A stretch of 64,000 nt of DNA from a virus: positions 3,578 through 67,577 of the IMG/VR virus record IMGVR_UViG_3300022932_000018, one strand, 5' to 3'. Position numbers and translations under genes: made by a program. Numbering within the stretch: the stretch's first letter is position 1; every line of letters starts with the position of its first letter. The notes under the pieces were generated by a model, which saw nothing but the letters and a program-made list of their open reading frames with translations, made no database searches and was not told where the DNA came from. This document shows positions 1 through 64,000 of the stretch, in pieces.

Positions 1-193
1 CAATCTCCATGGTGGCGGTTATGCCGACCGCCCGGAGAACATCTGTTGTGAAGCCGATGTACTGGTTGGTGTAGTAGGTCCAGATTATGAAGCCCGGGTC
101 AGGTGTATCGAATACCCGGGCGACGGTCTTGTCCTTGTATTCGCCGGCACGGAAGTGCGACTGCATTGCCATGGTGCGAAGAAGGACTCTCAT
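1..193 (-). CDS. Partial hypothetical protein running off the window edge (MRVLLRTMAMQSHFRAGEYKDKTVARVF...)
   Basis: Read manually. ATG at 193 overlaps the stop of the upstream ORF and the frame is open to position 1. Confidence 0.6.
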   Translation of the reverse strand, partial: MRVLLRTMAMQSHFRAGEYKDKTVARVFDTPDPGFIIWTYYTNQYIGFTTDVLRAVGITATMEI

Positions 194-672
194 TATCCAA
201 ACCTTTTTCTGGCATCTGCCTGGTTGTCGAAAATCTCCTGTACCCAACCTCCGTAGTATCGGCCATTATCCCTCTTTTCAATCTGGTTTTTGGGATTGCG
301 ATTGTTCCAATCCTTTATAGCGTCAGCGAAGTCAATTCCCGTTGCATGACCCATAAAGTGTGCGGGGCTGTGTTCCCCAGTGGCGGCATAGCCTCCCATC
401 CAAAGGTCGTATTGCCGGGGTTCAGGTCCAGCATCTTTGATATGAGCCCAGTGAGTAGGATTGGTGCCTCCTTCGTCCATGAGCTTGCCTGCAGTCCAGC
501 CATCTACTTCTTTGTAGTAGCTGCCATCAGCGTCGGTTTGTACCCGGCCTAGCGCGATAATTTTGCTCCCGGTCCTGTTGTTGACCGAAGCTGGCCAGAA
601 GAACAGCACATCGGTTCCGTCTTTTGGTACTGTGGCAAACGGCTGCCAGTCGAGTTGGTTATTCATGCCCAT
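193..672 (-). CDS. Hypothetical phage protein with DUF551-like N-terminus
   Basis: WQPFATVPKDGT...PTHWAHI motif; tightly packed in the - strand operon. Confidence 0.65.
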   Translation of the reverse strand: MGMNNQLDWQPFATVPKDGTDVLFFWPASVNNRTGSKIIALGRVQTDADGSYYKEVDGWTAGKLMDEGGTNPTHWAHIKDAGPEPRQYDLWMGGYAATGEHSPAHFMGHATGIDFADAIKDWNNRNPKNQIEKRDNGRYYGGWVQEIFDNQADARKRFG

Positions 673-1036
673 TTCTTTTATCGAGTTCCTGGTGAATTTT
701 CTTATTGTGGTCTGCGACGGCCACGATATTGAGAACGCCGACGGCCGCCGTCAAATCAGCTTCAGTACCGTCAATGATTGTCTCATTGAGCGCACATCTG
801 CAGTAGATAGGTTGCTCGTAGCCGAGTTCTTTCATCTTTTTAGATGCGGTTTTCAGCCAATCCGAGGTGCTGATAAACCGTTGCCCTTCGGCGATAACCT
901 CCTTTGTGCATTCGGCCATACACTGGCCAACGTCCTTCCGGAATTGTTCTTCCGTCTTATCCGGATGGAACCAGGTGAACTCGGTTTCGTCACTCCAATC
1001 CCAGGCGCTTGCGCTGAATATTTGTGGGTTGTTCAT
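659..1036 (-). CDS. Hypothetical protein
   Basis: 125-aa ORF coupled to its neighbours. Confidence 0.6.
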   Translation of the reverse strand: MNNPQIFSASAWDWSDETEFTWFHPDKTEEQFRKDVGQCMAECTKEVIAEGQRFISTSDWLKTASKKMKELGYEQPIYCRCALNETIIDGTEADLTAAVGVLNIVAVADHNKKIHQELDKRNGHE

Positions 1037-1038
1037 GC

Positions 1039-1341
1039 TTATCGAATAAAAGAAGCCTTTTGGCCACAGTGAAAGTTGTAGAAGCTGGTGCTGTCGACGT
1101 TGACCTCGTAGGTGTCGTAACGGTTGGCAATCCAGATGATGAATGTGCTGGCCACATAGTGTGGTTTTGAAGTTGTCCGTGGAACAACAACTACCGGCAC
1201 ATAGGCATACTGGACGCGGCTTGCTGTTTTGTCGCTCATGTGCCCGGCCGTGTACTCCTTCGCTACGATGTACCCTTCAATTTTCTTTTTGCCGCAGGCA
1301 GATAGAAGAATTGCTGCCAAGGCGATTGCTGCGTATTTCAT
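1039..1341 (-). CDS. Putative lipoprotein
   Basis: MKYAAIALAAILLSAC signal peptide with lipobox. Confidence 0.65.
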   Translation of the reverse strand: MKYAAIALAAILLSACGKKKIEGYIVAKEYTAGHMSDKTASRVQYAYVPVVVVPRTTSKPHYVASTFIIWIANRYDTYEVNVDSTSFYNFHCGQKASFIR

Positions 1342-1363
1342 GGATGCAATGTTTTTGAGTTCC

Positions 1364-2191
1364 TCATTTTAAAAAACTAAGTAGCGAAATTTCTCCGGAC
1401 AAAACTTTATCCGCCCGGCTGTCAATAATGTCGTCAAACTTTGATTGGCAAAGTGCACCACATTCAGGAATTATTATTTCAGTGTCGCGGCCAGCTGTTG
1501 GCGATAGTTCATCCAGGAAGGTGCCATTGATGCAGCTGTGGCCGGCGGCTCTTTCTGCCGTAGCCATATTCTTGAAGTGCTGGGGAAAGTCCGTTCTGAT
1601 TTTATTCCAATATCCTTTGCCTCCTTTGGTACATCCAATGCAATTATTATTGTTGTAGCCGAGGCCATACATGGCCGGGATTTCAATTCCTGCAGTCTGA
1701 ATGATACCGGCGCACTCATTCTTGTCAAGCTGATTTTCTATGAGCGGGAATACTGGACGTGTATCAGGGAACTCCTGCAGGAAGCGGATAGCGCGGTTGA
1801 CCTGGCGTGTTTCACACTCAAATCCCCAAACCTGATAGGCAGATGGGAACAGCATTTCCACAGTACGCCTTACCTTCTTTTTCAGTTCCTCCGTACACCT
1901 GGCACCGTCCGGGCCATTAACGTAGCCAGTATCTTCAATGACTTCAAACTGGTCTTTGTAAATTCTGTTTTGGAACTGCTTTATCTCCTGTCCATACCAT
2001 CTCTCACAGTCTGCTTTGAATCGTAGAGTATCTGGATGGTGACTGTTGATATGGATGTAGCATAGCTCTACTTTTTTGAACATCTTCAGTGCAAGCCAGC
2101 ATGCAACAGCGGATGTTATTCCACCACTCCACCAAGCAATTACAGGCTTGTCAGTGACGACCTGTTCATTTTTGTAGTCTGGGAAAAGCAT
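1364..2191 (-). CDS. PAPS-reductase-like PP-loop protein with Cys cluster
   Basis: WWSGGITS PP-loop, CTEELKK and NNCIGCTKGG motifs. Confidence 0.75.
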   Translation of the reverse strand: MLFPDYKNEQVVTDKPVIAWWSGGITSAVACWLALKMFKKVELCYIHINSHHPDTLRFKADCERWYGQEIKQFQNRIYKDQFEVIEDTGYVNGPDGARCTEELKKKVRRTVEMLFPSAYQVWGFECETRQVNRAIRFLQEFPDTRPVFPLIENQLDKNECAGIIQTAGIEIPAMYGLGYNNNNCIGCTKGGKGYWNKIRTDFPQHFKNMATAERAAGHSCINGTFLDELSPTAGRDTEIIIPECGALCQSKFDDIIDSRADKVLSGEISLLSFLK

Positions 2192-2199
2192 GATGCAAG

Positions 2200-2307
2200 A
2201 ATCCCTGCTCAGGTTTGGCAGGCAGGCCTCCCCCGAGCAGGGATTAAAAATGAGTTATGAATGGACTGCCTTCCTTTCACCCGGTCCTTCCGGTGGTTGC
2301 AAAGATA
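2200..2307 (-). promoter_or_regulatory. Host-type promoter plus three-hairpin kissing-loop leader (copy A)
   Basis: TATCTTTG at 2307-2300. Hairpins at 2281-2293, ~2263-2274 and 2200-2245; loops AGGCAG/CTGCCT are complementary. Confidence 0.7.
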
Positions 2308-2500
2308 CGCAAGGTCTGGAATAAACAACAACTCCGGTACCTTTTTTCTTTACCAGCCATGGCCGTATCTCGGACAGAGTTTTGCCTATCATCCATGCGA
2401 CAATTGGTGGCGCCAGTGTTACTTTGGAATCTACTGTAACCAGGGCGAAACATGCATAGCCAATGTCAATCCAGAACAGTTGTTCCACTTGCCGGGGCAT
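2255..2500 (-). CDS. Hypothetical protein
   Basis: 81-aa ORF; its 3' end overlaps the regulatory leader. Confidence 0.45.
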   Translation of the reverse strand: MPRQVEQLFWIDIGYACFALVTVDSKVTLAPPIVAWMIGKTLSEIRPWLVKKKGTGVVVYSRPCVSLQPPEGPGERKAVHS

Positions 2501-2512
2501 TTTCCCTTCGGC

Positions 2513-2806
2513 TTATGAAAACGAACGAACGATTGCGTGAAAGATTCGGTGAGTTGCCTGGTATTCCTCGGGCATTTCTATAAAGTTTTGGATTGAAGTC
2601 CGGCCGTTCATTGCAGCTTCTATCTTTCTTTGATGATTGTGTACGGCATTTGCTCCAAGGGTTTTGTCGCTGAGCAGGAGTGATACCATTTCGGGAGTAA
2701 ATTTGGAGTTACCAACTGATTGGTAGCCGAAGGTTTCTACCCATTTGTCAATTGCCGCAGTAGCTACTTTTGAGATCGTGAGGATAAGCAGGGTGTCTTG
2801 TATCAT
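2513..2806 (-). CDS. Hypothetical protein
   Basis: ATGA-type overlap with the upstream ORF. Confidence 0.55.
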   Translation of the reverse strand: MIQDTLLILTISKVATAAIDKWVETFGYQSVGNSKFTPEMVSLLLSDKTLGANAVHNHQRKIEAAMNGRTSIQNFIEMPEEYQATHRIFHAIVRSFS

Positions 2807-3084
2807 TTGCTATACCGGCTGCCTATACGCCGGAAGGTTTTGGGGTTTAATCTGATTGCTGATTTAAGAAGGAATATTGGTCCGCCGAGGCCTGGTGTAT
2901 TCGGCCGATTTTCAGTGAGAATTTTCAACGCCTGCTTGATAAGTTCGTCTTTTTGTGAAAGAAGGCCCTCTGCTATTTTCGTACAAGACTTGACAGCCTG
3001 GTCAGTTTCAAAATCGGCCTCGTCGCCTTTGGGTCCAAAACATTCATTTATCGCAGTGCACATTTTCTTTTCAATGCTGTTCAT
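2803..3084 (-). CDS. Hypothetical protein
   Basis: 93-aa ORF in the operon. Confidence 0.55.
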   Translation of the reverse strand: MNSIEKKMCTAINECFGPKGDEADFETDQAVKSCTKIAEGLLSQKDELIKQALKILTENRPNTPGLGGPIFLLKSAIRLNPKTFRRIGSRYSK

Positions 3085-3097
3085 CGTATCGTTTTTT

Positions 3098-3445
3098 TCA
3101 GTAAAAAATAACTCGTATGAGTAGTCCTTTCTTTCTTGCTTTTTTAATCATGTCGCCGGTGCCGGTACTGAACTCGTCCCAAAAGGCAATCAGGGCGTCG
3201 GCATTGTCAGCCATCTGCTGGTTCCTCACCGGTCCGCCGGCTTTGCCAAGACCTTTGATATACGGATAAACTACTACTGGATATCCGCGCTCATTCGCAT
3301 ATTCCTCACCCAGCTTGTCGGCGCCAACACAGCCACCTGATACGATGGTGATAGGCGTTCTAACTTTTGCCAGGATGTTGTCGCACTTTTCGCAGAGCAG
3401 GGGATAGTCGTTAAATGTCCTGCCGCCGGCTATGATTACTCGCAT
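3098..3445 (-). CDS. YspA/DUF2493-like SLOG-family protein
   Basis: MRVIIAGGR, IVSGGCVGAD, AGGPVRNQQM and AFWD..STGT motifs. Confidence 0.85.
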   Translation of the reverse strand: MRVIIAGGRTFNDYPLLCEKCDNILAKVRTPITIVSGGCVGADKLGEEYANERGYPVVVYPYIKGLGKAGGPVRNQQMADNADALIAFWDEFSTGTGDMIKKARKKGLLIRVIFY

Positions 3446-3992
3446 GGTTGTTCTTGTAGTTTGCTAGTCGTTGCTTTGCGTCCGTCAGTTTGTAAGCGAG
3501 GTTGGCGGCCAGGTGCTGCCACTTCTCTGCAGTTGCGTTTGGCGCCTTGAACATCTTTGATGTTTTTATCACCTCGAATACAATGCCCCACTGTGTGAGC
3601 TTAGTGTATATCAGACCTAATCCGGGCGGCACTTCATCAGCTTTTATCAGCCCCTCCGGTACCACGAAATAGAACCTGTTGCAGCGCTCATTGCAAACAA
3701 TCATGTCGTGTTTGGTGCGTGGTTCGTAAACGGCCCCTTCATAGGTGTAGGTGGCAAAGACTTTCTTCTCTATTCGGTCCGTTTTTACGAGTGTTTCCTT
3801 TTTGAAATCATTTTTGAAGTCGGCCCGGCTGATCTTGATTTCGTATTCGCTGTACTGGCCGGACTTTGAAACCTTGAGCACGTCGCATTCAAAGTGGCCC
3901 AGGAAGTAGTTGGGCACGATGATGTCCGTCGGGTTGGTCCGGATGTTCTTCATCAGCGCCAGCTGGATTGCAGAGCTATTTAGCTTGGTCAT
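3411..3992 (-). CDS. MmcB-like PD-(D/E)XK nuclease-fold protein
   Basis: ECDVL...EYEIKISRADFKNDFKK...CNRFYFVVP motifs; likely start is ATG 3992. Confidence 0.7.
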   Translation of the reverse strand: MTKLNSSAIQLALMKNIRTNPTDIIVPNYFLGHFECDVLKVSKSGQYSEYEIKISRADFKNDFKKETLVKTDRIEKKVFATYTYEGAVYEPRTKHDMIVCNERCNRFYFVVPEGLIKADEVPPGLGLIYTKLTQWGIVFEVIKTSKMFKAPNATAEKWQHLAANLAYKLTDAKQRLANYKNNHASNHSRRQDI

Positions 3993-4131
3993 TACGATAG
4001 TCTTTAGCGAAAACCTGCTTCTCCACAATCTGCATGCGCTTGCGGAGCCGGGTGCTGCGGGATGTGTTGTCCTTTATCTTCTTCTCGGCTTCGTTCAAGT
4101 TGTGCATGAGGTCATATCTTATTGATTACGT

Positions 4132-4416
4132 TTATTCTCGTATTTCCTTTTCTTTCTCGTATTCTCCTACAGTTAGGTAGGTTACTCCAGAGGTCGCTAA
4201 CTGATTAATATTTCCAGTAATTAACCCATTGCTGTTTTGCAGCCATTCTGGAACAGCATGTTCACCGAGTTTTGTCAGCATTATTACTCCATATATTTCC
4301 TTAACCGAATAGACATAGCCCTTTTCGAGAACGTCTCCAAGGTCTCTGCCCACTATTACTCCTGAAAAGTCGCGTAGGTTAGTTATTCTACAAATTTTTG
4401 GTTTTTTTTCTGACAT
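4132..4416 (-). CDS. Hypothetical protein
   Basis: 94-aa, visibly AT-rich ORF. Confidence 0.55.
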   Translation of the reverse strand: MSEKKPKICRITNLRDFSGVIVGRDLGDVLEKGYVYSVKEIYGVIMLTKLGEHAVPEWLQNSNGLITGNINQLATSGVTYLTVGEYEKEKEIRE

Positions 4417-4438
4417 GATTTTCCTGATTTATGTGAGT

Positions 4439-5068
4439 TTATTTTCTTCCGTAGTCTGCCGGGTTTTCACCGAAATTCTTGGTGTCCCAATTCAAAATAC
4501 GGTTTGGATAGCTGTTGTTCTTCAACCATTCCTCTGCCTCTTGCAACCTGGTCAGCACATCCACATTCTCCGGTATATGCTCCAGTCTTGTCTTTGCTCT
4601 TTTGTTTCTGACCCACGCCCTTGCCGTAGTTCTGTCACTGTAAATCGGGCAACCTATTCCGTAATCGTGGCAGTGTTTCAGTGCATCTACTATGCCTAAA
4701 AATTCCGCGATGTTGTTTGTGCCGCCCGGGCAAATATCGGTTTCCAGTATCATCCTTTCATCGGGCATCGTGATAGCCTGCCATTCCATTTCATGCCTCT
4801 TGCTCGAGTAAGCGCCATCAACTACGATGCAGGGGTACTCAATGTAGGCATTCATCTGCGACCTCACACTCCTAGTTGCCGGCGGCTTTTTCTGAATCCT
4901 GAATGGGGCTCCTGCGAATGCTAGTTCGGCCTGATGCTTGTTTGGATAGGATTTGAACTTGGCGCCTTTGAAACCATCAACCAGTGTTTTGCAGATTGCC
5001 CAGCTGTCAAAGACTCCTGTTCTTCGGCCTTGCCAGACGACGTAGAACTTTTTTTGTTTTTGCTTCAT
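4439..5068 (-). CDS. rnhA: Ribonuclease H1 with N-terminal hybrid-binding (viroplasmin-like) domain
   Basis: KFYVVWQGRRTGVFDSW N-domain; VDGA, TNNIAEFLG, YSD and GENPADYGRK catalytic motifs of Bacteroidota-type RNase HI. Confidence 0.9.
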   Translation of the reverse strand: MKQKQKKFYVVWQGRRTGVFDSWAICKTLVDGFKGAKFKSYPNKHQAELAFAGAPFRIQKKPPATRSVRSQMNAYIEYPCIVVDGAYSSKRHEMEWQAITMPDERMILETDICPGGTNNIAEFLGIVDALKHCHDYGIGCPIYSDRTTARAWVRNKRAKTRLEHIPENVDVLTRLQEAEEWLKNNSYPNRILNWDTKNFGENPADYGRK

Positions 5069-5454
5069 TATACTTAATATACTATAAAGGTTATTACTTA
5101 AACATAGAATAGCAAACGGAGAGCGGAAGGGAGAGGCGTAGGTTTGCCATCCTCAATCAAACAAATGATCAAGGATGGAACGACGATGAACAGCACTACG
5201 TTTTCACGTTTAGTCTTCAACGTACACAAGTCAGCATTTAGGTGCTTGTGCGTGGGAACAACTTTACGAACTCTAAACAATCCGTCAGTTCTGGCTTCTC
5301 CCTTTGTTCTGCCATTGAGGTGTGAACTGAATCCCTCGGTCCCTCGACTCCTGACACTTACGCCCCGCGTTGTTACTCCCCGCCGGCATTTGATGTAGAA
5401 ACATCAGTTCAATAAGTGCGAGCAATCCAAACGTCACCGGGCCAAATAGAAAAA

Positions 5455-5594
5455 CCCGTAGACCTTGGAGGGCATCTACGGGCAGTTTCAGAAAAATCGC
5501 GGTCGTGCAACCAATACTGTTAATCTGAACGTGCATTCAGACCTCCAAGTATGAATTGCACTGTAAAGCTACAACTCTTTTCCAAACCACCAAA
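5455..5594 (-). promoter_or_regulatory. Leftward promoter (TTTG-N19-TAGCTTTA) plus kissing-loop/terminator-like leader (copy C)
   Basis: -33 at 5594-5591 and -7 at 5571-5564. Hairpin 5531-5561 has a loop complementary over 8 nt to the loop of hairpin 5455-5482, which is followed by a U-run on the - strand. Confidence 0.65.
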
Positions 5595-5635
5595 TATTTT
5601 TTCTAATTTTACCTCGATACCAAAAATCACATCAA

Positions 5636-5935
5636 ATGAAATTCAAGACAAAGCCGGTAGAACTTGAGGCTATCCAGTGGACGGGCGAGAACTGGCCTGA
5701 CGTACAGCGAGAGTTCATGCACGAAGACCGGCTGGTGTACGATGGCCGGCTATGGATTCGCGAAATCAGCGCCAGGGTTATGCGGAATGAAGAAGTCAAT
5801 GTCGACGACTATCTGTTCTACGACGAACGCCAGCAGCTGTGCCGCGCGTCCCTTCACGGCATACGGAGCAAATACGATCTGCAGACTGCCTTGGTTGCAT
5901 CTGAACAACCAGAGGATATAACTGAAGTCGAGTGA
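5636..5935 (+). CDS. Hypothetical phage protein
   Basis: MKFKTKPVELEAIQWTGEN N-terminus is typical of a widespread phage family; TAATTTTA promoter-like box at ~5604. Confidence 0.7.
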   Translation: MKFKTKPVELEAIQWTGENWPDVQREFMHEDRLVYDGRLWIREISARVMRNEEVNVDDYLFYDERQQLCRASLHGIRSKYDLQTALVASEQPEDITEVE

Positions 5936-6177
5936 AGTGCCCGGAAACGGGAAAGACCAGGTTTGATAGAAAGCGCGATGCGCAGACGTTCATCAATACC
6001 CGGCCTCCTGAGCCCGTCCTGCGCATTTACCGTTGCCCTTCGTGCCAGACTTACCATGTAACGAAGAAGCATAAGCCAGAAGCCGTGCCTCGTATATTCC
6101 GCAATTACCAACTACAACATGCTGGGGAGTTCGCAAGATTCCTGGCAGAAAACAATCAAGATGGCGAAAGAAATTAA
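5932..6177 (+). CDS. Small Zn-finger-like protein
   Basis: C..TGK.RF...YRCPSCQTYHVT motif; GTG start overlaps the upstream stop. Confidence 0.65.
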   Translation: MKCPETGKTRFDRKRDAQTFINTRPPEPVLRIYRCPSCQTYHVTKKHKPEAVPRIFRNYQLQHAGEFARFLAENNQDGERN

Positions 6178-6748
6178 AGGCCAGATTTGGAAAGGCAAAT
6201 GCACTGCCATGGCCATAGACCCGTACTATGGCGGGGAAATGATGAAGATGTGGAAGCAGTTAAAAGAGCTGGTTCCATCAACTGTGAGTAGCATGGTTGA
6301 CCTCGACAAATACTTTCGCTACCTGGCTCTTTGTTTCGACCCGCACAGCCCGTTGGTGAAGGAGGTAGAGGAGTTGAAACGCCGGCGTAACATGGCTAAA
6401 AAAGAAGTCGGTTTTGTGGGCGAAGGTGATGTCTTGATTGAAATAAATTTCCTGAAGTTCACTCGCAGCCGACTATGGCAATTGATTTCGGTAAACGAGA
6501 TACTGTTCGATTCTCACATGGAACAACTGCTCACTCCTATCAGCGGCGACACAGAAGAAGAAAAGCTGAAGTGTGCTGAGAAGCAAGGGAAGCTACGTGT
6601 AGAGATGGCAAAAATAAACGAAGACATAACCAAGTATCGCCGGCAGATGTTTGAGGGTGATGTTGTTCTTGACGAGGCTGCCACAGTAATGCCGGTAGAT
6701 GCAGAGTCCATGGTTCGTTGGAACAAAGCGAACCGCGTAGAGGAATAG
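6161..6748 (+). CDS. Putative terminase small subunit / hypothetical
   Basis: Immediately upstream of TerL; helical; likely start is ATG 6161. Confidence 0.45.
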   Translation: MAKEIKGQIWKGKCTAMAIDPYYGGEMMKMWKQLKELVPSTVSSMVDLDKYFRYLALCFDPHSPLVKEVEELKRRRNMAKKEVGFVGEGDVLIEINFLKFTRSRLWQLISVNEILFDSHMEQLLTPISGDTEEEKLKCAEKQGKLRVEMAKINEDITKYRRQMFEGDVVLDEAATVMPVDAESMVRWNKANRVEE

Positions 6749-6756
6749 TATATTTG
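6749..6756 (+). promoter_or_regulatory. Bacteroidota -7 promoter box upstream of terL
   Basis: TATATTTG matches TAnnTTTG. Confidence 0.5.
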
Positions 6757-6765
6757 CACTGAACT

Positions 6766-8973
6766 ATGTTTAGCCCAATAACTGTTGAAAAAGCGCGTGG
6801 CCAGGTCATAAACGTCCAGGGATTGGAATGTCATTTGCCTGCACGCGGATGGATATGGAACCCTTTTATCGGCAACAAGCGTGCTGATGGGAGTTTTGAA
6901 GGGGACTGGTATCGCGCTCAACACCCAAGTGTCCGGGGTGAAGGGACTACTGCAGGCGTATTCCGTCGGAGTACGGCAGAGTCAGAGAACTACTGGCAGC
7001 CAGATAGCCGGCTCTGGCTAAAGCAAAAGGACACTTTTGTTGAGGGCGAGTATTGGCGTTGGGAGCGGTGGGAGAAACAGCAGGAAGAAGAAAGAAAGAA
7101 AAAGCCCGATTACGAGCACCCAGAACTCCGGAAGTTCCACGAAACATTTGCCGGTAAGCCTGCACGCATTCAGACCTATGCAGACCTTGTGGCTTTCAAG
7201 ACCGAGATGTGGCTCTACCGTCTATCTGGATTCTGGTTTTCGAATAAAGGAGAAGCTACTTATATCACTGGTGCATACTGGTACTTCCTTTCTGTGTATC
7301 AGATGGATGTTGGCCTCCCCAAATACAAAGAGATTGACCGGGATTATTTCTACTTCTGGCAGTATTGCCTGGAAGACCCGTTGTGCTATGGCATGATTGA
7401 AATGACGCGCCGACGTCTTGGTAAAAGTTATCGTTGTGGCGCCATCGGTCTGGAAATGACATCGCGTAATGACCAGTTCAATATGGGCATCCAGTCGAAG
7501 TCGGATGAAGATGCGAAGAAAGCATTTAAGAAAACGGTAGTATCTCCATTCAGGAAGTTGCCGGCATTCTTTCAGCCGTTGTCGGACATCCCGCCATCCG
7601 GCAAGTCACCGACGTCAGCGCTCAAATTCCAGACCGGTAAAATGAGCACTGACGAAGACGAGCTGGAAAGCATGATCGACTTTGGCTCGTCCAGTACCGA
7701 CTACTACGATGGTCAAAAACTGGGCTTCTACTACCACGATGAAATCGGTAAGACTAAGCTGGTTGACGTGTTCGAGAGGTGGGACACAGTGAAGATGTGT
7801 TTGGTGGATGACCGTTCAAGAATAATAGGCAAGTCCATAAATACCACTACGGTGGAAGATATGGATAAGGGTGGTAAGCCGTTCCTTAAAATGTGGAAGG
7901 GGAGTGACCACAATAATCGCGGCGTAAACCGTGATGGCCGTCCGAATAAACAAACCAAGACAGGTCTTTACAGATTCTTCACACCAGCACAAAATACAAT
8001 CTTCATTGACAAGTGGGGCAGGCATGATCCGGTAAAAGGACTGCAGAAGATTGCTGATGATATTGATGCTCTCGATGGTGACCAGCGTGCAATTTCTCGC
8101 TACAAGCACAAGATGCCGACGTGTGAACGCGATGCCTTCCAGGCGGATGCTGACACCTGCGTAATGAGCCAGCCGGTCAAGATAAATGAAAGACTGACTG
8201 AGCTTACCTTATTGCAGACTCCTGTGTACCGTGTTGGCAATTTCCGGTGGAAAGACGGAGTCGTAGATAGCGAGGTTGAGTTTGTTGAAATGAACAACGG
8301 CAAGTTCATGGTGTGCGAACTTCCTATACCTGACCGGCGGAATAAGTTCCGCATGCGAAACCGCTCCAAGTGGCCTGACAATACGGATATGTACCTTGCG
8401 GGTATTGACCCCTTCGACTTCGCGCTGGTAAAAGCGGAGGACGAAAAGAAAATGTCAAAGGGTTCGCTCTGCATAAAGCGTCTTCCTCACCCAGCGCATG
8501 ATTCTAATTTTGAGAATGGCCCTGTTTGTCTTTATCTGAACCGTCCAAGCAATCCAGAAATATTTTATGAAGACTGCCTGATGGCCCTGTTCTTCTATGG
8601 CGCAATGTCGCTTACGGAAAACAACAAGGCAAACATATTCAACTACTTTGAAGACCGAGGCTACATTGAATACATGGCCTGGTACAAGGGGGAGCGCCGT
8701 GGTGTAACGAACACCGCGAACTCCCGAGGTGGTGGGGTCAATGGGCACATTGCTGCTATTACTGACGTATTTTTGTGCAATCACCTAGAAACAGTTGTCT
8801 TCCCCATTTTGCTTGAGCAGTGGTTGGCGTTCAACCCGCAAGCAACGACAGAATATGATGCTGCCATGGCGTTCGGGTATGCAGAAATGCTTGTAAAAGA
8901 CCCAAAGTTTAAGCCGGCAGACCCATCAAAGAGCCTTCCAAAAATCAGTGATTTTATAAGCTGGTACAAATAA
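6766..8973 (+). CDS. terL: Terminase large subunit
   Basis: Walker A RRLGKS, Walker B YYHDEIGK, nuclease AGIDPFD and C-terminal YDAAMA; crAss-like Y.TG..Y..L N-region. Confidence 0.92.
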   Translation: MFSPITVEKARGQVINVQGLECHLPARGWIWNPFIGNKRADGSFEGDWYRAQHPSVRGEGTTAGVFRRSTAESENYWQPDSRLWLKQKDTFVEGEYWRWERWEKQQEEERKKKPDYEHPELRKFHETFAGKPARIQTYADLVAFKTEMWLYRLSGFWFSNKGEATYITGAYWYFLSVYQMDVGLPKYKEIDRDYFYFWQYCLEDPLCYGMIEMTRRRLGKSYRCGAIGLEMTSRNDQFNMGIQSKSDEDAKKAFKKTVVSPFRKLPAFFQPLSDIPPSGKSPTSALKFQTGKMSTDEDELESMIDFGSSSTDYYDGQKLGFYYHDEIGKTKLVDVFERWDTVKMCLVDDRSRIIGKSINTTTVEDMDKGGKPFLKMWKGSDHNNRGVNRDGRPNKQTKTGLYRFFTPAQNTIFIDKWGRHDPVKGLQKIADDIDALDGDQRAISRYKHKMPTCERDAFQADADTCVMSQPVKINERLTELTLLQTPVYRVGNFRWKDGVVDSEVEFVEMNNGKFMVCELPIPDRRNKFRMRNRSKWPDNTDMYLAGIDPFDFALVKAEDEKKMSKGSLCIKRLPHPAHDSNFENGPVCLYLNRPSNPEIFYEDCLMALFFYGAMSLTENNKANIFNYFEDRGYIEYMAWYKGERRGVTNTANSRGGGVNGHIAAITDVFLCNHLETVVFPILLEQWLAFNPQATTEYDAAMAFGYAEMLVKDPKFKPADPSKSLPKISDFISWYK

Positions 8974-9022
8974 TCCGACTCCGACCGTAATATATTCCAA
9001 TCCATAACCGGTACAAGATTCC

Positions 9023-11575
9023 ATGGCAGATACTAACTACTCTTTCCCCAAAGAGAATGAAAACCCGAAGGTTAAAGCTAAAAAGCCATGGCTTCTTCAG
9101 TTCGTGAAAGCCGCTGTGTACACTTCCGGCCGGTTCAATGAGAAAGCAATTGGTGCTGTCAGTGCCAGTCGCTACAACATGATCACGCGCTATGTATTGG
9201 CTGAACAGGATACGACACAATACAAGAAGATGTTGTCCCGCAGCCAGGATGCTTCATCTGTGAAGCTGGCTGTTGACTGGACTCCGCGATCCTTTGCCTA
9301 CAAGCTGCGTCGGGTGGCTGTTGAAAGAGTGCTTGATTCTGGCTACGATATTATCATCAACCCTATTGACCCACTGGCACAGACGGAGCTTCGTCGTGAA
9401 CTGTCTACGGCAAAGGCAAAGGCACTTCTTCGTGAAGCTGCTGCCGGCGACCCTGAACTGATGCAGTCGCCTGCCTTGCGGCCGAAGGAAGGGGAGCCAG
9501 AAGACCTGGCTGGCGTTGAGATAAGTGAGCTGGGCGCCCGGCACCGGACGGCAATGGAAGCGGAGATGGTTGTCGAGTCTGTGTTTAATCAGAACGACTA
9601 TGCAGGCCAGCGCCGCAGCCATGTGAGTGACCTCTTTGACTTTGGTGTTACCGCCTCAAAGGATAGCACCGAGGGTTACTATGTTGGTGTGCGTCGCTGT
9701 GACCCACGCATGCTACTTCTCTCCCACTGCCGCTATCCAGATTTTAGCGACCTGAAGTATGTTGGCGAAGTGATGGAAGTTCCGGTAAGCCAGCTGGAGG
9801 CCATGGGCTGCGGTGAGATTTCTCAGGAAGACATCGACGGCCTCTACAAGAATATATTGTCAATGGCCTTTGACCCTAGTAATATATTGAAGTTCAACGT
9901 TGGCCAGTATGACAACGCTGCCGACTTCTCAGCACGGGGCAAAGTGTTCGTCGTTGACCTGGAGTTAAAGACCACCGATGTTATCCGTCGGGAAGACCGC
10001 AAGAGCGGTGCCGGCAATCCTATTTACGATAAAGTAGAGTACGAAGAAAAAGAAACTGAAAGAAAGAAAATAAAGGACATTCCGGTTCAGCGTATCTACC
10101 GCTGCAAGTGGGTTGTTGGCACTGATATTCTTTTCGATTACGGCCTTGCCAGAAACCAGAAGCGCGACCCAAAGAACAAAGCCTGTGCTCAGTTCTCGTT
10201 CCACATAGCGACGTCAGAGTTTTCTGATATGCGTGCCTACTCCCGGATGGAAAGTCTGATACCGTATATCAACGCGGCTCAGATAATGGTGTACAAGATT
10301 GAGGACACCTTGCAGCGTGGACACACTGGCGGTTATGCGTTCGACCTTGATGCTTTGGAAGATATTGCCATCGGCGCGGCCGGTGGTGATGCAATGTCGC
10401 CGAAAGACCTGATTGATATGTTCATGGACTCCAACGTGATTGTGAGCCGGAGCAAGGGCGGTCCTTATGGTGGCGGCAAGCAGAATGGCAATGGTCAGGT
10501 AGCGACGTGGATTGATGGCTTCACCGGTAAGGAACTGGTACAGTATTGGGACCAGCTCCGAAGCAACATCCAAATGATGAAGGACACGCTCGGACTCAAC
10601 GACGTGACCGACGGTTCTACTCCCAATTCAAAGAATCTGACTTCTACTACCGAGGCTGCCATCAACGGGACAAACAATGCGCTTGGCGACCTGTACTATG
10701 GCATTCAGGCATTGGAGAAAGCGCTGGCTGAATCCGTTGTTATACGCTCTCAGGATATTATACGGGATGGGAAAGGTGAAGCCTTTGCCGGCATCCTCGG
10801 TTCGGGAAGCGTGAAGTGGATAAAGGGAGTTCCGGATATCGACAAGTACACCTATGGTGTTGTTGTTGTGCCGCAACCTTCCCGTGATGAAGAACTATTG
10901 TTCCAACAGGATATGACGGAGGCTATGCAGTTGGGTATGATCACGATTGCCGACAAGCTGTTTATCCGCAATATCAAAAACCTCAAGCAGAAGCAGGATT
11001 ATCTCGCCTACAAGGTCCGCAAGAACCAGGAGAAAGCTCAGCAGAATGCACTTCAGCAGCAGCAGCAAACCGGCCAAATCCAGCAGCAGTCTGCCCAGAT
11101 GACTGCCCAGCTCAAGCTGCAGGAAATCCAGGCAGATGCAGAAGCGAAGAAGGATATCGCTACCCATCAGCATGCACTGAATATGGAAGAAGAAGTGACA
11201 AAGGGCAACTACCTGTTGGAAGCAAAGCGTATCGACGCTACCGGCCGCGTGGAGTCAGCAGACCTGCAGGCGCAAGGGCGCTCTACCGACAACCTCCGCA
11301 ACAACCTGACCAATCTTGCGAAAGAAGGGATGGAAGACAAAGCTGCTATTCTTCAAACATCAGACTTAGAATCAGAAGTTGAACCGCTTACCGATGCAAA
11401 TACGCCGCTCCAAATCACCATGCCGCAATTCCAGGGTTTCTCGTTCCTTCAACCGCCAGCACCGACACAGCCACAAGGGCAGCAGCCGATGTTACCGGAG
11501 CAAGGCATGGAAGGAATGATGGCTATGCAGGGTGGTGAAGAAAATATGTTGCCTGAAATGCAGATGCAACAGTAA
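9023..11575 (+). CDS. Portal protein
   Basis: 850 aa directly after TerL; LGLNDVTDGS motif; Q-rich coiled-coil C-terminus typical of podovirus/crAss-like portals. Confidence 0.85.
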   Translation: MADTNYSFPKENENPKVKAKKPWLLQFVKAAVYTSGRFNEKAIGAVSASRYNMITRYVLAEQDTTQYKKMLSRSQDASSVKLAVDWTPRSFAYKLRRVAVERVLDSGYDIIINPIDPLAQTELRRELSTAKAKALLREAAAGDPELMQSPALRPKEGEPEDLAGVEISELGARHRTAMEAEMVVESVFNQNDYAGQRRSHVSDLFDFGVTASKDSTEGYYVGVRRCDPRMLLLSHCRYPDFSDLKYVGEVMEVPVSQLEAMGCGEISQEDIDGLYKNILSMAFDPSNILKFNVGQYDNAADFSARGKVFVVDLELKTTDVIRREDRKSGAGNPIYDKVEYEEKETERKKIKDIPVQRIYRCKWVVGTDILFDYGLARNQKRDPKNKACAQFSFHIATSEFSDMRAYSRMESLIPYINAAQIMVYKIEDTLQRGHTGGYAFDLDALEDIAIGAAGGDAMSPKDLIDMFMDSNVIVSRSKGGPYGGGKQNGNGQVATWIDGFTGKELVQYWDQLRSNIQMMKDTLGLNDVTDGSTPNSKNLTSTTEAAINGTNNALGDLYYGIQALEKALAESVVIRSQDIIRDGKGEAFAGILGSGSVKWIKGVPDIDKYTYGVVVVPQPSRDEELLFQQDMTEAMQLGMITIADKLFIRNIKNLKQKQDYLAYKVRKNQEKAQQNALQQQQQTGQIQQQSAQMTAQLKLQEIQADAEAKKDIATHQHALNMEEEVTKGNYLLEAKRIDATGRVESADLQAQGRSTDNLRNNLTNLAKEGMEDKAAILQTSDLESEVEPLTDANTPLQITMPQFQGFSFLQPPAPTQPQGQQPMLPEQGMEGMMAMQGGEENMLPEMQMQQ

Positions 11576-11619
11576 CTTTACAACTTGACCGTAATATAAT
11601 CTGATACCAAATCTATATC

Positions 11620-12672
11620 ATGGAACCAGAAATTAAATGGGGAGGCGATAGCGATGTTGCCATTGACCCAGCACACGAAGCACCGGCTGAAACACCGACC
11701 GAGCAGCCAGCTCCAGAAGTGCCCGCTGTAGAACCTGCACCCGCAGTTGTCGAACCGGCAGCACCGGTTGTAGAAACTCCTGCTACTCCGGAAGTCCCAG
11801 CGCCGGCGGTAGCCGCTCCTGCAGTGGAACCAGCGCAGCCAGCACCAGCAGCCGCGCCTGCACAACCTGTTGACTCTTTTGCTGCCCTCGGCATCCCAAA
11901 TGACGAGTATCACCAAAAGCTGATTGAGGCTGCGAAGACCGGCGACCTGCAGAACTTCATTAAGTCACAGGCGGTAGATTACAAAAGCATGACAGCGCAG
12001 GAAATCCTGCGTGAAGATATTCGCAGAGGCCTGCCTGACCTTTCAGAAGCTCAGGTTGAACGCCTCTTGCAAAAGGAGCTCGATTCTAAATATCAGCAAG
12101 GGGACTATGATGATGACGATGTAGCCATCGGTGTGAAACGTATGGAGCGGGATGCCAATAAAATCCGGGAGGGATTTATTGCTGAACAACTCGCATACAA
12201 AGCACCGCAGATTACAGACCCATCCATAGCTTTTCAGGAGCAAATGCAAGCTCAGCAACAGCAGATGGAGCAAGAAAAAGCCGCTTTCCAGCAGCGTGTT
12301 GAAAACGACCCAGGATACAAACAGTTCGGGACGAACCGTGTAGTAGAATTGGGTAGTGGTGACGACAAGTTTAACTATGCCGTCCGCGACAACGTTGATG
12401 TGATGGGGCAAACGATGGACATCAACAAGTTTGTGTCCAACTTCCTTGACCCGGACGGGCAGGGTGTTCCACAGTTTAATCTGAAGAAATGGCTTGGTGT
12501 ACTGGCCTATGCCAACAATCCGGCTGCCTTTGAAAAGGCGCTGATTGACCATGGCCGCACCCTTGGCACCAAGAATGCTGATGCGGAACTGCGCAATCCT
12601 GATAGTGTTGTTGCCGGTATCAAGCCAGCGACGACCGACCCGAATGCTATTAAGTGGAAAGCATCCAACTAA
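11620..12672 (+). CDS. Capsid scaffolding-like protein
   Basis: Between portal and MCP; acidic P/A/E low-complexity N-terminus and coiled coil. Confidence 0.7.
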   Translation: MEPEIKWGGDSDVAIDPAHEAPAETPTEQPAPEVPAVEPAPAVVEPAAPVVETPATPEVPAPAVAAPAVEPAQPAPAAAPAQPVDSFAALGIPNDEYHQKLIEAAKTGDLQNFIKSQAVDYKSMTAQEILREDIRRGLPDLSEAQVERLLQKELDSKYQQGDYDDDDVAIGVKRMERDANKIREGFIAEQLAYKAPQITDPSIAFQEQMQAQQQQMEQEKAAFQQRVENDPGYKQFGTNRVVELGSGDDKFNYAVRDNVDVMGQTMDINKFVSNFLDPDGQGVPQFNLKKWLGVLAYANNPAAFEKALIDHGRTLGTKNADAELRNPDSVVAGIKPATTDPNAIKWKASN

Positions 12673-12694
12673 ACCGAAAAACTAACTCAACACC

Positions 12695-14041
12695 ATGCCA
12701 CAAGGTACATTTACTGGTAACTACGCAGGCGTCCCATCGCTGCTCTACCAACCCGACATCCGCAAAGAGCTTATCAAGCGCTACCAGGATGATGACTTCG
12801 TCAACTTCCTCGACAAGACCGGTGCGTGGACAAAGAAGACTGACGACAAGTTCGTTACGGCCTTTGATAGTCCGCTGAACATCGTTGTTGACACCACTGG
12901 TGCGACAGTAACCAACTCCGGCACTGCGACCGTGACTGTGACAAACCTGCAGGGCGCCAACGCCAACCAGCTTATCGTTGGTAAGATGGTGATGTTCCCC
13001 AACGGCCTGCAAGGTCGTGTACAGACTGTTACAACTACCACGCTGGCAAACGATACGGTAACCATCCGTAGCACTGCAGCCGGCAATCCGAACCTGACCC
13101 TCGTTGCAGGTGGCATCCTCGTTCCTTACTCCAACCACCAGGAAGAAGGCTCCCTGCAGCCAGCTCCTGAAATCTGGCCACTGACTACCCTGACCCAGCT
13201 GATCGGTATCTTCCGTAAGACTGGCGGTATCACCGACGTAGCCCGTGCCCGTAACAACGGCTCTTTCCGTCTGGAAATTGGTGGCAAAGAAGCAATGGGT
13301 TCATGGCAGGCTGTTCGCACCCTGATGTCCCACCGTGCTGACATCGGCTATGGTTTGCTGATGGACGAAATCACTGACCCGAACTTCACCAATACCACTC
13401 CGACTGTTGTTGGTGCCCAGGGCTCCGGTGTTCAGTTTGGCCGTGGTCTTGTACCAACCATCCGTGACTTCGGCTGGAACTACAGTCTGACTACCCTCGG
13501 TACGCCTACCTTGGCTGACCTCGAAGGTATCACCAACCTTATCACCGCTGTTCGTGGCGCTGACGAATACATGTTGGTAGGCTCCCGTGCCGCTGTTGCA
13601 CGTATGAGCTCCTTCTTCAAGAACCTCGGTTCTGCCGGCCTGACATCTGTACGCATGATGGTCAATGGTCGTGAAGTTGACCTGACCGTGGAAGAGTTCA
13701 CCTTTGGTGGCCGCACTTTCCGCATGGCAGCCTGGAACACCTTCGACAACCAGCAAGTGCTGCTGACTTCGAATGCTGTTTCCAAGACCCTGTATGCAAT
13801 CCCTTACGGTACTGCCCACGTTTACTCCGGTGGCGGCAAGGATGTACCTTACATGGGTGTTGGCTACCTGCCAGTGATTCACCCTGGTGATGGTACTGAA
13901 AAGCAAGCCGAGGTTCACCTTGGTGCCCTGGCTGTAAATCCTACAAGCGGCACTGCCCGTGAGGATTGGGTTTACGAAACCATGTGTGCGCTTGACATTG
14001 CCAACCCTTATATGTTTGGCAGCATCCGCGTCCTCGCATAA
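12695..14041 (+). CDS. Major capsid protein
   Basis: 448 aa after the scaffold; strongly biased codon usage; followed by a terminator. Confidence 0.8.
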   Translation: MPQGTFTGNYAGVPSLLYQPDIRKELIKRYQDDDFVNFLDKTGAWTKKTDDKFVTAFDSPLNIVVDTTGATVTNSGTATVTVTNLQGANANQLIVGKMVMFPNGLQGRVQTVTTTTLANDTVTIRSTAAGNPNLTLVAGGILVPYSNHQEEGSLQPAPEIWPLTTLTQLIGIFRKTGGITDVARARNNGSFRLEIGGKEAMGSWQAVRTLMSHRADIGYGLLMDEITDPNFTNTTPTVVGAQGSGVQFGRGLVPTIRDFGWNYSLTTLGTPTLADLEGITNLITAVRGADEYMLVGSRAAVARMSSFFKNLGSAGLTSVRMMVNGREVDLTVEEFTFGGRTFRMAAWNTFDNQQVLLTSNAVSKTLYAIPYGTAHVYSGGGKDVPYMGVGYLPVIHPGDGTEKQAEVHLGALAVNPTSGTAREDWVYETMCALDIANPYMFGSIRVLA

Positions 14042-14050
14042 ACCAACTGG

Positions 14051-14084
14051 TAGCCGCCCTGTCTTGATGGGGCGGCTATTATTT
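14051..14084 (+). terminator. Intrinsic terminator after MCP
   Basis: TAGCCGCCC...GGGCGGCTA stem with a T-rich tail. Confidence 0.7.
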
Positions 14085-14119
14085 ACTTCGTTTACCAACA
14101 AAAACACCATCATACCAAA

Positions 14120-15019
14120 ATGTTACAAGCAGAAATTGATGGCAAGTGGGGTCCAATACCAAAGGAACTCTTGCCCGAAATCCCCGCAGAAGGAACGGTA
14201 TCTGTGTACGAGTTCGTGTACAGCTTCCCTGACTTTGCCACAAAGAAGAAGTCCTGGCAGAACCATGTCATGATTCATCCCATCAGCAAAATCCGTGATA
14301 AGAAAGGCCGGATAATCCGCATCGGTCTTGTTGGCGGCATCGACACTGTTGGCAATCTGAAGACTGAAGAAATCCGCCAGCTACACTTCTACCCGCAAAA
14401 CACCCGTGGCCGCATCAGCATTGAGGCCGGCAAGAGCGCTGAACAAGACGAGCTGCAGCAATACCTCGAGTTGACTTCTCAGAATGAAAGCAGCCCGTAC
14501 CGCGATACAGCCGTTGATCCGGTAATCCGCAAGGTAGATTTCGTTGGCCGTGCCAAGAAAGACCGTGCTGACCGTGAGAAGAAGCGCGATGCCATCGGCT
14601 ACGCTTACAGCCTCAAGAAAGACGAAGACATCACTCGTACAGCTTTGCTGTTGGGTATCGATTCTGACCGCGACCTTGAGCTGGTGATGAACGACATCGA
14701 AAAGCAGGCCGAAGAAAACCCGGACAACTTCATGCAGGTGGTGAATGACCCGAATGCAGACATCCAGGTGGCGTATGCTGAAGGCATGAAGAACGGCAAC
14801 CTCGTTTGGGACCCGATTCTGAGCCAGGTAAAGTGGGGCGCCAACAACGCCAGCATCATGCAGGTGGCCAATGCCGGTGAAGCGAAGTCTGAGTTTACGA
14901 ATTTTGTGAACAAGGATGGCAACGGCAAGACTGTCTACAATCAGCTGCTTACCCTGAATGGTAAGGCTCCTGCCGAGGACAAGCCTGCTGACGAAACGGC
15001 AAGCAAACCTAAAAAGTAA
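14120..15019 (+). CDS. Conserved head-module protein (post-MCP, crAss-like position)
   Basis: 299-aa ORF with highly expressed-type codon usage; synteny. Confidence 0.6.
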   Translation: MLQAEIDGKWGPIPKELLPEIPAEGTVSVYEFVYSFPDFATKKKSWQNHVMIHPISKIRDKKGRIIRIGLVGGIDTVGNLKTEEIRQLHFYPQNTRGRISIEAGKSAEQDELQQYLELTSQNESSPYRDTAVDPVIRKVDFVGRAKKDRADREKKRDAIGYAYSLKKDEDITRTALLLGIDSDRDLELVMNDIEKQAEENPDNFMQVVNDPNADIQVAYAEGMKNGNLVWDPILSQVKWGANNASIMQVANAGEAKSEFTNFVNKDGNGKTVYNQLLTLNGKAPAEDKPADETASKPKK

Positions 15020-15112
15020 TACCCACGCCCTATCTGCTGTGAAGTAGGTGGGGTGTTGGTATCAAGAAAGGTCGGGGTGATGCCCGGCCTTTCGCTATTT
15101 ATAAAAGCCCGT

Positions 15113-15322
15113 ATGAAAGCAAAGATATTCGCGATCGTTTCCCATGAGAAGGTTGAAATGGGGGAGAGACACTTTGAGGTTATGCCATGCGTTGGCGACA
15201 GCATAGAGCTGCAGAAGACCCGGTGGAAGGTGCTGAGCCGGTACTTCCCGGAAGGTGGTCCTGTTGAGCTCCTGTGCCTGCCTTTCCTTATTGGGCCAAT
15301 ATCTGATTTGCCGGAGTCGTAG
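15113..15322 (+). CDS. Small hypothetical protein
   Basis: ATG at 15113 follows the hairpin at 15066-15093. Confidence 0.45.
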   Translation: MKAKIFAIVSHEKVEMGERHFEVMPCVGDSIELQKTRWKVLSRYFPEGGPVELLCLPFLIGPISDLPES

Positions 15323-15337
15323 GATTTGCTATATTTG
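15307..15337 (+). promoter_or_regulatory. Consensus Bacteroidota sigma-A promoter for the tRNA-like RNA
   Basis: TTTG (15307-10), N19, TATATTTG (15330-37); predicted TSS ~15341-15344. Confidence 0.75.
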
Positions 15338-15340
15338 TGG

Positions 15341-15450
15341 TGAGAGGTGGTGTAGAGTACCCGACCTCTAATCGGGAGGTCGCCAGTTCAAATCTGGCCT
15401 TGGGTGGGAGTACCCCAGCCAAGTAGCTCAGTAGAGAATCCGCTCTCTCA
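15341..15450 (+). ncRNA. Circularly permuted tRNA-like RNA (Arg-UCU-like anticodon loop CCUCUAA)
   Basis: Order: D-3' half, anticodon arm CCCGA/TCGGG, variable AGGTC, T arm GCCAG-TTCAAAT-CTGGC, acceptor 3' CTTGGGT, linker, acceptor 5' AGCCAAG, TA, D-5' GCTCAG. The termini pair (TGAGAG/CTCTCA). Confidence 0.75.
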
Positions 15451-15476
15451 TTTGGACCTGATTCCGCATTCAGATT

Positions 15477-15503
15477 AAACCCGCTACTTGCGGGTTTTCT
15501 TTT
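15477..15503 (+). terminator. Intrinsic terminator closing the tRNA-like gene
   Basis: AAACCCGC-TACTT-GCGGGTTT followed by TCTTTT. Confidence 0.8.
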
Positions 15504-15522
15504 GCCCGTACTATAAGGTGCA

Positions 15523-16158
15523 ATGACAACCATCTTTGACGCATACCAACTCGTTCAATTCATACTGGATAAAGACCGGAATGGGTTTGCCTCGCCGGCC
15601 GATGTGTCGAAAGCGTTGGAAGTTGGACAGCAGACAGTTTACGACCGGTACTATGCTTTCAACTACGGCGAAAACCAGGCTTCTGTTGAAGCGCTACGCC
15701 CTTTCGTGAAGGTAGTTCCGCAGACAGCGAGTGCTACCGGTTTGCTCACCGTCCCTGCTGACTTTGTGCATGTGCTCAGTATCAACTCTACGGATGATGC
15801 GACTGTTTACGAACCGGTGCTGCAGGTCGAGCTGAGTGACACGATAAAGAGCGTTCTGTACCCGATTGCTGAATGGCCAAAATACATGGCTATTTCTTCC
15901 GGACTGCAGCTGTACCCAAAGACGTATGCTGATGTGAGTCTGCATTACCTGGCCCGGCCGGTTGCGCCTGTTGTTGGTGTGACTGTGACGGGGAATCAGG
16001 AAACGTATGACCCAAACACAAGTGTTCAGCTGGGTTTCGACAATAAGTATTGGGTGGAAATCATTGCCGCCAGTTTGCCTTACCTCGGCGTGAATCTTTC
16101 GGATGAACAAGTGGTGGGTCTGAGTGGCGTGTACAATCAAATGACTAAGAAACCGTAA
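15523..16158 (+). CDS. Putative tail ring / head-tail adaptor protein
   Basis: ~210-aa size and position; YLARP..P motif resembling crAss-like ring proteins. Confidence 0.6.
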   Translation: MTTIFDAYQLVQFILDKDRNGFASPADVSKALEVGQQTVYDRYYAFNYGENQASVEALRPFVKVVPQTASATGLLTVPADFVHVLSINSTDDATVYEPVLQVELSDTIKSVLYPIAEWPKYMAISSGLQLYPKTYADVSLHYLARPVAPVVGVTVTGNQETYDPNTSVQLGFDNKYWVEIIAASLPYLGVNLSDEQVVGLSGVYNQMTKKP

Positions 16159-16820
16159 TGGCAACGACAAAGGCAATCATGGCGGAGCAAATCTACCGCA
16201 TCTTACAGGGGGGTGTTCCTTCTGAAGTAAGAGCGCGTGTGGGACTGCCGGAGATAAAGGCTGCGATCGGCAATGCCTGTGGTGGCCTGCTCAAGGCAAG
16301 CCATCTCGATACGGTTCTGAACATAGATGGTGAAAGCATCCCTGATGGTAGCATGATAGCTGTGTATGAGAATCGTCCGGTAGAAAGAATACCGGGCAAA
16401 GGCTCTCCGCAAGCGCGTGTACAGCTGCCGGCCAATCCTATTCAGATGCCTGAGAAGATGGGCGTATTCGCAGTGTATCCGAGCGGCAGGCGTGACGAAG
16501 AATGGATGCCTCTGCCGGCGGGAGTGTATTCTTTCATTATGAAAGACCGCTTAATCAACCCTATAAACTGCAAGTGTTACACCTGGGGTTCAAATAGGTT
16601 TATTACTATCCATGACGACCTCATAGGTGCCGGCATCGACACGGTGGACATTGAACTTTGCGTGGCTGATTTGTCAACGCTTGGCGATAATGACCCGTTA
16701 CCGGTGCCAGGTGATATGGAACCACAACTGATACAGACAGTGCTGCAGATATTTGGATTTGAAGTACCGACGAACAAGAAGCAAAGTGATGAAGTAAGTC
16801 CTCCGGGCACAAAGAATTAA
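16158..16820 (+). CDS. Putative tail ring protein
   Basis: Coupled start/stop; DPLPVPGDM...LIQ.V C-terminal motif. Confidence 0.55.
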   Translation: MATTKAIMAEQIYRILQGGVPSEVRARVGLPEIKAAIGNACGGLLKASHLDTVLNIDGESIPDGSMIAVYENRPVERIPGKGSPQARVQLPANPIQMPEKMGVFAVYPSGRRDEEWMPLPAGVYSFIMKDRLINPINCKCYTWGSNRFITIHDDLIGAGIDTVDIELCVADLSTLGDNDPLPVPGDMEPQLIQTVLQIFGFEVPTNKKQSDEVSPPGTKN

Positions 16821-16823
16821 TCC

Positions 16824-17999
16824 ATGGCACAAGCAAAGGGCGCGTTCATCAGCGTACATGAAATAGCAATCAGCTGGCTGCTGAAGCGTGGCAAGACAAA
16901 TCACTCTTGGTATCGCGTTTTGGTGTATGCAGCTGAGTGCGTGCGTGAATTGGCTCTGACTACTATTGCGCCTGTACAGCACACAATATTACAGCGAGAT
17001 GCTGGTACTCCGTGGTGGGAGCTCCCGTACGGCTACACCGATTGGGTAAACGTCGGTGTACAGGTTGGCGGCTACTACCGGCGCGTGGGTGTGACTGACA
17101 GGCTAATTCCGGTGCCGGGACTGAAAGGTTCGTCTGAGTTCAACAGTGAGTTTGGTCCTGAAGCCGGCGGACAACAGTGGGCGTCATGGGCGCAGAATGG
17201 GCAGGTTGATACACCGGCATCCTTCAACAAAGCTGACTTTGCCAAAAAGCAATTGCTGACGGCTCCATTCAGCAAAAATGTGGTGCCGAACAATGGCAAC
17301 AGCCTGGCAGAGCAAGGTCTGTTTTCGCTTGGCGACTTCATGGACTATGGCTATGGCTGGCGTTACAGCGGCATGCCCACCAACTTCACCTTCGGCTTTG
17401 GCGCAGCGCACCGGGTGGATGAAGTATGCTTCAATCCTGAGGCTGGCGTTATCATGTGCAATCCCGGGTGGGGTGCTACATCGTTGTTCCTGTCCTACAT
17501 CGGGGTGGGCAACATCGATACCATGAGCAATGTGCCTTTGATGGCCCAGGCTACTGTGATGGCCTACATTGACTGGCAGTGGCAAAAGAACAAGCGTCGC
17601 GGGGAGAATGTAGTTGCATTGGAGGTCGAGTTCGACAAGCAGCACCGGATTCTTCGTGCCCGTAAAAACGACATCACTACTACTGACCTTATCCGTGCGG
17701 TGAATTACCCGGCTTACTCGGGTTCCGGATATAGCGGTGGCGCAAGTTATTACAGCCAGATACCGCCGCTGCAGGTTGTCAATTCTCAGTCCAATGACTT
17801 CAACATCGTCCTGGATGCAAGCAATAGCACGACTACTACAATCACAAGTCAGCAGATTGCCGGCAACGTGGTATGGATAGCTTACGGCAACCAGCAGTAC
17901 AACACTGGCGACTTCAGCCAGAACGGCACAACGATAACGCTTACCAATGGTAACGTGCTTACTTACGGCCTTACAGTAACAATACACACCCAGCAATGA
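16824..17999 (+). CDS. Putative tail ring/structural protein with C-terminal beta extension
   Basis: Synteny; LSYIG...P....ATVMAYIDW motif plus a T/N/G-rich tail. Confidence 0.55.
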   Translation: MAQAKGAFISVHEIAISWLLKRGKTNHSWYRVLVYAAECVRELALTTIAPVQHTILQRDAGTPWWELPYGYTDWVNVGVQVGGYYRRVGVTDRLIPVPGLKGSSEFNSEFGPEAGGQQWASWAQNGQVDTPASFNKADFAKKQLLTAPFSKNVVPNNGNSLAEQGLFSLGDFMDYGYGWRYSGMPTNFTFGFGAAHRVDEVCFNPEAGVIMCNPGWGATSLFLSYIGVGNIDTMSNVPLMAQATVMAYIDWQWQKNKRRGENVVALEVEFDKQHRILRARKNDITTTDLIRAVNYPAYSGSGYSGGASYYSQIPPLQVVNSQSNDFNIVLDASNSTTTTITSQQIAGNVVWIAYGNQQYNTGDFSQNGTTITLTNGNVLTYGLTVTIHTQQ

Positions 18000-18487
18000 A
18001 ATACCTGATATTCATTCTTTTTCTCTTGCCGGTAAAAGCAATGGCTCAAGGGCCAATACCCATTCGATTTGCGAGTACGGCTGGTCGGCCGTACGATACT
18101 GGGTTTACTGAAAATCTGCGAGTAAACAGCAGTGTGCGGTTGCCGTTCTACGGTACAGCCGATACCAGCAAGGTGCTCGGTATCGATGCCCAGGGTCGCC
18201 TTACCGTGCGCACAAAGGGCAATGCTACATCCGGTATCTCCGGGTTGAGCGTGAATAACATTCCCCGCGCAGCATCGGCAACCACCCTTACCACAAGTAA
18301 TATCTGGCAGGTGGGTTCTTATACTGGCCTTGCCAATAGTAATCCCACAGCGACGCTGGATGTGATAGGAACGATAAAGACAAGCATCCTGGCTGAGTTC
18401 ACAGACGATGCGGCTGCGGCTACCGGTGGAATTGCTGTTGGTCAATATTATCGTACCGGCTCCTTCGTGAAACAGCGAATAAATTAA
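17996..18487 (+). CDS. Fibre-like protein with N-terminal signal peptide
   Basis: MKYLIFILFLLPVKAMAQ; KVLGIDAQGRL and NPTATLDVIG motifs. Confidence 0.55.
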   Translation: MKYLIFILFLLPVKAMAQGPIPIRFASTAGRPYDTGFTENLRVNSSVRLPFYGTADTSKVLGIDAQGRLTVRTKGNATSGISGLSVNNIPRAASATTLTTSNIWQVGSYTGLANSNPTATLDVIGTIKTSILAEFTDDAAAATGGIAVGQYYRTGSFVKQRIN

Positions 18488-18527
18488 TCGCGTTCGTATT
18501 ATCTCGTAAATCCTACAACTTACAACC

Positions 18528-20690
18528 ATGCCTTATAAAATTTCCATGCAGGGTAGCTCTGCCCTCTTTCAGCAGTATGACGAGGACGGCGATCCCGTCG
18601 GGAATGCTTATGCTGCCGCTCGAGAAAATATCGCTACTTCCATCAGTTCTGACCGGATGATGATCAGCTTTAAGAACACAGAGGACAACACGGCTATTTT
18701 TGGCAATGGTGTTCCGACCGACGAGCTGATTACTGATAACAGCACGACTGCGCTATACCCGGATGTTGACGCATTCATAGCGAACTCTGCTTTTTTTCTT
18801 TTTGAGGGTGGCGGAACCGGCAGCGGCCTTCCCTCTATGGTAGGAAATGCCGGGAAAGTGCTTTCGACAAATGGCACATCTGCAAGCTGGGAAGCTATTA
18901 GCGCTCGGTTCAACATTGTCGATTATGGAGCTGTTGCGGCAGCACCGGGAGAAGACCCTGATGATGTGCCCGACTCTACTCCCGCAATCCGAGCAGCTCT
19001 TAATGCAATTTTGGCGACTCCTACTAAGTCGGGCACGATTTGGGTGCCCAAGGGAGTTTTTTATCTTCAATCCGCTCCGCTTACTGATGGCTATGGGCGT
19101 CGTGGGCAAATAATGGTTCCTCTATTTACGGAGGCAGTTGGCACAAATGGGATTTATCCGTGTATTCGAATTGAGGGAGAGGAGTTCCCGGCCACCGAAG
19201 TCCAGGCGTTGATAGAGACAGTGCCGCCTTTGAATGGCTCAATGCTCATTTCTAATTATTTGGCTCCAGGTGGTCAACACTTTAGTGTAATAAATGTCGC
19301 TGCAAATTCGGATGCTACAACTTTTGAAAAGGTAAACTGGGTGCGGGTGGATGTTCACAATCTTGGTGTTGGTACCCGGACGCATGACATAAATGGCAAT
19401 CCTGCACGGATATCGTCAGATGCTGTAGACCTTGATTGGGCTGCGCAAAGTATAAATGGCGATGTCCGCACATTCACAAGCGTAGCGCCTATAAATTCGT
19501 TAAATCCAATGCTTGGCGGTGTAGAAACTGTTGGTTTCCGGATGCCACGCGGCAGCAATCACGCTACTTGTACAATTAATTATTTGCTTACAAACGGATT
19601 TTCATTTGGGTCATGGTTGGGCGAACACACTATTGCCAATCGGATAATTGCTGTAGGTAATGACACAGGTCTTCTTACTTCCGGGGAGTACCCTATTCAG
19701 GTCAACAGTTACTGTACAGAAGCAAATCGTTATAACCATAGGTGCACCAATGCAGCTAATGTCAGTTTTGGCATGATTGAAGGAGAGAATTTTAAGCCTT
19801 CAACGCTTCCACAATTTGCGAACGCAAATGACTTGGATTCCTATGGCGGTGGCTTTCTTTACGCTAATGTAACCGTGCTGCAGCGTTTTGTAAACTTCGA
19901 TGGTTACAGCGGCGGTGGACGAGCCCCTTTTGTAAAGGGCAGCGCCTTGATTAAGGCGGCTATAATTAATAATAATGGGCTGTATGGTGTTGAAGCAGAT
20001 ACATGGGACAATGGCACAAGGCCTTCTGCTCCTATAAATGGCATGAGTGGTTACAATACAGATAGTCTTAGAATGGAGTATTATGTAGGCAGCGAATGGC
20101 GGACGATTCTAACGGAGGGTTTGCCAAGTCCCGCAAGTACATATCTAAACATGACGGGCGGTAGTGGTCAGTCTGATGTGGCTAACGTTACGGCTATTGA
20201 GCAGCTAACCCAAGACTTTGAGATATCATTTGATGCTAAGATTGCTCCGGGAAATGCGCTTTCTTACGTTTTCGGCGCGATTGGCACAAGCCCTGCTGCT
20301 GACAACTGGGTTATTGTATATCGTTCGGATATCAATGCTCTTGTTCTTTGGGATAACAATGGTAGTTACCTGGGGCAAGCAGCTTCGGTACCCGACACGG
20401 CATTCCATAACTACAAGTGGCGCAGGACTGGTGGCGTTACGACTGCATATCTCGACAATGTAGCAGGTAATACAAACGCTACGGCATTCCTTACGACCGC
20501 GAAGACTGCTCCGCGATTTATTATTAGTGCACGGCCCGGCCATCCTAATAATTGGGTTGGCGGGTTGAAAAATGTTCTTGTAAAGATTAATAGTGTTACG
20601 GTTCTTGATTTGCCACTGGCCGATGACGGCGAAGACAATGGTCCAAATGGCATTGATGTTACTCTTTCAGGCTCCTATTCATTTGTGTAA
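18528..20690 (+). CDS. Tail spike / receptor-binding protein (pectin-lyase-like beta-helix plus LamG-like C-domain)
   Basis: GNAGKVLSTNGT hinge; FNIVDYGA...DSTPAIRAALN...GTIWVPKGVF beta-helix cap; C-terminal FHNYKWRR...AYLDN concanavalin-like motif. Confidence 0.75.
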   Translation: MPYKISMQGSSALFQQYDEDGDPVGNAYAAARENIATSISSDRMMISFKNTEDNTAIFGNGVPTDELITDNSTTALYPDVDAFIANSAFFLFEGGGTGSGLPSMVGNAGKVLSTNGTSASWEAISARFNIVDYGAVAAAPGEDPDDVPDSTPAIRAALNAILATPTKSGTIWVPKGVFYLQSAPLTDGYGRRGQIMVPLFTEAVGTNGIYPCIRIEGEEFPATEVQALIETVPPLNGSMLISNYLAPGGQHFSVINVAANSDATTFEKVNWVRVDVHNLGVGTRTHDINGNPARISSDAVDLDWAAQSINGDVRTFTSVAPINSLNPMLGGVETVGFRMPRGSNHATCTINYLLTNGFSFGSWLGEHTIANRIIAVGNDTGLLTSGEYPIQVNSYCTEANRYNHRCTNAANVSFGMIEGENFKPSTLPQFANANDLDSYGGGFLYANVTVLQRFVNFDGYSGGGRAPFVKGSALIKAAIINNNGLYGVEADTWDNGTRPSAPINGMSGYNTDSLRMEYYVGSEWRTILTEGLPSPASTYLNMTGGSGQSDVANVTAIEQLTQDFEISFDAKIAPGNALSYVFGAIGTSPAADNWVIVYRSDINALVLWDNNGSYLGQAASVPDTAFHNYKWRRTGGVTTAYLDNVAGNTNATAFLTTAKTAPRFIISARPGHPNNWVGGLKNVLVKINSVTVLDLPLADDGEDNGPNGIDVTLSGSYSFV

Positions 20691-20710
20691 AGAATAGGAT
20701 GGATTTATGG

Positions 20711-20742
20711 AACACCCTGCGTCCCGTAAGGCGCGGGGTGTT
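20711..20742 (+). terminator. Hairpin after the tail spike
   Basis: AACACCCTGCG...CGCGGGGTGTT inverted repeat. Confidence 0.55.
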
Positions 20743-20768
20743 CGTATTATAGGCTAACCACCTGCAAG

Positions 20769-21878
20769 ATGTTCAAGACTTTTTTTAAGGCAATAGTGCT
20801 GTGCTGCACCTGCATGATGATGGATTCATTTGGCAATGGGCAGGCCATCTCTGGTTACAATGACACGGCCGGGAACAAGAAAGCTATTCCTATCAGCCGG
20901 ATGGACAGGATTCTGCTACGCATGCGCCAGGATAGCATCGATACCCGTGCCCGGTTTGTTCAGGATAGTTCCAATTCTGCTGTGAGGGCCATGCTGGCTG
21001 ATAGCTTTACTCAGATAAACACCATGATTATCTGGGAGCTGGCAGGTAAGTTGGACACCTCTATGGCGGACAGCATGTTTACCATGGTTCGTGGGTTGCC
21101 TTCCTACACGATCACCGAGGATGAAATAATGAATTGGAATGGGGCGTATGCGGGCGTGGCTACGAAGCTGAACATCGCTGATACGACCGGGAAGTGGCTG
21201 TCTTCTGCCTATGTGCCTACCTGGAATGTGATAGCTGGCAAGCCCCCTTTGTTCAGTGGTTCCTATGCAGACCTTACTGGCAAGCCTGCCATTCCGGACA
21301 TCAGTGGCAAGCTGAATATCTCGGACACCACTGGCAAATGGAAGCCCGCGAGTTATGTTGCCCCTGTGTTCTCGGTGCAAGGTCGTGTTGGAGCTGTAAC
21401 GCTTATTTCTGCCGATATTACAACGGCCCTTGGCTTCACTCCCATTTCTTCGGTGCCAGCGCAAACCTGGTCCTCAATTACAGGAAAGCCACCGTTCTCG
21501 ACTGTAGCCACCACCGGTGCATACAGTGACCTGACCGGGCTTCCTACAATCACTACCTATACCGCCGGTACTGGTATCAGTATTGCCAGCGGCGTAATCA
21601 GTACATCGGGCATGACTGCTGTCACCCTGCCTACGGTGAATGTTACTGAAACAGCTACCGTGGCAATTGCTCTTGGCTGGCGTAATGTGACTGTTACTTG
21701 TGCTGGAGTGCTGGCTGGCGACAGGATTCAGATAAACCCTACTTCGGCGCCAACAGGCTACGCAATCGGACAAGCTGTGGCCACTGCAAACAACACGCTG
21801 CAGGTTCAGGTGTATGCTCCTTTGCTGGCCATCGGTGCCAGCTATACGATTCAGTGCAAAATTCTCGCGTTCAGATAA
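20769..21878 (+). CDS. Tail-fibre-like protein with internal repeats
   Basis: KLNI.DTTGKW twice, W..I.GKP and YxDLTG.P repeats, VFSVQGRVGAVTL fibre motif. Confidence 0.7.
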   Translation: MFKTFFKAIVLCCTCMMMDSFGNGQAISGYNDTAGNKKAIPISRMDRILLRMRQDSIDTRARFVQDSSNSAVRAMLADSFTQINTMIIWELAGKLDTSMADSMFTMVRGLPSYTITEDEIMNWNGAYAGVATKLNIADTTGKWLSSAYVPTWNVIAGKPPLFSGSYADLTGKPAIPDISGKLNISDTTGKWKPASYVAPVFSVQGRVGAVTLISADITTALGFTPISSVPAQTWSSITGKPPFSTVATTGAYSDLTGLPTITTYTAGTGISIASGVISTSGMTAVTLPTVNVTETATVAIALGWRNVTVTCAGVLAGDRIQINPTSAPTGYAIGQAVATANNTLQVQVYAPLLAIGASYTIQCKILAFR

Positions 21879-21888
21879 ACCTAAAAAT

Positions 21889-22110
21889 ATGGCAAGAGTA
21901 GTAAAAGGCCGGATGATTCCGGTGGAAAATACCGACCGTAAGTTTGGCAGTGCCACTTCTTACATGGCAATCCAGGTGGAAGATGCAGATGGACGCAATG
22001 AGCGCTGCCTGCTGTTCACCGACGCTGAGATTGCGAAAGCGCAGGAGCGTGCCAATCGTAACCCGGAAGACCTCACACAAAAGGGCTTCATCACAAATCT
22101 TCTCGACTGA
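21889..22110 (+). CDS. Small conserved-looking hypothetical protein
   Basis: ATG 21889 follows an A-rich leader; coupled to the next gene. Confidence 0.6.
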   Translation: MARVVKGRMIPVENTDRKFGSATSYMAIQVEDADGRNERCLLFTDAEIAKAQERANRNPEDLTQKGFITNLLD

Positions 22111-22646
22111 TGTCAAAGACAATTCTTTCCTTCAACAACCCAAGCCCACAGTGGGTGACCTGGCTTTTTCGTATTGAGTTCCTGATCACGAAAGGCCTTA
22201 GCGTGTGGATTGCATCTACTGCTCTCATTTCTGCAGCTGCCAAAGTTGAGATACTGCTGGCATTATCCACCATAGATTTGGTTGTATGGGGATTCGCAAG
22301 AATGATGGGTGTAAAGAAGCCCGACGATAGTATATTTGAAGTTCCTAAACCACCTATAAGGAGAACCATGAAAAAAATTGCCTTTTTTCAGCAAGACCTC
22401 GCTGATACCGTCGTGTCTATCAATGGCGACACTACTTACGCCGGCCAGCCCATCAGCACCCTTCCTCAGCTGAGCGAAGACTACACCATTGAGCTCGATG
22501 AAGCTGACGAGTACGAAGACCTGTGCATAGCTGTTGACGACAACGTAGACCCTGCCAACTTCATCTGTGTTTTCAATAATGCTACCAACGGGCAGTACAA
22601 TGCTCCGGGTCAGGCGATTCTCGGGCCACGTCCGCCACACCGTTAA
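22110..22646 (+). CDS. Holin-like membrane domain fused in frame to an acidic domain (internal start 22368)
   Basis: Two hydrophobic segments in the first 70 aa; AGGAG-N4-ATG at 22359-22370 in the same frame. Confidence 0.55.
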   Translation: MSKTILSFNNPSPQWVTWLFRIEFLITKGLSVWIASTALISAAAKVEILLALSTIDLVVWGFARMMGVKKPDDSIFEVPKPPIRRTMKKIAFFQQDLADTVVSINGDTTYAGQPISTLPQLSEDYTIELDEADEYEDLCIAVDDNVDPANFICVFNNATNGQYNAPGQAILGPRPPHR

Positions 22647-22647
22647 T

Positions 22648-23007
22648 ATGCGCAGATACATCAACATATTCCTGACCATACAGGCTGTGGCTTTCATGGT
22701 CATTGGGAATCATGTGTCTGTGTCGCCTGACAGCTTTTATCTTTATTTCCGGTTCTATGCTCTGGCAATATTCACTTTGGCTATTCTTGGCAGGGTGAAT
22801 GTCCAGAGGATGGACTGGAAACCAAAATATGTAGCTGAGGTTTTTATAGCCTGGAGTGCCATAAATCTATTTGATGAATTTTTAGGAAACCCAACCAAAT
22901 TTGAACCGGCAGAATACTTTATCGGCCTATGTCTTCCTTTTTACTGGATAGTCCGGCACGTCTGGCAAAATAGAGGTGAGCAATATCCTAAACGCAACGA
23001 AGAATAA
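22648..23007 (+). CDS. Multi-pass membrane protein
   Basis: About four hydrophobic segments; ATG 22648. Confidence 0.6.
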   Translation: MRRYINIFLTIQAVAFMVIGNHVSVSPDSFYLYFRFYALAIFTLAILGRVNVQRMDWKPKYVAEVFIAWSAINLFDEFLGNPTKFEPAEYFIGLCLPFYWIVRHVWQNRGEQYPKRNEE

Positions 23008-23010
23008 TGA

Positions 23011-23304
23011 ATGAAAGAGATAGTAGCCGCTCTAAGGTGGGCAGTCACGACAATGGTTCGCCGACCTCTGATTGGTGGGCTATTTCTGTGTATTTTTTGG
23101 GGCAGCTGGGGATGGGTGCTGCTAGTGGATCGGATATTGAAGGAAGATATAAAGGACGCAGAAACAGCCAAGCAATTAAAGGCGGCTACAGATGAAACTA
23201 TTTCTGCTCAGAAAACAACAATAGAAGTCCAACAAAATACCATCATCCGGAACGCTACGCTTCCTCAAAAAACCGAACGCCATGAAACGCCTGATTCTCC
23301 TTAG
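23011..23304 (+). CDS. Membrane-anchored coiled-coil protein (i-spanin/holin candidate)
   Basis: N-terminal TM segment followed by a helical domain; lysis region. Confidence 0.45.
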   Translation: MKEIVAALRWAVTTMVRRPLIGGLFLCIFWGSWGWVLLVDRILKEDIKDAETAKQLKAATDETISAQKTTIEVQQNTIIRNATLPQKTERHETPDSP

Positions 23305-23521
23305 CGGTTGCACCCTCTTTCTTTCTGCTCAACCACATGGTCAAAACTCCAACCAAAGGGCCATAAGCCAAGACACCCGATACTATCAAGATAGTATAGC
23401 CAATAATATGCGCGAAATCGATAGCTTGAAGCATGAGAAAGCAGTTAATGCAGGAATATTGAAAGTACAACAAGAGCGTGCCGACAGCCTGGCAAAGATT
23501 AATTACCCCGATGCAGAGTAA
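23282..23521 (+). CDS. Secreted/lipoprotein (o-spanin candidate)
   Basis: MKRLILLSGC; overlaps the preceding gene. Confidence 0.4.
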   Translation: MKRLILLSGCTLFLSAQPHGQNSNQRAISQDTRYYQDSIANNMREIDSLKHEKAVNAGILKVQQERADSLAKINYPDAE

Positions 23522-23625
23522 AGATACAACACAACAAATTCCGGATAACAAACTGTTTGCAAAAACCTTTTTAGCGGTGACGGCATTAATCGTCCTTCTT
23601 TTCACAATAGTCTATACCACATCCC

Positions 23626-23916
23626 ATGAGCGCAGCAGAACAAGCACAGATTGCCGTAGCGTCGGACCCTCAGATTCAAGGTCTACGCGGCCTTTACAAC
23701 CAGTACAATCTTGATTTTGAGAAGGAGCTCGACAAGGCTGTAAAGAAATTCATCCCAGACGACCTGCAGGAGCCCATTGGGTATGTCGTTGGACAAATCT
23801 ATCGTCATCTTCGTGCGAGGCTGGACGAACTTGCTGCGCAGCCGGGCACCAGCAAGGGTGGTAAATTCTGGCGGTTACTCTATAACATTGGCCGTGCTAT
23901 CGGCCTGGTAAAATAA
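23626..23916 (+). CDS. Hypothetical protein
   Basis: 96-aa ORF before the endolysin; amphipathic C-terminus. Confidence 0.55.
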   Translation: MSAAEQAQIAVASDPQIQGLRGLYNQYNLDFEKELDKAVKKFIPDDLQEPIGYVVGQIYRHLRARLDELAAQPGTSKGGKFWRLLYNIGRAIGLVK

Positions 23917-23920
23917 TGCT

Positions 23921-24604
23921 ATGACAAAAGCTCAAATAAAGTCGATTCAGGAACAGCTGAACAAAGCGCTGCCTGATCTCCCGGCGCTGGATGAAGATGG
24001 ATTCATAGGCGCTAAAACAAAGGCTGCTCTTATGGCTTGGGAAACTCGCCGCAAGCTGTCGCCTATCGCTGACTTTGACCGGGCTTATGGTGTGATGTTC
24101 CCGGTGCCACAGCCAAAGGGTAGCAATGCGGGGAAGTCGCTATTTACTTCAGCCCGTGCGCTGAAAGTTTACGGCAAGCCGGGCGTTGCAGCGACGCAGC
24201 CAAAGTACATGGAAACATGGGTAGTACCTGCTGATATTCGTGAAGCGTTTGCTCATGTTTTCTTTTCGGCAGTCGGCGAAAAAGGCTTCCCTAAAAAAAT
24301 ATTCATCAACAAAGACTTTCGGCCAGAACTTGAAAAGGCACTCCGAAATATAATTGACCGTGGCTATGCCAGTGAGTTGAAAACATGGGACGGCTGTTAT
24401 CAACTACGGGCAAAGGTTGCAAATGCAGGTAGCTATTCAATGCACGCATGGGGACTAGCGGTGGATTTAAATGCAGGAGAGAACGGCTACAATAAGCCAG
24501 TTCGCCTTAGCGAAGGTTTTATAAAGTGCTTCACCAATTGCCATATCATTGCTGGTGCGTACTGGAAAACTCCAGACGGGATGCACTTTGAGCTGGCTGG
24601 ATAA
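23921..24604 (+). CDS. Endolysin: PG-binding domain plus M15-family peptidase
   Basis: IQEQLN...DGFIGAKT PG-binding motif; SMHAWGLAVDLN and DGMHFEL Zn-peptidase motifs. Confidence 0.9.
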   Translation: MTKAQIKSIQEQLNKALPDLPALDEDGFIGAKTKAALMAWETRRKLSPIADFDRAYGVMFPVPQPKGSNAGKSLFTSARALKVYGKPGVAATQPKYMETWVVPADIREAFAHVFFSAVGEKGFPKKIFINKDFRPELEKALRNIIDRGYASELKTWDGCYQLRAKVANAGSYSMHAWGLAVDLNAGENGYNKPVRLSEGFIKCFTNCHIIAGAYWKTPDGMHFELAG

Positions 24605-24639
24605 TTATCTGGCTGGGATAGCGTTTGTCATTTACTTCT

Positions 24640-24671
24640 AGACCTGCCACACATCATGGCGGGTCTTTTTA
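24640..24671 (+). terminator. Intrinsic terminator after the endolysin
   Basis: AGACCTGCCA...TGGCGGGTCT followed by a T-run. Confidence 0.65.
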
Positions 24672-24791
24672 TGCATGAATAGACGCATTAAACCATGCTT
24701 ATCCATGCCGGATAACGCAGGATAAACAAAATTTCGTGATGTGGCAGGCTTGTTGTTAGATGCCCGTATTATCCACTGTAATTTATCCGCC

Positions 24792-25331
24792 ATGCCATCA
24801 ATACCTTCTCTGATTAACAGAATCCAAAATGCGCTTACGGCCGGCAACGGGAAAGTGCCATGGTCCGGCAGTGAAGGGCAGCGGCAATTCTTCCTTGATA
24901 CGTTGGATATTCTGCGTACCAAAGGGCTTGCTTTCGTAGCCAATACAACAGTGCTGGCGCAGCTTTCTCCGGAAGACACTGTATTGGCGGTGATAGAGAA
25001 CGTCGGCTTCTTTGCTCACAAGAATGAGCCACAGGGCAGTGAAAAGCCGAATGACGTGGTATCAAGCGTTGGTGGTATCTGGCGCTTCCTCGGCGCGTTT
25101 GGCGCAACCAGTTCCAATACTTTCGTTGGCGACGGCACCACGACGGTATTCACCATCAACCATGGTCTGAATACTGAAACTCCATCGGTGACTGTGTATG
25201 ATGTGTCTGCTCAGTTCCCGACTATCATGTACACCGGCATTACGGTGGCTGTGCTCAATGCAAACAGCATCCGCATCACGTTCACCTCGGCACCGGGTGC
25301 TTCTTCCAAGAAAATTAAAATCTCCAAGTAA
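24792..25331 (+). CDS. Tail fibre/collar-associated protein
   Basis: GDGTTTVFTINHGLNT..PSVTVYD...NSIRITF motif; ATG 24792. Confidence 0.65.
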   Translation: MPSIPSLINRIQNALTAGNGKVPWSGSEGQRQFFLDTLDILRTKGLAFVANTTVLAQLSPEDTVLAVIENVGFFAHKNEPQGSEKPNDVVSSVGGIWRFLGAFGATSSNTFVGDGTTTVFTINHGLNTETPSVTVYDVSAQFPTIMYTGITVAVLNANSIRITFTSAPGASSKKIKISK

Positions 25332-25928
25332 ATGGCTTCTCCGATTATCGAACAACTGAAGACCATCCTGGCTGGGATGAAAACTACCCCTTCCGGGCTG
25401 GTTGAATACAACAATAACAGCCTGCAGTCGTTTCTCACTTTGGTGCTTGCTGTATTTCAGGCAAGAGGCCGGTCCGTATGTTTGGATGTTGCTGAGCTGT
25501 CAGCGCTTGATGCGGATGAAGGAATACAGGCTTTTGTACAGGATGTCGGCGACTTTATTCTGCTGCCGTATTCGCCCGGCACTGCTCCAGACAATGTAAC
25601 GACCTTTGCTTCTACAACGACCAACTCGCTATGGACGAAACAAGAGGTTTTGGTGGATGGTCTGCCCGGCTTTACTATTGCATCGCCGGCAAACGGTCAG
25701 ACACTGGTGTACGACAATGTTTCCGCTACTTTCAAGAATGTAGCTGTGAATCCGTCGCTGGCCTGGACATCTGTTACTGGTAAGCCTACGCTGGCAACCA
25801 AGGCAACGCTGGCATTCAATCTACCCGGCACTCCTACCTACGCAGGCAATGCACAAGCAATAGCTGGAGGCCTGGTGGTGGATGATGTTTACAAGCTCTC
25901 GAGCGGTGAGCTCAGAATCGTAATTTAA
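25332..25928 (+). CDS. Tail fibre-associated protein
   Basis: PANGQTLVYDN..FKN and WTSVTGKP fibre motifs; N-terminus resembles the preceding gene. Confidence 0.65.
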   Translation: MASPIIEQLKTILAGMKTTPSGLVEYNNNSLQSFLTLVLAVFQARGRSVCLDVAELSALDADEGIQAFVQDVGDFILLPYSPGTAPDNVTTFASTTTNSLWTKQEVLVDGLPGFTIASPANGQTLVYDNVSATFKNVAVNPSLAWTSVTGKPTLATKATLAFNLPGTPTYAGNAQAIAGGLVVDDVYKLSSGELRIVI

Positions 25929-25930
25929 TT

Positions 25931-28900
25931 ATGGCAAGCAATAACCAGACAAGATTACTGAATGGGGGGATAGAGTCAGATCGTCCCCCTTTTGGTGCGG
26001 AACCATCCGAGGTGCTGCATAGCCTGAATATGCACCCGGTAATTCAGGGGAAGGGCGGAAAGACTAGCCTTCAGTCTTTTCCTGGGAATATCGCCATGAT
26101 GTTTTCTGACGTACTGCCACCCGGCCCTACCAATCCGCCCATCACCTACACGTTGCTTGGCAAGTGCGTGTATGAGCCAGACAACGTAGCTTACCTGTTT
26201 TTCCATGCCAGCTCGGGTCCGCACAGGATTATAAGGTTTGATGGCAACGCTCCGACTGTATTTTTCCGGTCGGACTATGTTGTTGGTGGTACGGGATGGA
26301 CGGTGAATACGTTTATCAGTTGCGCAGCGACAAAGGACTTGCTGATTTTTACTGATGGGACGACAGACGTTCGTTATCTCAACCGCGCCACAACCTATTC
26401 GTCCGTCACGCCAATTACCCAGGCACAGCTGTCCATCATCCCTGAGCCTGGTGTTGTGCCTCTTTTGGTTGGGCGGAACAACAATGCTTTGCTTGGCCGG
26501 CAGATACAGACTGTGCCTGTTCAATTCAGCTACATCTTCACCAATACCGATAACATAAGGTCAGTGTTGGCGCCGTTTTCGCTTACGGCATTGCCGGCAA
26601 GGGAAAGTCAGATGGCGACTCTTTCGTATTTCTGGAATGTGATTACTGTCATCATGCTTTATGAGCAGAAGATACCGGAAAATTGGAAGACAGTAGAGTT
26701 TGTTGTTCGCTACCCTGAAACAAACAAGTTTGATATCATACGTCGTTGGTCCCGTGGTAATCCTGCTGACGAGGCTGCGGTGAATACTCACAACTCGGGC
26801 AGTGGAGGACAGCTTACCCTGACCAATTGGGATGGTAGTAGCTTGGAAACGCTCGACCCTGTGTATGCAGCAAAGCAAGCCGAAGCTCTTGCCCGTACTG
26901 CGGATGTCCTTACGCTATCGCTGAACAGGCTTTTCTTGGGGAATGTGTTGAATGGGTATAATACCCCGGTTATTAAGCCTGTTGCCAGCCTTACACTCAA
27001 CAATTTCAATACAGTATTGCCGGGTGGCACTACTTACCCGGTGTTCATACTTCAGTACGCGCATGAGCCAGAACCAGGTTTGAATAAGTATGATGGCTAT
27101 TTTACGATGCTTGTCAGGATTTCTGGCAAGAACTATGTACTTCCAGAAGACATCAATCCTGCATTCATACTACGATATAATGCTACTCCTGATACTTACC
27201 CGGTATTCTGGACGGTGCCAGATAACATCAACATGGCTTTCCTTCGGGAGCTGACTGTGACTGCTGACCTTGACTTGACGAATGTGGCGCCTGCAACGAT
27301 TACCATTCAGCGCAACCGATGGTTAGCCATTAATGAAGCCCATGGCACCACTATTGATTTTGAAGGTGGTGGCGTTGCGCTTGGTCTGGGTCCAAATTCT
27401 CGTAGCTATGGTAGCTTCCAGCTTCAGGCAGACCCGGATGAATATGGTTTGCTTGGTAAAAACCGGTTGTTTGCCCCTGGCGATAGCTATGATGTAGGGA
27501 TACGATACTATGATGCTGGCATGCGTAGCTCGGGGCTCTTGTTTTTGAGCACAATCAATATACCGGCCTACAGCCCGGATACTCTGGTAATGACGGAATC
27601 CATAAGCGCTACTCTCTCGAATGCCGGGAATCCTATTCCTGCGTGGGCAGAATATTATGGGCTTACTCTTACCTCAAACAAGAAAGCGAACCGCCTTATT
27701 GAGTTTGTACCCGACACTATAAAGGTGGCAATTAAGGACAGCGTTACCGGCGAGATAAAACTTGGTGGCAACGTATATCTGACAACTCCACCATCTGGAT
27801 TTGAGTTGTATGGCCTGGCAATTAGCACAAGTTCTTTGCCCAGGTATGGGTATGGTTATTCATATACTGCCGGCGACTCTATTGAGTTGTCAGGATTCAA
27901 CAATGCAGGCTCCGGCCCTACGTTGATAAGTGGTCCGGTATTGGGGGCTTCGGGAGGCTATGTGTACATGAAGGTGTCTTCCGGGGTCTTTGCTCAACTT
28001 GACAACATCGTTCCTGATGGCTCCAATACTTATGTTACTGTTGGCGGTGGTACTGGCATCGTTCTGACACCTTCTGGTGGCAAGACTCAGAACATTGTAT
28101 TTGCTACAATTCTGATGGGTCAGCCAGGCTCTGACGAGCAGTTTGAAGTAGCCAAGTTTGGACCGGTTGTCGGTCCGGCGGGCTCAAGGATATTCGGAAA
28201 TTTCTATTCAAGTGGCACAACTACTGCGGTGCTACTAGGCGATTACTATACCCAAAAGAGGATTGGCAGTACGGGTTCAGCTACCGGTTTTGCTGGTTCT
28301 CCGTATGAAATAAACAACGCATTCCATGTTACCGATCTCGGTCGTGTTGCTCCGGTCGACAATGTGGGTGAGCAACAACTTGGCAATACGATTATCTGGA
28401 GTAATCCAAATATACCAGGTTCCAACACCAATGGCTATGGCACTTTTGATGCCCAGGATTATGCAATCGTTGATAGCCAGGCCGGGGAAATCAGAGCACT
28501 CGTTCCAACTACAAAAGGAATACAGGACGGTGGTCAGATGGTTGTTCTTTGCACGCATGGCTCCTTTGTGTGTTTGGTTGGTCAGCAGCAGATAAAGGGT
28601 GGTGATACAAACAATGCTTTTACAGCCGTTGTGGGGGTGTTGGGTAACCTGAACCCTATAGCTGGCGGCCGGGGCATGCAGACTTACCGGGCATTTGATA
28701 GTTACCAGGGCAGCGTGTGGTGGGTAGATGTTTTCAGGAAGGAAGTGGTGGAATTTAATTCCGCTGGTGCCGGCAGCGTATCTCGCTTTGGTAATGCAGA
28801 ACTATTCAAAGCATTGTTGACCTCCGGTGAGCCGCGTGTAGGTGTGAATCCATACAGCACGAAAGTCCTTGTGTCCATGCCTCAGCGTAGCGGCGAGAAG

Positions 28901-29482
28901 CCTACATTGCCTACTACAAACTTGCCTGACCCATTGTTTGCAGAATATCGGGCTCCGGCTAGCTACGCTTACAATTGGGAAGAAAACCGCTGGAGTGTGG
29001 TGTATCTGAGCGGCGCGGAGTTCCTGCGTATAGGCAATGATGTATATGGTTGGAAAAGCCGGGATTTGTGGAAAGAATTTCAGTCTGGGAACAGCTTCTA
29101 TGGCGAGTCTGATTCCAATATCTGCTTCGTGACTGTTCCCTTCAATCAGGCCTACCCGAAGGTGATACAGCCCCAAGCAATTGCCGTTACGTCGAACCGC
29201 CCTCCGGACTTCTGCTGGATTATTTGCCAGAACCTGTCTGTTCAGCAGATAGCGATGACCCGGCCGTGGAGCCAAAGCAGGGAAGGTGTGTGGCGTGCTG
29301 CGATCATGCGTGATCGTCTTTCCAACAATGCTGTGAGCCCGACAGAATGGGATGCCAGCAACTTCAATGGTGCTTCCCTGAAAGGCGATGTTCCTATTGT
29401 GGTGCTGGGCTGGAATCGGAGCAATGGTATGGTGGAAATACAAACTGCTACGCTGGAGTTCACCTTGTCGAGCGGACAATAA
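25931..29482 (+). CDS. Large tail stabilisation/nozzle (muzzle-like) protein
   Basis: 1183 aa, beta-rich; LIFTDG...RYLN, QFSYIF and NRLFLGN motifs; REGVWRA...LKG C-terminus. Confidence 0.65.
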   Translation: MASNNQTRLLNGGIESDRPPFGAEPSEVLHSLNMHPVIQGKGGKTSLQSFPGNIAMMFSDVLPPGPTNPPITYTLLGKCVYEPDNVAYLFFHASSGPHRIIRFDGNAPTVFFRSDYVVGGTGWTVNTFISCAATKDLLIFTDGTTDVRYLNRATTYSSVTPITQAQLSIIPEPGVVPLLVGRNNNALLGRQIQTVPVQFSYIFTNTDNIRSVLAPFSLTALPARESQMATLSYFWNVITVIMLYEQKIPENWKTVEFVVRYPETNKFDIIRRWSRGNPADEAAVNTHNSGSGGQLTLTNWDGSSLETLDPVYAAKQAEALARTADVLTLSLNRLFLGNVLNGYNTPVIKPVASLTLNNFNTVLPGGTTYPVFILQYAHEPEPGLNKYDGYFTMLVRISGKNYVLPEDINPAFILRYNATPDTYPVFWTVPDNINMAFLRELTVTADLDLTNVAPATITIQRNRWLAINEAHGTTIDFEGGGVALGLGPNSRSYGSFQLQADPDEYGLLGKNRLFAPGDSYDVGIRYYDAGMRSSGLLFLSTINIPAYSPDTLVMTESISATLSNAGNPIPAWAEYYGLTLTSNKKANRLIEFVPDTIKVAIKDSVTGEIKLGGNVYLTTPPSGFELYGLAISTSSLPRYGYGYSYTAGDSIELSGFNNAGSGPTLISGPVLGASGGYVYMKVSSGVFAQLDNIVPDGSNTYVTVGGGTGIVLTPSGGKTQNIVFATILMGQPGSDEQFEVAKFGPVVGPAGSRIFGNFYSSGTTTAVLLGDYYTQKRIGSTGSATGFAGSPYEINNAFHVTDLGRVAPVDNVGEQQLGNTIIWSNPNIPGSNTNGYGTFDAQDYAIVDSQAGEIRALVPTTKGIQDGGQMVVLCTHGSFVCLVGQQQIKGGDTNNAFTAVVGVLGNLNPIAGGRGMQTYRAFDSYQGSVWWVDVFRKEVVEFNSAGAGSVSRFGNAELFKALLTSGEPRVGVNPYSTKVLVSMPQRSGEKPTLPTTNLPDPLFAEYRAPASYAYNWEENRWSVVYLSGAEFLRIGNDVYGWKSRDLWKEFQSGNSFYGESDSNICFVTVPFNQAYPKVIQPQAIAVTSNRPPDFCWIICQNLSVQQIAMTRPWSQSREGVWRAAIMRDRLSNNAVSPTEWDASNFNGASLKGDVPIVVLGWNRSNGMVEIQTATLEFTLSSGQ

Positions 29483-29514
29483 AAAAAGCCCCACTGAGTA
29501 GTGGGGCTTTTTTT
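29481..29514. terminator. Bidirectional terminator between convergent blocks
   Basis: A7-GCCCCACT-GAGT-AGTGGGGC-T7. Confidence 0.9.
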
Positions 29515-29524
29515 GATGGTGGTT

Positions 29525-29719
29525 TTACTTATTGTAGGGGTAAGTTACAAATTCATAGAATCTGATTGCCATGTCGACGACTTCATCGACACCATGCTCT
29601 GATGACCCCATTGCCGTTCTGACGCGGCCGTCTGCAAGTCTTAGGCATTCCATTCGGAGGCTTACCTCTTGTTGTATTTTCTGTTCAGCTATCGTAGCTT
29701 CTTGTTGTTCGAGATTCAT
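29525..29719 (-). CDS. Small hypothetical protein
   Basis: 64 aa; TACCTTTA promoter-like box upstream. Confidence 0.55.
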   Translation of the reverse strand: MNLEQQEATIAEQKIQQEVSLRMECLRLADGRVRTAMGSSEHGVDEVVDMAIRFYEFVTYPYNK

Positions 29720-29755
29720 TGATGTTGGTATTTTTTAGTGAAAAGTAAAGGTAAC

Positions 29756-29780
29756 AAAAAGGCCGCGTAGAAACGCGGCC
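29756..29780 (-). terminator. Intrinsic terminator
   Basis: GGCCGCGT-TTCT-ACGCGGCC followed by TTTTT on the - strand. Confidence 0.75.
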
Positions 29781-29802
29781 ACAAGTTGTCGGGTAAAGTA
29801 TT

Positions 29803-30534
29803 TTATTGCGGCCAGTAGACGCCGGTATTCCAGTTCATGTTGAATCCTTGTTGCGGCTGTTGTCCGAAAGCAAACTGAGATTGCTGTTGTGGACTGCCAA
29901 CATAGTAAGGGGTCTGCGTCGTTGGCTGCAGGTATGGGCTGGCTGCGCTGGTTCCTTGCCTTGCATTCATGTTCGGCGTCCCCATTGCTGTTCCGGCACT
30001 CATAATGCCTTGCGCAGCGAGATTGATGCCTTGTGACGCATTGTAGTTGGCAGCATTGGCACGTCCTAGACGCCAGTTGAACTGGTCGCTGTACATATTG
30101 TTACGGTCCTGGGCAACCATTTCTTGTTGCTGGCCCATGCCTTGCAAAGCGTTGTAGTAATTATTCCTGTTGTTGGCTTCATAGGCAGCCTGAGCCTGCA
30201 TTATCTGAGGCTGTGCATTCTGCAGTTGTGCCTGAGCATTGGCGCTTGCCTGTAATGCCTCGGCACCGGAAGTAGCATAGCGTTGTGCCATCCCCGATGT
30301 AGCTGCTGCCTGCTTCTGAGCTTGCTGTTGCGCTAGGATGATAGCAGGATTGGCGGCATTGCGTTGGTTCATGGCATCAGCGAGTAGCATGCGGGATGCT
30401 TCTGTTGGCTGGTATGCCTGCCTGTTGTTGAGCGCACGCTGAGCAAGCGCTTCCTGTTCCTTCGCCTTCTGTGATGAATTTATTGCCTGGTATATGCCGG
30501 CGCCAGCTGCGATAAGTGGTATGATTGGGAACAT
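29803..30534 (-). CDS. Putative internal virion/DNA ejection protein
   Basis: PLIAAGAGIYQAI N-terminus; A/Q/N-rich helical sequence. Confidence 0.65.
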   Translation of the reverse strand: MFPIIPLIAAGAGIYQAINSSQKAKEQEALAQRALNNRQAYQPTEASRMLLADAMNQRNAANPAIILAQQQAQKQAAATSGMAQRYATSGAEALQASANAQAQLQNAQPQIMQAQAAYEANNRNNYYNALQGMGQQQEMVAQDRNNMYSDQFNWRLGRANAANYNASQGINLAAQGIMSAGTAMGTPNMNARQGTSAASPYLQPTTQTPYYVGSPQQQSQFAFGQQPQQGFNMNWNTGVYWPQ

Positions 30535-30565
30535 GGGTGCTTTACTTTATAGTACGTTCAAAGGT

Positions 30566-30595
30566 AAAAAGAAAGCCCGACGTGTGCCGGGCTTA
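30566..30595 (-). terminator. Intrinsic terminator after the giant gene
   Basis: AAGCCCGG-CACACG-TCGGGCTT followed by TCTTTTT on the - strand. Confidence 0.7.
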
Positions 30596-30597
30596 TC

Positions 30598-33500
30598 TTA
30601 TTTTCTGTACCGGCCTTTCCCGGATGTTGTGACCTGGAATTTGCTGCCGCCATACTTGACCTGCATCTTCTTCTTGCGAATCTGTTGGAGCTTGCGGTTG
30701 ATAGCAGACACATCGGCCTCGCTCACTCCGAGAAGGGCCATGCCGTCTACGAGGGCGCCGATAGTTGCAGCCTGGCGTTCGTTTGGTGCAATATCAACTC
30801 TGGTGACCTTCTGATTGAACATATTACCCTTGTACCTGTCCGTCTGCCCGGTGATGGCCATGCGTGCTTCCGAGCCAGCGTTTGCTGCTGTCTGGAGCGG
30901 CCCGCCAAACATACCCCACTGACCGTAATCGTACTCACCATACTTGGCAGGGTCGTAAACAGAGAAGAAGCCGGGCTCTTTCTCGCTGGCACCATTCATG
31001 CCTTTTATCAGGTAGTTGGAAAGCTCATTCAGCTTTGTCTGAGTGAAGCCGCCCATACCGGCGAAGAAGTAATCCGAGATAGAATTGGCTGCAAACTTCT
31101 GCAGGTTCTTCGCGGTATCTGTTTCTTCTGCGAATTTATCATCGTCGTCATCCCACATGCCCAGCATAGATGCTAGGCCGCGTGCGGCTGCCGTAGTGGC
31201 GATGCCTATCACAAATATCTTGACGGCATTGAAGATGGCTGCTTCGGCCATGGTTGCCGCAAGAGAACGGGCTGCCTCGGCTTTTACATTCTTGTTGCCA
31301 AAAAGCAGCTTCTGAGCGTCGTTGGTCATGCGTACCCGCTGGTTGGTAGCAAAGCCTGAGTATGGCAGGAATATGCGCAGCATGGTGCGTCCCCAGCCTC
31401 CCTTGCGGTACATCTGGCCCATGGACGACGCATCGTTGGCATTCTGGCTACGGCTGGTCATTTGCTCAGCGTATGCGGCTGCCTCCGCGTTCGGGCTGTT
31501 GTGTTCTTCTGCCCAATTGATGCTATCGATATCTACGCCTTGCTCTTTCAGGCTCTGCATGTAGAAAGCAAGCCATGAAGTACGAGCCACCTTTACGTCG
31601 GAATAAACCAGGGCAGCCATGGTAGCATCAGCAACTCGTTGACCGATTTTATCTACCTGGCCGAGTGTCCGCTGGAAGCTGTTGCCAAATTCGGTGCGGT
31701 CTACCCGGCTGAAATCTGTGTCCCTGTTGTAGCCGGCTTTTGTTGATCCACGCTGACCGATGTTGAACTGGTCGAACAGTGGCAGGTTGGTACCTATCTG
31801 CCATGCTTTAGGGAACAGTGAGAAGTCACTGCCCAGGTTGGCCATGGTGTTGCCGGCGACAGAAACGTACTGCTTTGCCAGCTGAGAGAAGGAGCCGAGT
31901 GCGATACGGGCCGCTTTGGCAGCAGCTATATTGGCACCCTTCTCAACCATTCTTTCAACTTGGCTTACTTGTGGTGTTTTACCACGCTGTGCGTCTGCGG
32001 CTGACGTGAGGGCTGTCTGAACAAGCTCTTTATTCTGAGGCGTACCGAATACAGTTTCAGCATTCTTGTTGTCAAGGAACATGCGAATCTGGGCCTTTGC
32101 CTTATTGGTTTCTACATCGTAGTTGGTTTCGTAGAACCGGTCGGCAGCTGCAGAATCGAAGTCAAGGTCGAGTACTGCATTCTGACCTGGCAGAACGAAG
32201 TACCGGCGCCGGCGGTTCTTGGTGCCGGCGGGCGTTTCGTCAATCTTGCGGCGGGAGAAGGTCTGGTCAAACATCGTGGATGCAGCAGCCTGGTCTTTCA
32301 CTCCGCGCAGCTTACTGTAAGTAATAGGCGTGTAGTTATTGACTTCCTCGAAAGGAATATTGCTGTATATCTCACTGTTTTCTGCAACGGTTTCTCTGCG
32401 GTCGGCGAACTGCTGTTGCCAGAACTCAACTATTTTCTGGTTGTCGGCGCCGTTCTCCATGGCAATCAGTTTGGCTTCTACCTCTGCCGGGCTGTTGGAA
32501 CCCTCAAGCAAAGCATTATAGGCGTCGCTGACGTACTTTCCTTTCTGGTTGTCGTTCTTGTCGCCACTGTTATTGAGTCTGTCAGCAGTCTGGGCAACGA
32601 GCCCCTTGATGCGTTCGAACTCTGCGGCGTCCTTCTCGGCACCTTCATTGAAATTCATCTGAGAAAGAGCGTAGACACCACGCATGACCTTGTTCTCCGC
32701 ATCCATCACGGCATCAGGCATGTTCTTTACCAGCTCCTCGTAGGCCTTTATAGCGTTGCTCTGTGTTTTCTGAGCACGCGCATGACCGTTGAACAACTCA
32801 GACTGGCCGGATAGGCGTTGAAGTTCTGCAGCTACACGGGTGTTCTTGGTGATAAATTCATTCAGCAGGTTGATGCTGGCAATCTCACCGGCCACAGCTT
32901 TTGCAATGCCGCTTTTCAGTTCAGCAGGATTTACACCGGAGTCCTTCATCAGCTGTATAAGATGGTCCATGTTTCTTTGGACGATGGACAATGCCGACAT
33001 ATCACCGGCATCCGTGAAGGAGTCGTTGTATGTGATGTTGTTTATTACATCGTTCAGCTTCACCAAGGCAGGCATTTCAAGGTCGGTAGTATCAATCTGG
33101 CGGATGTTGTCGAGCACTTCGGTTTCCTCGGCAGATAGGTTGCTGATATCGTAGTTGTCCAGGTCAATCAACTGGTCGTCTACGTAGGCTTTCATCAGCC
33201 TCAGACGTTCTTCTGCATTGGTAACGGCAGCGGCGGCACGGTCGTCAGCTATCTGAGCAAGCTGGTCGTCAATGGCTGCCTGTATATCTGCTGGAGATGC
33301 GGTTGCAGGGTCAATGGTGCCGGCTGCCACAAGGTCTGCGAATACCCGGTCACGGCGGCGTTGCTCCTGCTCTTTCTTGGCAACTTCCATTTCAGCTGCT
33401 GCAGATTGAACGTAGGCTTCGATGTCGGTGATAGTAGCCTGGTAGTCTGCGTTGGCGACAGTGCCGTTCTTTGCATTGGCTTTGGCGTTACTGATTGTGC

Positions 33501-36500
33501 TCAGCACGCGGTCAGCCATTGCCAGGTACTCGTCAAGGTTCGCAAGTACATCTGGTTTGATACGAAGGAATGCCTTTACGGCGTCAACATTGTTCGCAGC
33601 TTTCTGAACAGCTTTGGAGCGGACAGCAGCGCGTATTTTCTTGGCTACGGATTGGGCGTCTTTCAGCTTGGCATCGTACTCTGCATCCGCAAGTATCTTA
33701 TCGGTGTAGGTAATGAAAGCGTCGAGTTTGGCAGCGTTTTCTCCTACGGCAAGTCCACGCTTGATGATAGCAGCTACCTGCTTTGGCGTAACGGTGCCGG
33801 CTGCTTGTGCTGTTGCAAGGTGTTCCTTTATACGGTCGATGGCTGTTTCGAATGGAGCCTGCGCAATTGCTTTGCCCTGGCTGATTCCTTCTTTGCGGCC
33901 GCGACGTTCACCGGTAACCTCACCTTCCTGCTGACCCTGGGTACGGCCGGCTCTGAATCCTTCCAATGCTGCACGGGCTTCCATGCGGATTTGGTTCTTC
34001 AGGTCTGCCATGCCAGTGGTATCGGTACGGGTGGCGTTATTGATGGTCGTGCCAATGGAAGTCTTAGCCCGTGGCTTGACGTACTCGTTTACCAGCTCCT
34101 CGAACGCAGCTTGGTTGAAGATGCTGGCGTCGTGATTTGCCTTGATAGCACGCACGGCATCATTGATGGCTGCACGCTGGGTCTTGCCGGCGGTCTGTGC
34201 TTCGATTACTGCCCGGAATCCTTCTGCGATTGCAGCTGGTGTAAGGCCTATCCGGTCCAGTGCTTCCTGCCTGCGGGTGAACTCAACGTTTGGCTTTGCC
34301 TTGTCGAGTATCTGCTGTGCTACTTCTGGCCCTACCGTTGCGGCAAGTCCTCTCAGTATTGCAGTTTCGCTTGTGCCACGGGCGAGTTTCTTCTCAGCCA
34401 TCTTTACGAGCTCAGGGTCTATCTGCGGCGCGAGGGAATACATGGTCAGGCCATTCTTCTTGGAACGGGCAGACATGGATTCGGCAAAGCGAAGTGGTGA
34501 GAATACTTCGTCAGGATATACCTGGCTGATATAGTCGTTCAAAACTCCGTACATCTCTGCTACGGCGCCAGTCAGCTCATAGGTGCCTCGTCCTTTGTGA
34601 ACCAGTCCGCCAACGATGGCCTTGTCCGCTGCTGATATTCCTGCCGGGTTCTCCAGCATATCAATCATGATGCCTTCAGCGAAAGGTTCGGATGCGTTCT
34701 GGAATGCTTGCGTTTGCTCTACAAGGTCCAGCATGTTCTGGTACACATCGGGCGCTTTTGCTGCCACGAGTTCTACCATCTGCGAACCTCCAACCGAGTT
34801 GGTAATACGGGAAGCGAAGTCGCTGCTGTTGACGGATGAATAAACACCGGTGAGTTCTCCGGAATCCTCGTCGCTGGAACCCCGGCCGCGTTGCCCGGCT
34901 GTTTCTGCAGCAATGGCAATGCTTTCGTCAATGGCGTCGGCGCTCCGGTTCTGGGAGCGCTCTGCCCTGGCTGCTCTTGTCAGGGTGTTGGGAGCGTCGA
35001 TGATTTCCTTGATGCGTCTTGTCAGGCTGTTGGCAGAGCTGAGTTCTGCGAGGACTGCACGGCTGTATGATTGCAGGCTGATGTTGGCAAACTGCTGTGC
35101 GGTTACCTGGTTGAAGCCGGCTGATTTCTTGAGTGTATCCCAAAGCGATTTCAACCATGCGCTGAATCCCTTTCTGTTTTTCTGCGGGATATTCTGAGCT
35201 TCCTGTTCGATGGTCTGAGCGAGTATTTCCTCTGCGATGGCAGCACGGGCTTCGGACTTATCTTCTGCCTGTCCATATTCTATGGCATAACGTTGCCACA
35301 TGGCTACATCGGATGCGCTCATGCCAGCCGGAGCGGCCGGTTGTTGACCGTCCAGCAATGCAGAAGCATACTGATAGGCGTCTGTTTCCTTTGCAAGCGC
35401 TTCGCCACGGGCATATATGTCTGGAGCATTTACCCGTGCCCAGGCAGCCCATACATGGCCAAGCTCATGGATAGGTGTTGATGGGCTTGCTTCCTCCACG
35501 TTGATGAACATGGTATTGGAGCCAGCATCATACCACCCTTTCGGCGCCGTTTCTTCTGCGAAGGTTTCAGGCAGGAATTGCCGGGCAGATTCGTTGTCTA
35601 CGACGACAAGCGTTGGCTCACCCTTGAACTTGTTTTTGATGCGCTCATGCAGTGCCATTACGCCTTGGCGTGTCCAGCCGGCACGATTCATTGTCGCGTT
35701 GTCGGTGAAGATGTTCTGCGTGCCTGGGCGAACTTCAAACAGGTCTATTTCAGGGGCGGCTTCTTCTACTGGAACTGCTGTTTCTGCTGGGCTATTAGTT
35801 TGCGGAGTGTTTTGAACTTCGCGGCTAATAGCTTCTCTAACTTCTCCTGATAGGTCAATTTCACCTCTCCGGACTGCTTCGTAGTAGGCGTTCTCGAGGT
35901 CTTGCTGGTTGCCATATTCTTGGTTTAAGAGTTCTTTTTCTTTGGCTTGTAATTGCGCTTCTTCCTGTGCCATCACGATGTCGGCTATGCCATCGTTGAG
36001 TGGGAACCCTGTAAGTTGTTCAAACTTGTCTTCTGCGAGGCGCTGATTGCTAGAAGGGCGTGATCTTACTGCCTGGTCAACTCCGCCGGGGAACCGGTAC
36101 ATGAAATCGACAAGGTCTTGTGGAGTGATATTGAGGCCGTTGTTGCCGTCCATATCAGCACCATTCAAGTCAATAGCAATCTGGTCGAGGCTCGCCGCTT
36201 TCTGTCCCTTCTTTCCAATGTAATTCGCAGCGATGCCGCGATTCATATTGTTGCGGTCGCCGAACTGATTGAAAGAATCCTGCGTTGTGGTGAATCCACC
36301 CTGGTCTACGATTGCCTGCTCGATGGTGTCGAGCATTGCTGGCTCTTGCGGCATATTCCGCCAGATGGTCGCTATCTCAACAGGGTTGGTAGAGTTCTCG
36401 ATAATGGAAGCCTCATACTCCTGGCGGTTCACTCCGGCATCTGGTTGTGGTGCCAGAGCGCCTTGCAGGAAATTGTATTTGGCAGCGGCACCTTCGCGCT

Positions 36501-39500
36501 CTTGCTTGTTCGCAGGACGCTCGTTACCGGTATCAACGTTCCGAACAGTGAGGCCGGCCGGCGTATTCATGACGATGCTGTTACCAACGATGGCGTCCAC
36601 GAATGGCTGAATTGGTGGTGCGACAGGTTCCTCGGCTTGCTCGATAGTCTGCGCTTCAAGCTGGCCAAGTAAATCACCAAACTCAGGCGTGATTTCAAAG
36701 TTTGGTTCTGCTTCTTCCGCAACTACTGGTTCCGGCGTTGATTCAGATGGTGCTGCATTCAGTTGTTCCTCGGTTACTACGATGGGTTGGAACTCTCCTT
36801 CCGTGTCTGGGGTTTCTGCTACGGTGGGCTCAAGTACTGTAACTGTTTCCCCTGTGGTTACCGGATCCGCAATGACTTCCTGTGCTACTGGTGGAACTAC
36901 AATATTGTAAGCGCCCTCGGCCAGAGTAGATGGCACATTCTCGCCGCGCATCCTTTGCAGGGCATCCATCACTTCTTCTTTACTCCGGCCTTCATCTACC
37001 AGGCTACGGGTTGCAGCTACCATGGCACGCATGGCTGAGGTGGTAATTCCGGCATCCATTTCAGCTTCGCTTACCGGGCGATCGTTCTCTACCTCTGCAT
37101 CGTAAATATCACGGGCGGTAATGATGTCGATAGCGAAGTCAGATGTAGTGCCAAGCAGGTTGGGCTCTGCAGCATCAATAGTGGCATCGTGTTCTTCCTG
37201 TACGGCTACGGAAAGTTCGGGCGCCGTGAGAGGACGTGCAATGTCCATGGTTGTTTGTCCTGTTGCCAGTGCTGCAGCTATGCGCTTCTTGCCGTCGATT
37301 ATTTGACCGTCCTTTCCTATTACGACGGGATTCGTGTTGGCGGTAATTGACTGTGATGCCGGGGTTGAAGAAGCCTGAATGTAACCTCGAACCTCTGGGT
37401 CGTTTGCATACGGCGTGATATCTATGCTCTCCGTTGTGTAAGGTCCATTGTTCAAGATGGCAGAAGTCTGTGCGCCTCTTAGGCTGGCTGCTGGTGTGTA
37501 TCGTTGAGATATTGCCGCCATTTCTACGCCAGAAACTGTGCGTCCACGAAGGTCTGTGCCTTCTTCAATTTGCTTTATCGCAAGTGTAGACGCGGCAGCT
37601 TTTGCCTGCAAGTCTTGTACTTGTGCCTCTACTGCCTGTCCGGCCTCGCGAGTGAAAATGCCGTTGGCATCACGGGCCATCAGCACCTGAGTTTTCTGCC
37701 CGGTATTTACGTCAGTTATTTCTTCGTACCGGATTTCAGGCGCAATAGCTGCAAGTGCTGCGGCTGTTTCCTGGAGTCGGGCTTGTTCAATTCCGTACTG
37801 CACAGCTTTTGGCCCTACCAGAGCCTGTCCGCCCTTATCCTTTGGCTGGATTGCTCTTGCTACAAAAGGTTCTACCCGGCCAATAAAATTCTGAATCTGC
37901 GAGGCCTGTTCAGGCGTCATTCTTCCGGACTGCAGCTGCTCAGTGATGGATTGCCGGAAGTTTTCAGGGCTTGCCATCGCCTGGTAGATTGCTGCAGCCT
38001 GGCTGGTTGGTGCCTGCGTGCCGTGTTGCCCGATGCTAGACATCATGCCGCCGGCTACGGTCCCAACAAGTCCTTCATGGGCGGCTTGTTCTACCGCGCC
38101 TTTCCAGTCGAATGGTTCGGTGCGGCCTGCGTCATTCCAATCTTGGTAGCTGTCTGCTCCAGAACCAAAAACTTCTTCTACGCCTTCGCCAAGCGATTGC
38201 CCGAGCCGAGGACTTACATTTTGCTTGATGAACTGGCCCAATTTCTGAACACGGCCTGTCGCAATTACTTCGTCAGCACTGTTGACAATTCGATTTGAAA
38301 GATTACTCCCGGCACCTCTCCGGGCAAGCGGGTTTGCAAGGCCTTCAATCAGGATATTGACCGACGCTCTTTGTGCTGCCTTTGCAGATGCTTGCTGTGG
38401 GGTATATCCGGAATCAAGTGCCTGTTTGAAATAGCTGGCATAGATAGTCGGGTATGCGTAGGCAGTAGTATTTATTACGTTATCGATGTAGCGTGTTGCT
38501 ACACGGGCTGGCATAGACTGGAGCGTAGCGGCAAGGCCATCAAATGCTTTTTGCGATAGCGTGCCTTCATTAGCAAGGGCACCGCGCAAAGCTGCTGATG
38601 TAGCACCTCGTTGAGCGGCATTTGCAGCTGGCGCCCAATTACCTATGCTTGCACCTTTAGAAAGAGCACCGAGCCCTACTGATGGTCCAAGAAACTCGCC
38701 TCCTGTGCGGGTGGCGGTTCCAAGGATCGTGTCGAGATACGCAAAGGGATTGTTAGTAAGCGTTGCTGTTGTGAGGTCGGCTTCATTGGTTGGTCGGTTG
38801 CCGCCAAGATATTGTTCGCTTCCAGCCAGCCATTGGGCATGCGTATTGGCCACATTCCTTGCGGCACTTTCGTTGCCCGTCGCATCATACAGAGGCTCCA
38901 ATAGTCCGCGTCCGAGGAAAGCCCCGAAGTTTGACGATGCACGCAAGCCTTCTTTTGCAGCTCCCCAGATGTAGCCAACAGGTTTCAGTACGCCGCCGGC
39001 ACCGTCGTGCAAGAAATCTGTGATGTCTTGATTGTAGTTGTTGGCTTGCTGAAATTCATTCTTCTTGCCCTGCACAATCGCATCGGCAGCTTGTTTAAAT
39101 TTCTTTTCGTCGCCGCCGGCCAATTCAATTACTTCACGCTTAAAAGTGGGGTTGAATTGTTTTGTTTCCTGGTTGGTGTAAACAAGGTCTTTGCTGACTG
39201 GCGTTTTCAGGTCTGTGAATCGTGTAGCGTTGCTCTGAATGCCACGCAAAGCAGCATCTGAAGGGTCGCCAACGATGGAACGGAACCGGTCGTCGTCATA
39301 ATCAGGGAGTGCCTTTGCGGCTTTCTGTTGTGCCTTTTGCTGGCCGTAACGGGCGGTGGCTGCCAATGTATTTTGATATGCCTTACGGTCGGCATCGCTT
39401 ATCCCTGCTGCAAATTCAGTTGCCGGCTTTGCGGCTGCCGCAACCTGGCTGTTGAATGCTTGTTGGTATTGCTTCAGCTGCTGTTGCCGTTGCGCTTCTG

Positions 39501-39678
39501 CGGCGCGTGCCTGCTGGATAGCTGGAGTGTTTGAAAGTGCTTGCTGTTCGGCAGCTACATTGCCAATAATCCCTTGCTCTATCTGTGTGCGTTGGTCGCC
39601 AAAAGAAGTAGGGAAAGGGATTGCTTGCGGAGCCGGTTGTGACGGCTGTTTCTTGGTGTCTTTATCTTTTGCTCCCAT
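30598..39678 (-). CDS. Giant (3026 aa) polyvalent virion/ejection protein with ParB-like and zincin (HExxH) domains
   Basis: NPVVIGKDGQIIDGKKRIAA (ParB/Srx-like); KGWYD...INVE...TPIHELGHVW...EEILA (MPTase-like); G/A-rich membrane-like segments. Confidence 0.75.
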   Translation of the reverse strand: MGAKDKDTKKQPSQPAPQAIPFPTSFGDQRTQIEQGIIGNVAAEQQALSNTPAIQQARAAEAQRQQQLKQYQQAFNSQVAAAAKPATEFAAGISDADRKAYQNTLAATARYGQQKAQQKAAKALPDYDDDRFRSIVGDPSDAALRGIQSNATRFTDLKTPVSKDLVYTNQETKQFNPTFKREVIELAGGDEKKFKQAADAIVQGKKNEFQQANNYNQDITDFLHDGAGGVLKPVGYIWGAAKEGLRASSNFGAFLGRGLLEPLYDATGNESAARNVANTHAQWLAGSEQYLGGNRPTNEADLTTATLTNNPFAYLDTILGTATRTGGEFLGPSVGLGALSKGASIGNWAPAANAAQRGATSAALRGALANEGTLSQKAFDGLAATLQSMPARVATRYIDNVINTTAYAYPTIYASYFKQALDSGYTPQQASAKAAQRASVNILIEGLANPLARRGAGSNLSNRIVNSADEVIATGRVQKLGQFIKQNVSPRLGQSLGEGVEEVFGSGADSYQDWNDAGRTEPFDWKGAVEQAAHEGLVGTVAGGMMSSIGQHGTQAPTSQAAAIYQAMASPENFRQSITEQLQSGRMTPEQASQIQNFIGRVEPFVARAIQPKDKGGQALVGPKAVQYGIEQARLQETAAALAAIAPEIRYEEITDVNTGQKTQVLMARDANGIFTREAGQAVEAQVQDLQAKAAASTLAIKQIEEGTDLRGRTVSGVEMAAISQRYTPAASLRGAQTSAILNNGPYTTESIDITPYANDPEVRGYIQASSTPASQSITANTNPVVIGKDGQIIDGKKRIAAALATGQTTMDIARPLTAPELSVAVQEEHDATIDAAEPNLLGTTSDFAIDIITARDIYDAEVENDRPVSEAEMDAGITTSAMRAMVAATRSLVDEGRSKEEVMDALQRMRGENVPSTLAEGAYNIVVPPVAQEVIADPVTTGETVTVLEPTVAETPDTEGEFQPIVVTEEQLNAAPSESTPEPVVAEEAEPNFEITPEFGDLLGQLEAQTIEQAEEPVAPPIQPFVDAIVGNSIVMNTPAGLTVRNVDTGNERPANKQEREGAAAKYNFLQGALAPQPDAGVNRQEYEASIIENSTNPVEIATIWRNMPQEPAMLDTIEQAIVDQGGFTTTQDSFNQFGDRNNMNRGIAANYIGKKGQKAASLDQIAIDLNGADMDGNNGLNITPQDLVDFMYRFPGGVDQAVRSRPSSNQRLAEDKFEQLTGFPLNDGIADIVMAQEEAQLQAKEKELLNQEYGNQQDLENAYYEAVRRGEIDLSGEVREAISREVQNTPQTNSPAETAVPVEEAAPEIDLFEVRPGTQNIFTDNATMNRAGWTRQGVMALHERIKNKFKGEPTLVVVDNESARQFLPETFAEETAPKGWYDAGSNTMFINVEEASPSTPIHELGHVWAAWARVNAPDIYARGEALAKETDAYQYASALLDGQQPAAPAGMSASDVAMWQRYAIEYGQAEDKSEARAAIAEEILAQTIEQEAQNIPQKNRKGFSAWLKSLWDTLKKSAGFNQVTAQQFANISLQSYSRAVLAELSSANSLTRRIKEIIDAPNTLTRAARAERSQNRSADAIDESIAIAAETAGQRGRGSSDEDSGELTGVYSSVNSSDFASRITNSVGGSQMVELVAAKAPDVYQNMLDLVEQTQAFQNASEPFAEGIMIDMLENPAGISAADKAIVGGLVHKGRGTYELTGAVAEMYGVLNDYISQVYPDEVFSPLRFAESMSARSKKNGLTMYSLAPQIDPELVKMAEKKLARGTSETAILRGLAATVGPEVAQQILDKAKPNVEFTRRQEALDRIGLTPAAIAEGFRAVIEAQTAGKTQRAAINDAVRAIKANHDASIFNQAAFEELVNEYVKPRAKTSIGTTINNATRTDTTGMADLKNQIRMEARAALEGFRAGRTQGQQEGEVTGERRGRKEGISQGKAIAQAPFETAIDRIKEHLATAQAAGTVTPKQVAAIIKRGLAVGENAAKLDAFITYTDKILADAEYDAKLKDAQSVAKKIRAAVRSKAVQKAANNVDAVKAFLRIKPDVLANLDEYLAMADRVLSTISNAKANAKNGTVANADYQATITDIEAYVQSAAAEMEVAKKEQEQRRRDRVFADLVAAGTIDPATASPADIQAAIDDQLAQIADDRAAAAVTNAEERLRLMKAYVDDQLIDLDNYDISNLSAEETEVLDNIRQIDTTDLEMPALVKLNDVINNITYNDSFTDAGDMSALSIVQRNMDHLIQLMKDSGVNPAELKSGIAKAVAGEIASINLLNEFITKNTRVAAELQRLSGQSELFNGHARAQKTQSNAIKAYEELVKNMPDAVMDAENKVMRGVYALSQMNFNEGAEKDAAEFERIKGLVAQTADRLNNSGDKNDNQKGKYVSDAYNALLEGSNSPAEVEAKLIAMENGADNQKIVEFWQQQFADRRETVAENSEIYSNIPFEEVNNYTPITYSKLRGVKDQAAASTMFDQTFSRRKIDETPAGTKNRRRRYFVLPGQNAVLDLDFDSAAADRFYETNYDVETNKAKAQIRMFLDNKNAETVFGTPQNKELVQTALTSAADAQRGKTPQVSQVERMVEKGANIAAAKAARIALGSFSQLAKQYVSVAGNTMANLGSDFSLFPKAWQIGTNLPLFDQFNIGQRGSTKAGYNRDTDFSRVDRTEFGNSFQRTLGQVDKIGQRVADATMAALVYSDVKVARTSWLAFYMQSLKEQGVDIDSINWAEEHNSPNAEAAAYAEQMTSRSQNANDASSMGQMYRKGGWGRTMLRIFLPYSGFATNQRVRMTNDAQKLLFGNKNVKAEAARSLAATMAEAAIFNAVKIFVIGIATTAAARGLASMLGMWDDDDDKFAEETDTAKNLQKFAANSISDYFFAGMGGFTQTKLNELSNYLIKGMNGASEKEPGFFSVYDPAKYGEYDYGQWGMFGGPLQTAANAGSEARMAITGQTDRYKGNMFNQKVTRVDIAPNERQAATIGALVDGMALLGVSEADVSAINRKLQQIRKKKMQVKYGGSKFQVTTSGKGRYRK

Positions 39679-41309
39679 TATGGATTGTCGTTGTAGCCAT
39701 CATTATTCATGTCATTGCTCTCGTACTGCTTCTTGCTGAACTGCGGATAGAAAGACTCCATCACGCCAACAGCGTTGCCAAACTCAAGGCCGGGTTCCTC
39801 GGGTATTGCACCTGGAACAACCTGGCCGATCACAGCATTCGGGTCGTCGTAAATGACCCTGCGTGGACCAGGTATCAGCCTTTTTGTTGGCTTATTATCT
39901 GCGTCAAGTTCAGGCACCATGGATTGAACAACGGTCACGTTGCCATAGCCCGGATGTTGTTCAAAGAATACCTGTGCTTTTTCGCCGGTGTTTGGGTCTG
40001 TAAGGAGCTTGCCGCCTTTCTCGGATAGATTGACAAAGGGGAATTTGCCGCCGAGAATATTGAGTGTGGTAGTATTCCTTTGCAGCATCTTTTTAGCTTC
40101 AGCATCACCACTTCCGTATGCTCGGGTTACCAGGTTTGGAACGCTTGTGTAGTCGTCCATCATCCCCTTCATCGCTTTTTGGTTGGCGCGATTATTTGCT
40201 TGCTCAGCGAGGTTTAGTCTGCGTGCTGCGAGTTGATTCTGGTATGCAAGCTGGTTGGCATTTTGCTGGTCAATTTTTGCCTGCCGCTCAATATTGTATC
40301 GGTCGCGGTCGATGTCAATTTTTGTTCCGCCTTTTGGTCCAAACTCCTCGAGTACGTCCAATGCAGCCTTTCTCTCCTGCACTTCAGCAGGCAGTTTGCC
40401 GAAGCCTCTTGGGTCAGCCTGTGCTCTCTGGCGGCGGTACATATCCGTCTGTATTTTGAACTCGGGCATGGATGAAACGCGATCATACACATCTGCAGAC
40501 AATACGCGCTCTTTCCCCTTCATTACAGACGGGATATTGCCGTTGGCATTGGCTACGTCAAAAGCCACTTCCTCAGCTTTGGTGACAAACTGATTGGTGG
40601 CCAGGTCATACTGAAGATTCGGGCGTCCGGTGAGTTTCAGGTCGGTCTGCCCATTATCCATTGGATTTGGGATAAGGGTTTGCTCAGTCTGGAAAGCGTC
40701 GCCCAGGTTTTTGCGTAGAATAGTAGGTAACTGAGCACGATTGGCTACGGCAGCCCATTGTTCCGGGTTGGAAGTAGGATTGCCTGGCAGGATGCCCTGG
40801 TAGTTGTAATTGAGGTCCGTGTATGGTCGTGGCTGCCCTTTTTCATCAAACAGCAATGCTTGCATCCCTGCGTTCTGAGTGCGTGTAGGGTCAATGAAAG
40901 CGTACTCTTTACCAAGCCCTGTACTCCATTGCTGCACGCCGGCAACTGCGCCTTTTGCTGCCTGCCTGCGCCCCTGCATGCGCTGCGCTGCGATTGCTGC
41001 CTGTTGTTGTGCATCTGGGGCATTGGGGTTCTTCATCAGGTAATCGCGTACACCATTGATATCTTTTTCATCCTCTTGGCGAAGATAGTTGTCGTAGGCG
41101 GTGCCGGTGACGATAGCATCTTCGGGAATCAGATTGGCGAGAAGCCGGTCACGCTGGGCAGCCATCTGAGCCTGCTTCTGAGCTTGCCTTTCAGCATTGA
41201 TAAGAGCGTTTTGCGTGTAGTTCTGCAGTCCGATGCCGATGTTATCGAGCGGCATGCGGAAAGCATTTGCTACTTCGTTAGAATTGACTACAGGATTTGA
41301 AATTGCCAT
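39678..41309 (-). CDS. Putative internal virion/ejection protein
   Basis: 543 aa, Q/A-rich; coupled to the giant gene. Confidence 0.6.
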   Translation of the reverse strand: MAISNPVVNSNEVANAFRMPLDNIGIGLQNYTQNALINAERQAQKQAQMAAQRDRLLANLIPEDAIVTGTAYDNYLRQEDEKDINGVRDYLMKNPNAPDAQQQAAIAAQRMQGRRQAAKGAVAGVQQWSTGLGKEYAFIDPTRTQNAGMQALLFDEKGQPRPYTDLNYNYQGILPGNPTSNPEQWAAVANRAQLPTILRKNLGDAFQTEQTLIPNPMDNGQTDLKLTGRPNLQYDLATNQFVTKAEEVAFDVANANGNIPSVMKGKERVLSADVYDRVSSMPEFKIQTDMYRRQRAQADPRGFGKLPAEVQERKAALDVLEEFGPKGGTKIDIDRDRYNIERQAKIDQQNANQLAYQNQLAARRLNLAEQANNRANQKAMKGMMDDYTSVPNLVTRAYGSGDAEAKKMLQRNTTTLNILGGKFPFVNLSEKGGKLLTDPNTGEKAQVFFEQHPGYGNVTVVQSMVPELDADNKPTKRLIPGPRRVIYDDPNAVIGQVVPGAIPEEPGLEFGNAVGVMESFYPQFSKKQYESNDMNNDGYNDNP

Positions 41310-41318
41310 GCTGTAAAA

Positions 41319-41579
41319 TTAAGGTGTTGGGGTGTAGCCGGTGACTCCGTTATTGGCAACGTAATTGACTGCCGTTTTACCAATGCCGGAGCATAAGTCA
41401 CATGGCTGGTAGATGGTGACCGTGTTGTTGACTTCGGTACAAGTGGCATTGCCACCACATTTTGCACAGTCGTAAGAGAACGGAGATTTGATATGAGCAA
41501 TCACATCGGCCAGCGTCATCTGGTCTGTTAAGCTGGGATTAACCCGAAGGAACTCGTTTATTTCAAATGTAGTCAGCAT
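41319..41579 (-). CDS. Small protein with DnaJ-type Zn-finger repeats
   Basis: CAKCGG...CDLCSGIG; late motif immediately upstream. Confidence 0.6.
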   Translation of the reverse strand: MLTTFEINEFLRVNPSLTDQMTLADVIAHIKSPFSYDCAKCGGNATCTEVNNTVTIYQPCDLCSGIGKTAVNYVANNGVTGYTPTP

Positions 41580-41594
41580 CTTCGGATAATACGG

Positions 41595-41945
41595 TCAAAC
41601 CTCTTTTATCTGAATATTATGGAAGTGTAGCATCATCTTCTTTTTCAGCCGGTAAATGTCCGTTTTCATGCCTTTGGCGTCTTCCACAATCTTGTCACCT
41701 TTGTAGTCCGTGTACACGAAATCAGCGATGTAGGTACATTCGCGCTCAACGCACTTCTTCTTTCCATCCACTACCCGGTACTGCGCTTCCATGAGCGTGA
41801 ATTTCACCTGGCGCTGCAGGTCGGTTATCTGGCCGGCGTGAGCCATCACCATGAGGTCGTTGTATCTCTTTGCCTCTTTTTTAGAGTCAAATTTGATGTC
41901 GCCGACCTGGGTCTTTGTGTTGCCGTATTTGCTTCTTCTTATCAT
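41595..41945 (-). CDS. DUF1064-family PD-(D/E)XK endonuclease
   Basis: SKYGNTKT..GDIKFDSKKEAKRY, YIADFVY and VEDAKG motifs. Confidence 0.9.
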   Translation of the reverse strand: MIRRSKYGNTKTQVGDIKFDSKKEAKRYNDLMVMAHAGQITDLQRQVKFTLMEAQYRVVDGKKKCVERECTYIADFVYTDYKGDKIVEDAKGMKTDIYRLKKKMMLHFHNIQIKEV

Positions 41946-41987
41946 GCTATTATTTTTGCGCTGCGGCTTCTGTTGGGGTGGTGTGGG

Positions 41988-42272
41988 TCATGGGAGGGCG
42001 GGAATAGGCTGGAATAAAAGGGGATATGTCATAATGAATGTTGATGGGTTAAGCCACCATCTGTCATTTTCACAGTAAACAAGTTCTATCACGCCCAACG
42101 GGTACAAGGCCAATATCTTTGTCCCATCCTTTGGTGCCTGCTCAATAGGCAACCACTGCGGCTGTGCGGCGAGGTAGCCTTGCTGATACCCTTGCCGGAG
42201 CAGCATAGAATGTTCGCCTTCGCCGGGGTATAGTGCATTTGCACGTTCATGTGCTTTATCTTCTACTTTCAT
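41988..42272 (-). CDS. DUF551-like protein
   Basis: WLPIEQAPKDGT motif. Confidence 0.65.
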   Translation of the reverse strand: MKVEDKAHERANALYPGEGEHSMLLRQGYQQGYLAAQPQWLPIEQAPKDGTKILALYPLGVIELVYCENDRWWLNPSTFIMTYPLLFQPIPALP

Positions 42273-42682
42273 TTCTGTGTGTTTTTGTGGGTGGATAGGG
42301 CGGCGCGTCCTGCATCAATGAGAGATGATTTCGCTCCCGATGATTCCAATGCATCCAATACGTTCTCCAACGCCTCCACCAGCGGCTGCATGTGGGAGGT
42401 AGCGACTTCAGCGCACGCGTAAGCTATATTTGTAGGCCTGAAAGGGGCTAATGATATCTTTGCTATTGCCTGTTCCATCCGCTCCACCAACCCTTCATCC
42501 GTCTGCGGCTGGCTGGTGGTGAGGGCGGCATATATTTCCGCTCCTTGTATCATCGCATCTTCTTGGAAGTGATGCGGGCCTTTTACGCAGGCTTTCTTTA
42601 TCGCGGCCAATACCGCTTCTGGTAGGTTGTTCATGTTAGGGGGTGGGGGTGGTTTATGCCGTGAGGCGGCGGTTAGCATCAT
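42269..42682 (-). CDS. Hypothetical protein (true start probably ~42634)
   Basis: LVEALE...GRAAL C-terminal phage motif. Confidence 0.5.
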   Translation of the reverse strand: MMLTAASRHKPPPPPNMNNLPEAVLAAIKKACVKGPHHFQEDAMIQGAEIYAALTTSQPQTDEGLVERMEQAIAKISLAPFRPTNIAYACAEVATSHMQPLVEALENVLDALESSGAKSSLIDAGRAALSTHKNTQK

Positions 42683-43064
42683 CTAGTGTTATCTTTCCAG
42701 TAGTCAGCAAGTGAATAAGGAAATCCCCAGCAGAAACATTCATAGCCTTGCTTGCAAAGCCTGTGAATGGCTTTTCTACCAAGTATGAAAACCCGCACTC
42801 GTAAGACCTTTTGCCGATGCTTTGGCTAAATCCAAACATACCGCAAGCAGCCATGAGTTCTGCTATTGTAAATGCTGAAAAGAACTCGCCAACAGTTGTC
42901 CCGTCATGACTTGTCGAGTCTGCAATCCTGAGATGTGTACCATCTATAACGCTATAGTAGATGTTGCCGTTATTATCATAACTAAGATGAGTTTCTTGCT
43001 GCAATCCTAGTGCTTTTAGCTTTCTTGCCTGCTCCAGCGTGCAGACTTGTTGTTCTATTTTCAT
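42654..43064 (-). CDS. Hypothetical protein, paralog of 54842-55231
   Basis: MKIEQQVCTLEQARKL...AFTIAEL; ATG 43064. Confidence 0.65.
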   Translation of the reverse strand: MKIEQQVCTLEQARKLKALGLQQETHLSYDNNGNIYYSVIDGTHLRIADSTSHDGTTVGEFFSAFTIAELMAACGMFGFSQSIGKRSYECGFSYLVEKPFTGFASKAMNVSAGDFLIHLLTTGKITLDDANRRLTA

Positions 43065-43117
43065 ACTTTCCAAATTTACCCCCACGCCTGCTATTAACAG
43101 GGCGCAAGGTTGTGAGA

Positions 43118-43864
43118 TTAATTGTGTTGAGGTCTGTTTTTCATTTTCTCTTGCCAGGCGTGGATGATTTCTTCGTCCGATTTGCATATGTCTCCGTAAA
43201 TCTCGGTCTTGGCATCAATCCGAACCAGTTTCTTGCCCGAGGTTGTATCTCTGTTTGGCATCAGAACGACCTTCTTCTCCTTGTGCGGGTTGTGTAAGCG
43301 TCCTTTGTTGACTGTGATTTTTGGCATGGGAGTTGGTTTTGGTTTTGGTATGCGTGGCTCTTTTGGCCCTTTTGTCCGGCGCCATCCCTTCTCGGTCATT
43401 ATCATTTCCTTGCCGGAACTGTTGACCTTGATGTCTCCGATCTTGTATTTAGCGCCTCTGGTGCGCAGTCTAACGAGTCCGTTTTCTGTCATTTGGTAGA
43501 CACCATTGCTATAATAGCGCAACTCCCCCATTTTTACACGAAAAGCATTGGGAATGTAAGGGATATCGACCCCACTCTTGCGCATATTTTGCACCCTTTT
43601 ATGGACAAGAGAAGCCTGTATGCCGAGGTGCGCAGCGATTTTACTGGCTTTTGTGTCGGCATAATTGGCAAGGATATACTCGTTTTCCTTCCGAATCAAT
43701 TCGGTCTCCGGTCTGGTTGGTTTGCGCTTCCTAGACAATCCCATCTCCTTGCCTGCTGCATTGATGGTGATATGAGCACGTTTCAAGTGCTTTGACATCT
43801 GACGAAGCGTCATTGTTTCCCAATGGTCGCGAATGTATTTCAGGTCTTTTTTTGATAGATTCAT
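43118..43864 (-). CDS. Tandem-HTH basic DNA-binding protein
   Basis: Two HTH-like repeats (TLRQMSKHL, KASKIAAHLG). Confidence 0.6.
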   Translation of the reverse strand: MNLSKKDLKYIRDHWETMTLRQMSKHLKRAHITINAAGKEMGLSRKRKPTRPETELIRKENEYILANYADTKASKIAAHLGIQASLVHKRVQNMRKSGVDIPYIPNAFRVKMGELRYYSNGVYQMTENGLVRLRTRGAKYKIGDIKVNSSGKEMIMTEKGWRRTKGPKEPRIPKPKPTPMPKITVNKGRLHNPHKEKKVVLMPNRDTTSGKKLVRIDAKTEIYGDICKSDEEIIHAWQEKMKNRPQHN

Positions 43865-44256
43865 GATTCTTCTTTTTGTCGCTCTGAAAGTTTGAGATAT
43901 GCGGTATTCAGTTCCTTCTCGAAGACATCCCGGAGTTCTTTTGGCAGAGCCATGAACATTGTCATCACGCTGCCGGTCTGCAGGACTATTTCGTCGTCCA
44001 GCACTTCGGCCTTGTATTCAGCGTGGTCTTTCAACTGAAGTATCTGCCGGCACCCATTGAGGGCAGAATTCATGCTATTCAGCATTGCTGCCATTATCTT
44101 CTGCTGACGTGGGCTTACGAATGGTTCGCGCTTCCATGCCTGGAGGTTTGCTTTGGCGAATGAAAGGTTGGTTGAAATCTGAACCAGGTAGTTGGTGCCA
44201 GCCTGATTCCAACTGTGCTTTATCGCTGCGTGTAGTTCTTCGGGTGTGGGTGTCAT
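43861..44256 (-). CDS. Hypothetical protein
   Basis: 131-aa ORF with a coupled stop. Confidence 0.6.
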   Translation of the reverse strand: MTPTPEELHAAIKHSWNQAGTNYLVQISTNLSFAKANLQAWKREPFVSPRQQKIMAAMLNSMNSALNGCRQILQLKDHAEYKAEVLDDEIVLQTGSVMTMFMALPKELRDVFEKELNTAYLKLSERQKEES

Positions 44257-44307
44257 TGACGATAGTTTAAAGAAGCCGGCAACCGGGTGGCTACCGGCTT
44301 CAGTGAA

Positions 44308-44802
44308 TTAATGAGGTTTCTTGACCAGCAGACCTACAATCCAGGCTGTGTTGCAGAGGCCATGGTGAATGAGGCAGTTTGCCGATGGGCATGGTATAGT
44401 TGGCCAGTATGTGTCGGCAACAGCTTCTCCGGAATCATTTACCGGTACCATGATCGTTGCTGTCTGCGTCGTCGATTGACCGTAGTTGTTGTTCGCCCAC
44501 TCGATGTTGTGGACCGTGTAGAAGCGGAACCCGGTAATTTGGGAATTGTTATCAGCGTACTGGTTCAGTTCTGCCAGCGTGACGCCAAAAGAAAGCGGCG
44601 CCTGGGCAACACCTTCACCGTCTGCCACAGATAGGTAGTAGGAACGCGCCATCTTCTCGGCGTCGGCGCTATCAATGGTGCCGGTTGTTGTCCGGATCAT
44701 GCTGCGGTTCTTTACTGCCGGCGCTTCCGGTGTCTTGTTGTCGCTCTTGGTGCATGCGAGAAATAGCATGGCTGCTGCGAGTGTCAGGATTGTCTTTTTC
44801 AT
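44308..44802 (-). CDS. Lipoprotein
   Basis: MKKTILTLAAAMLFLAC lipobox; C-terminal PCPSANC; downstream hairpin at ~44272-44301. Confidence 0.7.
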   Translation of the reverse strand: MKKTILTLAAAMLFLACTKSDNKTPEAPAVKNRSMIRTTTGTIDSADAEKMARSYYLSVADGEGVAQAPLSFGVTLAELNQYADNNSQITGFRFYTVHNIEWANNNYGQSTTQTATIMVPVNDSGEAVADTYWPTIPCPSANCLIHHGLCNTAWIVGLLVKKPH

Positions 44803-44820
44803 TTTTGGTTGGTTGGGGTT

Positions 44821-45513
44821 TTAAAAGAGGGATTGTTGTTGAATGATTGGTCTGGGAGTATTTGTCCAGATAGCTTCTGTTTGAAATTTTTGGTTTGCGC
44901 CTCTCATTTCTGAGAGTGGTTGAAACGGCATCCAGTCTGACCTCATGTTTTCACATACCATTACTTGCCCATTTCGTGTTTGGCACCATTCGCCAAGCGA
45001 TTTAAAATCAACTTTGTTTTCCTTGTAAGCGCTTCCTCCGTATTGGTATGGTGGGTCGATGAACCAGGTAGCATTTTCATTTTTGATGTCTTGATAGTCA
45101 CCATGAATTATTGTCCAGTGACGTATTTTATGCAGCTGGTCGGCAATCCTTTTCCATCGGTTCTTTCTGCTGTTCTGCTCTGCTGCAAAAGGGGATACTT
45201 TGTTTCTTGGGACTGTAGCTGCTATTCCGCAGCACAGCCCAAGGAATAGGCGTTCATCTTCCGATATATTTAAATCCCGCAAATCAAGTCCTTTTTTTAA
45301 TTCTGGAAGACCTAGTATGTCTTGCACGCTACATTTCTGTAGCCATAGCCAAACTCGTACTATAACCTCATATTTATCAACAAGTGTTACGTCGTGGTCA
45401 TAGTATTTCAAGCTATATCTGGCACTTCCGGCAAAGGGCTCTATTATTTTTTCGTGCAATGGCGCAGGGTATAGGTGAACTATTCTGCTTTTGCTGCCGT
45501 AATAGCTGAACAT
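44821..45513 (-). CDS. DNA adenine methyltransferase (Dam/D12-like, compact)
   Basis: YYGSKS, EPFAGSA (motif I) and FIDPPY (motif IV); ATG 45513. Confidence 0.85.
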   Translation of the reverse strand: MFSYYGSKSRIVHLYPAPLHEKIIEPFAGSARYSLKYYDHDVTLVDKYEVIVRVWLWLQKCSVQDILGLPELKKGLDLRDLNISEDERLFLGLCCGIAATVPRNKVSPFAAEQNSRKNRWKRIADQLHKIRHWTIIHGDYQDIKNENATWFIDPPYQYGGSAYKENKVDFKSLGEWCQTRNGQVMVCENMRSDWMPFQPLSEMRGANQKFQTEAIWTNTPRPIIQQQSLF

Positions 45514-45515
45514 GA

Positions 45516-47012
45516 TTAAAAAGGAGCGTTTTGCTCTTGTTTGTTTGATTCTGTGATGTCGCGGCGGATGCCGGCTTGTGGGTTTTGGTGTTGCCAGTCT
45601 ATTTCTTTCTGGTAATCTGTGAATTGGTTGTGCTGTTTTACGAATTTTGCTCGGAACGCACCGACCTCGCCAAGCCTCCACTTCGCTATGTCGATAATCG
45701 CGTCTGTGTCGTCGAAGGTCATGTCGGTTCCGCCAATGTTCATTTCAGGACACTTGTGTTGTGAGGGCCGGAAGACGAAAATAACGCCGTCTGCATCCTG
45801 TTCAATTGCTCCTGACTCTCGCAAATCCGACAAGGCATAAAGTCTTGCGGCCTTACCCTTTTCCATTCTATTGAGTTGAGAGAGTGCAATTATTGGTATT
45901 TCTAGGTCCATTGCCAGGCCTTTCAGTTCCTTGCTCACAAAGTTGACTTCTTCTTCTCTGGTACCGAACTTTTTGCCGGCTCCGCGAACCAGCTGAATAT
46001 AGTCAATGAACAAAGCCTGTATGCCGTACTTCTTCTTCATTGTTCGTGCGGTGGCTTTAAGCTCGATGATGTTGATACCTCCTTTGTCGTAGATATACAA
46101 TGGTATTTGGCGGACCTCATTCAGAATAGTCCCTTCTAGCTCTGTCCACTTTGCGTCACTGAATTTACCACCTCGGACGACCTTTATTTCTTCCTCAAGG
46201 ATGCGCGAAAGTATTTTCCAGACAAGTTGTTTGTCCTTCATTTCAAGAGAAAAGAAGCCTACCGGAGACCCTGACCGTGCGATGCTTTCTGCGATATTCA
46301 GCGCTAAGCTGGTTTTCCCTTCTCCAGTGCCTGCGGCAAGAACAATCAAGTCCGGTGCTGTAAGGCCTAGTGTTATTTCGTCAAGTTTGGTGAGGCCGGT
46401 TTTCAGACCCAGCATGTTGGTGTTGTTGTTCCTGGCTTCACGCATTTCCATTATGGTTGGCAAGATGGAGCCGGCAAGGCTTTTAATGGTTCCGGTGCGG
46501 ATGTGGTCATTGATGCCTGACATTGCCGTCTGAGTCGCTTCCATAAGGTCGAATACGTCCTCGCTGTCTTCATAGGCTTTTGCGATTGTTTCTCCCGAAA
46601 TTCGGATAAGCTCTCTCATCATGAACTTCTGCATGATCAGCATCGAATGTGTTTCAGCATGAGCCCCGGAAACAACGGATGAAGTCAGCTTTACCAGATA
46701 GGGCGCCCCGCCGACAATTTCAAATTCACCTGCTGCTCTCAGTTCCTCAATCACCGTGAGCATGTCGATTGGCTGCCCTTTATTCACCAATCTGAGTATA
46801 GCAGCATAAATTTTCTGATTAGCGTCTACATAGAAGCATTCTGGCTCTCTGAGTATTCGGATTACCGTGTCGGCTGCATTCTTTTCAAGCAATATACACC
46901 CGAGTACTGCTTCTTCTACATCTGGGAGCTGGGGCGGAATCCTGCCGTATACCAAAGTGTTCAATTGAGGTTTGTTTCTGGTATCGAAGTCTTTTTTTGT
47001 ATTGAGTGCCAT
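45516..47012 (-). CDS. dnaB: Replicative DNA helicase
   Basis: PPQ..DVEEAVLG, Walker A AGTGEGKT, FFSLEM, IDYIQL, LSQLNR and SDLRESGAIEQDAD motifs. Confidence 0.95.
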   Translation of the reverse strand: MALNTKKDFDTRNKPQLNTLVYGRIPPQLPDVEEAVLGCILLEKNAADTVIRILREPECFYVDANQKIYAAILRLVNKGQPIDMLTVIEELRAAGEFEIVGGAPYLVKLTSSVVSGAHAETHSMLIMQKFMMRELIRISGETIAKAYEDSEDVFDLMEATQTAMSGINDHIRTGTIKSLAGSILPTIMEMREARNNNTNMLGLKTGLTKLDEITLGLTAPDLIVLAAGTGEGKTSLALNIAESIARSGSPVGFFSLEMKDKQLVWKILSRILEEEIKVVRGGKFSDAKWTELEGTILNEVRQIPLYIYDKGGINIIELKATARTMKKKYGIQALFIDYIQLVRGAGKKFGTREEEVNFVSKELKGLAMDLEIPIIALSQLNRMEKGKAARLYALSDLRESGAIEQDADGVIFVFRPSQHKCPEMNIGGTDMTFDDTDAIIDIAKWRLGEVGAFRAKFVKQHNQFTDYQKEIDWQHQNPQAGIRRDITESNKQEQNAPF

Positions 47013-47551
47013 TACAGGAGTCGTTTGTCGGGTGCGTTGATTTGCTGAGGTTGTGAAGGTGTTTTGTTTGCTGACCAGTCATTGTTCGCTTGCCACTTAA
47101 GAAGGCGCAGTCTGAGTTCCCATGTCTTTTCAAGTTCAAATCGCATTTTCTTACCGCTGTGGCTTTTTTCACGCCAGTAGTCATAGAAGGGACGGACAAT
47201 CTTTGCTCCAAATTCTGTGACGTGTGGCACAAGGCTTTCGTAAAATGCTTTCTCTCGTTCTTCGACTGGAAGTGAAGCGTCGGCCTTGTTTTTCGGCGCT
47301 CTTTTCTCTCGTTCCTGCTCAAGTCGCTGGTTGCGTAGGAGCCCATCTTCACCAACTTTAAATTTTGCCATCACGATGGCTGTATTTTCAAATCCTGTTA
47401 TAAGTTGGAGAGCCTGTGGGTCATTTGGCAGCGCTCCCTTATCCCACTGTTCACATAGTAGCCGGATATATGCTCCGACCTCCTCTGGCTTCATCCTGGC
47501 TGTTCCGAGGATGAAGTCAGATACATTTAGCGCGAAGGATGCGAGCTTCAT
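47012..47551 (-). CDS. DUF1376/YdaU-like replication initiator
   Basis: SDFILGTARM..EEVGAYIRLL..QW N-domain; FYDYW.E...KMRFELEKTW C-domain; adjacent to dnaB. Confidence 0.8.
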   Translation of the reverse strand: MKLASFALNVSDFILGTARMKPEEVGAYIRLLCEQWDKGALPNDPQALQLITGFENTAIVMAKFKVGEDGLLRNQRLEQEREKRAPKNKADASLPVEEREKAFYESLVPHVTEFGAKIVRPFYDYWREKSHSGKKMRFELEKTWELRLRLLKWQANNDWSANKTPSQPQQINAPDKRLL

Positions 47552-47559
47552 AAAACAAT

Positions 47560-47673
47560 AATCCCTGACGGTTCAGGCGAGCAGGCCATCCCCGTCAGGG
47601 ATTGTAAATAAGTTAATTGAACCTATCTGCTCATAGGTGCCAATGCCGATCCTTTCGGCTTGGTGCAAATGTA
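47560..47673 (-). promoter_or_regulatory. Host-type promoter plus three-hairpin kissing-loop leader (copy B)
   Basis: TACATTTG at 47673-47666; loops GAGCAG/CTGCTC; homologous to 2200-2307. Confidence 0.7.
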
Positions 47674-48888
47674 CTACATGGCCTCTACATCAGAAAGGAT
47701 TTGCTCTTTTAATTTTTGAATCCACACCTGGATTTGATAGGTGTAGTGCTTTCCTGCTTGTGTTTCGCATTCAGGCATTGGGAATGTAAACGCATTGACC
47801 GCGTAGGTTGCAATCTTCTCCTTGTCCGGCCGGAGAGCCAGGGGGCGTTCTTCTGCGGCTTTGAACTCCTGCTCAGCTTTTTCTTCCTGCATGCGCTTGT
47901 CATGCGCAGCCTTTTCAGCCTTTTGTTTTTCTTCGGCATCGTGATCTGCCATGCGCTTCTTGGCAGACTCAATAAGCGCTTCCCAATCGTTTTCTGATAG
48001 GAAGTGTATTTCTTCCTTATCAACCAGAACTTTTTCTCCGTAAGCGTATTCATCATTACCGAACGCGTCAGTTAAGCCAATTCCGGACAGCTTGTTCCTG
48101 CGTTTGTCCAACATGATTTGGGCTTGCTGCTCCGCAATCTCCTTTTGCTGACGTTCAATCTCGGCTTGCTTGGCCTCGTTCTCCTGACGGATGCGTTCTT
48201 GTTCAGCACGTGTGCGTTCGATTTCTTCACGCTCTTTGCGCAGCCTTTCATCTTCTTCCTTGCGGCGTTGTTCTTCCGCCTGACGTTCCTTTTCGATGCG
48301 CAATGCTTCTGCAGCCTCCTGCTCTTTGCGAATGCGTTCAGCCTCGGCTTTCTCCGCTTCTTCCTTTTCGAACTCCGCTTTGGCAGTGTCAAGAACCTGG
48401 CTGTATTCCTCGTCGCTGAGGCTTTTGAGCATAGAGTAGTCAACTTCCTGGTTGTACTGGCGGAGACCGTCGATGCGCTTCTGAATGCGTGCTTCTTCGG
48501 CAGCTATTCTTTCTGCTTCAATGCGCTTCCATTCTTCTTCGAACTTCTCGGCCTCGGCACCCAGGCGTTCTTCATCGGGCTTAATCAGGGCAATGAGTTC
48601 TTTCTCTTTTGCGATGATGGTCTTGCTGAGCTCTGTCAGCGGAGCACGCATGGACTTGCCTTCGTTCTCGGTGTTGTTGCGCTCTTTCTTGAGGCGTTTC
48701 CGGCCTTCCTCGATGGATTTGTAGGTCGCTTTGTCTTCCGGGTTGGTGTACTGCAGATCGCTGTAATCTTTGGCCAGCGTTGCCAGTTGTGCTTTGCGGT
48801 CTTCGAATGCTTTGAGGCCGGCGTCAATAACCTTGAGAGTTTCGGATGTGGTCGTCGCCACTGATGTGTTGGTGTTTTCGGGTGTCAT
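47674..48888 (-). CDS. Long coiled-coil protein (DUF1351-like)
   Basis: E/K/R-rich heptads; LRPDKEKI C-terminal motif; recombination module. Confidence 0.65.
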   Translation of the reverse strand: MTPENTNTSVATTTSETLKVIDAGLKAFEDRKAQLATLAKDYSDLQYTNPEDKATYKSIEEGRKRLKKERNNTENEGKSMRAPLTELSKTIIAKEKELIALIKPDEERLGAEAEKFEEEWKRIEAERIAAEEARIQKRIDGLRQYNQEVDYSMLKSLSDEEYSQVLDTAKAEFEKEEAEKAEAERIRKEQEAAEALRIEKERQAEEQRRKEEDERLRKEREEIERTRAEQERIRQENEAKQAEIERQQKEIAEQQAQIMLDKRRNKLSGIGLTDAFGNDEYAYGEKVLVDKEEIHFLSENDWEALIESAKKRMADHDAEEKQKAEKAAHDKRMQEEKAEQEFKAAEERPLALRPDKEKIATYAVNAFTFPMPECETQAGKHYTYQIQVWIQKLKEQILSDVEAM

Positions 48889-48923
48889 TTTATTTGGGGA
48901 TTACGGTGTGGTTGTGGAGCATG

Positions 48924-49319
48924 TTAGAATAGTGGCTGGATGCCTTTTTTAGAGTTGATAGTTTGTTGTGCATTGGCGCGGCGCATAGGGCCGTCCAACT
49001 TGTTGTGACAGCGTTGGCACAGGGCTTGCAGGTTTTCGTCGCGGCAATCCATAGGGTCGGGATTATCAATGTGGGCTATGGTCAAGACAATTTTGAACGG
49101 CGGCCGCTTCAGCGCTTTCTCGAGCTCATTTTCGTCATCAGACGGCATATACCCGCCCGCAATATCTTCCACGGTGTAAAAGTTGCCTGATTTGAGCCGC
49201 CAACCTTCTCGCCCATTATCTATGCCGCACCGCTCACACTTATTGCCAGCACGGGCCAAAATTCGTGGCCTTATCTCCGTTTTCCAGCTTGTCGGGTATT
49301 TGCTGTAATCGCACGGCAT
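48924..49319 (-). CDS. HNH-fold protein
   Basis: CERCG, VLTIAHID and NLQALCQRCHN motifs. Confidence 0.85.
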   Translation of the reverse strand: MPCDYSKYPTSWKTEIRPRILARAGNKCERCGIDNGREGWRLKSGNFYTVEDIAGGYMPSDDENELEKALKRPPFKIVLTIAHIDNPDPMDCRDENLQALCQRCHNKLDGPMRRANAQQTINSKKGIQPLF

Positions 49320-49320
49320 T

Positions 49321-49584
49321 TTACAGTTGCTTTAAAAATTCGTGAACTGATTGGGATGGCCTTTCGGTAGTATCGCGTCCCCACCAGCCAAAAGGGCTAT
49401 GAGAGTAATACTTCCGATTGCCGTTGGGCTTTCGTATAGTAGGCCAAAGATGCTTGAGAAGGGTTGTCAACTCCTCTACCGTCCCATCATTCACGACGGC
49501 GGATTTGCCGTCGCGCAGGTCTTGGATTGTGAATACAGGGTCGTTGCGATGCAGGATGGCTGGTGGTGTTCTGCGGTGTGTCAT
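49321..49584 (-). CDS. Hypothetical protein
   Basis: ATG 49584 directly after the upstream stop. Confidence 0.5.
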   Translation of the reverse strand: MTHRRTPPAILHRNDPVFTIQDLRDGKSAVVNDGTVEELTTLLKHLWPTIRKPNGNRKYYSHSPFGWWGRDTTERPSQSVHEFLKQL

Positions 49585-49585
49585 G

Positions 49586-49942
49586 TTAAAACGCTTTGCC
49601 GCCTTCTTTGGCGCGGTTTGCAAGTTGGTGGTCGGCACGGGTACGGTTGTAGGCCATCTTCTCAATAACGGCACCCTCGAGGTCATAGCCCATCATGCCA
49701 CAGTAATCGCCAATGCGGATAACGGCATCTGCAAACTCAACTTCAGCCATGCGACGGTGCGGCAGGTGGTCATCCATCAGGTTCTTCCGTTCGCCTTCCA
49801 TTGCCTCGGAAAGCTCGGAATGCATCAGGCATATCATTTCTGCCTTGTTGCGCTGGATTGGTTCACCGGTGGTACGGTCGCTGTGCCAGCCGGCATTCTG
49901 TGCGGCCTCAAACGCTTTCTTTACAAGTTCTGTGATGGTCAT
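49586..49942 (-). CDS. MazG-like all-alpha NTP pyrophosphatase
   Basis: LMHSELSEAMEG, EFADAVIRI.D and EKMAYN..R motifs. Confidence 0.85.
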   Translation of the reverse strand: MTITELVKKAFEAAQNAGWHSDRTTGEPIQRNKAEMICLMHSELSEAMEGERKNLMDDHLPHRRMAEVEFADAVIRIGDYCGMMGYDLEGAVIEKMAYNRTRADHQLANRAKEGGKAF

Positions 49943-50760
49943 TCTTTTATTTTTTTGAGTAATGATTTTGGATTGAATGGTTCTGCCAGGATGATGCCCG
50001 GTTCCGGTGATGATGCGATGATGTGGGAGCCAAGTAGTATTTTGCCTGCCTTGAGGATGCAGGCAGTCAGGTGCTTTTTATCTTCTTCCGGCACTTTGAA
50101 CCTGAGTATATTCAGGTCTTTGTAGTATCCGTCGTCCAACAGGAATGGGAGGTCTGCGTCTTCAGCGTGGTAAATCCAGGAGAACTTGCTTTCCCCGGTT
50201 TCTTGTGCCAGTTCACGGATAGCAGGAAGGTCTTTGAAGTAAGGCAGGTAGACAATGAGCTCTCCATGGTCAACGTTTGCGACGCAGGCGCCAGAAACTA
50301 TCTGCCAGTAGAACTTTTCTCCGTCCGGGTGGTTCTCCCGAATCGCGTTCATGGCGTCCATGCCTGTGAGCCCATCGTAGAGTGGTTGAACCAGCTTTAC
50401 GAAGCTCTTTAGTGTCATGGGGCACTTCTGCTCGGCTACTGCTCTTTCGTTGTCATACTTGTAAGCATCAATAGAGCTGGCCCAATAGTTTATGGTCGGG
50501 TGAACCATTGTTTCCTTTGAATTGCGCGAGTAGGCTGTGCTGAGCTTTTCGTCGAAAGTGTATTGCTCAAGAAGTGTTCCCCAGGTCAGTGGCCGGGCGT
50601 TGCTTTCAGAGTCAATGCAGCGTCCCAGCCGGCGTTCAAAAATCTTTTCTTCGATGTAGGTCAGTGCCGCCTTTAGAAATTCGCCCTTGCTACTCAATTT
50701 AGCAAGGACGAATATTTCTGAACCAGTAAAGTTGCCGATTCTCTCTTTGTTGAAAATCAT
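49939..50760 (-). CDS. YqaJ/lambda-exonuclease-like protein
   Basis: RIGNFTGSE, WGTLLE, SSID, EQKCP and YWQ motifs. Confidence 0.8.
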   Translation of the reverse strand: MIFNKERIGNFTGSEIFVLAKLSSKGEFLKAALTYIEEKIFERRLGRCIDSESNARPLTWGTLLEQYTFDEKLSTAYSRNSKETMVHPTINYWASSIDAYKYDNERAVAEQKCPMTLKSFVKLVQPLYDGLTGMDAMNAIRENHPDGEKFYWQIVSGACVANVDHGELIVYLPYFKDLPAIRELAQETGESKFSWIYHAEDADLPFLLDDGYYKDLNILRFKVPEEDKKHLTACILKAGKILLGSHIIASSPEPGIILAEPFNPKSLLKKIKE

Positions 50761-50763
50761 GCT

Positions 50764-51678
50764 TTACAGAGCTTGTAGCTGTTTGAACAACTTGGCATAC
50801 GACTTTTCTTCTTTGTTGTCGATAATGCGCTTTGCATTTGCCTTTTCTTCTTCTGGCAGTGCTTCCAGCTTCATTTCGTACAGCATATTCAGTGTGTCGT
50901 AGTCCACCTTGTCTGTAGCTGTTGGTTCCGGCGAGAAAATATCTTTGGCATTGCTTTCGCCGTTTTTGATGGCAGCCTTAAATCCTGTCAGTGCTTCAAG
51001 TTTGTCGAGGTCGATATCGCCTACTTTTTGAATGCCGAGTGTATCGCAAAGCTGCTTTTCTGTAACGCCAATGCTTTTGAAGTAGGCCACAGCCTTGTCG
51101 CGGCGCGCGTTCAGTGTTTCGGCTGTGCCCCGGGCAACTTCTTTGGCCTTGTCGTGAATGTCAGAAACCAGGGCAGCCGGGATGACTTTGAATATCGCAT
51201 TTCTCACGGCGATGGCAATTGCTGCATTACCAGTCATTACAATCATGTCCTGGTTGTATTTTTTCCCGTTCTTATCGGTAATCTTACGATTGACCTCTAC
51301 CGTAGCTTTTACGTTATTTTCGAGGTCAATGCAAACACCTTGGGCAACAAGAGTTTTTCCATCGTTTGAGATGACCCGGCCACCATACTGTATGTTGGTG
51401 TAGGATGCGGCAATGATTTCAGCAAGACGAATGCTGGGACCTTCAAGGCGTGTTCCACCTCGAGGCAGAGCGTAAGTACAGGCAGCGGCGGTTTCTTCGC
51501 TGAATGTAGCCATGCTGAGTGCCTTGTCGCGGAACTTCTGTAGTGAGCGGGGGAAGGCACGCGCTGTCGCGATTGTGCTGTCGATTTCCACGCGTAGCTG
51601 CATTGCTGCGAATTCGCTTGGCACTTCCTGCACTTGTGTAAGTTCAGTGTTCTGGGTTTGTTGGAGTTGACTGTTCAT
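50764..51678 (-). CDS. Putative single-strand annealing/recombination protein
   Basis: TARAFPRS...YALPRGG..LEGPSIRLAE; paired with the exonuclease. Confidence 0.6.
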   Translation of the reverse strand: MNSQLQQTQNTELTQVQEVPSEFAAMQLRVEIDSTIATARAFPRSLQKFRDKALSMATFSEETAAACTYALPRGGTRLEGPSIRLAEIIAASYTNIQYGGRVISNDGKTLVAQGVCIDLENNVKATVEVNRKITDKNGKKYNQDMIVMTGNAAIAIAVRNAIFKVIPAALVSDIHDKAKEVARGTAETLNARRDKAVAYFKSIGVTEKQLCDTLGIQKVGDIDLDKLEALTGFKAAIKNGESNAKDIFSPEPTATDKVDYDTLNMLYEMKLEALPEEEKANAKRIIDNKEEKSYAKLFKQLQAL

Positions 51679-51943
51679 GGTTTTTTAAGGCTTCTGTGAG
51701 TTTTTCGATGATTGTTTCTTTAGAATTGCAGCGGAACCAGTCGTGAATGTCAATGAGGATTTCGCACTGCCGGTTTGGATGCCCCGGGGGATATGTCCGG
51801 TCTATTGCTGGCTGCTCGATTAATCCTGCAGGCGTGGCGTGTAATGCTTTGAGGATGTCTTCATGCGGTATGTCTGCAATGAGGTTGCCATTGTGAGCAA
51901 AGCATTCCACTGAGGCTGGACACAGGTAGTAGTCGTCGATCAT
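51644..51943 (-). CDS. Hypothetical protein
   Basis: Coupled ORF. Confidence 0.5.
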   Translation of the reverse strand: MIDDYYLCPASVECFAHNGNLIADIPHEDILKALHATPAGLIEQPAIDRTYPPGHPNRQCEILIDIHDWFRCNSKETIIEKLTEALKNHEQSTPTNPEH

Positions 51944-52192
51944 TAGATTTCAGTTTCAGTGCACTCAATCCACTTTTCTTCGGCGGGAATATTGAGGTCA
52001 TTCACGTCACAATCTCCCATTGCGTCGCTTACTGGTATGCGGTCTGTCACGGGGAAAAGGTTTTGTTTGGTTGTTTTAATATGCCGAACATAGTCTTCGG
52101 CCATGGTGGCTATTTCCGATGGCATTTTTGGTCGTTTTTGGGTCGGTAAATAAAAAGCCAATAGAATGGCGGGTAAAGGATGATTGCAAGGA

Positions 52193-52480
52193 TTAGAGTA
52201 CTACCGTCCATGATTTCGTGAGCAATTCGATTTGACGATGGAGGCAGTGGTTTTGGAGCCGGTTGATGTGCCAGGGTGCTTCTGGCAGGTGCTCATACTG
52301 TTGGCCCAGGCATTGCAGCTGTGTGGCGATGTAGTTGACCTTGCGTACGGTCTTTGCTTTGGCAATTTCGAGCCGGAAGAACAGAATTTCGTCTAGAAAA
52401 CCATTGAGATCGAGAGCGGACTGCTTTTCTACGCTGCGGAGCGTAAAGAGGGTGACGATGAAGTTGAGTGCTTTTTTCAT
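52193..52480 (-). CDS. Hypothetical protein
   Basis: 95-aa ORF with ATGA overlap. Confidence 0.5.
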   Translation of the reverse strand: MKKALNFIVTLFTLRSVEKQSALDLNGFLDEILFFRLEIAKAKTVRKVNYIATQLQCLGQQYEHLPEAPWHINRLQNHCLHRQIELLTKSWTVVL

Positions 52481-52794
52481 TGTCTGAATTTGGTGATAGA
52501 TGATGTAAAGGATGTGTAGAGCGGGTTCCGGATGATGTACTTCTTGTCGGCTAAATAGCGCTTGTCGTCCTCGGTGGCGTCGGTAATGATTACCCGGCAG
52601 TCAATCTGTGTGCTGGATTTCCTGACAACCGATTGTTTTTTGATTATGGTCGTGACGCGGTTGCAGAGAACGTATGGACCTTTGGTTGGTCCGAAGATAA
52701 ACTGCCCAGCTATTCTCCTGCTGCCAAATATTCCGATGCAGGAACCTCCGTCTGCGTCCCATACTGTGCATGGTAGATGTGCGTTGGTTGTCAT
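52477..52794 (-). CDS. Hypothetical protein (NUMOD1-like start)
   Basis: VWDADGGSCIGIFGSRRIA resembles a NUMOD1 repeat. Confidence 0.45.
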   Translation of the reverse strand: MTTNAHLPCTVWDADGGSCIGIFGSRRIAGQFIFGPTKGPYVLCNRVTTIIKKQSVVRKSSTQIDCRVIITDATEDDKRYLADKKYIIRNPLYTSFTSSITKFRQ

Positions 52795-52941
52795 CTCAGT
52801 CTATTTTAGAGCCTGCCGAACAACGGCAATGGCATAGATTACAATATAGAGCACAAGCAGCAGGAAAAAGAATACGCCTACCGGGTGGCCTGTTTCAACG
52901 AACGTGATAATTCTTTTCATTTTGATGTTGGTATTTTGTGG

Positions 52942-53133
52942 TTACGCAATCGCAGCTTCACGCTTCTCGTAAAACTCTTTGATGACCTGGAAGGTGTGCA
53001 TGGTACAGGTTCCCTGGTTGAGCGCTTTGCCGATTGTCTTTGTAGAAACGCCAGCCAGCGAGGAAAGTGTAAAAACGTCGCCCATTTCCTTGAGCAGCTT
53101 CCATTTATTTAGTTTTCGTTGTTCTATTTTCAT
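52942..53133 (-). CDS. Small Cro-like HTH protein
   Basis: LSSLAGVSTKTIGKALN helix-turn-helix; TATATTTA promoter box at ~53158-53165. Confidence 0.65.
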   Translation of the reverse strand: MKIEQRKLNKWKLLKEMGDVFTLSSLAGVSTKTIGKALNQGTCTMHTFQVIKEFYEKREAAIA

Positions 53134-53619
53134 GGTTTGATTGTGTTCGGTCTTTGGTAAATATAGGAATCAAATCGGAATCTACCAATAGGCAAAAAAA
53201 TATCCGACCAAAATAGTCAGATTTACGCTGTTTTCTTGTGTAGTGGGCATACCCGCCCTATATCCTTGAACAACCCGTTTGCAGGTTTATTGAAGGGCTT
53301 CGGACTGGTGCTCTACGAGTGGTGTAGTCCTACGGCCTTTACTATGCGTCCCATATCCTGTGGGCGAAATGCTGGGTTGGGGCTCTTTCGAGTGTTCATT
53401 GTCGCTTGTTGTCGGCGGTGGGACATGGCACGCACTGGTTAGCATTCCGATATTTTCAACTTTGTCAACCTCCACACTGAATTGTGATTTCAGCGCTTAC
53501 AAGCAAAGTGCTCTAGCATAAAAAAGCTAATCATTCATTTGGCAGGCTTTCCTTCCATACCGAGGGAGAATCAAGTGTTAAAACCTCTTGGCGCAAATGT
53601 AGGGAAAGTTTGGACAATA

Positions 53620-53648
53620 AAAAAAGCCCAGCAGGATCTGGGCTTTTG
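53620..53648 (-). terminator. Intrinsic terminator
   Basis: AAAAGCCCAG-CAGGAT-CTGGGCTTTT with a flanking A-run. Confidence 0.75.
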
Positions 53649-53723
53649 TGTAAGGGAATGAGGAAAGCATTCGTCCTACTGCTTGTAAGGTTGACTGCAA
53701 AGATAGAATCATTCCTGATAAAT

Positions 53724-53984
53724 TCACTCAGGAATTTTCAGTTCTTTTATGTGGGAAACTGCTTCTTCTGCTGTGAGACCGAGAAGGAACATGGTACCCA
53801 TTGCATCTTGCATTCCTTCGGCAAGGGTGATTTTCTTAGAAACCTGCTGTATCCACGGTAGGTAGCCTGTGTCCTGACTGGCCATTTTGTGTGGGGTAAG
53901 GTCAGATAGCGCTACCGTTTCAGGCGCCGGCACAGTCATGCGTCCTTTGTCCATGGTGATGGTCGTGTCTTTTTTCTTGGGCAT
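53724..53984 (-). CDS. Hypothetical protein
   Basis: 86-aa ORF. Confidence 0.55.
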   Translation of the reverse strand: MPKKKDTTITMDKGRMTVPAPETVALSDLTPHKMASQDTGYLPWIQQVSKKITLAEGMQDAMGTMFLLGLTAEEAVSHIKELKIPE

Positions 53985-54161
53985 TTCAATAATCTTGAGG
54001 GAGTGATTTGATGGAGAAAAAGTTTCTGATTTCTTCTTTGGCTGAGTGGGGATGGAACATCAGAAGGTGGGATAATGCCCGGAGTAGTTTGCTGGCCAGG
54101 TAGAGGGTGGCACCGATGATGTACAGGAGAACCAGTAGAGGGTAAAGGAATTTTATTGCTT

Positions 54162-54440
54162 TCATTCTTTCGGTTTTCTGATTCTGCGGGTGGTGTTCTT
54201 GTCTTTGATGTGGACCGTCAGCTTCTTGTGCAAGGCTTCCAAAAGTAGTTCAGCTTTGTAGTCCGTCAGCAATTCGTGATTTTTCTGCAGGGTCTTGATC
54301 GCGTCGAGCTCACCCTGGAAGATTGCGATTTCTTCGCTGTCGTAGAGCAGCCCCTGGTCGAGTAATTGCTTTGCGATGCTCTTTGTCTTTGACCGGAAGT
54401 TGATTGGCACCCGGTATATGAGAACGTCTCTTTTTTTCAT
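54162..54440 (-). CDS. Hypothetical protein
   Basis: 92-aa ORF. Confidence 0.55.
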   Translation of the reverse strand: MKKRDVLIYRVPINFRSKTKSIAKQLLDQGLLYDSEEIAIFQGELDAIKTLQKNHELLTDYKAELLLEALHKKLTVHIKDKNTTRRIRKPKE

Positions 54441-54841
54441 CGGAGTTTGGATGGTTTATGATTGGTGAGCCTCAATTGCAGTGATCAGGCCTATGATAGC
54501 TATTGCTAACGCCGACACAATGCGAAGTGCTATGTGCCAATCTGTAGGTCTAAGCGAAGCAGCGCCAATAGATGCTCCCAAATAAACAAATGCGATACAC
54601 AAAATGCCTGTGAGTAGTGTCTTCCTTTTCATCTCCTTCTGCGCTCTTTACCCGTGCGCGGCGGTTGGTGGTTAGATAGAAATAAGGTGCACCGTATGCG
54701 TGGCGGTCATGTCGAATTTCAGCAGATGCATTCTACCTCGGGCCTGCTCTTTTTGCTCGGCGTCGCTTGGTTGATAGCCATCATGCTTTGAGGTGTCACA
54801 GGTTACTCTTCCTTGCGCATCCACTATCTGGTAGTAATACT

Positions 54842-55231
54842 TCATTGTTCCGGTGCGGGGGTTGGGGTGAGGGAGGTGTTGCATTCGGCAACAGTAAGGT
54901 AGCCGAGTTCTATGAGTTTTATCACATGGTCAGCGAGCCATTGGGCATTCCATATCTGAGAATCGAATGCTTCAACATCTTCTAGCATTTCACGGCTGAT
55001 GCGGTCGCTGTCATGATATATTGCAGCCATTGCACCCAATTCTGCGATAGTGAAAGCATCGGCCTCATGCGTTCCTTCAACCGGTGCATCTTTGGAAAGA
55101 ATGCCAAACCATGAGTTCCCATCAGGGAATCCTACATAGGCATAGCAGAAATAAGATGTTGACTGTGCTATCCCTAATTGTTGAAGCTTCCTTGCCTGCT
55201 CGACTGTGCACACTTGTTGTTCTATTTTCAT
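54842..55231 (-). CDS. Hypothetical protein, paralog of 42654-43064
   Basis: MKIEQQVCTVEQARKL...AFTIAEL. Confidence 0.65.
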   Translation of the reverse strand: MKIEQQVCTVEQARKLQQLGIAQSTSYFCYAYVGFPDGNSWFGILSKDAPVEGTHEADAFTIAELGAMAAIYHDSDRISREMLEDVEAFDSQIWNAQWLADHVIKLIELGYLTVAECNTSLTPTPAPEQ

Positions 55232-55241
55232 GCTTTTAATT

Positions 55242-55547
55242 TTATTTTACCCATCCTTTTGATATGATATAGGATTCAACTGTTGCGAATAGCTCTGGAA
55301 TAGATTCGGCCTCTATGCGGTGTTTCCAATCACAAACCAGTTCCATAGAAACGGCCTTAGCGATCATGTGATCAACGCTTTCTACCAATATCTCTTGCTT
55401 TGCCCCCTCCAGAACCATATCGTAATAGCGGCGCGGGTAGATGCTCCCGTCGAGGAAGTAGAATATATAGCCACAGCAGTGATTGCTTTCTATGCGGTAG
55501 TCGATTTCACGCTCATTTAGGAATGCAAATATTTCTTCAATGTTCAT
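55242..55547 (-). CDS. Hypothetical protein
   Basis: 101-aa ORF. Confidence 0.55.
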   Translation of the reverse strand: MNIEEIFAFLNEREIDYRIESNHCCGYIFYFLDGSIYPRRYYDMVLEGAKQEILVESVDHMIAKAVSMELVCDWKHRIEAESIPELFATVESYIISKGWVK

Positions 55548-55607
55548 CCTTTCAATTTTTCGGGTTAATAATGGTTTGGGCTTCTTTGAGGGCGGGCTGT
55601 GTGGGAT

Positions 55608-56147
55608 TTATAGGGCGTTATCTTTTTTATACTTTATGTAGGCTATCCCGGCTAACATTGCTGTATTGAAAGTGCCTATAAATACTTTTTTATTTTTAAC
55701 AGAAATCACCGCAACAAATTTTACTTTCCCATTCTTCTGTTTGCCTCTCCATACGCCAGTAAAGAATGTTGTTTTGTTCGGGTTTTTCCATTTTGTAGAT
55801 GGGTTCATTACGTTCTCTCTTTGTGAAACGTATCTCAGGTTCTCAAGGCGGTTGTTCAATGGGTTGCCGTCAATATGGTCAACACACATTCCATTAGGGC
55901 AGGTTCCTACAAAGGCTTCCATTACTAGTCGGTGCGTAAGAAACCTGTAGAGCTTATATTTAATCATACAGTTGGTTGTATGATATCCGCTACGAGTACG
56001 GTTTTGCAACAATATCTTCTCGGACCTTACTCTTGGATGAAGGTTTTCCCTTTCGTATTCCAGGTGAACTCTCTTTGCTCTACCTAAATTAGAAACCTGC
56101 AATATCCCAATAGCAGACGGAACGTCTTTCCATATTTCCTGTTCCAT
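55608..56147 (-). CDS. NUMOD4-HNH homing endonuclease with AP2-like C-terminus
   Basis: EIWKDV, VSNLGR, HRLVMEAF, VDHIDGNPLNNRLENLR and IGTF motifs; ATG 56147. Confidence 0.9.
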   Translation of the reverse strand: MEQEIWKDVPSAIGILQVSNLGRAKRVHLEYERENLHPRVRSEKILLQNRTRSGYHTTNCMIKYKLYRFLTHRLVMEAFVGTCPNGMCVDHIDGNPLNNRLENLRYVSQRENVMNPSTKWKNPNKTTFFTGVWRGKQKNGKVKFVAVISVKNKKVFIGTFNTAMLAGIAYIKYKKDNAL

Positions 56148-56498
56148 AAAATGAAAATGCTCCGCATACAAGTGGCTTATCAGTATCAATCCATTGGAAG
56201 GAACTGCACTTGTACGCAGGAGCGTATTCTAAATTATTTGAGTAGGGGAACATGAATTGAACTGATAAGCACAGCTAAGATACGACTTTTATCTCAAATC
56301 TCGCTGTTCGTTTCATGGGGTGGTTTTAGTCATGCTTTTTAATAAAATTATATGTATAGGCTATGAATGATATTGATGCGCATATGCAAGAAACCGAAAG
56401 CATCAAGAAAAGGCATAAATCATCAGAAGGACGCAAACCTCCGTATTTACATGCGCCCCATATTGACCATGCAAGAACCACAAGGAAATTAATGTACT

Positions 56499-56873
56499 TC
56501 ATTTCATCAATTTTACCAGCACCCCATAAGTGATGCCGTAGTGAGAGAATAGGGATTGTGCGGATTGGAGGGCGGTGGGAAGGGGATGATTCAGGCCAAG
56601 CTCATCACCATGAGAATAGTCAAAGTAGCCTTCATACGGTTCCGGCAATGGATTTATATGCGCCGCCGCTTCCTCCTCGCTCATATCCCAACTGCGCAGG
56701 GCGATTTCGTAGGTGCCTGGGGGAAGTTGTATTGACCCCCGTTGTCCGCGCCATCTGGGGTAATAGGTCAGCCAATAATTGCGGTTGGCTGACGGGTGAA
56801 TCTGTAAATCCGTAGTTTTTGGTGGCAGCCATATGAGCACATATTCTGCGGAGTTAAGGGTTACGGGTATCAT
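56499..56873 (-). CDS. Hypothetical protein
   Basis: ATGA overlap with the upstream ORF. Confidence 0.55.
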   Translation of the reverse strand: MIPVTLNSAEYVLIWLPPKTTDLQIHPSANRNYWLTYYPRWRGQRGSIQLPPGTYEIALRSWDMSEEEAAAHINPLPEPYEGYFDYSHGDELGLNHPLPTALQSAQSLFSHYGITYGVLVKLMK

Positions 56874-57184
56874 GGTACGGGTGGTTGGGGGAGGTGCATG
56901 AAGTGGGATGGTTGGACGTTCTGCCTGCTGAATGGGTCGTCAGAATTGACCCAGCGTCCGAAGCCTTCTGACCATTCGTAATCACACCAACGCACTCCAA
57001 TATAGGGGTCTGGCAAAGGCTCCCACAAGTCTACTATTGTCCCGTCCTTCGGCGCATCCGCTATCGGCAACCACTCCTTTCCATAATGCGCTGCGGCAAG
57101 GGTGGCGATGTTAGCGGACACCCGCACCGTATCAGAGTAGCCAGCATCAACCAGCATGTCGTGTATCTTGTCTTTCAGTTCCAT
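56870..57184 (-). CDS. DUF551-like protein
   Basis: WLPIADAPKDGT...PSHFMHLPQPP motif. Confidence 0.7.
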   Translation of the reverse strand: MELKDKIHDMLVDAGYSDTVRVSANIATLAAAHYGKEWLPIADAPKDGTIVDLWEPLPDPYIGVRWCDYEWSEGFGRWVNSDDPFSRQNVQPSHFMHLPQPPVP

Positions 57185-57198
57185 CAGTTTTTTGGGGT

Positions 57199-57474
57199 TT
57201 AAAAAGGCATAGGTGATGAGTCTATCGGGGTCTCTCTATTTGAAACATAGATAGATTTAAGGTGCTCAAGATATTCTACAGGGTTTGTCCCGCTGTTCTT
57301 AAATGCCTCAGTTCGCAATAATTCCATGCATATTTCTAGGCCAAGTAAATAAAACTCTCTTGACATAATCAAGCTTTCTAGATACATGTCATGCGCATAG
57401 TTTGCATCTTGTGCATGCTGACCTTCTTCGTAGGCTTGTTCTGCTTGCTGTTCGTGGTACTGTTGTGCTTCCAT
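57199..57474 (-). CDS. Hypothetical protein
   Basis: 91-aa ORF. Confidence 0.55.
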   Translation of the reverse strand: MEAQQYHEQQAEQAYEEGQHAQDANYAHDMYLESLIMSREFYLLGLEICMELLRTEAFKNSGTNPVEYLEHLKSIYVSNRETPIDSSPMPF

Positions 57475-57722
57475 CAGTCCTTATTTGAAATGGTGAAGGG
57501 GATGTCGATTGTGAGGGGGCGGAAATATTCCTTAGTCCAGCCGTTATGTATTGCGCCTTCTGGGTAAGCCTTACAAGGCATTGCCGCGCCTTCAAAAAAT
57601 GAGCCTTCGTGTATCCCATTTGTAATGACAACACAGCCCATAGCCTCATTGCAAACCCATTGCGGCTTGCTCCAATCAATCTGTTCTTCTGCCGCCTGCT
57701 GCGGGATGGTTAGTTTGAGCAT
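57474..57722 (-). CDS. Hypothetical protein
   Basis: Coupled ORF. Confidence 0.55.
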   Translation of the reverse strand: MLKLTIPQQAAEEQIDWSKPQWVCNEAMGCVVITNGIHEGSFFEGAAMPCKAYPEGAIHNGWTKEYFRPLTIDIPFTISNKD

Positions 57723-57933
57723 CAGTATTCTTTGTTTAGGAGGTTAATTGTACAGCTTATCGCACCAGCAATACAGAAAGTAAGGAACACGGAAAATAAT
57801 AACAAGTCCGAGTCGTTTTTGGCGGATGCAACATTTTTGAAGTTTACTATCATTCCCATAATGGAGATTAATAGGCTGATTTGGTGGAATCTTTTCATGT
57901 CGTTTTTGTCTTATTAGGCGGGTGCAGCCTGGG

Positions 57934-58107
57934 TTACGATACTTTCATTTTCTTTTTAACCGCTTCTGCAAGGGCTGTGGCGGCGATGGATTGGGCTTTT
58001 TCGATTCCGCCAACAATAGATATATCGCTGGCAGTGTGGTAAGTTCGGACAATCACATTCCGGAGTTCGGATGGATTCTTTGGTTTCGGGCCGGTCTTCT
58101 TTGGCAT
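57934..58107 (-). CDS. Small basic protein divergent from the sigma gene (MPKKTGPKPKNPSELR...)
   Basis: Read manually; 57 aa, below the ORF-track cutoff. Confidence 0.5.
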   Translation of the reverse strand: MPKKTGPKPKNPSELRNVIVRTYHTASDISIVGGIEKAQSIAATALAEAVKKKMKVS

Positions 58108-58180
58108 TGGCTTAGTTTAATAAACCAAAGGTAGGTTAATTCAGTTTAATAACACTCGTAATTTTGAGCAAAGCGTTGCC

Positions 58181-59287
58181 ATGTTCAAGAAATTTCACGA
58201 TCCCAATGAGCCGGCCAGGATTCTGCCGGTGGAAGCCAGCATTGTGGCCCTGCTGAAATCGGTTCCTGAGATTCCTATGAGCAACGAAGAAGCGCTGTTG
58301 CTGCTGTGGAGCTATCGTGAAGAAGGTTGTATTGCCAGCCGGAACAAGATTGTCGAGGGCAATATGCGCTGGATAGTCAAGCTGTGCCGGGATATGACGC
58401 ACGGTGACGGGGTCATGGTTTCTGACCTTATCCCTGCTGCTACCATTGGCTACATTCAAGGCCTCGATTCTTTCAATCCCGACCATCAGGGCTATGAAGG
58501 GCGCACTACCAAGATAAACAGCCATTGCACCAATTGGATGCGCAAACGTATTTACGAGTACCTAGACGAACACAGCACTCCATACAAGACCAGCGACCGG
58601 GTGATAAAATACGCGAAAAAGGCAAAGAAGCAGGCTGAAAGAGAGCTGTCAGCTTCAGAGTTCGATGTACCTGTAGATGCGTTGATGGCCGATGTGTCCT
58701 CCCGTATTCGCTGCGGTGCTGTCGAGGTTTTATCACGGCACCGGGTAATGACGGATTCTGTGGAAGAGCTGGCCGATGCTGTTGCTGAACTTGGTCCTGA
58801 CCCGATGCTGCAGCTTTCAGAAATGTGTGCCTGCCTGGATGAAGATGATAGAACGATGCTTTATTCTCGCCTCAACTTTCACGGCTTCCCCGATTTTCAG
58901 GAGCTGTGTCTTTCGCTTGGTATCACTGTAAAACAAGGCGACAAAAAGATTCGCGGCATCATGGGCTACATAAAGGCTGGTGGCGGTCTTAAGAAGGTTG
59001 CTGAGCCCGTAGCCAGGCCAATGACTACCGAGCGTTCTGTGATGCTGCTCTGTGGCTGTATTGAGGATGAAGAATGCGAAGGACTGTGGCAGCACCCTAC
59101 CCTGCGCTTCAGCTTTTACGATACCGGACAAGGTTCTTTGCTCATGCAAGTGAACTCAAAAATTGACCTCGGCACAATACCGCTGACCCGCGATGCTGTG
59201 AAGCAGGTTATCATAGCCTTCAACCCGATACCGCAAAAGATGAAGATTATCCCTGTTGCTGTTGGGGTTCAGGGGGTGATGTTTTAG
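58181..59287 (+). CDS. Phage-encoded sigma70-family factor with C-terminal extension
   Basis: Region 1.2/2 SRNKIVEGNMRWIVKLC...SDLIPAATIGYIQGLDSFNP...NWMRKRI; region-4-like LDEDDR...FQELCLSLGIT; TAATTTTG box at 58159-58166. Confidence 0.8.
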   Translation: MFKKFHDPNEPARILPVEASIVALLKSVPEIPMSNEEALLLLWSYREEGCIASRNKIVEGNMRWIVKLCRDMTHGDGVMVSDLIPAATIGYIQGLDSFNPDHQGYEGRTTKINSHCTNWMRKRIYEYLDEHSTPYKTSDRVIKYAKKAKKQAERELSASEFDVPVDALMADVSSRIRCGAVEVLSRHRVMTDSVEELADAVAELGPDPMLQLSEMCACLDEDDRTMLYSRLNFHGFPDFQELCLSLGITVKQGDKKIRGIMGYIKAGGGLKKVAEPVARPMTTERSVMLLCGCIEDEECEGLWQHPTLRFSFYDTGQGSLLMQVNSKIDLGTIPLTRDAVKQVIIAFNPIPQKMKIIPVAVGVQGVMF

Positions 59288-59551
59288 GCAATGCCTTTTT
59301 GTACTGCTTGGCAAAAGTAGAGAACCTTTTGAAGTCGGTCTGTATAAACAGTTCCCCTGCTGTTTCTCTTGAATATCTGTCCTTCACATTACATTTGAAT
59401 CCTACTTCATTCAGGTAGGCGTTAATGCAAGAATCAATCTGGCCATCGTGCCGGAATTTCATTACAAGCCTCAAGTATTTCCAGATACCATAGTTTGCGT
59501 GGCTCTCTACTGACTCGTTGTCGGCAGGAGGCGATTTGATGAATTTCCTCA
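59247..59551 (-). CDS. Hypothetical protein
   Basis: Likely start MRKFIK near 59551 (approximate). Confidence 0.4.
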
Positions 59552-59983
59552 TGATTTTCGTTTTAGTTTGGCCTTGGCCTTTTTGGAGAGTTTGAGGGGT
59601 TGCGCGAACATGGCGCGTTGTGCATCCGAACACGTTGTGTTTATAAAATCCAGGAGTCCGGCATTATGCCTTACAGAACGCAAGATAGATGGCGCGGTGC
59701 CTGTGTCTATGAAATGCGTGTGAGGAATGGCTTTGCGGATATCCTCGTACACTGTGTCGACTATTTCTTCCGCTTTCTTTTGGTGTAATCCCGCAGCGCC
59801 TAATAGTGCACCCTGCCCTACAATGCCAATTACGGTTCTTTGTTCTGGCTTAGCCACTATTTCAACGGCTGCCGCTCCATAAGTAGCTTTCTGGAGTTGG
59901 ATATTCAGGTTAGCTTCTCGGTGGTTTTCTTCTTCGACCTGCATAAGCAGCAGACTTGCGAGTGTTTCTTGATGCGGTGTCAT
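59549..59983 (-). CDS. Hypothetical protein
   Basis: 144-aa ORF. Confidence 0.5.
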   Translation of the reverse strand: MTPHQETLASLLLMQVEEENHREANLNIQLQKATYGAAAVEIVAKPEQRTVIGIVGQGALLGAAGLHQKKAEEIVDTVYEDIRKAIPHTHFIDTGTAPSILRSVRHNAGLLDFINTTCSDAQRAMFAQPLKLSKKAKAKLKRKS

Positions 59984-60069
59984 TGCGTTGAATTATTTAG
60001 GCCGGTTACACCAGCAGAGGTAAAGAAAAGAACCAATTACAAATCCTGTGATGAAGGGTAGCATGGGCG

Positions 60070-60948
60070 TCAATTAAAAAACGGGTGATTGGATAGTTCC
60101 GCTGCATTCTCTGCCTTGTTGATGCGGATGTACTTAAAGAAGGATTCCTCTGTCTTGTGGCCAGTGATAAGCATAATCCTGGCCGTTTCTATCTTGCTCA
60201 GGTACGCATTGGTTGCAAAGCTACGGCGTGCGGTGTGTGAGGTGATAAGCCTGTAACGTGGGCTGCTCATTTTCATCACCTGCTTATTGATGCTGCGCTC
60301 GTAATGCTCAATCTGAGTGAGGCCCGAAAGTCTGCCAATGTCGGAGAGCTTGCCGTTAAACTCTATCAGGTCGCCTTTCAGCGGTGGCGGGTTGCCGTTG
60401 TACTTACGGAAGATTTTCGCAGCCAGCTTGTGGATGGGAATTACTACCCGCTGCTTCCTTTTTTCTGTCAGGATGGAAAAGCAATCCCCTGCGACGTGCT
60501 CACGACCCAAACGAATGTAATCTGAGTGCCGCAAACCTGTCACGCAGCCCAGAATAAACCTGTCACGGGCCAACTGTAAGCGGGATGGTAAAAGAGCGCC
60601 TGCAATGAGCTTTATTTCGTCTTGCGTGAGGTAGATGGCGTGGCTTTCTTCTTTGTCGGCCTGGAAAATATGGATGGTCGTGTTTATCCGGTGTCCGTGC
60701 CTTGCCGCTGATTGTATCAGGGCTTTCATTTTTGATATAAACAGGCCGACGGTATTAACTGCCAGTCCTTCTGCAAACAGGGCGTTGACCAGTATCTGCA
60801 GGCCTTCTGTGTTGATGTCCGTATAGGCTACGGTTCCGGTCGCGGCTTCTGCGCGTTTCAGCATGCCAGCAAAGGTGCCCCACGATTTCAATGTTCTGGG
60901 GTTCGTGTATTGCTGGACGATTACGGGTAAATGCTCGAGCAGGGTCAT
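60070..60948 (-). CDS. Tyrosine recombinase (Bacteroidota integrase-like, no N-terminal arm-binding domain)
   Basis: TGLRHSD, TEK, SHTARRSF, TGH and KY catalytic residues. Confidence 0.9.
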   Translation of the reverse strand: MTLLEHLPVIVQQYTNPRTLKSWGTFAGMLKRAEAATGTVAYTDINTEGLQILVNALFAEGLAVNTVGLFISKMKALIQSAARHGHRINTTIHIFQADKEESHAIYLTQDEIKLIAGALLPSRLQLARDRFILGCVTGLRHSDYIRLGREHVAGDCFSILTEKRKQRVVIPIHKLAAKIFRKYNGNPPPLKGDLIEFNGKLSDIGRLSGLTQIEHYERSINKQVMKMSSPRYRLITSHTARRSFATNAYLSKIETARIMLITGHKTEESFFKYIRINKAENAAELSNHPFFN

Positions 60949-60958
60949 GGTATTGGTT

Positions 60959-61183
60959 TTAACGTCCGTGAATTAATTGCATGCCCTGCGGATTTGCATA
61001 GCCGATGATCACACTGTCCGGAGTTACCCGCTCAACTCTCAAAAGGTCGCCGGCTGCTGGCGGGTCTTCTGGCATGTCGATGTAGGGGGTTTGTCGGCTT
61101 CCAATTCTCTGTACTCCACAGAATACAAGGGCAGCAAGTGAAAGGCAAAGCGCAACAAGTAGGAATTTCGATGTGCTGGTCAT
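60959..61183 (-). CDS. Small membrane-anchored protein
   Basis: N-terminal hydrophobic segment. Confidence 0.5.
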   Translation of the reverse strand: MTSTSKFLLVALCLSLAALVFCGVQRIGSRQTPYIDMPEDPPAAGDLLRVERVTPDSVIIGYANPQGMQLIHGR

Positions 61184-61512
61184 GGTTCGGATAGGATTTT
61201 TTTGAGTGCTGATAGTGCCTCCCGCGTTTCCTGCTCATTATCCAAGAAAGGGATGCTGTTAAAGATTGTTTGAATTTCCTGCATCTGCTCCGCTGTGAAC
61301 ACATACGCCTCCAGCGTAAAGTGGACGTCGTTTGGCACCGTATAGCTTTTAACAGTTTCCCTTTTTATTGGAATCGCCAGCTTAATTGTTTCTCCAAACT
61401 TATCCAGCATTTTCTGCTCTATGTGAGCTACAAAAGCATCTTCAGCAGGGTGAAACTGCAGGTTCGTTTCCGGTAGAATGTACTTTTCTTTTACCCACAT
61501 TTTATTGCTCAT
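61180..61512 (-). CDS. Hypothetical protein
   Basis: Coupled ORF. Confidence 0.55.
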   Translation of the reverse strand: MSNKMWVKEKYILPETNLQFHPAEDAFVAHIEQKMLDKFGETIKLAIPIKRETVKSYTVPNDVHFTLEAYVFTAEQMQEIQTIFNSIPFLDNEQETREALSALKKILSEP

Positions 61513-61822
61513 TTACTGCTTTCGCAAGTGAGGAAATGAGTTTCTGTACTATCGGGCTGTCCTGCCATTCTTCGGGCAGTTCGTCAACCAATGCCTTTGC
61601 TGCCTCCCATACTTCGGGCGCGGCTGTAAGCATGGCCATATCTGCGTCGGGGTTATCGCCTCCCATTGCGCCCTGGAGATTTGCGACGGTCCTTTTCATC
61701 CAGTCCTGTATTTCTTCGTCCGGGTCGTTTGTTGGAAAAGCAATGTCAGTCGTGCTGATAATCATTGTGCCTACCTGCTTCCACGGGTAAGGGGTGCCTT
61801 TAAATTGTAGGTTGGTTTGCAT
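61502..61822 (-). CDS. Hypothetical protein (AAPE/AAPD family)
   Basis: FKGTPYPW...ADMAMLTAAPEV; ATG 61822. Confidence 0.6.
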   Translation of the reverse strand: MQTNLQFKGTPYPWKQVGTMIISTTDIAFPTNDPDEEIQDWMKRTVANLQGAMGGDNPDADMAMLTAAPEVWEAAKALVDELPEEWQDSPIVQKLISSLAKAVNEQ

Positions 61823-61826
61823 GGTG

Positions 61827-62111
61827 CTATGGGTTGTAGTGTGGATTTGCTTTGAGCAATATTGAGCGTATTTCGGCAATTGCTGGGGAGTCTTTCGCCA
61901 TAAGCGGCGCAAACGTGTTTACGCATGCTTTCAGAGCTTTGTACAGGTCTGGAGCGGCGGCAATCAGTTGGGCGTTGGCGTACATTTCGTCAAAGCCTTC
62001 GATGTCGGTGTTTTCTATGGTAACTATGTGTGCATCGCTTGATGTCAATACGCTGCACAGCCAATTGTTATGAGGGCTGTATTCCCACGGGCCTTTGGTA
62101 AACTTTTCCAT
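61827..62111 (-). CDS. Hypothetical protein (AAPD family)
   Basis: FTKGPW...ANAQLIAAAPDLYKAL. Confidence 0.7.
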   Translation of the reverse strand: MEKFTKGPWEYSPHNNWLCSVLTSSDAHIVTIENTDIEGFDEMYANAQLIAAAPDLYKALKACVNTFAPLMAKDSPAIAEIRSILLKANPHYNP

Positions 62112-62116
62112 GATGG

Positions 62117-62430
62117 TTATTTGATGAAGCGTAAGTAAGAGGCGCCGGAATTGCGCAGGATGGTAAGAAGGTTGTCGATTTCTCTGTCGCTGGCTTCGTA
62201 TGCTATTTCTATGTCTGTAGCCGTGTAAAGATGCTCCTGCAGTGTTTCGTCTACATCCGTGTAACTGCGGAGCGAATCCAGAGCTTTAAGCGTGTCTTCG
62301 CTCACCTCTGCCCGTGGGATGCTGTGGATGGTTACAAGTTCGCTGTCCTGTAACTCTGCGGCAAACTGCTTTACTTCCTCCAATTTGAGGTGACCGCCTG
62401 CACAGGCTTCTAAAAATTCGTGGATGTTCA
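62117..62430 (-). CDS. Hypothetical protein
   Basis: Likely start MNIHEF near 62430 (approximate). Confidence 0.5.
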
Positions 62431-62479
62431 TGGGATTTAAAATTTGCAAAGCCACGGGAATTGAACCCGTGACCGGCCT

Positions 62480-62761
62480 TTAACCTTGCTTTGTCTGTAG
62501 AGCGTTACGAACTTGTTCGAGATATTCCTGCCTCTGGTCATACCATTCGTAGTACAACTCGCGCCGAGCTTTAATATCCCTTGCTTTCTTCTGCAAGGGC
62601 TCCAAAGAAGTGGCAAGCAGTATTTCATCGACACCAACAGAGCCGGATGACGCATCATCAAGATAGCGACCAAGAAAATCCGAGCCGGAATCCAACACGC
62701 TGTCGAATTGGTTTCCGTATATAGCGCGGACTTTGCTTTTAAACTTTTCTGTGTATTCCAT
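62480..62761 (-). CDS. Hypothetical protein
   Basis: 93-aa ORF. Confidence 0.6.
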   Translation of the reverse strand: MEYTEKFKSKVRAIYGNQFDSVLDSGSDFLGRYLDDASSGSVGVDEILLATSLEPLQKKARDIKARRELYYEWYDQRQEYLEQVRNALQTKQG

Positions 62762-62908
62762 TCGTTTATTGTTGATTGAGCCAGTCAGTATCTGCGGCCC
62801 ATTGTGAGAGATAATTTTCTTCCTGATCTTTTCTGATTACTTCGATGCCCTGCCAAAAGCACCATTTTGCGAAGTCAATCATCTGTGCGGCTGTGTAGGT
62901 GGATGGCA

Positions 62909-63142
62909 TTATTGCGAGATTTGGCAAACTTTTTCGATTGTTTGTTGAAGTTCTTTCACAGTGATGGCGAATGCACAGCCAGCATATTTGCCTCGACTGA
63001 TATAAACAATAGGGGCTCCTCCCATCATTCCTGTACAGTATATCGCGCCTGTACCTTGTTCGTCCTTGAGCTCAAAGCCGTCATTTGCTGCAAACATTGC
63101 AGAACCCATGTTCTGTAACACAATTTCAATTGTTCCTTCCAT
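62909..63142 (-). CDS. Hypothetical protein
   Basis: Coupled ORF. Confidence 0.5.
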   Translation of the reverse strand: MEGTIEIVLQNMGSAMFAANDGFELKDEQGTGAIYCTGMMGGAPIVYISRGKYAGCAFAITVKELQQTIEKVCQISQ

Positions 63143-63384
63143 TATTGCGGGTTTTTATGGTTATGGCATTTGCTGCCGGTTGTTTTTACTGATACGGTGC
63201 AGGGCTTGCCTGCCTTTGTAGGTTCGCCACACTTTGGAGTAGCAGGGTCGTGCTGCTTGCAATAGCTTCCTGTGGCTTTGCGAGTGCATTGGCTGCCCTT
63301 TTTTGTCGTGGCTGTACAAATACCCTGTGCGAGTGCTGCAAGGCTGGAAACGGCTAAAAATGCGGTAAGGATTGCGTGTTTCAT
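63142..63384 (-). CDS. Secreted protein with two DUF5763-like Cys/His repeats
   Basis: Signal peptide; CTATTKKGSQC...YCKQH and CGEPTKAGKPC...KCHNH. Confidence 0.65.
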   Translation of the reverse strand: MKHAILTAFLAVSSLAALAQGICTATTKKGSQCTRKATGSYCKQHDPATPKCGEPTKAGKPCTVSVKTTGSKCHNHKNPQ

Positions 63385-63439
63385 TTTTGATGTTTAAAGG
63401 GTGTTGGAATACCTGGCGGCTTTCCCGCTCCGGCTGGTG

Positions 63440-63637
63440 TTATGCCTTGCACCTTCTTTTAAGAGTGCTCAGGTCTTTCTGTGTAGGGTTGTCTGCGTTA
63501 TGTGTAGCGTCAACTAATGGCATGTCAGATGTTGTTATACTCCATTTTTTGCCCGTCGCAGGGCTGGTGTAGATTACTTTGTAGTGGCCATGTCCAGCTG
63601 GCAGGAACCGGAAATCTGTTATTGTTGTCCTTCCCAT
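63440..63637 (-). CDS. Hypothetical protein
   Basis: GHGHYKVIYTSP motif. Confidence 0.55.
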   Translation of the reverse strand: MGRTTITDFRFLPAGHGHYKVIYTSPATGKKWSITTSDMPLVDATHNADNPTQKDLSTLKRRCKA

Positions 63638-63655
63638 TGTTACACGTTTTTGAGG

Positions 63656-64000
63656 TTAAAAATTAATGTTGTGCTGCTGCATGAGCTTGTGAATGCCCAT
63701 GTACAGGAATGACCACCAATTGCGCAAAACAGCGTCTTCCTGCTTCTCTGTGGCATCAGGTGCCAGTGTCTGCCATTCCTTAGCAATATCCAGGATGCGG
63801 TGGTTCTCGTAGTCAACATTAAAAGAAGATGGAAGTCCCTGCATCCATCCGATAAATGCGGCTTGCTTGCCCTTGCGCTGCTCGTTCGGGTTGTTGTCCC
63901 ACATCTCGGCTTTGAAAGTATCTGCAAGGAACTGTATGCGCTCTGCATCTGTTGCCAGTGTGCGGTCGTATGGCTGCCCGTCGATTGAAGCGAGAACGTT
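63656..64000 (-). CDS. Hypothetical protein, probably starting beyond the window
   Basis: AFIGWMQGLPSSFNVDYEN motif; the frame appears to continue upstream. Confidence 0.5.
   Translation of the reverse strand, partial: NVLASIDGQPYDRTLATDAERIQFLADTFKAEMWDNNPNEQRKGKQAAFIGWMQGLPSSFNVDYENHRILDIAKEWQTLAPDATEKQEDAVLRNWWSFLYMGIHKLMQQHNINF

Follow-up and report, generated by a model that had tools for sequence, protein, structure and literature searches.

Two genes of an uncultured, Bacteroidota-type phage are preceded by homologous RNA leaders of three hairpins (P1, P2 and P3), and comparison with a third copy in another phage gives good support, at the level of sequence, to an RNA structure that includes a loop–loop pseudoknot between P2 and P3. 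The leader probably sets how much of the downstream gene is expressed. Specifically, we read it as a self-contained element acting in cis, in which P3 would both terminate leakily and gate the start site, with the kissing complex adjusting it so as to dose downstream expression; we give this reading about even credence.

Bacteroidota hosts have unusual promoters and no Shine-Dalgarno sequences, and little is known of gene regulation in their phages. The leader is a compact and probably self-contained RNA device with an intramolecular kissing loop; it passes from phage to phage among unrelated ones and stands ahead of replication, DNA-modification and nuclease genes. If our reading is true, it would be a new phage route to dosing or timing expression with host machinery only and might be of use as a portable expression part for Bacteroidota. 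Clean predictions follow for loop versus compensatory mutants, for swaps of the loop code and for linker length.

Architecture of the two leaders

The sequence analysed, here called the window, is a 64,000-nt stretch of IMGVR_UViG_3300022932_000018 (positions 3,578 to 67,577). Reading of the sequence places two homologous leaders on its minus strand, copy A at 2307–2189 and copy B at 47673–47549. The two have the same layout: a TAnnTTTG box, three hairpins of which the long P3 is the last, a 17-nt A/U-rich linker before P3, and 8 nt between P3 and an ATG. Every element that the initial annotation had listed for the two copies is present in its place on the minus strand.

In particular, copy A comprises the box TATCTTTG (2300–2307); P1, a 5′-terminal hairpin, CCGG-AAGGA-CCGG (2281–2293); P2, GGA-AGGCAG-UCC (2263–2274), with its loop L2 at 2266–2271; the A/U-rich linker J2/3 (17 nt, 2246–2262), which contains the conserved word UAACUNAUUU (TAACTCATTT, 2248–2257); P3 (2200–2245), with a 14-bp lower stem, a purine-rich internal loop and a GGC/GCC apex; the P3 loop L3, CUGCCU (2220–2225), the exact complement of L2; and the 8-nt spacer CUUGCAUC with the ATG (2189–2199; ATG at 2191–2189), all on the minus strand. 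Copy B comprises, on the same strand, the box TACATTTG (47666–47673); P1, GCCGA-AAGGA-UCGGC (47645–47659); P2, ACCUAU-GAGCAG-AUAGGU (47621–47638), with L2 at 47627–47632; J2/3 (17 nt, 47604–47620), with the word UAACUUAUUU (TAACTTATTT, 47606–47615); P3 (47560–47603), with a 12-bp lower stem, an internal loop GGAU/UGAA and a GGC/GCC apex; L3, CUGCUC (47579–47584), the exact complement of its own L2; and the 8-nt spacer AUUGUUUU with the ATG (47549–47559; ATG at 47551–47549). P1 is assigned from sequence, RNAfold, alignment and covariation; P2 and P3 from sequence, RNAfold and covariation; the linkers from sequence and alignment; the linker words and L3 from sequence; and the spacers from sequence and the list of open reading frames. 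The boxes are assigned from sequence together with, for copy A, the consensus TAnnTTTG/TAHHTTTG and a break in homology exactly at the box and, for copy B, a break in homology just 5′ of the box.

The Bacteroidota sigma-A −7 element is described in PMC6847099 and PMC9723704 as TAnnTTTG or TAHHTTTG, with T at −12, A at −11 and G at −5. TAHHTTTG begins every copy of the family, as well as two analogous leaders described below (in L006 and in Flavobacterium phage 11b). We therefore take the first conserved octamer as a candidate −7 promoter box, which would make the element a 5′-terminal leader; the transcript is predicted to start ~5 nt after the G of the box, and P1 would then start ~1–4 nt from the 5′ end. 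The RNA strand is probably the minus strand, since the orientation, the promoter box and a G-U pair at alignment columns 75–98 (present in copy A and in copy C, below) all fit that strand. A search for host-type promoters found that the plus strand has no TAnnTTTG box inside the leaders or beside them. Relatives of the phage's terminase and DUF1376 proteins are found in Flavobacterium, Cellulophaga, Riemerella and Bacteroides phages.

The gene behind copy A encodes a 275-aa PAPS-reductase-domain protein (1364–2191, minus strand; PF01507, E 2.9e-9; phrog_424, E 1.2e-39), for which all NCBIfam matches are below threshold. Copy B is followed by the gene for a 179-aa DUF1376 (YdaU-like) protein (47012–47551, minus strand; PF07120, E 8.1e-9; phrog_19415 and phrog_9327/3992, the latter annotated "primosomal protein") and then, in the same unit, by the gene for a DnaB-type replicative helicase (45516–47012, minus strand; PF03796, E 7.7e-70, and PF00772; phrog_19). 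These Pfam and PHROG matches agree with the downstream genes named in the initial annotation. A conserved upstream open reading frame was considered and rejected: the frame at 2255–2500 ends in the linker of copy A and has no counterpart in copies B and C.

Folding, loop–loop pairing and covariation

In RNAfold, the three-hairpin fold is both the minimum-free-energy and the centroid structure of copies A and B. The folding z-score is −3.20 for copy A (one of 200 shuffles folds as well) and −5.27 for copy B (none of 200). In each copy the two 6-nt loops are perfect complements, with letters that differ between the copies; by composition-preserving loop shuffles, the chance of full complementarity is ~1.6–1.8% per copy. 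The shared words TAACTYATTT..AATCCCTG and AATCCCTG..CAGGGATT match the window only at A and B (0 expected, 100 shuffles), and just the two leader boxes, among 29 TAHHTTTG boxes in the window, precede such a loop pair. When both strands of 22 intergenic regions were folded, loop–loop matches of at least 6 appeared only in the two leaders and in one A/U-rich 38-nt loop.

Copy C, in locus L040 of a second phage, has a third, different matching pair of loops, so that the 6-bp L2–L3 pairing is found in three of three variants, with the L2 codes AGGCAG (A), GAGCAG (B) and GGACAG (C). The initial annotation had read the loop differences between A and B as compensatory, and hence as a pseudoknot, and had looked to homologues for retention of the complementarity; copy C retains it with new letters, which strengthens the case. 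Three of the six pairs of the kissing helix are doubly compensatory (AGG/CCU, GAG/CUC, GGA/UCC), and the other three are invariant. Over the whole structure, 11 of 32 pairs are changed on both sides and 97.8% of cells are paired in an alignment of three distinct sequence variants (A, B and C); none of 500 shuffles matches the observed values, and slid controls are only 26–46% paired. P1 has double changes in two of four pairs and is 100% paired, and P2 has double changes in five of six pairs. Three parts show no variation among the three copies: the P1 loop AAGGA, the word UAACUNAUUU and the 8 bp at the bottom of P3. The linker is 17 nt in every copy, as counted on the alignment, and P3 lies 8 (A), 8 (B) and 6 nt (C) from the ATG of three unrelated genes. 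A covariance model built from B and C detects A at E 7e-21, which bears out the homology of A and B claimed at the outset. By our own count on the alignment, P3, the kissing helix and P2 together make 29–31 stacked pairs. An extension of the kissing helix into its flanks was rejected by eye, being present in A alone (10 of 12) and absent in B.

Identity and spread of the leader

Rfam 15, whose families include riboswitches, ribozymes, leaders and Flavo-1, gave no match in the whole window at gathering score. With the limit relaxed to E 10, seven weak matches appeared in three loci of 3 kb, each with one of A, B and C at its centre; none of them overlaps the leader (~1501–1618 of each locus). 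The outcome of the Rfam check is therefore that no family matches the leaders, and a literature search found no published description of the family. Three other identities were rejected: ARAGORN reported no tRNA or tmRNA; a small RNA at 53608–53697 acting in trans on the leaders has a duplex energy no better than that of shuffles (p 0.07 and 0.23); and a DNA operator is a poor fit to half-sites 28–30 bp apart with a covarying interior.

The guanidine-IV riboswitch (mepA motif), which has an Rfam family, is one of the nearest known designs. According to PMC11611296, its upstream hairpin kisses the loop of a terminator hairpin and so decides termination; the kissing complex and a fully closed terminator stem compete, and the outcome depends on the length of the linker. 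The leaders likewise have a 5′ hairpin loop that kisses the loop of a 3′, terminator-like hairpin. Unlike guanidine-IV, they match nothing in Rfam and have no evident ligand pocket, each copy has its own pair of fully complementary 6-nt loops, their U tracts are weak in two of three copies, and the genes behind them are PAPS_reduct, DUF1376/DnaB and HNH genes rather than guanidine exporters.

Two copies are in the phage analysed here (G000) and one is in the phage of L040 (G001), where it heads an HNH / replication-initiator / primase-helicase block. The two phages have few small proteins in common, of which a MazG-like pyrophosphatase is the best conserved and the others have no family match, and their terminase and replication genes differ. 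Over P3, copy C is 80–90% identical to A and B. The leader is a portable cassette among otherwise unrelated phages, heading unrelated genes. In a 97%-identical phage, homology ends exactly at the 5′ edge of the leader boxes; the break at copy B is at 47676, and segments 2308–2810 and 47677–47809 are replaced, starting at the box. Three DNA sequencing runs confirmed the mosaic junction, and leader B is identical in a relative. Other short patches of 95–100% identity between G000 and G001 lie at gene junctions.

Pattern searches found few further copies. In viral contigs, TAACTYATTTNNAATCCCTG has three matches, none with the hairpins and hence chance matches, and AATCCCTG..CAGGGATT matches at least 108 stretches; blastn of 113 loci, including the matches listed for the latter pattern, left L040 as the sole homologue. 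A stricter P3 pattern found L040 alone, and the pattern AAGGAYCG..TAACTNATTTNNAAT found L040 and two chance matches, both rejected by the covariance model. In metagenome contigs, AAGGA..TAACTNATTT..AATCCCTG matches seven stretches, four by chance and three with copies of A, B or C, which are identical to these from box to ATG save for that of A, where two bases differ just after the box; in species genomes the same pattern has a single match, in a Bacilli MAG and by chance. Searches anchored on proteins led from DUF1376, with eight relatives in the protein database, to one locus (L006), from the PAPS reductase to one locus (L007), and from DnaB and terminase to none. A blastn search of leader B and of the L006 and 11b leaders against cultured phages returned nothing useful. 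Four of six further homologous gene contexts (Riemerella CRP5, LoVEphage, MT839942 and MT837034) have no such leader.

Two genes with the same type of leader may be controlled alike. The specific link between replication initiation and the PAPS reductase proposed in the initial annotation follows only from this shared leader type, and the PAPS-reductase homologue in L007, from another phage and 69% identical, has no such leader.

Leaders of the same design, non-homologous to this family, precede related replication genes in L006 and in Flavobacterium phage 11b. Both start with the box and a 5′ hairpin, continue through an A/U-rich spacer into a long 3′ hairpin, and end with a U tract and the ATG. 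The L006 leader has the loops GUGGUAG/CUACCAC and the tail UUUUUCUAUUUU, followed by genes for a 119-aa protein and DnaB; the 11b leader has the loops CGGGCAGG/CCUGCCCG and the tail AUUUUUAUUUU. Loop–loop complementarity has a shuffle p of 0.002 in L006 and 0.001 in 11b. Both leaders have clear terminator tails, and their 3′ hairpins lie 12–13 nt from the ATG.

Proposed function of P3 and the alternatives

In the dosing reading that we prefer, transcription by host RNA polymerase would begin ~5 nt past the TAnnTTTG box. The resulting 5′ leader, of ~105–115 nt, would run from P1 with its AAGGA loop through P2 and the 17-nt A/U-rich linker to the long P3, which would end 6–8 nt before the start codon. 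An intramolecular L2–L3 kissing complex would tether the apex of P3 to the leader's 5′ portion. P3 and its U-containing tail would form a leaky intrinsic terminator; in addition, P3 would hide the stretch from −9 to −54 in the translation start region. Held by a linker of fixed length, the kissing complex would control the extent or the speed of closure at the base of P3, and this closure would set the fraction of polymerases (and ribosomes) that enter the downstream gene. The element would need only host machinery. That transcription terminates at P3, and which way the kissing complex acts, are predictions.

The terminator in this reading is suggested by the two non-homologous leaders, which share the layout and have a U tract, by the tail of copy B and by the example of guanidine-IV. 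The P3 stem is G+C-rich, at 12–14 bp, and is followed by AUUCUUGCAUC in A, AUUAUUGUUUU in B and AUUUCCUAUAU in C, with poor U tracts in A and C; evident terminators of the same phage have the U runs UUUCUUUUU (30535–30597) and UUUUUUUAUU (~53610–53640). A terminator scan near copy B lists only a 5-pair sub-hairpin of the 3′ arm of P3, with tail GATTATTGTT, under a loop limit of 8 that excludes P3 as a whole by construction. The invariance of the lower 8 bp of P3 and of UAACUNAUUU could just as well reflect a factor that recognises them, or a spread that is recent.

A bolder proposal, tentative and on the unlikely side, is a true switch gating phage replication genes, in which the kissing complex would decide between a stop at P3 and read-through in response to a cue. 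The cue could be Mg2+, a nucleotide-pool metabolite, temperature or a titrating RNA with the same 6-nt code. The private loop code of each copy (AGGCAG, GAGCAG, GGACAG) would prevent cross-pairing between leaders in one cell, and the leaders and their non-homologous look-alikes would make up a widespread, undescribed and portable attenuator class of Bacteroidota phages. No alternative antiterminator pairing is seen by eye in the leaders and the three-hairpin fold is the centroid, so a regulated switch is not evident. The initial annotation had offered a switch, an attenuator, or an antisense or protein target; neither a host-type antisense promoter nor a conserved leader peptide nor an alternative fold turned up in their favour.

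The constant distance of 6–8 nt to the ATG speaks for a translational role no less than for a dosing terminator. It is possible, if unlikely, that the element is a translation gate, with P3 close to the AUG and covering a region that ribosomes of Bacteroidota require to be unstructured, and with the kissing pseudoknot activating or limiting 30S entry, for example by bringing the A/U-rich linker next to the start codon at the foot of P3. Such a gate would have a parallel in IncI-alpha and IncB plasmids, where a pseudoknot activates translation of repZ/repA. The spacing before three unrelated genes (12–13 nt in the two analogues) and the weak U tracts of A and C speak for it, as does the finding, in PMC6847099, that initiation in Flavobacterium johnsoniae, where Shine-Dalgarno sequences are absent, is tuned by structure at −20 to +20. 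In the plasmids, according to PMC8053102, the loop of a leader hairpin pairs with a distant downstream segment and controls synthesis of the initiator; copies B (DUF1376-DnaB) and C (HNH, replication initiation protein, primase/helicase) likewise precede replication-initiator units. Unlike the plasmid leaders, copy A precedes a PAPS-reductase-like gene. In the papers of Asano and Praszkier, the plasmid pairing partner reportedly adjoins the ribosome-binding site, translation of a leader peptide is required and the antisense Inc RNA competes for the loop. Here, in contrast, L2 pairs with the apical loop of P3, which lies >20 nt from the AUG; no leader peptide or leader ORF is conserved among A, B and C on reading of the alignment; no host-type antisense promoter is found on the plus strand near either leader; and the analogues have strong terminator tails.

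Phages lambda and HK022 have pairs of homologous structured RNA sites (nutL/nutR and putL/putR) just downstream of early promoters, which govern transcription into downstream operons, including replication genes; those of the put type work in cis and need no phage protein. We regard as doubtful that the leaders are, in a similar way, docking sites for a factor acting in trans, with the kissing loops only as scaffold. The site could be a nut- or put-like promoter-proximal RNA that makes RNA polymerase resistant to terminators, or an operator for a repressor or antiterminator, in which a protein would read the AAGGA loop, the UAACUNAUUU word and the base of P3. Like nut and put, the leaders are paired, homologous and structured, with two copies in the genome, both of which come immediately after a predicted promoter and precede genes of DNA metabolism. 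The single-stranded words and the lower P3 stem are invariant, whereas the P1 and P2 stems and the kissing letters covary freely; the letters differ between copies, so a shared factor could not read them. Against docking, the few proteins common to both leader-bearing phages include no candidate regulator (the factor may be of the host), and neither a boxA/boxB-like nor a put-like consensus is evident. Unlike nut and put, the leaders have their own terminator-like hairpin and kissing pseudoknot, and no N-like protein was identified.

It is improbable that the element serves RNA stability or processing, with the 5′-terminal hairpin protecting the message or the quasi-continuous P2/kissing/P3 helix being cut by a double-strand RNase, or that a terminated leader of roughly 105 nt is itself the product, a stand-alone small RNA. 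The placing of P1 ~1–4 nt from the 5′ end predicted by the −7 box rule, the 29–31 stacked pairs and a separate unit of promoter, short RNA and terminator at 53608–53705 are consistent with these roles, but the tight link to the start codon in all copies argues for a role in cis.

Least probable of all, and very much so, is a mainly DNA-level feature, either a module-exchange junction or a single-stranded DNA hairpin signal for a primosome or origin: the homology of close relatives breaks exactly at the leader's 5′ edge with different modules upstream, short near-identical patches recur at G000/G001 gene junctions, and B, C and both analogues abut replication genes, yet recombination homology needs no compensatory changes, the stems and kissing loops change together without losing their pairing, copy A has no replication genes next to it, and orientation, box and G-U pair fit a minus-strand RNA. 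PeSLs of T4-type phages, composite promoter/terminator motifs at exchange points, are the precedent for such junctions and are described without tertiary loop–loop pairing in the available part of PMC4122927; the leaders differ from them, so described, in having a covarying kissing pair, three hairpins and the promoter first. A recombination role may coexist with the RNA role: like the PeSLs of that account, the leader is a repeated cassette of promoter and stem-loops at the borders of swapped modules.

Anatomy of the leaders and their probable promoters

The elements that the initial annotation described in copies A and B, the two leaders of this phage, match the minus-strand sequence letter for letter. 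Specifically, copy A comprises a TATCTTTG box (2307-2300), hairpin P1 CCGG-AAGGA-CCGG (2293-2281), hairpin P2 GGA-[AGGCAG]-UCC (2274-2263), a 17-nt linker containing UAACUNAUUU (2262-2246), and long hairpin P3 with tip GGC-[CUGCCU]-GCC (2245-2200), followed by an 8-nt spacer and an ATG (2191-2189). Copy B comprises a TACATTTG box (47673-47666), P1 GCCGA-AAGGA-UCGGC (47659-47645), P2 ACCUAU-[GAGCAG]-AUAGGU (47638-47621), a 17-nt linker containing UAACUNAUUU (47620-47604), and P3 with tip GGC-[CUGCUC]-GCC (47603-47560), followed by an 8-nt spacer and an ATG (47551-47549). RNAfold returns a single, dominant fold for A and B, with the three hairpins as both MFE and centroid structure (z-scores against shuffles, −3.20 for A and −5.27 for B) and no alternative antiterminator pairing seen. 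Within the window, the conserved leader words are unique to these two places (0 expected from shuffling). Both strands of 22 intergenic regions were folded, and loops complementary over at least 6 letters are confined to the two leaders, with the exception of an A/U-rich 38-nt loop; and a complementary loop pair lies downstream of 2 of the 29 TAHHTTTG boxes in the window, both of them leader boxes.

Copy A precedes the gene for a 275-aa PAPS-reductase-domain protein (PF01507; phrog_424), and copy B precedes the gene for a 179-aa "primosomal" protein of the DUF1376/YdaU-like type, after which come those for DnaB helicase and a DNA methyltransferase. The record, a linear IMG/VR virus of 67.6 kb (64 kb of it in the window) and about 65% complete, is that of a tailed phage: its plus strand carries the terminase, portal, capsid, and tail genes, and its minus strand those for replication, recombination, HNH, and integrase. 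Relatives of its terminase and DUF1376 protein are found in phages of Flavobacterium, Cellulophaga, Tenacibaculum, Riemerella, and Bacteroides, which points to a Bacteroidota host. The integrase-like gene (60070-60948, minus; phrog_1, E 3.5e-21) is of the tyrosine type, and the phage may be temperate. A 3026-aa ORF at 30598-39678 (minus), between the replication and tail genes, has no Pfam or PHROG match, and neither does the 543-aa ORF that adjoins it.

The first conserved octamer of the leaders, the meaning of which the initial annotation had missed, is probably a Bacteroidota promoter element. TAnnTTTG is described as the −7 box recognised by the primary sigma factor of Bacteroidota (T-12, A-11, T-8, T-7, T-6, G-5), the two free positions being H, not G (PMC6847099; PMC9723704), a rule that the boxes of both A and B obey. 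Transcription would start approximately 5 nt past the final G of the box; P1 would then be 5′-terminal, and the element as a whole would form a 5′ leader some 105-115 nt long. For leaders in one flavobacterium, a median of 24 nt is given (PMC9723704).

A third copy and covariation of the kissing loops

Scans for sequence patterns in viral, metagenome, and species-genome collections (exact patterns; diverged members may exist) yielded, among the matches listed, one further variant: copy C (L040 7082-7202), in the complete 50-kb phage record G001. Copy C comprises a TATATTTG box, P1 GCGA-AAGGA-UCGC, P2 GUUGU-[GGACAG]-ACAAC, UAACUAAUUU, P3 with tip GGC-[CUGUCC]-GCC, 6 nt, and an ATG; its P3 is 80-90% identical to those of A and B. 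A covariance model built from B and C recovers A at E 7e-21, upholding the proposed homology of A and B, and gives no match besides A in the four records searched or in the remaining pattern matches. Rfam gives no family match in the window at gathering score, and none over the three leaders even with the cutoff relaxed to E 10. Across A, B, and C, neither the AAGGA loop nor the UAACUNAUUU word varies, nor do the lower 8 bp of P3 and a purine-rich internal loop. Copies of all three leaders, identical from −7 box to ATG except for 2 bases just past the box of A in L124, are present in metagenome contigs L124/L125 and L126.

In a model-guided alignment of the three sequence variants, fitted to structure, 97.8% of cells are paired and 11 of 32 pairs have changes on both sides: 2 of 4 in P1, 5 of 6 in P2, 3 of 6 in the kissing helix, and 1 of 13 in lower P3. 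The observed covariation values are reached by none of 500 shuffles, and sliding of partners cuts pairing to 26-46%. The kissing-helix covariation is unbiased, since loop-loop pairing was absent from the model used for alignment. The loops of copy C are exact complements with a third letter set; the CAG/CUG half of the helix is constant, and the lone A-U pair occupies three different positions (AGG/CCU, GAG/CUC, and GGA/UCC). These distinct letter sets, though few (n=3), strengthen the covariation support on which the loop-loop pseudoknot had been proposed, and the unlike letters of the copies within one genome argue for selection on complementarity alone.

Non-homologous leaders with 7-8 complementary loop letters precede replication genes at two other loci: L006 (2820-2934), the only viral locus among the matches listed with a relative of the C-terminal half of the DUF1376 protein, and Flavobacterium phage 11b (L131; record 33623-33740). 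The former has a TATCTTTG box, a long 5′ hairpin with a GUGGUAG tip, a small middle hairpin, a G+C-rich hairpin with a CUACCAC loop, UUUUUCUAUUUU, the ATG of a 119-aa protein, and DnaB; the latter has a TATATTTG box, a hairpin with a CGGGCAGG loop, an A-rich spacer, a long hairpin with CCUGCCCG apically, AUUUUUAUUUU, and the ATG of gene 62, with the homologous gene 63 next. Their loop matches are equalled in 45 (L006) and 25 (phage 11b) of 20,000 loop shuffles, and the U tails of their terminal hairpins are canonical. Four other homologous contexts (Riemerella CRP5, LoVEphage, and two fecal phage fragments) have no such leader, and the PAPS-reductase homologue of viral locus L007 has upstream only a plain terminator and no kissing-loop leader. 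Phage 11b is a cultured phage, so the kissing-loop design is testable there.

Possible modes of action

P3 is terminator-like, with a 12-14-bp G+C-rich stem, A's ahead, and U's behind, and its tails in A, B, and C are weaker than the evident terminators of this phage. In the leaders the promoter comes first, then the hairpin and the gene, reversing the insulating terminator / promoter order at 30535-30597 (minus), which implies that any transcript begun at the box must pass P3. In that unit, a stem AAGCCCGGC..GUCGGGCUU has a UCUUUUU tail running directly into TACCTTTG, after which comes an unstructured 25-nt leader.

The linker measures 17 nt in A, B, and C alike. P2, the kissing helix, P3b, the internal loop, and P3a, stacked, amount to 29, 31, and 31 pairs (counted by hand), or ~81-87 Å at a helix rise of ~2.8 Å per pair, a span over which a 17-nt linker must be nearly extended. 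The three sequences suggest a taut kissing geometry, which could hold the base of P3 partly open. The reading that we rank first, at about an even chance, is a self-contained dosing attenuator combined with a start-site gate. A purely translational gate is unlikely, a site for factor docking (nut/put-like or repressor) is rather improbable, and a stability or processing element, or a small RNA, is more doubtful still.

The known system most similar in working to the putative attenuator appears to be the guanidine-IV riboswitch, likewise a kissing-loop terminator leader, in which kissing of an upstream hairpin with the terminator loop is reported to hinder full closure of the terminator stem, and linker length to govern the competition between kissing and terminator (PMC11611296). 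The rep-leader pseudoknot of IncI-alpha/IncB plasmids is described in a similar position, ahead of replication genes (PMC8053102). The leader belongs to neither type, since it lacks the sequence-model match and the gene association of the former and the leader peptide and antisense RNA signal of the latter; the alignment of A, B, and C has no conserved leader ORF, and leaders A and B have no host-type antisense promoter. We would group the element with leader RNAs whose action depends on a kissing loop together with a terminator-like hairpin; no published description of one in Bacteroidota phages was found in the open-access literature.

Elsewhere in the window, a candidate small-RNA unit lies at 53594-53705 (minus), where a TATCTTTG box and ~65 nt lead into a strong terminator with a GCCCAG/CUGGGC stem and a UUUUUUUAUU tail; a second box, TACATTTGCGCCAAG, directly past the terminator, resembles the leader B box region. 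Predicted duplexes of this RNA with leaders A and B are no better than those of shuffles.

Portability and module borders

The leader is a portable cassette, found in otherwise unrelated phages before unrelated genes. In particular, copy A heads the PAPS reductase gene, copy B heads DUF1376-DnaB, and copy C heads an HNH endonuclease gene, behind which lie a primase-helicase and a replication initiator of another type. By sequence comparison, this phage and G001 otherwise show no relationship: searches with terminase and DnaB gave no link between them, and all-ORF blastp gave only a handful of small common proteins, comprising a MazG-like pyrophosphatase, a few of unknown family, and two tail-fibre segments. 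The pyrophosphatase (118 aa; 49586-49942, minus; phrog_5658, E 3e-59) is the best conserved of these, at 86% identity, and its gene is overlapped by a plus-strand ORF. The copies precede genes for different proteins, and no regulator common to the two phages is evident, which makes it unlikely that the encoded protein controls its own leader; most simply, the leader would act through host machinery.

In the 97%-identical relative L124/L125, homology ends exactly at the 5′ edge of each leader box, and the sequence upstream of the boxes is unrelated, with 936 nt in place of 2308-2810 and about 555 nt in place of 47677-47809. The leaders behave as recombination junctions, which may coexist with an RNA function, as described for the PeSL cassettes of T4-type phages (PMC4122927). 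A role in DNA only, as recombination junction or origin signal, accords with these breaks in homology and is the least probable of the readings. Within a block 97.2% identical to the relative, leader B shows zero differences, which hints weakly at constraint. Upstream of B, a 404-aa ORF has just 84% identity to the relative, between flanks of 96-97%.

Patches of 24-108 nt with 95-100% identity are shared with L040 at 41956-42002, 42126-42170, 42615-42649, 43059-43115, 48898-48929, 49317-49359, and 49480-49587. The three patches that were read are all at gene junctions, between diverged flanking genes, and the patches resemble junctions or linkers conserved in mosaic phages.

Follow-up and report, generated by a model that had tools for sequence, protein, structure and literature searches.

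A stand-alone element built of tRNA parts in rotated order lies at 15307..15503 of the window (the whole stretch of DNA analysed, 64,000 nucleotides long) in the leaf-litter phage IMGVR_UViG_3300022932_000018. Judging from its sequence, we tentatively propose, with a probability of about 0.45, that the element is a small non-coding RNA gene whose product would be a tRNA mimic in permuted order, which would have arisen independently from tandem tRNAs, may act as a decoy or tether and may be carried as swappable cargo. An earlier, sequence-only reading of this DNA had described the rotated order, the acceptor closed by a loop with a single G.G mismatch and the missing CCA, all of which are seen in the sequence, and the features that it listed – the arms, the linker, the GTAGAG repeat and the pairing of the ends (15339-15350 with 15440-15452) – are all found where it had placed them. 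As judged by comparison with known RNAs, the layout is that of the 'Y-RNA-like' tRNA mimics, an already known one that is common in phages, rather than that of a new kind of tRNA gene.

Genomic context of the element

Head genes lie on one side of the element and the adaptor gene on the other, all on one strand, and the next start codon follows 20 nt downstream. The assembly of this region is supported by an independent Logan contig from the probable source run, which is identical to the window over 14900-15900. The host of the phage is probably a member of the Bacteroidota, which fits the lack of Shine-Dalgarno-like motifs (0/70 ORFs of the phage). The sequence-only reading had assigned the gene a promoter and a terminator of its own, and both flanks are recognisable (Table 1): a promoter-like motif, which overlaps the stop codon (15320-22) of an 89-aa ORF lying upstream and is conserved in the sister phage L002 save for two substitutions, and a terminator-like site at 15477-15497. 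The motif TTTG-N19-TAnnTTTG is only weakly enriched: it occurs four times in the window versus 1.25 times expected, and four occurrences were reached in 3/100 shuffles.

The same reading had seen no Ro/TROVE gene, and we likewise detected no TROVE domain in the 70 ORFs or in the six frames of the 67.6-kb record; the record is estimated to be 65% complete, and a distant TROVE gene may exist beyond it. No RNA ligase or tRNA enzyme was found among the 70 ORFs, and a tyrosine integrase is encoded at 60070-60948 (31 bits), 45 kb from the element. Several other readings of the locus were considered and rejected. As for protein coding, an 81-aa ORF on the minus strand across the element is not conserved in the sister phage, and a 29-codon plus-strand frame running from the leader (read by eye) stops there after four codons. 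The 69-aa ORF upstream was discarded as a partner of the RNA, its AF2 model being poor (pLDDT 44) and having no informative look-alike. Finally, tmRNA, retron, riboswitch and CRISPR-repeat readings received no support from ARAGORN or Rfam, and an RT domain is present in 0/70 ORFs.

Table 1. Features of the element, in window coordinates
Feature	Position	Strand	Details
Promoter-like motif, Bacteroidota-type	15307..15337	+	TTTG 15307-10, 19-nt spacer, TATATTTG 15330-37
5' leader, 5' strand of end-to-end clamp	15339..15350	+	pairs with 15440-15452
Candidate swappable body, 142 nt	15348..15489	+	unrelated 147 nt in sister phage (blastn)
D-arm 3' half (GG, TGTA, GAGT; 15349-15358) and position-26 A (15359)	15349..15359	+	
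Anticodon-arm-like hairpin, in YrlA 'V' position	15360..15376	+	5-bp stem, 7-nt loop CCUCUAA
Variable-loop equivalent AGGTC, conserved pyrimidine at end	15377..15381	+	
T arm, canonical T loop TTCAAAT	15382..15398	+	Rfam tRNA and YrlA alignments; pair probability 0.94-0.99
Loop-closed acceptor hairpin	15399..15423	+	3' strand 15399-15405, G 15406, 10-nt linker; pair probability 0.97-1.0
U8-A9 equivalents, D-stem 5' strand GCTC, minimal local D hairpin	15424..15439	+	
Clamp 3' strand	15440..15452	+	resembles diverged copy of anticodon stem-loop 5' part
3' tail	15458..15503	+	small 4-bp hairpin, then intrinsic-terminator-like hairpin 15477-15497 and T-run; z -3.7

Parts of the predicted RNA

The RNA would begin with the 5' strand of a clamp and continue through the 3' remnant of a D arm, an anticodon-arm-like hairpin, a variable loop and a T arm to a loop-closed acceptor hairpin, which would be followed by U8/A9, the 5' half of a D arm with a minimal hairpin and the 3' strand of the clamp. 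The clamp comprises 12 bp with one bulged U (predicted pair probabilities of 0.92-0.99, and of 0.42 for the outermost pair), and its duplex is worth -16.3 kcal/mol as compared to -11.4 +/- 2.0 kcal/mol for shuffled leaders, 38/2000 of which are as good; up to 15347 the leader is common to the window and the sister phage. The segment 15349..15359 may be left over from 'tRNA 1'; alternatively, it pairs with 15426-29 as one side of a long-range D stem. It is followed by a near-perfect tRNA-Arg(UCU) anticodon arm (15360-15376), the loop of which is an Arg-UCU loop with C at position 33; the upstream D-arm half could complete the cloverleaf.

The acceptor hairpin consists of a 7-position acceptor with one G.G mismatch (pair 2-71), three extra G-C pairs and a 5-nt loop (15409-13), and CCA is absent from it. 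Since the acceptor is closed and lacks CCA, the RNA as transcribed would not be aminoacylatable. The acceptor 5' strand, TA, GCTC and AGT lie at 15417-15432, and in the local D hairpin 15427-29 pairs with 15434-36 around the loop AGTA. Nearly all conserved tRNA positions are kept (U8, A14, A21, G53, T54-C56, A58 and C61). The hexamer GTAGAG is present twice (15352-57 and 15431-36). An internal repeat is formed by 15431-51 and 15352-72 (16/21 identical, with 18/500 shuffles as good). A bulge-helix-bulge (BHB) motif is absent from the paired termini, which contain a single bulged U and, toward the D stem, unpaired stretches of 4 and 10 nt.

tRNA searches and predicted folding

ARAGORN detects no tRNA in the window as it stands, nor anywhere in the 67.6-kb record. 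When the two parts are re-joined into the cloverleaf put forward by the sequence-only reading, the program calls tRNA-Arg(tct) in 6/6 variants, as compared to none in the native order. We take this call as weak evidence for a cloverleaf, given how lenient ARAGORN is: with the true 3' part fixed, 31/1000 shuffled 5' pieces and 10/710 unrelated offsets were also called tRNA. This leniency makes the canonical GTAGCTCAGT motif, together with the 6/7 and 4/4 pairing, the better evidence for the 5' piece. The Rfam tRNA model (RF00005) yields a partial match at 15345-15401 (24.1 bits, short of the gathering score of 29 bits, with E 0.0065 in a search of 311 nt). The re-joined cloverleaf departs from a canonical tRNA in having C33 and a G.G at 2-71; the G18G19 counted in the earlier proposal (15349-50) are, in ~95% of the predicted ensemble, engaged in the pairing of the end clamp.

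The whole element folds better than 200/200 shuffles (z -4.0), and the T arm, the acceptor hairpin and the clamp have pair probabilities of 0.92-1.0 in the predicted ensemble. The anticodon arm, which had been taken for a kept fold, fares poorly: its stem has a predicted probability of 0.011 versus 0.985 for a competing 7-bp hairpin (15363-15381). Similarly, a break in the D-loop had been put forward as distinguishing the element from YrlA; the predicted ensemble does not support this, the local D hairpin being preferred over the long-range D stem (0.70 versus 0.19). Predicted folding energies do not favour the D-loop-split fold either: -45.2 kcal/mol for the long-range-D fold versus -46.3 kcal/mol for a local-D fold that also keeps the anticodon arm. 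A tRNA-like elbow is doubtful in the predicted structure, because the local D loop is without GG and the GG upstream is taken up by the clamp.

Relationship to YrlA and other known RNAs

YrlA has an end-to-end stem that encloses four stem-loops (V, T, AS and D), with V upstream of T and, near the 5' end, a GNCGAAN0-1G motif that contacts Ro60, according to the description given in Chen et al. 2014 (PMC4201824); its closed-loop acceptor and a model of its origin from dimeric tRNAs are treated in Wang et al. 2018 (10.1101/312249). The element follows the order of YrlA (RF02553), that is, end-to-end stem, optional V, T arm, loop-closed acceptor-like stem, UA and D arm, and the Rfam model (cmscan, positions 23-85) aligns the T arm, the closed hairpin, the UA and the D arm in this order. 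Neither RNA has a free CCA, both are found in phages, and a tRNA origin has been proposed for YrlA. While the part order agrees, the score does not: the element reaches 15.6 bits (E 0.39-1.4) as compared to a gathering threshold of 69 bits, at which YrlA has no match in the window, and to 28-46 bits for 16 phage YrlA-like RNAs. The D arm of the element is short of 5 nt including GG, its last stem pair is broken (the stem ends in A), and its T stem has A52-U62, whereas a GCTC..GG..GAGC D arm and G52-C62 are found in 14/14 phage YrlA-like RNAs. The GNCGAAN0-1G motif is absent from 15339-15452 on inspection, and the record has no TROVE gene, whereas a Ro60 gene within ~4 kb on the same strand is a YrlA criterion. 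The element looks like a generic tRNA rather than like the conserved YrlA core.

The phage YrlA-like RNAs come from a narrow pattern scan of viral contigs, which returned 115 loci, 23 of them with neither tRNA called; 20 of the 23 were tested, and 16 gave YrlA matches, all below threshold. TROVE is encoded beside the RNA in 3/5 of the YrlA-like records checked. The sequence-only reading had set the element apart in kind from YrlA by its kept anticodon arm. This contrast was overstated, as the arm occupies the V position; moreover, 3/16 YrlA-like RNAs carry a similar hairpin (5 bp, 7-nt loop, located 5 nt before the T arm), and one of the three (L067) has the Arg-UCU-type loop CUUCUAA. A 12-mer covering 15349..15359 is identical in the 5' strand of the Ro60-linked YrlA-like RNA L100. 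A motif common to the 5' parts of the YrlA-like RNAs was considered and rejected, as only L100 among the 16 matches strongly. We also built a covariance model of phage YrlA (R2) from 14 IMG/VR loci and searched 100 sources, which included 11 of the 14 training members (all except L157, L158 and L160). It scored the element at 45.3 bits, the 11 training members at 75-109 bits and held-out YrlA-like loci at 60-65 bits; 82 ordinary tandem-tRNA pairs scored about 30-62 bits, a range that includes the score of the element.

Dimeric tRNAs mimic YrlA in searches, as stated in Chen et al. (PMC4201824). The element resembles a tandem-tRNA junction in its succession of T arm and acceptor 3' strand, short spacer, and acceptor 5' strand and D arm. 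It differs in that neither tRNA is complete and none is called by ARAGORN, in that the two acceptor strands are mutually complementary and form, together with the spacer, one 10-bp hairpin, and in that a non-tRNA leader clamps the ends of the element. In bacteria, a permuted gene with an acceptor-closing loop has a precedent in the two-piece tmRNA made from permuted ssrA genes in alpha-proteobacteria and cyanobacteria, in which the loop is excised to leave a two-piece tRNA-like molecule held by helices. ARAGORN, which detects tmRNA, finds none here, and the element has neither G3:U70 nor a tag reading frame. Algal and archaeal permuted tRNA precursors are cut at a BHB by a splicing endonuclease and mature via a circular intermediate; to our knowledge, bacteria lack this BHB splicing endonuclease. 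Like these permuted genes, which occur in red and green algae and in Thermofilum, the element encodes the 3' half before the 5' half, has an acceptor initially closed by a linker and transcript ends that pair with each other, and gives a cloverleaf when the halves are re-joined; unlike them, it has no BHB and carries C instead of U33. Circularly permuted genes of this type are cited in Wang et al. 2018 (10.1101/312249). No description of the arrangement was found in the accessible literature on permuted tRNA and phages or on YrlA with phages and tRNA-like RNAs; among the papers listed for the former, none concerns bacterial phages.

Occurrence and the sister phage

The element is known from one phage only. 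Homologues with the same permuted order, as envisaged by the sequence-only reading, did not come to light. In IMG/VR, no second copy was found with exact 22-mers and 18-mers, the sole match being an unrelated jumbo-phage tRNA-Leu, or with a structured pattern scan. The same pattern approach in JGI metagenomes returned 15 loci that are ordinary tRNA arrays by inspection, with called tRNAs in 14 and a closed acceptor in none, and no second copy. No second copy was found among the INPHARED phages by blastn, with a covariance model (R1) in 40 sources, or in 38 loci of related phages taken together with the window (377 kb), and the 23-mer spanning the anticodon, variable loop and T stem is absent from the GTDB species genomes. 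The IMG/VR relatives identified by the major capsid protein are 24-31% identical, with no tRNA or similar RNA in those loci; prophage relatives were not found in GTDB genomes, and closer phage relatives occur in Logan assemblies only, on contigs whose capsid and adaptor proteins are 38-62% identical.

The sister phage L002, which is 94-98% identical, keeps the promoter, the leader and the terminator around an unrelated 147-nt body. The flanks of the swapped body are 97.7% and 93.5% identical between the window and the sister phage, and a contig from a second leaf-litter sample carries a different 147-nt sequence in the interval between 15347 and 15490. In a global alignment, 60/500 shuffles do at least as well as the two bodies; a relation by inversion was considered and not supported, and there is no sequence relationship either. 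Both bodies contain a complement of the leader, at 15445-50 in the window and, in L002, as CCTCTCA 51 nt downstream. The sister body is poorly structured (z -1.45). The presence of a different body at this place in a near-identical phage suggests that the element is accessory cargo in a conserved promoter-leader-terminator slot.

Discussion

We propose that the element originated independently from a tandem (dimeric) tRNA unit; such a dimeric-tRNA origin is predicted by the model of Sim and Wolin, as quoted in Wang et al. 2018 (10.1101/312249). Copy 1 of the tandem would have supplied the T arm and the acceptor 3' strand, the spacer would have become the hairpin loop, copy 2 would have supplied the acceptor 5' strand and the D arm, and the left-over D and anticodon pieces would have been recruited into the clamp. 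The resulting RNA may be stable and serve to decoy or tether a tRNA-binding factor, such as a host tRNA enzyme, a nuclease or host Ro60.

Somewhat unlikely, yet to be taken seriously, is that the element is a non-functional relic: the decayed piece of a tandem tRNA or of a YrlA-like RNA that came to lie in a variable intergenic slot, transcribed or not. Decay would accommodate the singleton occurrence and the unrelated body of the sister phage, the D arm that has lost 5 nt including GG and ends in a mismatch, C33 and the G.G mismatch at 2-71, the phage-YrlA model score equal to that of ordinary tandem-tRNA junctions, and the divergence of the second copy (16/21 identical). It sits less well, however, with two incomplete tRNA copies whose retained halves nonetheless complement each other into one full cloverleaf, with all five helices of the retained parts intact and nearly all universally conserved tRNA positions kept, with a 12-bp clamp that joins a non-tRNA leader to the 3' end (38/2000 shuffles as good), and with the location of the element exactly between the promoter-like motif and the terminator. 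We regard as improbable a role in cis, in which the element would promote the processing or stability of the structural-gene mRNA, its tRNA-shaped fold being cut by tRNA-processing enzymes or blocking 3' exonucleases, and no promoter of its own would be needed. The position of the element between head and adaptor genes and in their orientation, with the next start codon 20 nt on and a terminator directly after, would suit such a role, as would a promoter motif that is only weakly supported; on the other hand, the body in the same place in the sister phage is poorly structured (z -1.45), so that no tRNA-like signal is required there, and both phages retain the promoter-like motif together with the leader.

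There is only a slim chance that the D-loop-split fold works, with the long-range D stem (15355-58 with 15426-29) formed and the clamp extending out of the D-loop, and that RNase P, 3' trimming and CCA addition yield a two-piece tRNA-Arg(UCU)-like molecule, which would be charged or would replace or shield host tRNA-Arg. Only under this fold is the D arm complete, with G18G19 as well as A21; in energy the fold lies within 1 kcal/mol of the local-D one that also keeps the anticodon arm, and AGA makes up 12.4% of the Arg codons of the phage; furthermore, the acceptor has seven positions, said to be the major RNase P determinant, and the YrlA of M. smegmatis, with its 7-bp closed acceptor, offers a precedent in being cut by RNase P and given CCA in vivo (both in PMC4201824). 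These points are set against the predicted probabilities of the long-range D stem (0.19) and the anticodon arm (0.011), the pairing of G18G19 in the clamp, C33 in place of the near-universal U33, the G.G at pair 2-71, the absence of a BHB motif, and 0/70 ORFs for an RNA ligase or tRNA enzyme. In addition, RNase P should be impeded by the pairing of positions -1 to -3 with 73-75. Were such a molecule formed, it would be the first split tRNA-like molecule of a bacterial virus, either a chargeable AGA decoder or a stand-in or decoy with C33 that would withstand or absorb anticodon nucleases directed at tRNA-Arg, and the promoter-leader-terminator slot would be a site where related phages exchange small-RNA cargoes. 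Hardly any probability attaches to the element being an attP in which the 3' part of a tRNA-Arg gene of the host is copied: although the attP of many phages contains the 3' part of a tRNA gene and this phage has a gene for a tyrosine integrase, that gene is 45 kb off, the sister phage has the same flanks without the tRNA part, the 23-mer spanning the anticodon, variable loop and T stem is in no GTDB species genome, and the downstream 5' tRNA piece and the clamp are left unexplained.

We therefore return to the tRNA mimic of tandem-tRNA origin. YrlA-type mimics have been proposed to arise, possibly several times, from dimeric tRNA transcripts, with the left-over D and anticodon pieces paired into a handle, as laid out in Wang et al. 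2018 (10.1101/312249), and the element looks like an intermediate predicted by this model: it has the anticodon arm and a D-arm half of the first tRNA, the anticodon vestige of the second tRNA appears to be already in the clamp, and the conserved YrlA core and the Ro60 site are both absent. The element would strengthen the case that tRNA-shaped RNAs exist in phages that lack a Ro60 gene, in this case an RNA that may be swappable cargo and whose Arg-UCU anticodon loop is changed at position 33. Provided that the RNA is produced and stable, the phage that has it and its natural sister without it would constitute a simple test pair for a partner-less tRNA mimic.

Sequence parts of the element resemble a permuted tRNA

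All the features named by the sequence-only reading, which described the locus as a permuted tRNA-like gene with a cloverleaf split in the D loop, were found in place. In neither the window nor the whole 67.6-kb IMG/VR record (estimated to be 65% complete, the window covering 64 kb) does ARAGORN call a tRNA or tmRNA. Rejoining 15417-15432 to 15349-15406 yields tRNA-Arg(tct) in 6/6 junction variants, the program being lenient in controls, where it also accepts shuffled and unrelated 5′ pieces: with the 3′ part kept as in the element, 31 of 1000 shuffled 5′ pieces still gave a tRNA, as did 17 of 710 offsets (7 at the true site, 10 unrelated). The tRNA origin of the 5′ piece is better supported by its canonical GTAGCTCAGT motif, spaced from the T loop as in tRNA, and by its pairing with the upstream acceptor strand (6/7 positions) and the D strand (4/4) than by ARAGORN. 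Rfam gives no match in the window at gathering thresholds; at a relaxed threshold its tRNA model matches 15345-15401 (model positions 5-66, 24.1 bits, E 0.0065).

The RNA 15338-15456 has a predicted MFE of -51.1 kcal/mol (z -4.0), which none of 200 shuffles equals. In the predicted ensemble the candidates for G18G19, at 15349-50, are base-paired within the end clamp.

Predicted stems of the element, with pair probabilities, and neighbouring genes
Feature	Coordinates	Strand	Pair probability	Remark
Element	~15307-15503	+		between 89-aa ORF and adaptor/structural gene
End clamp	15339-50 with 15440-52		0.92-0.99	outermost pair 0.42
T arm			0.94-0.99	
Closed acceptor hairpin			0.97-1.0	
Anticodon stem of sequence-only reading			0.011	
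7-bp hairpin	15363-81		0.985	competes with anticodon stem
Long-range D stem of sequence-only reading			0.19	
Local 3-bp D hairpin	15427-29/15434-36		0.70	
Portal gene	9023-11575			upstream
SU10-type major capsid gene	12695-14041			upstream
89-aa ORF	15053-15322			directly upstream
SU10-type adaptor or structural protein gene	15523-16158			downstream neighbour

The element shares the layout of YrlA RNAs

In YrlA (Y RNA-like A) RNAs as described in Chen et al. (2014, PMC4201824), a closed acceptor-like stem-loop (AS) has a T stem-loop on one side and a D stem-loop on the other, an optional V stem-loop lies upstream of T, the stem-loops are enclosed in a stem of the RNA ends, and a GNCGAAN0-1G motif lies close to the 5′ end; Mycobacterium smegmatis YrlA, with a 7-bp AS, undergoes cleavage by RNase P and gains CCA in vivo. 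The part order of the element is identical to this published order.

Scanning IMG/VR for a T loop followed by GTAGCTCAGT within 22-36 nt returned at least 115 loci; among the matches listed, both flanking tRNAs were called in 82 and neither in 23. Rfam, run on 20 of these 23 (all except L139, L143 and L145), matched YrlA in 16, none of which reaches the 69-bit threshold (28.1-45.6 bits), and a gene for a TROVE protein adjoins the RNA in three of five checked records of YrlA-like loci. The sequence-only reading had set the element apart from YrlA by its retained anticodon arm and its break in the D loop. This contrast is overstated: the arm occupies the V position, and among the matches listed a 5-bp hairpin with a 7-nt loop ends 5 nt 5′ of the T stem in 3 of the 16 YrlA-like loci (L067, L097 and L127), the L067 loop, CUUCUAA, being an Arg-UCU-type anticodon loop. 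A hairpin resembling an anticodon arm is thus not new in permuted tRNA mimics.

We aligned 14 of the phage YrlA-like RNAs, leaving out L095 (two modules) and L137 (inside a tRNA array): neither the D arm GCTC..GG..GAGC nor the G52-C62 pair varies, and compensatory changes occur at 9 of 16 predicted pairs. A covariance model of these 14, run against 100 sources (the training members L157, L158 and L160 not among these), gave 75-109 bits for 11 training members, 60-65 for held-out YrlA-like loci, ~30-62 for ordinary tandem-tRNA junctions and 45.3 for the element, which thus scores like generic tRNA pieces.

Despite its layout, the element is not a member of the YrlA family. It scores 15.6 bits on RF02553 (relaxed threshold, 15374-15441, E 1.4; gathering threshold 69), has A52-U62 in place of the invariant pair, has a D loop short by 5 nt including GG and a D stem ending in a mismatch, and lacks the GNCGAA motif; the absence of a Ro/TROVE gene, noticed earlier for the window, extends to its 70 ORFs and to the record at its estimated 65% completeness. 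The 5′ strand of L100, a Ro60-linked YrlA-like RNA, contains a 12-mer identical to one in the element's leader/D-remnant (1 of 16 loci; shuffle frequency ~2e-4 per locus), an identity that may reflect shared tRNA D-arm ancestry.

Several YrlA-like loci have features of their own. L067, L071, L103, L157 and L158, which may form one phage subfamily that the Rfam YrlA model scores at 28-44 bits only, carry an ACAGCAA motif (ACAAGCAA in L103) ~30-40 nt 5′ of the T arm, with a variable hairpin next after it. Two tandem modules occur in a single locus (L095/L145; Rfam matches 153-221 and 231-298), and the L137 module (39 bits) has called tRNAs on both sides, of which Rfam marks one as tRNA-Sec-like (50.2 bits).

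A possible origin from tandem tRNAs

As set out in Wang et al. (2018, bioRxiv 10.1101/312249), YrlA would derive from dimeric tRNA transcripts, the first tRNA supplying the T arm, the second the D arm and the spacer AS, while left-over D and anticodon parts could form the handle by pairing. The element contains an internal repeat (15431-51 versus 15352-72, 16/21 identical; 18 of 500 shuffles equally good), so that the locus reads as a tRNA-plus-spacer unit run through ~1.3 times: tRNA 1, beginning in the D loop and ending at position 73, a 10-nt spacer, and tRNA 2, which starts at position 1 and continues as far as a diverged anticodon region that would now pair with the leader.

The D-arm motif has 15 matches in metagenomes, all ordinary tRNA arrays and 14 with ARAGORN calls, and D arms with the loop AGTA or AGTAGAGAA are present in real tRNAs. 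GCTC-AGTA-GAGC occurs in three metagenome loci and GCTC-AGTAGAGAA-GAGC in several tRNA-Val, Asp and Phe calls; tandem-array tRNAs with unusually small or GG-less D loops were seen in L043, L048, L052 and nine further metagenome loci.

Genomic setting

Domain search of the 70 window ORFs identified a tyrosine integrase (45 kb from the element), DnaB and an HNH endonuclease, and detected no tRNA-processing or ligase domain. No Shine-Dalgarno-like motif lies within 20 nt of the start of any of the 70, which suggests SD-independent initiation in the host, as in Bacteroidota; together with the mild enrichment of the promoter-like motif TTTG-N19-TAnnTTTG (4 in the window versus 1.25 expected) this fits a Bacteroidota host, no proof being implied. 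An 81-aa antisense ORF (15288-15533, -) spans the entire RNA gene and is probably not a gene, since in the sister phage it is split into 42, 43 and 30 aa.

Elsewhere in the window, a strong terminator-like hairpin of 15 pairs (14048-14081, +) directly follows the major capsid gene, and a 3026-aa ORF (30598-39678, -) and the 543-aa ORF next to it have no Pfam match. Three small ORFs, 3098-3445, 1364-2191 and 4439-5068 (all -), match SLOG-family (YAcAr), PAPS-reductase-like and RNase H1 N-terminal domains.

A sister phage carries another body in the same slot

The IMG/VR contig of a sister phage, L002, is 97.7% identical to the window over 2820 nt of left flank and 93.5% over 3115 nt of right flank, and shares the promoter-like motif, the RNA's first 8-9 nt and the 3′ half of the terminator. 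The stretch between window positions 15347 and 15490 is taken up in L002 by an unrelated 147-nt body, not tRNA-like and with weak structure (z -1.45); 60 of 500 shuffles align globally as well or better, and no inversion relation between the two bodies was found. The replacement is seen again, with both boundaries identical, in a Logan contig of a second leaf-litter sample; the contig of the sample that is the probable source is identical to the window over 14900-15900. Both bodies contain the complement of the common leader, with GGTGTAG shortly 3′ of the leader.

We found no homologue of the element in IMG/VR, INPHARED, GTDB genomes or JGI metagenomes, or by covariance search of related phage loci. 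A 23-mer over the anticodon, variable loop and T stem occurs in no GTDB genome, and this, taken with L002, speaks against an attP site. Of the sequence-only account, the observation is confirmed and the interpretation partly supported: the tRNA-derived, permuted nature stands, whereas the contrast with YrlA is not supported. The element is a candidate tRNA-derived, permuted RNA gene of YrlA layout, non-chargeable as transcribed, and most likely (probability about 0.45) an independently evolved tRNA mimic.

The clamp is modestly above chance, 38 of 2000 leader shuffles being equally good. A relic of a tRNA mimic is a less likely reading of the same locus. A two-piece tRNA split in the D loop is very improbable. 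Its fold evaluates to -45.2 kcal/mol, against -46.3 when the D hairpin is local and the anticodon arm retained, and -50.6 for the MFE type. Such nearest-neighbour energies do not count tertiary contacts and so cannot exclude that fold, but they do not favour it either.

Comparison of the phages shows a conserved slot with a body that differs. Shared flanks and leader around a replaced body suggest that the tRNA-like body is accessory cargo of a small transcription unit.
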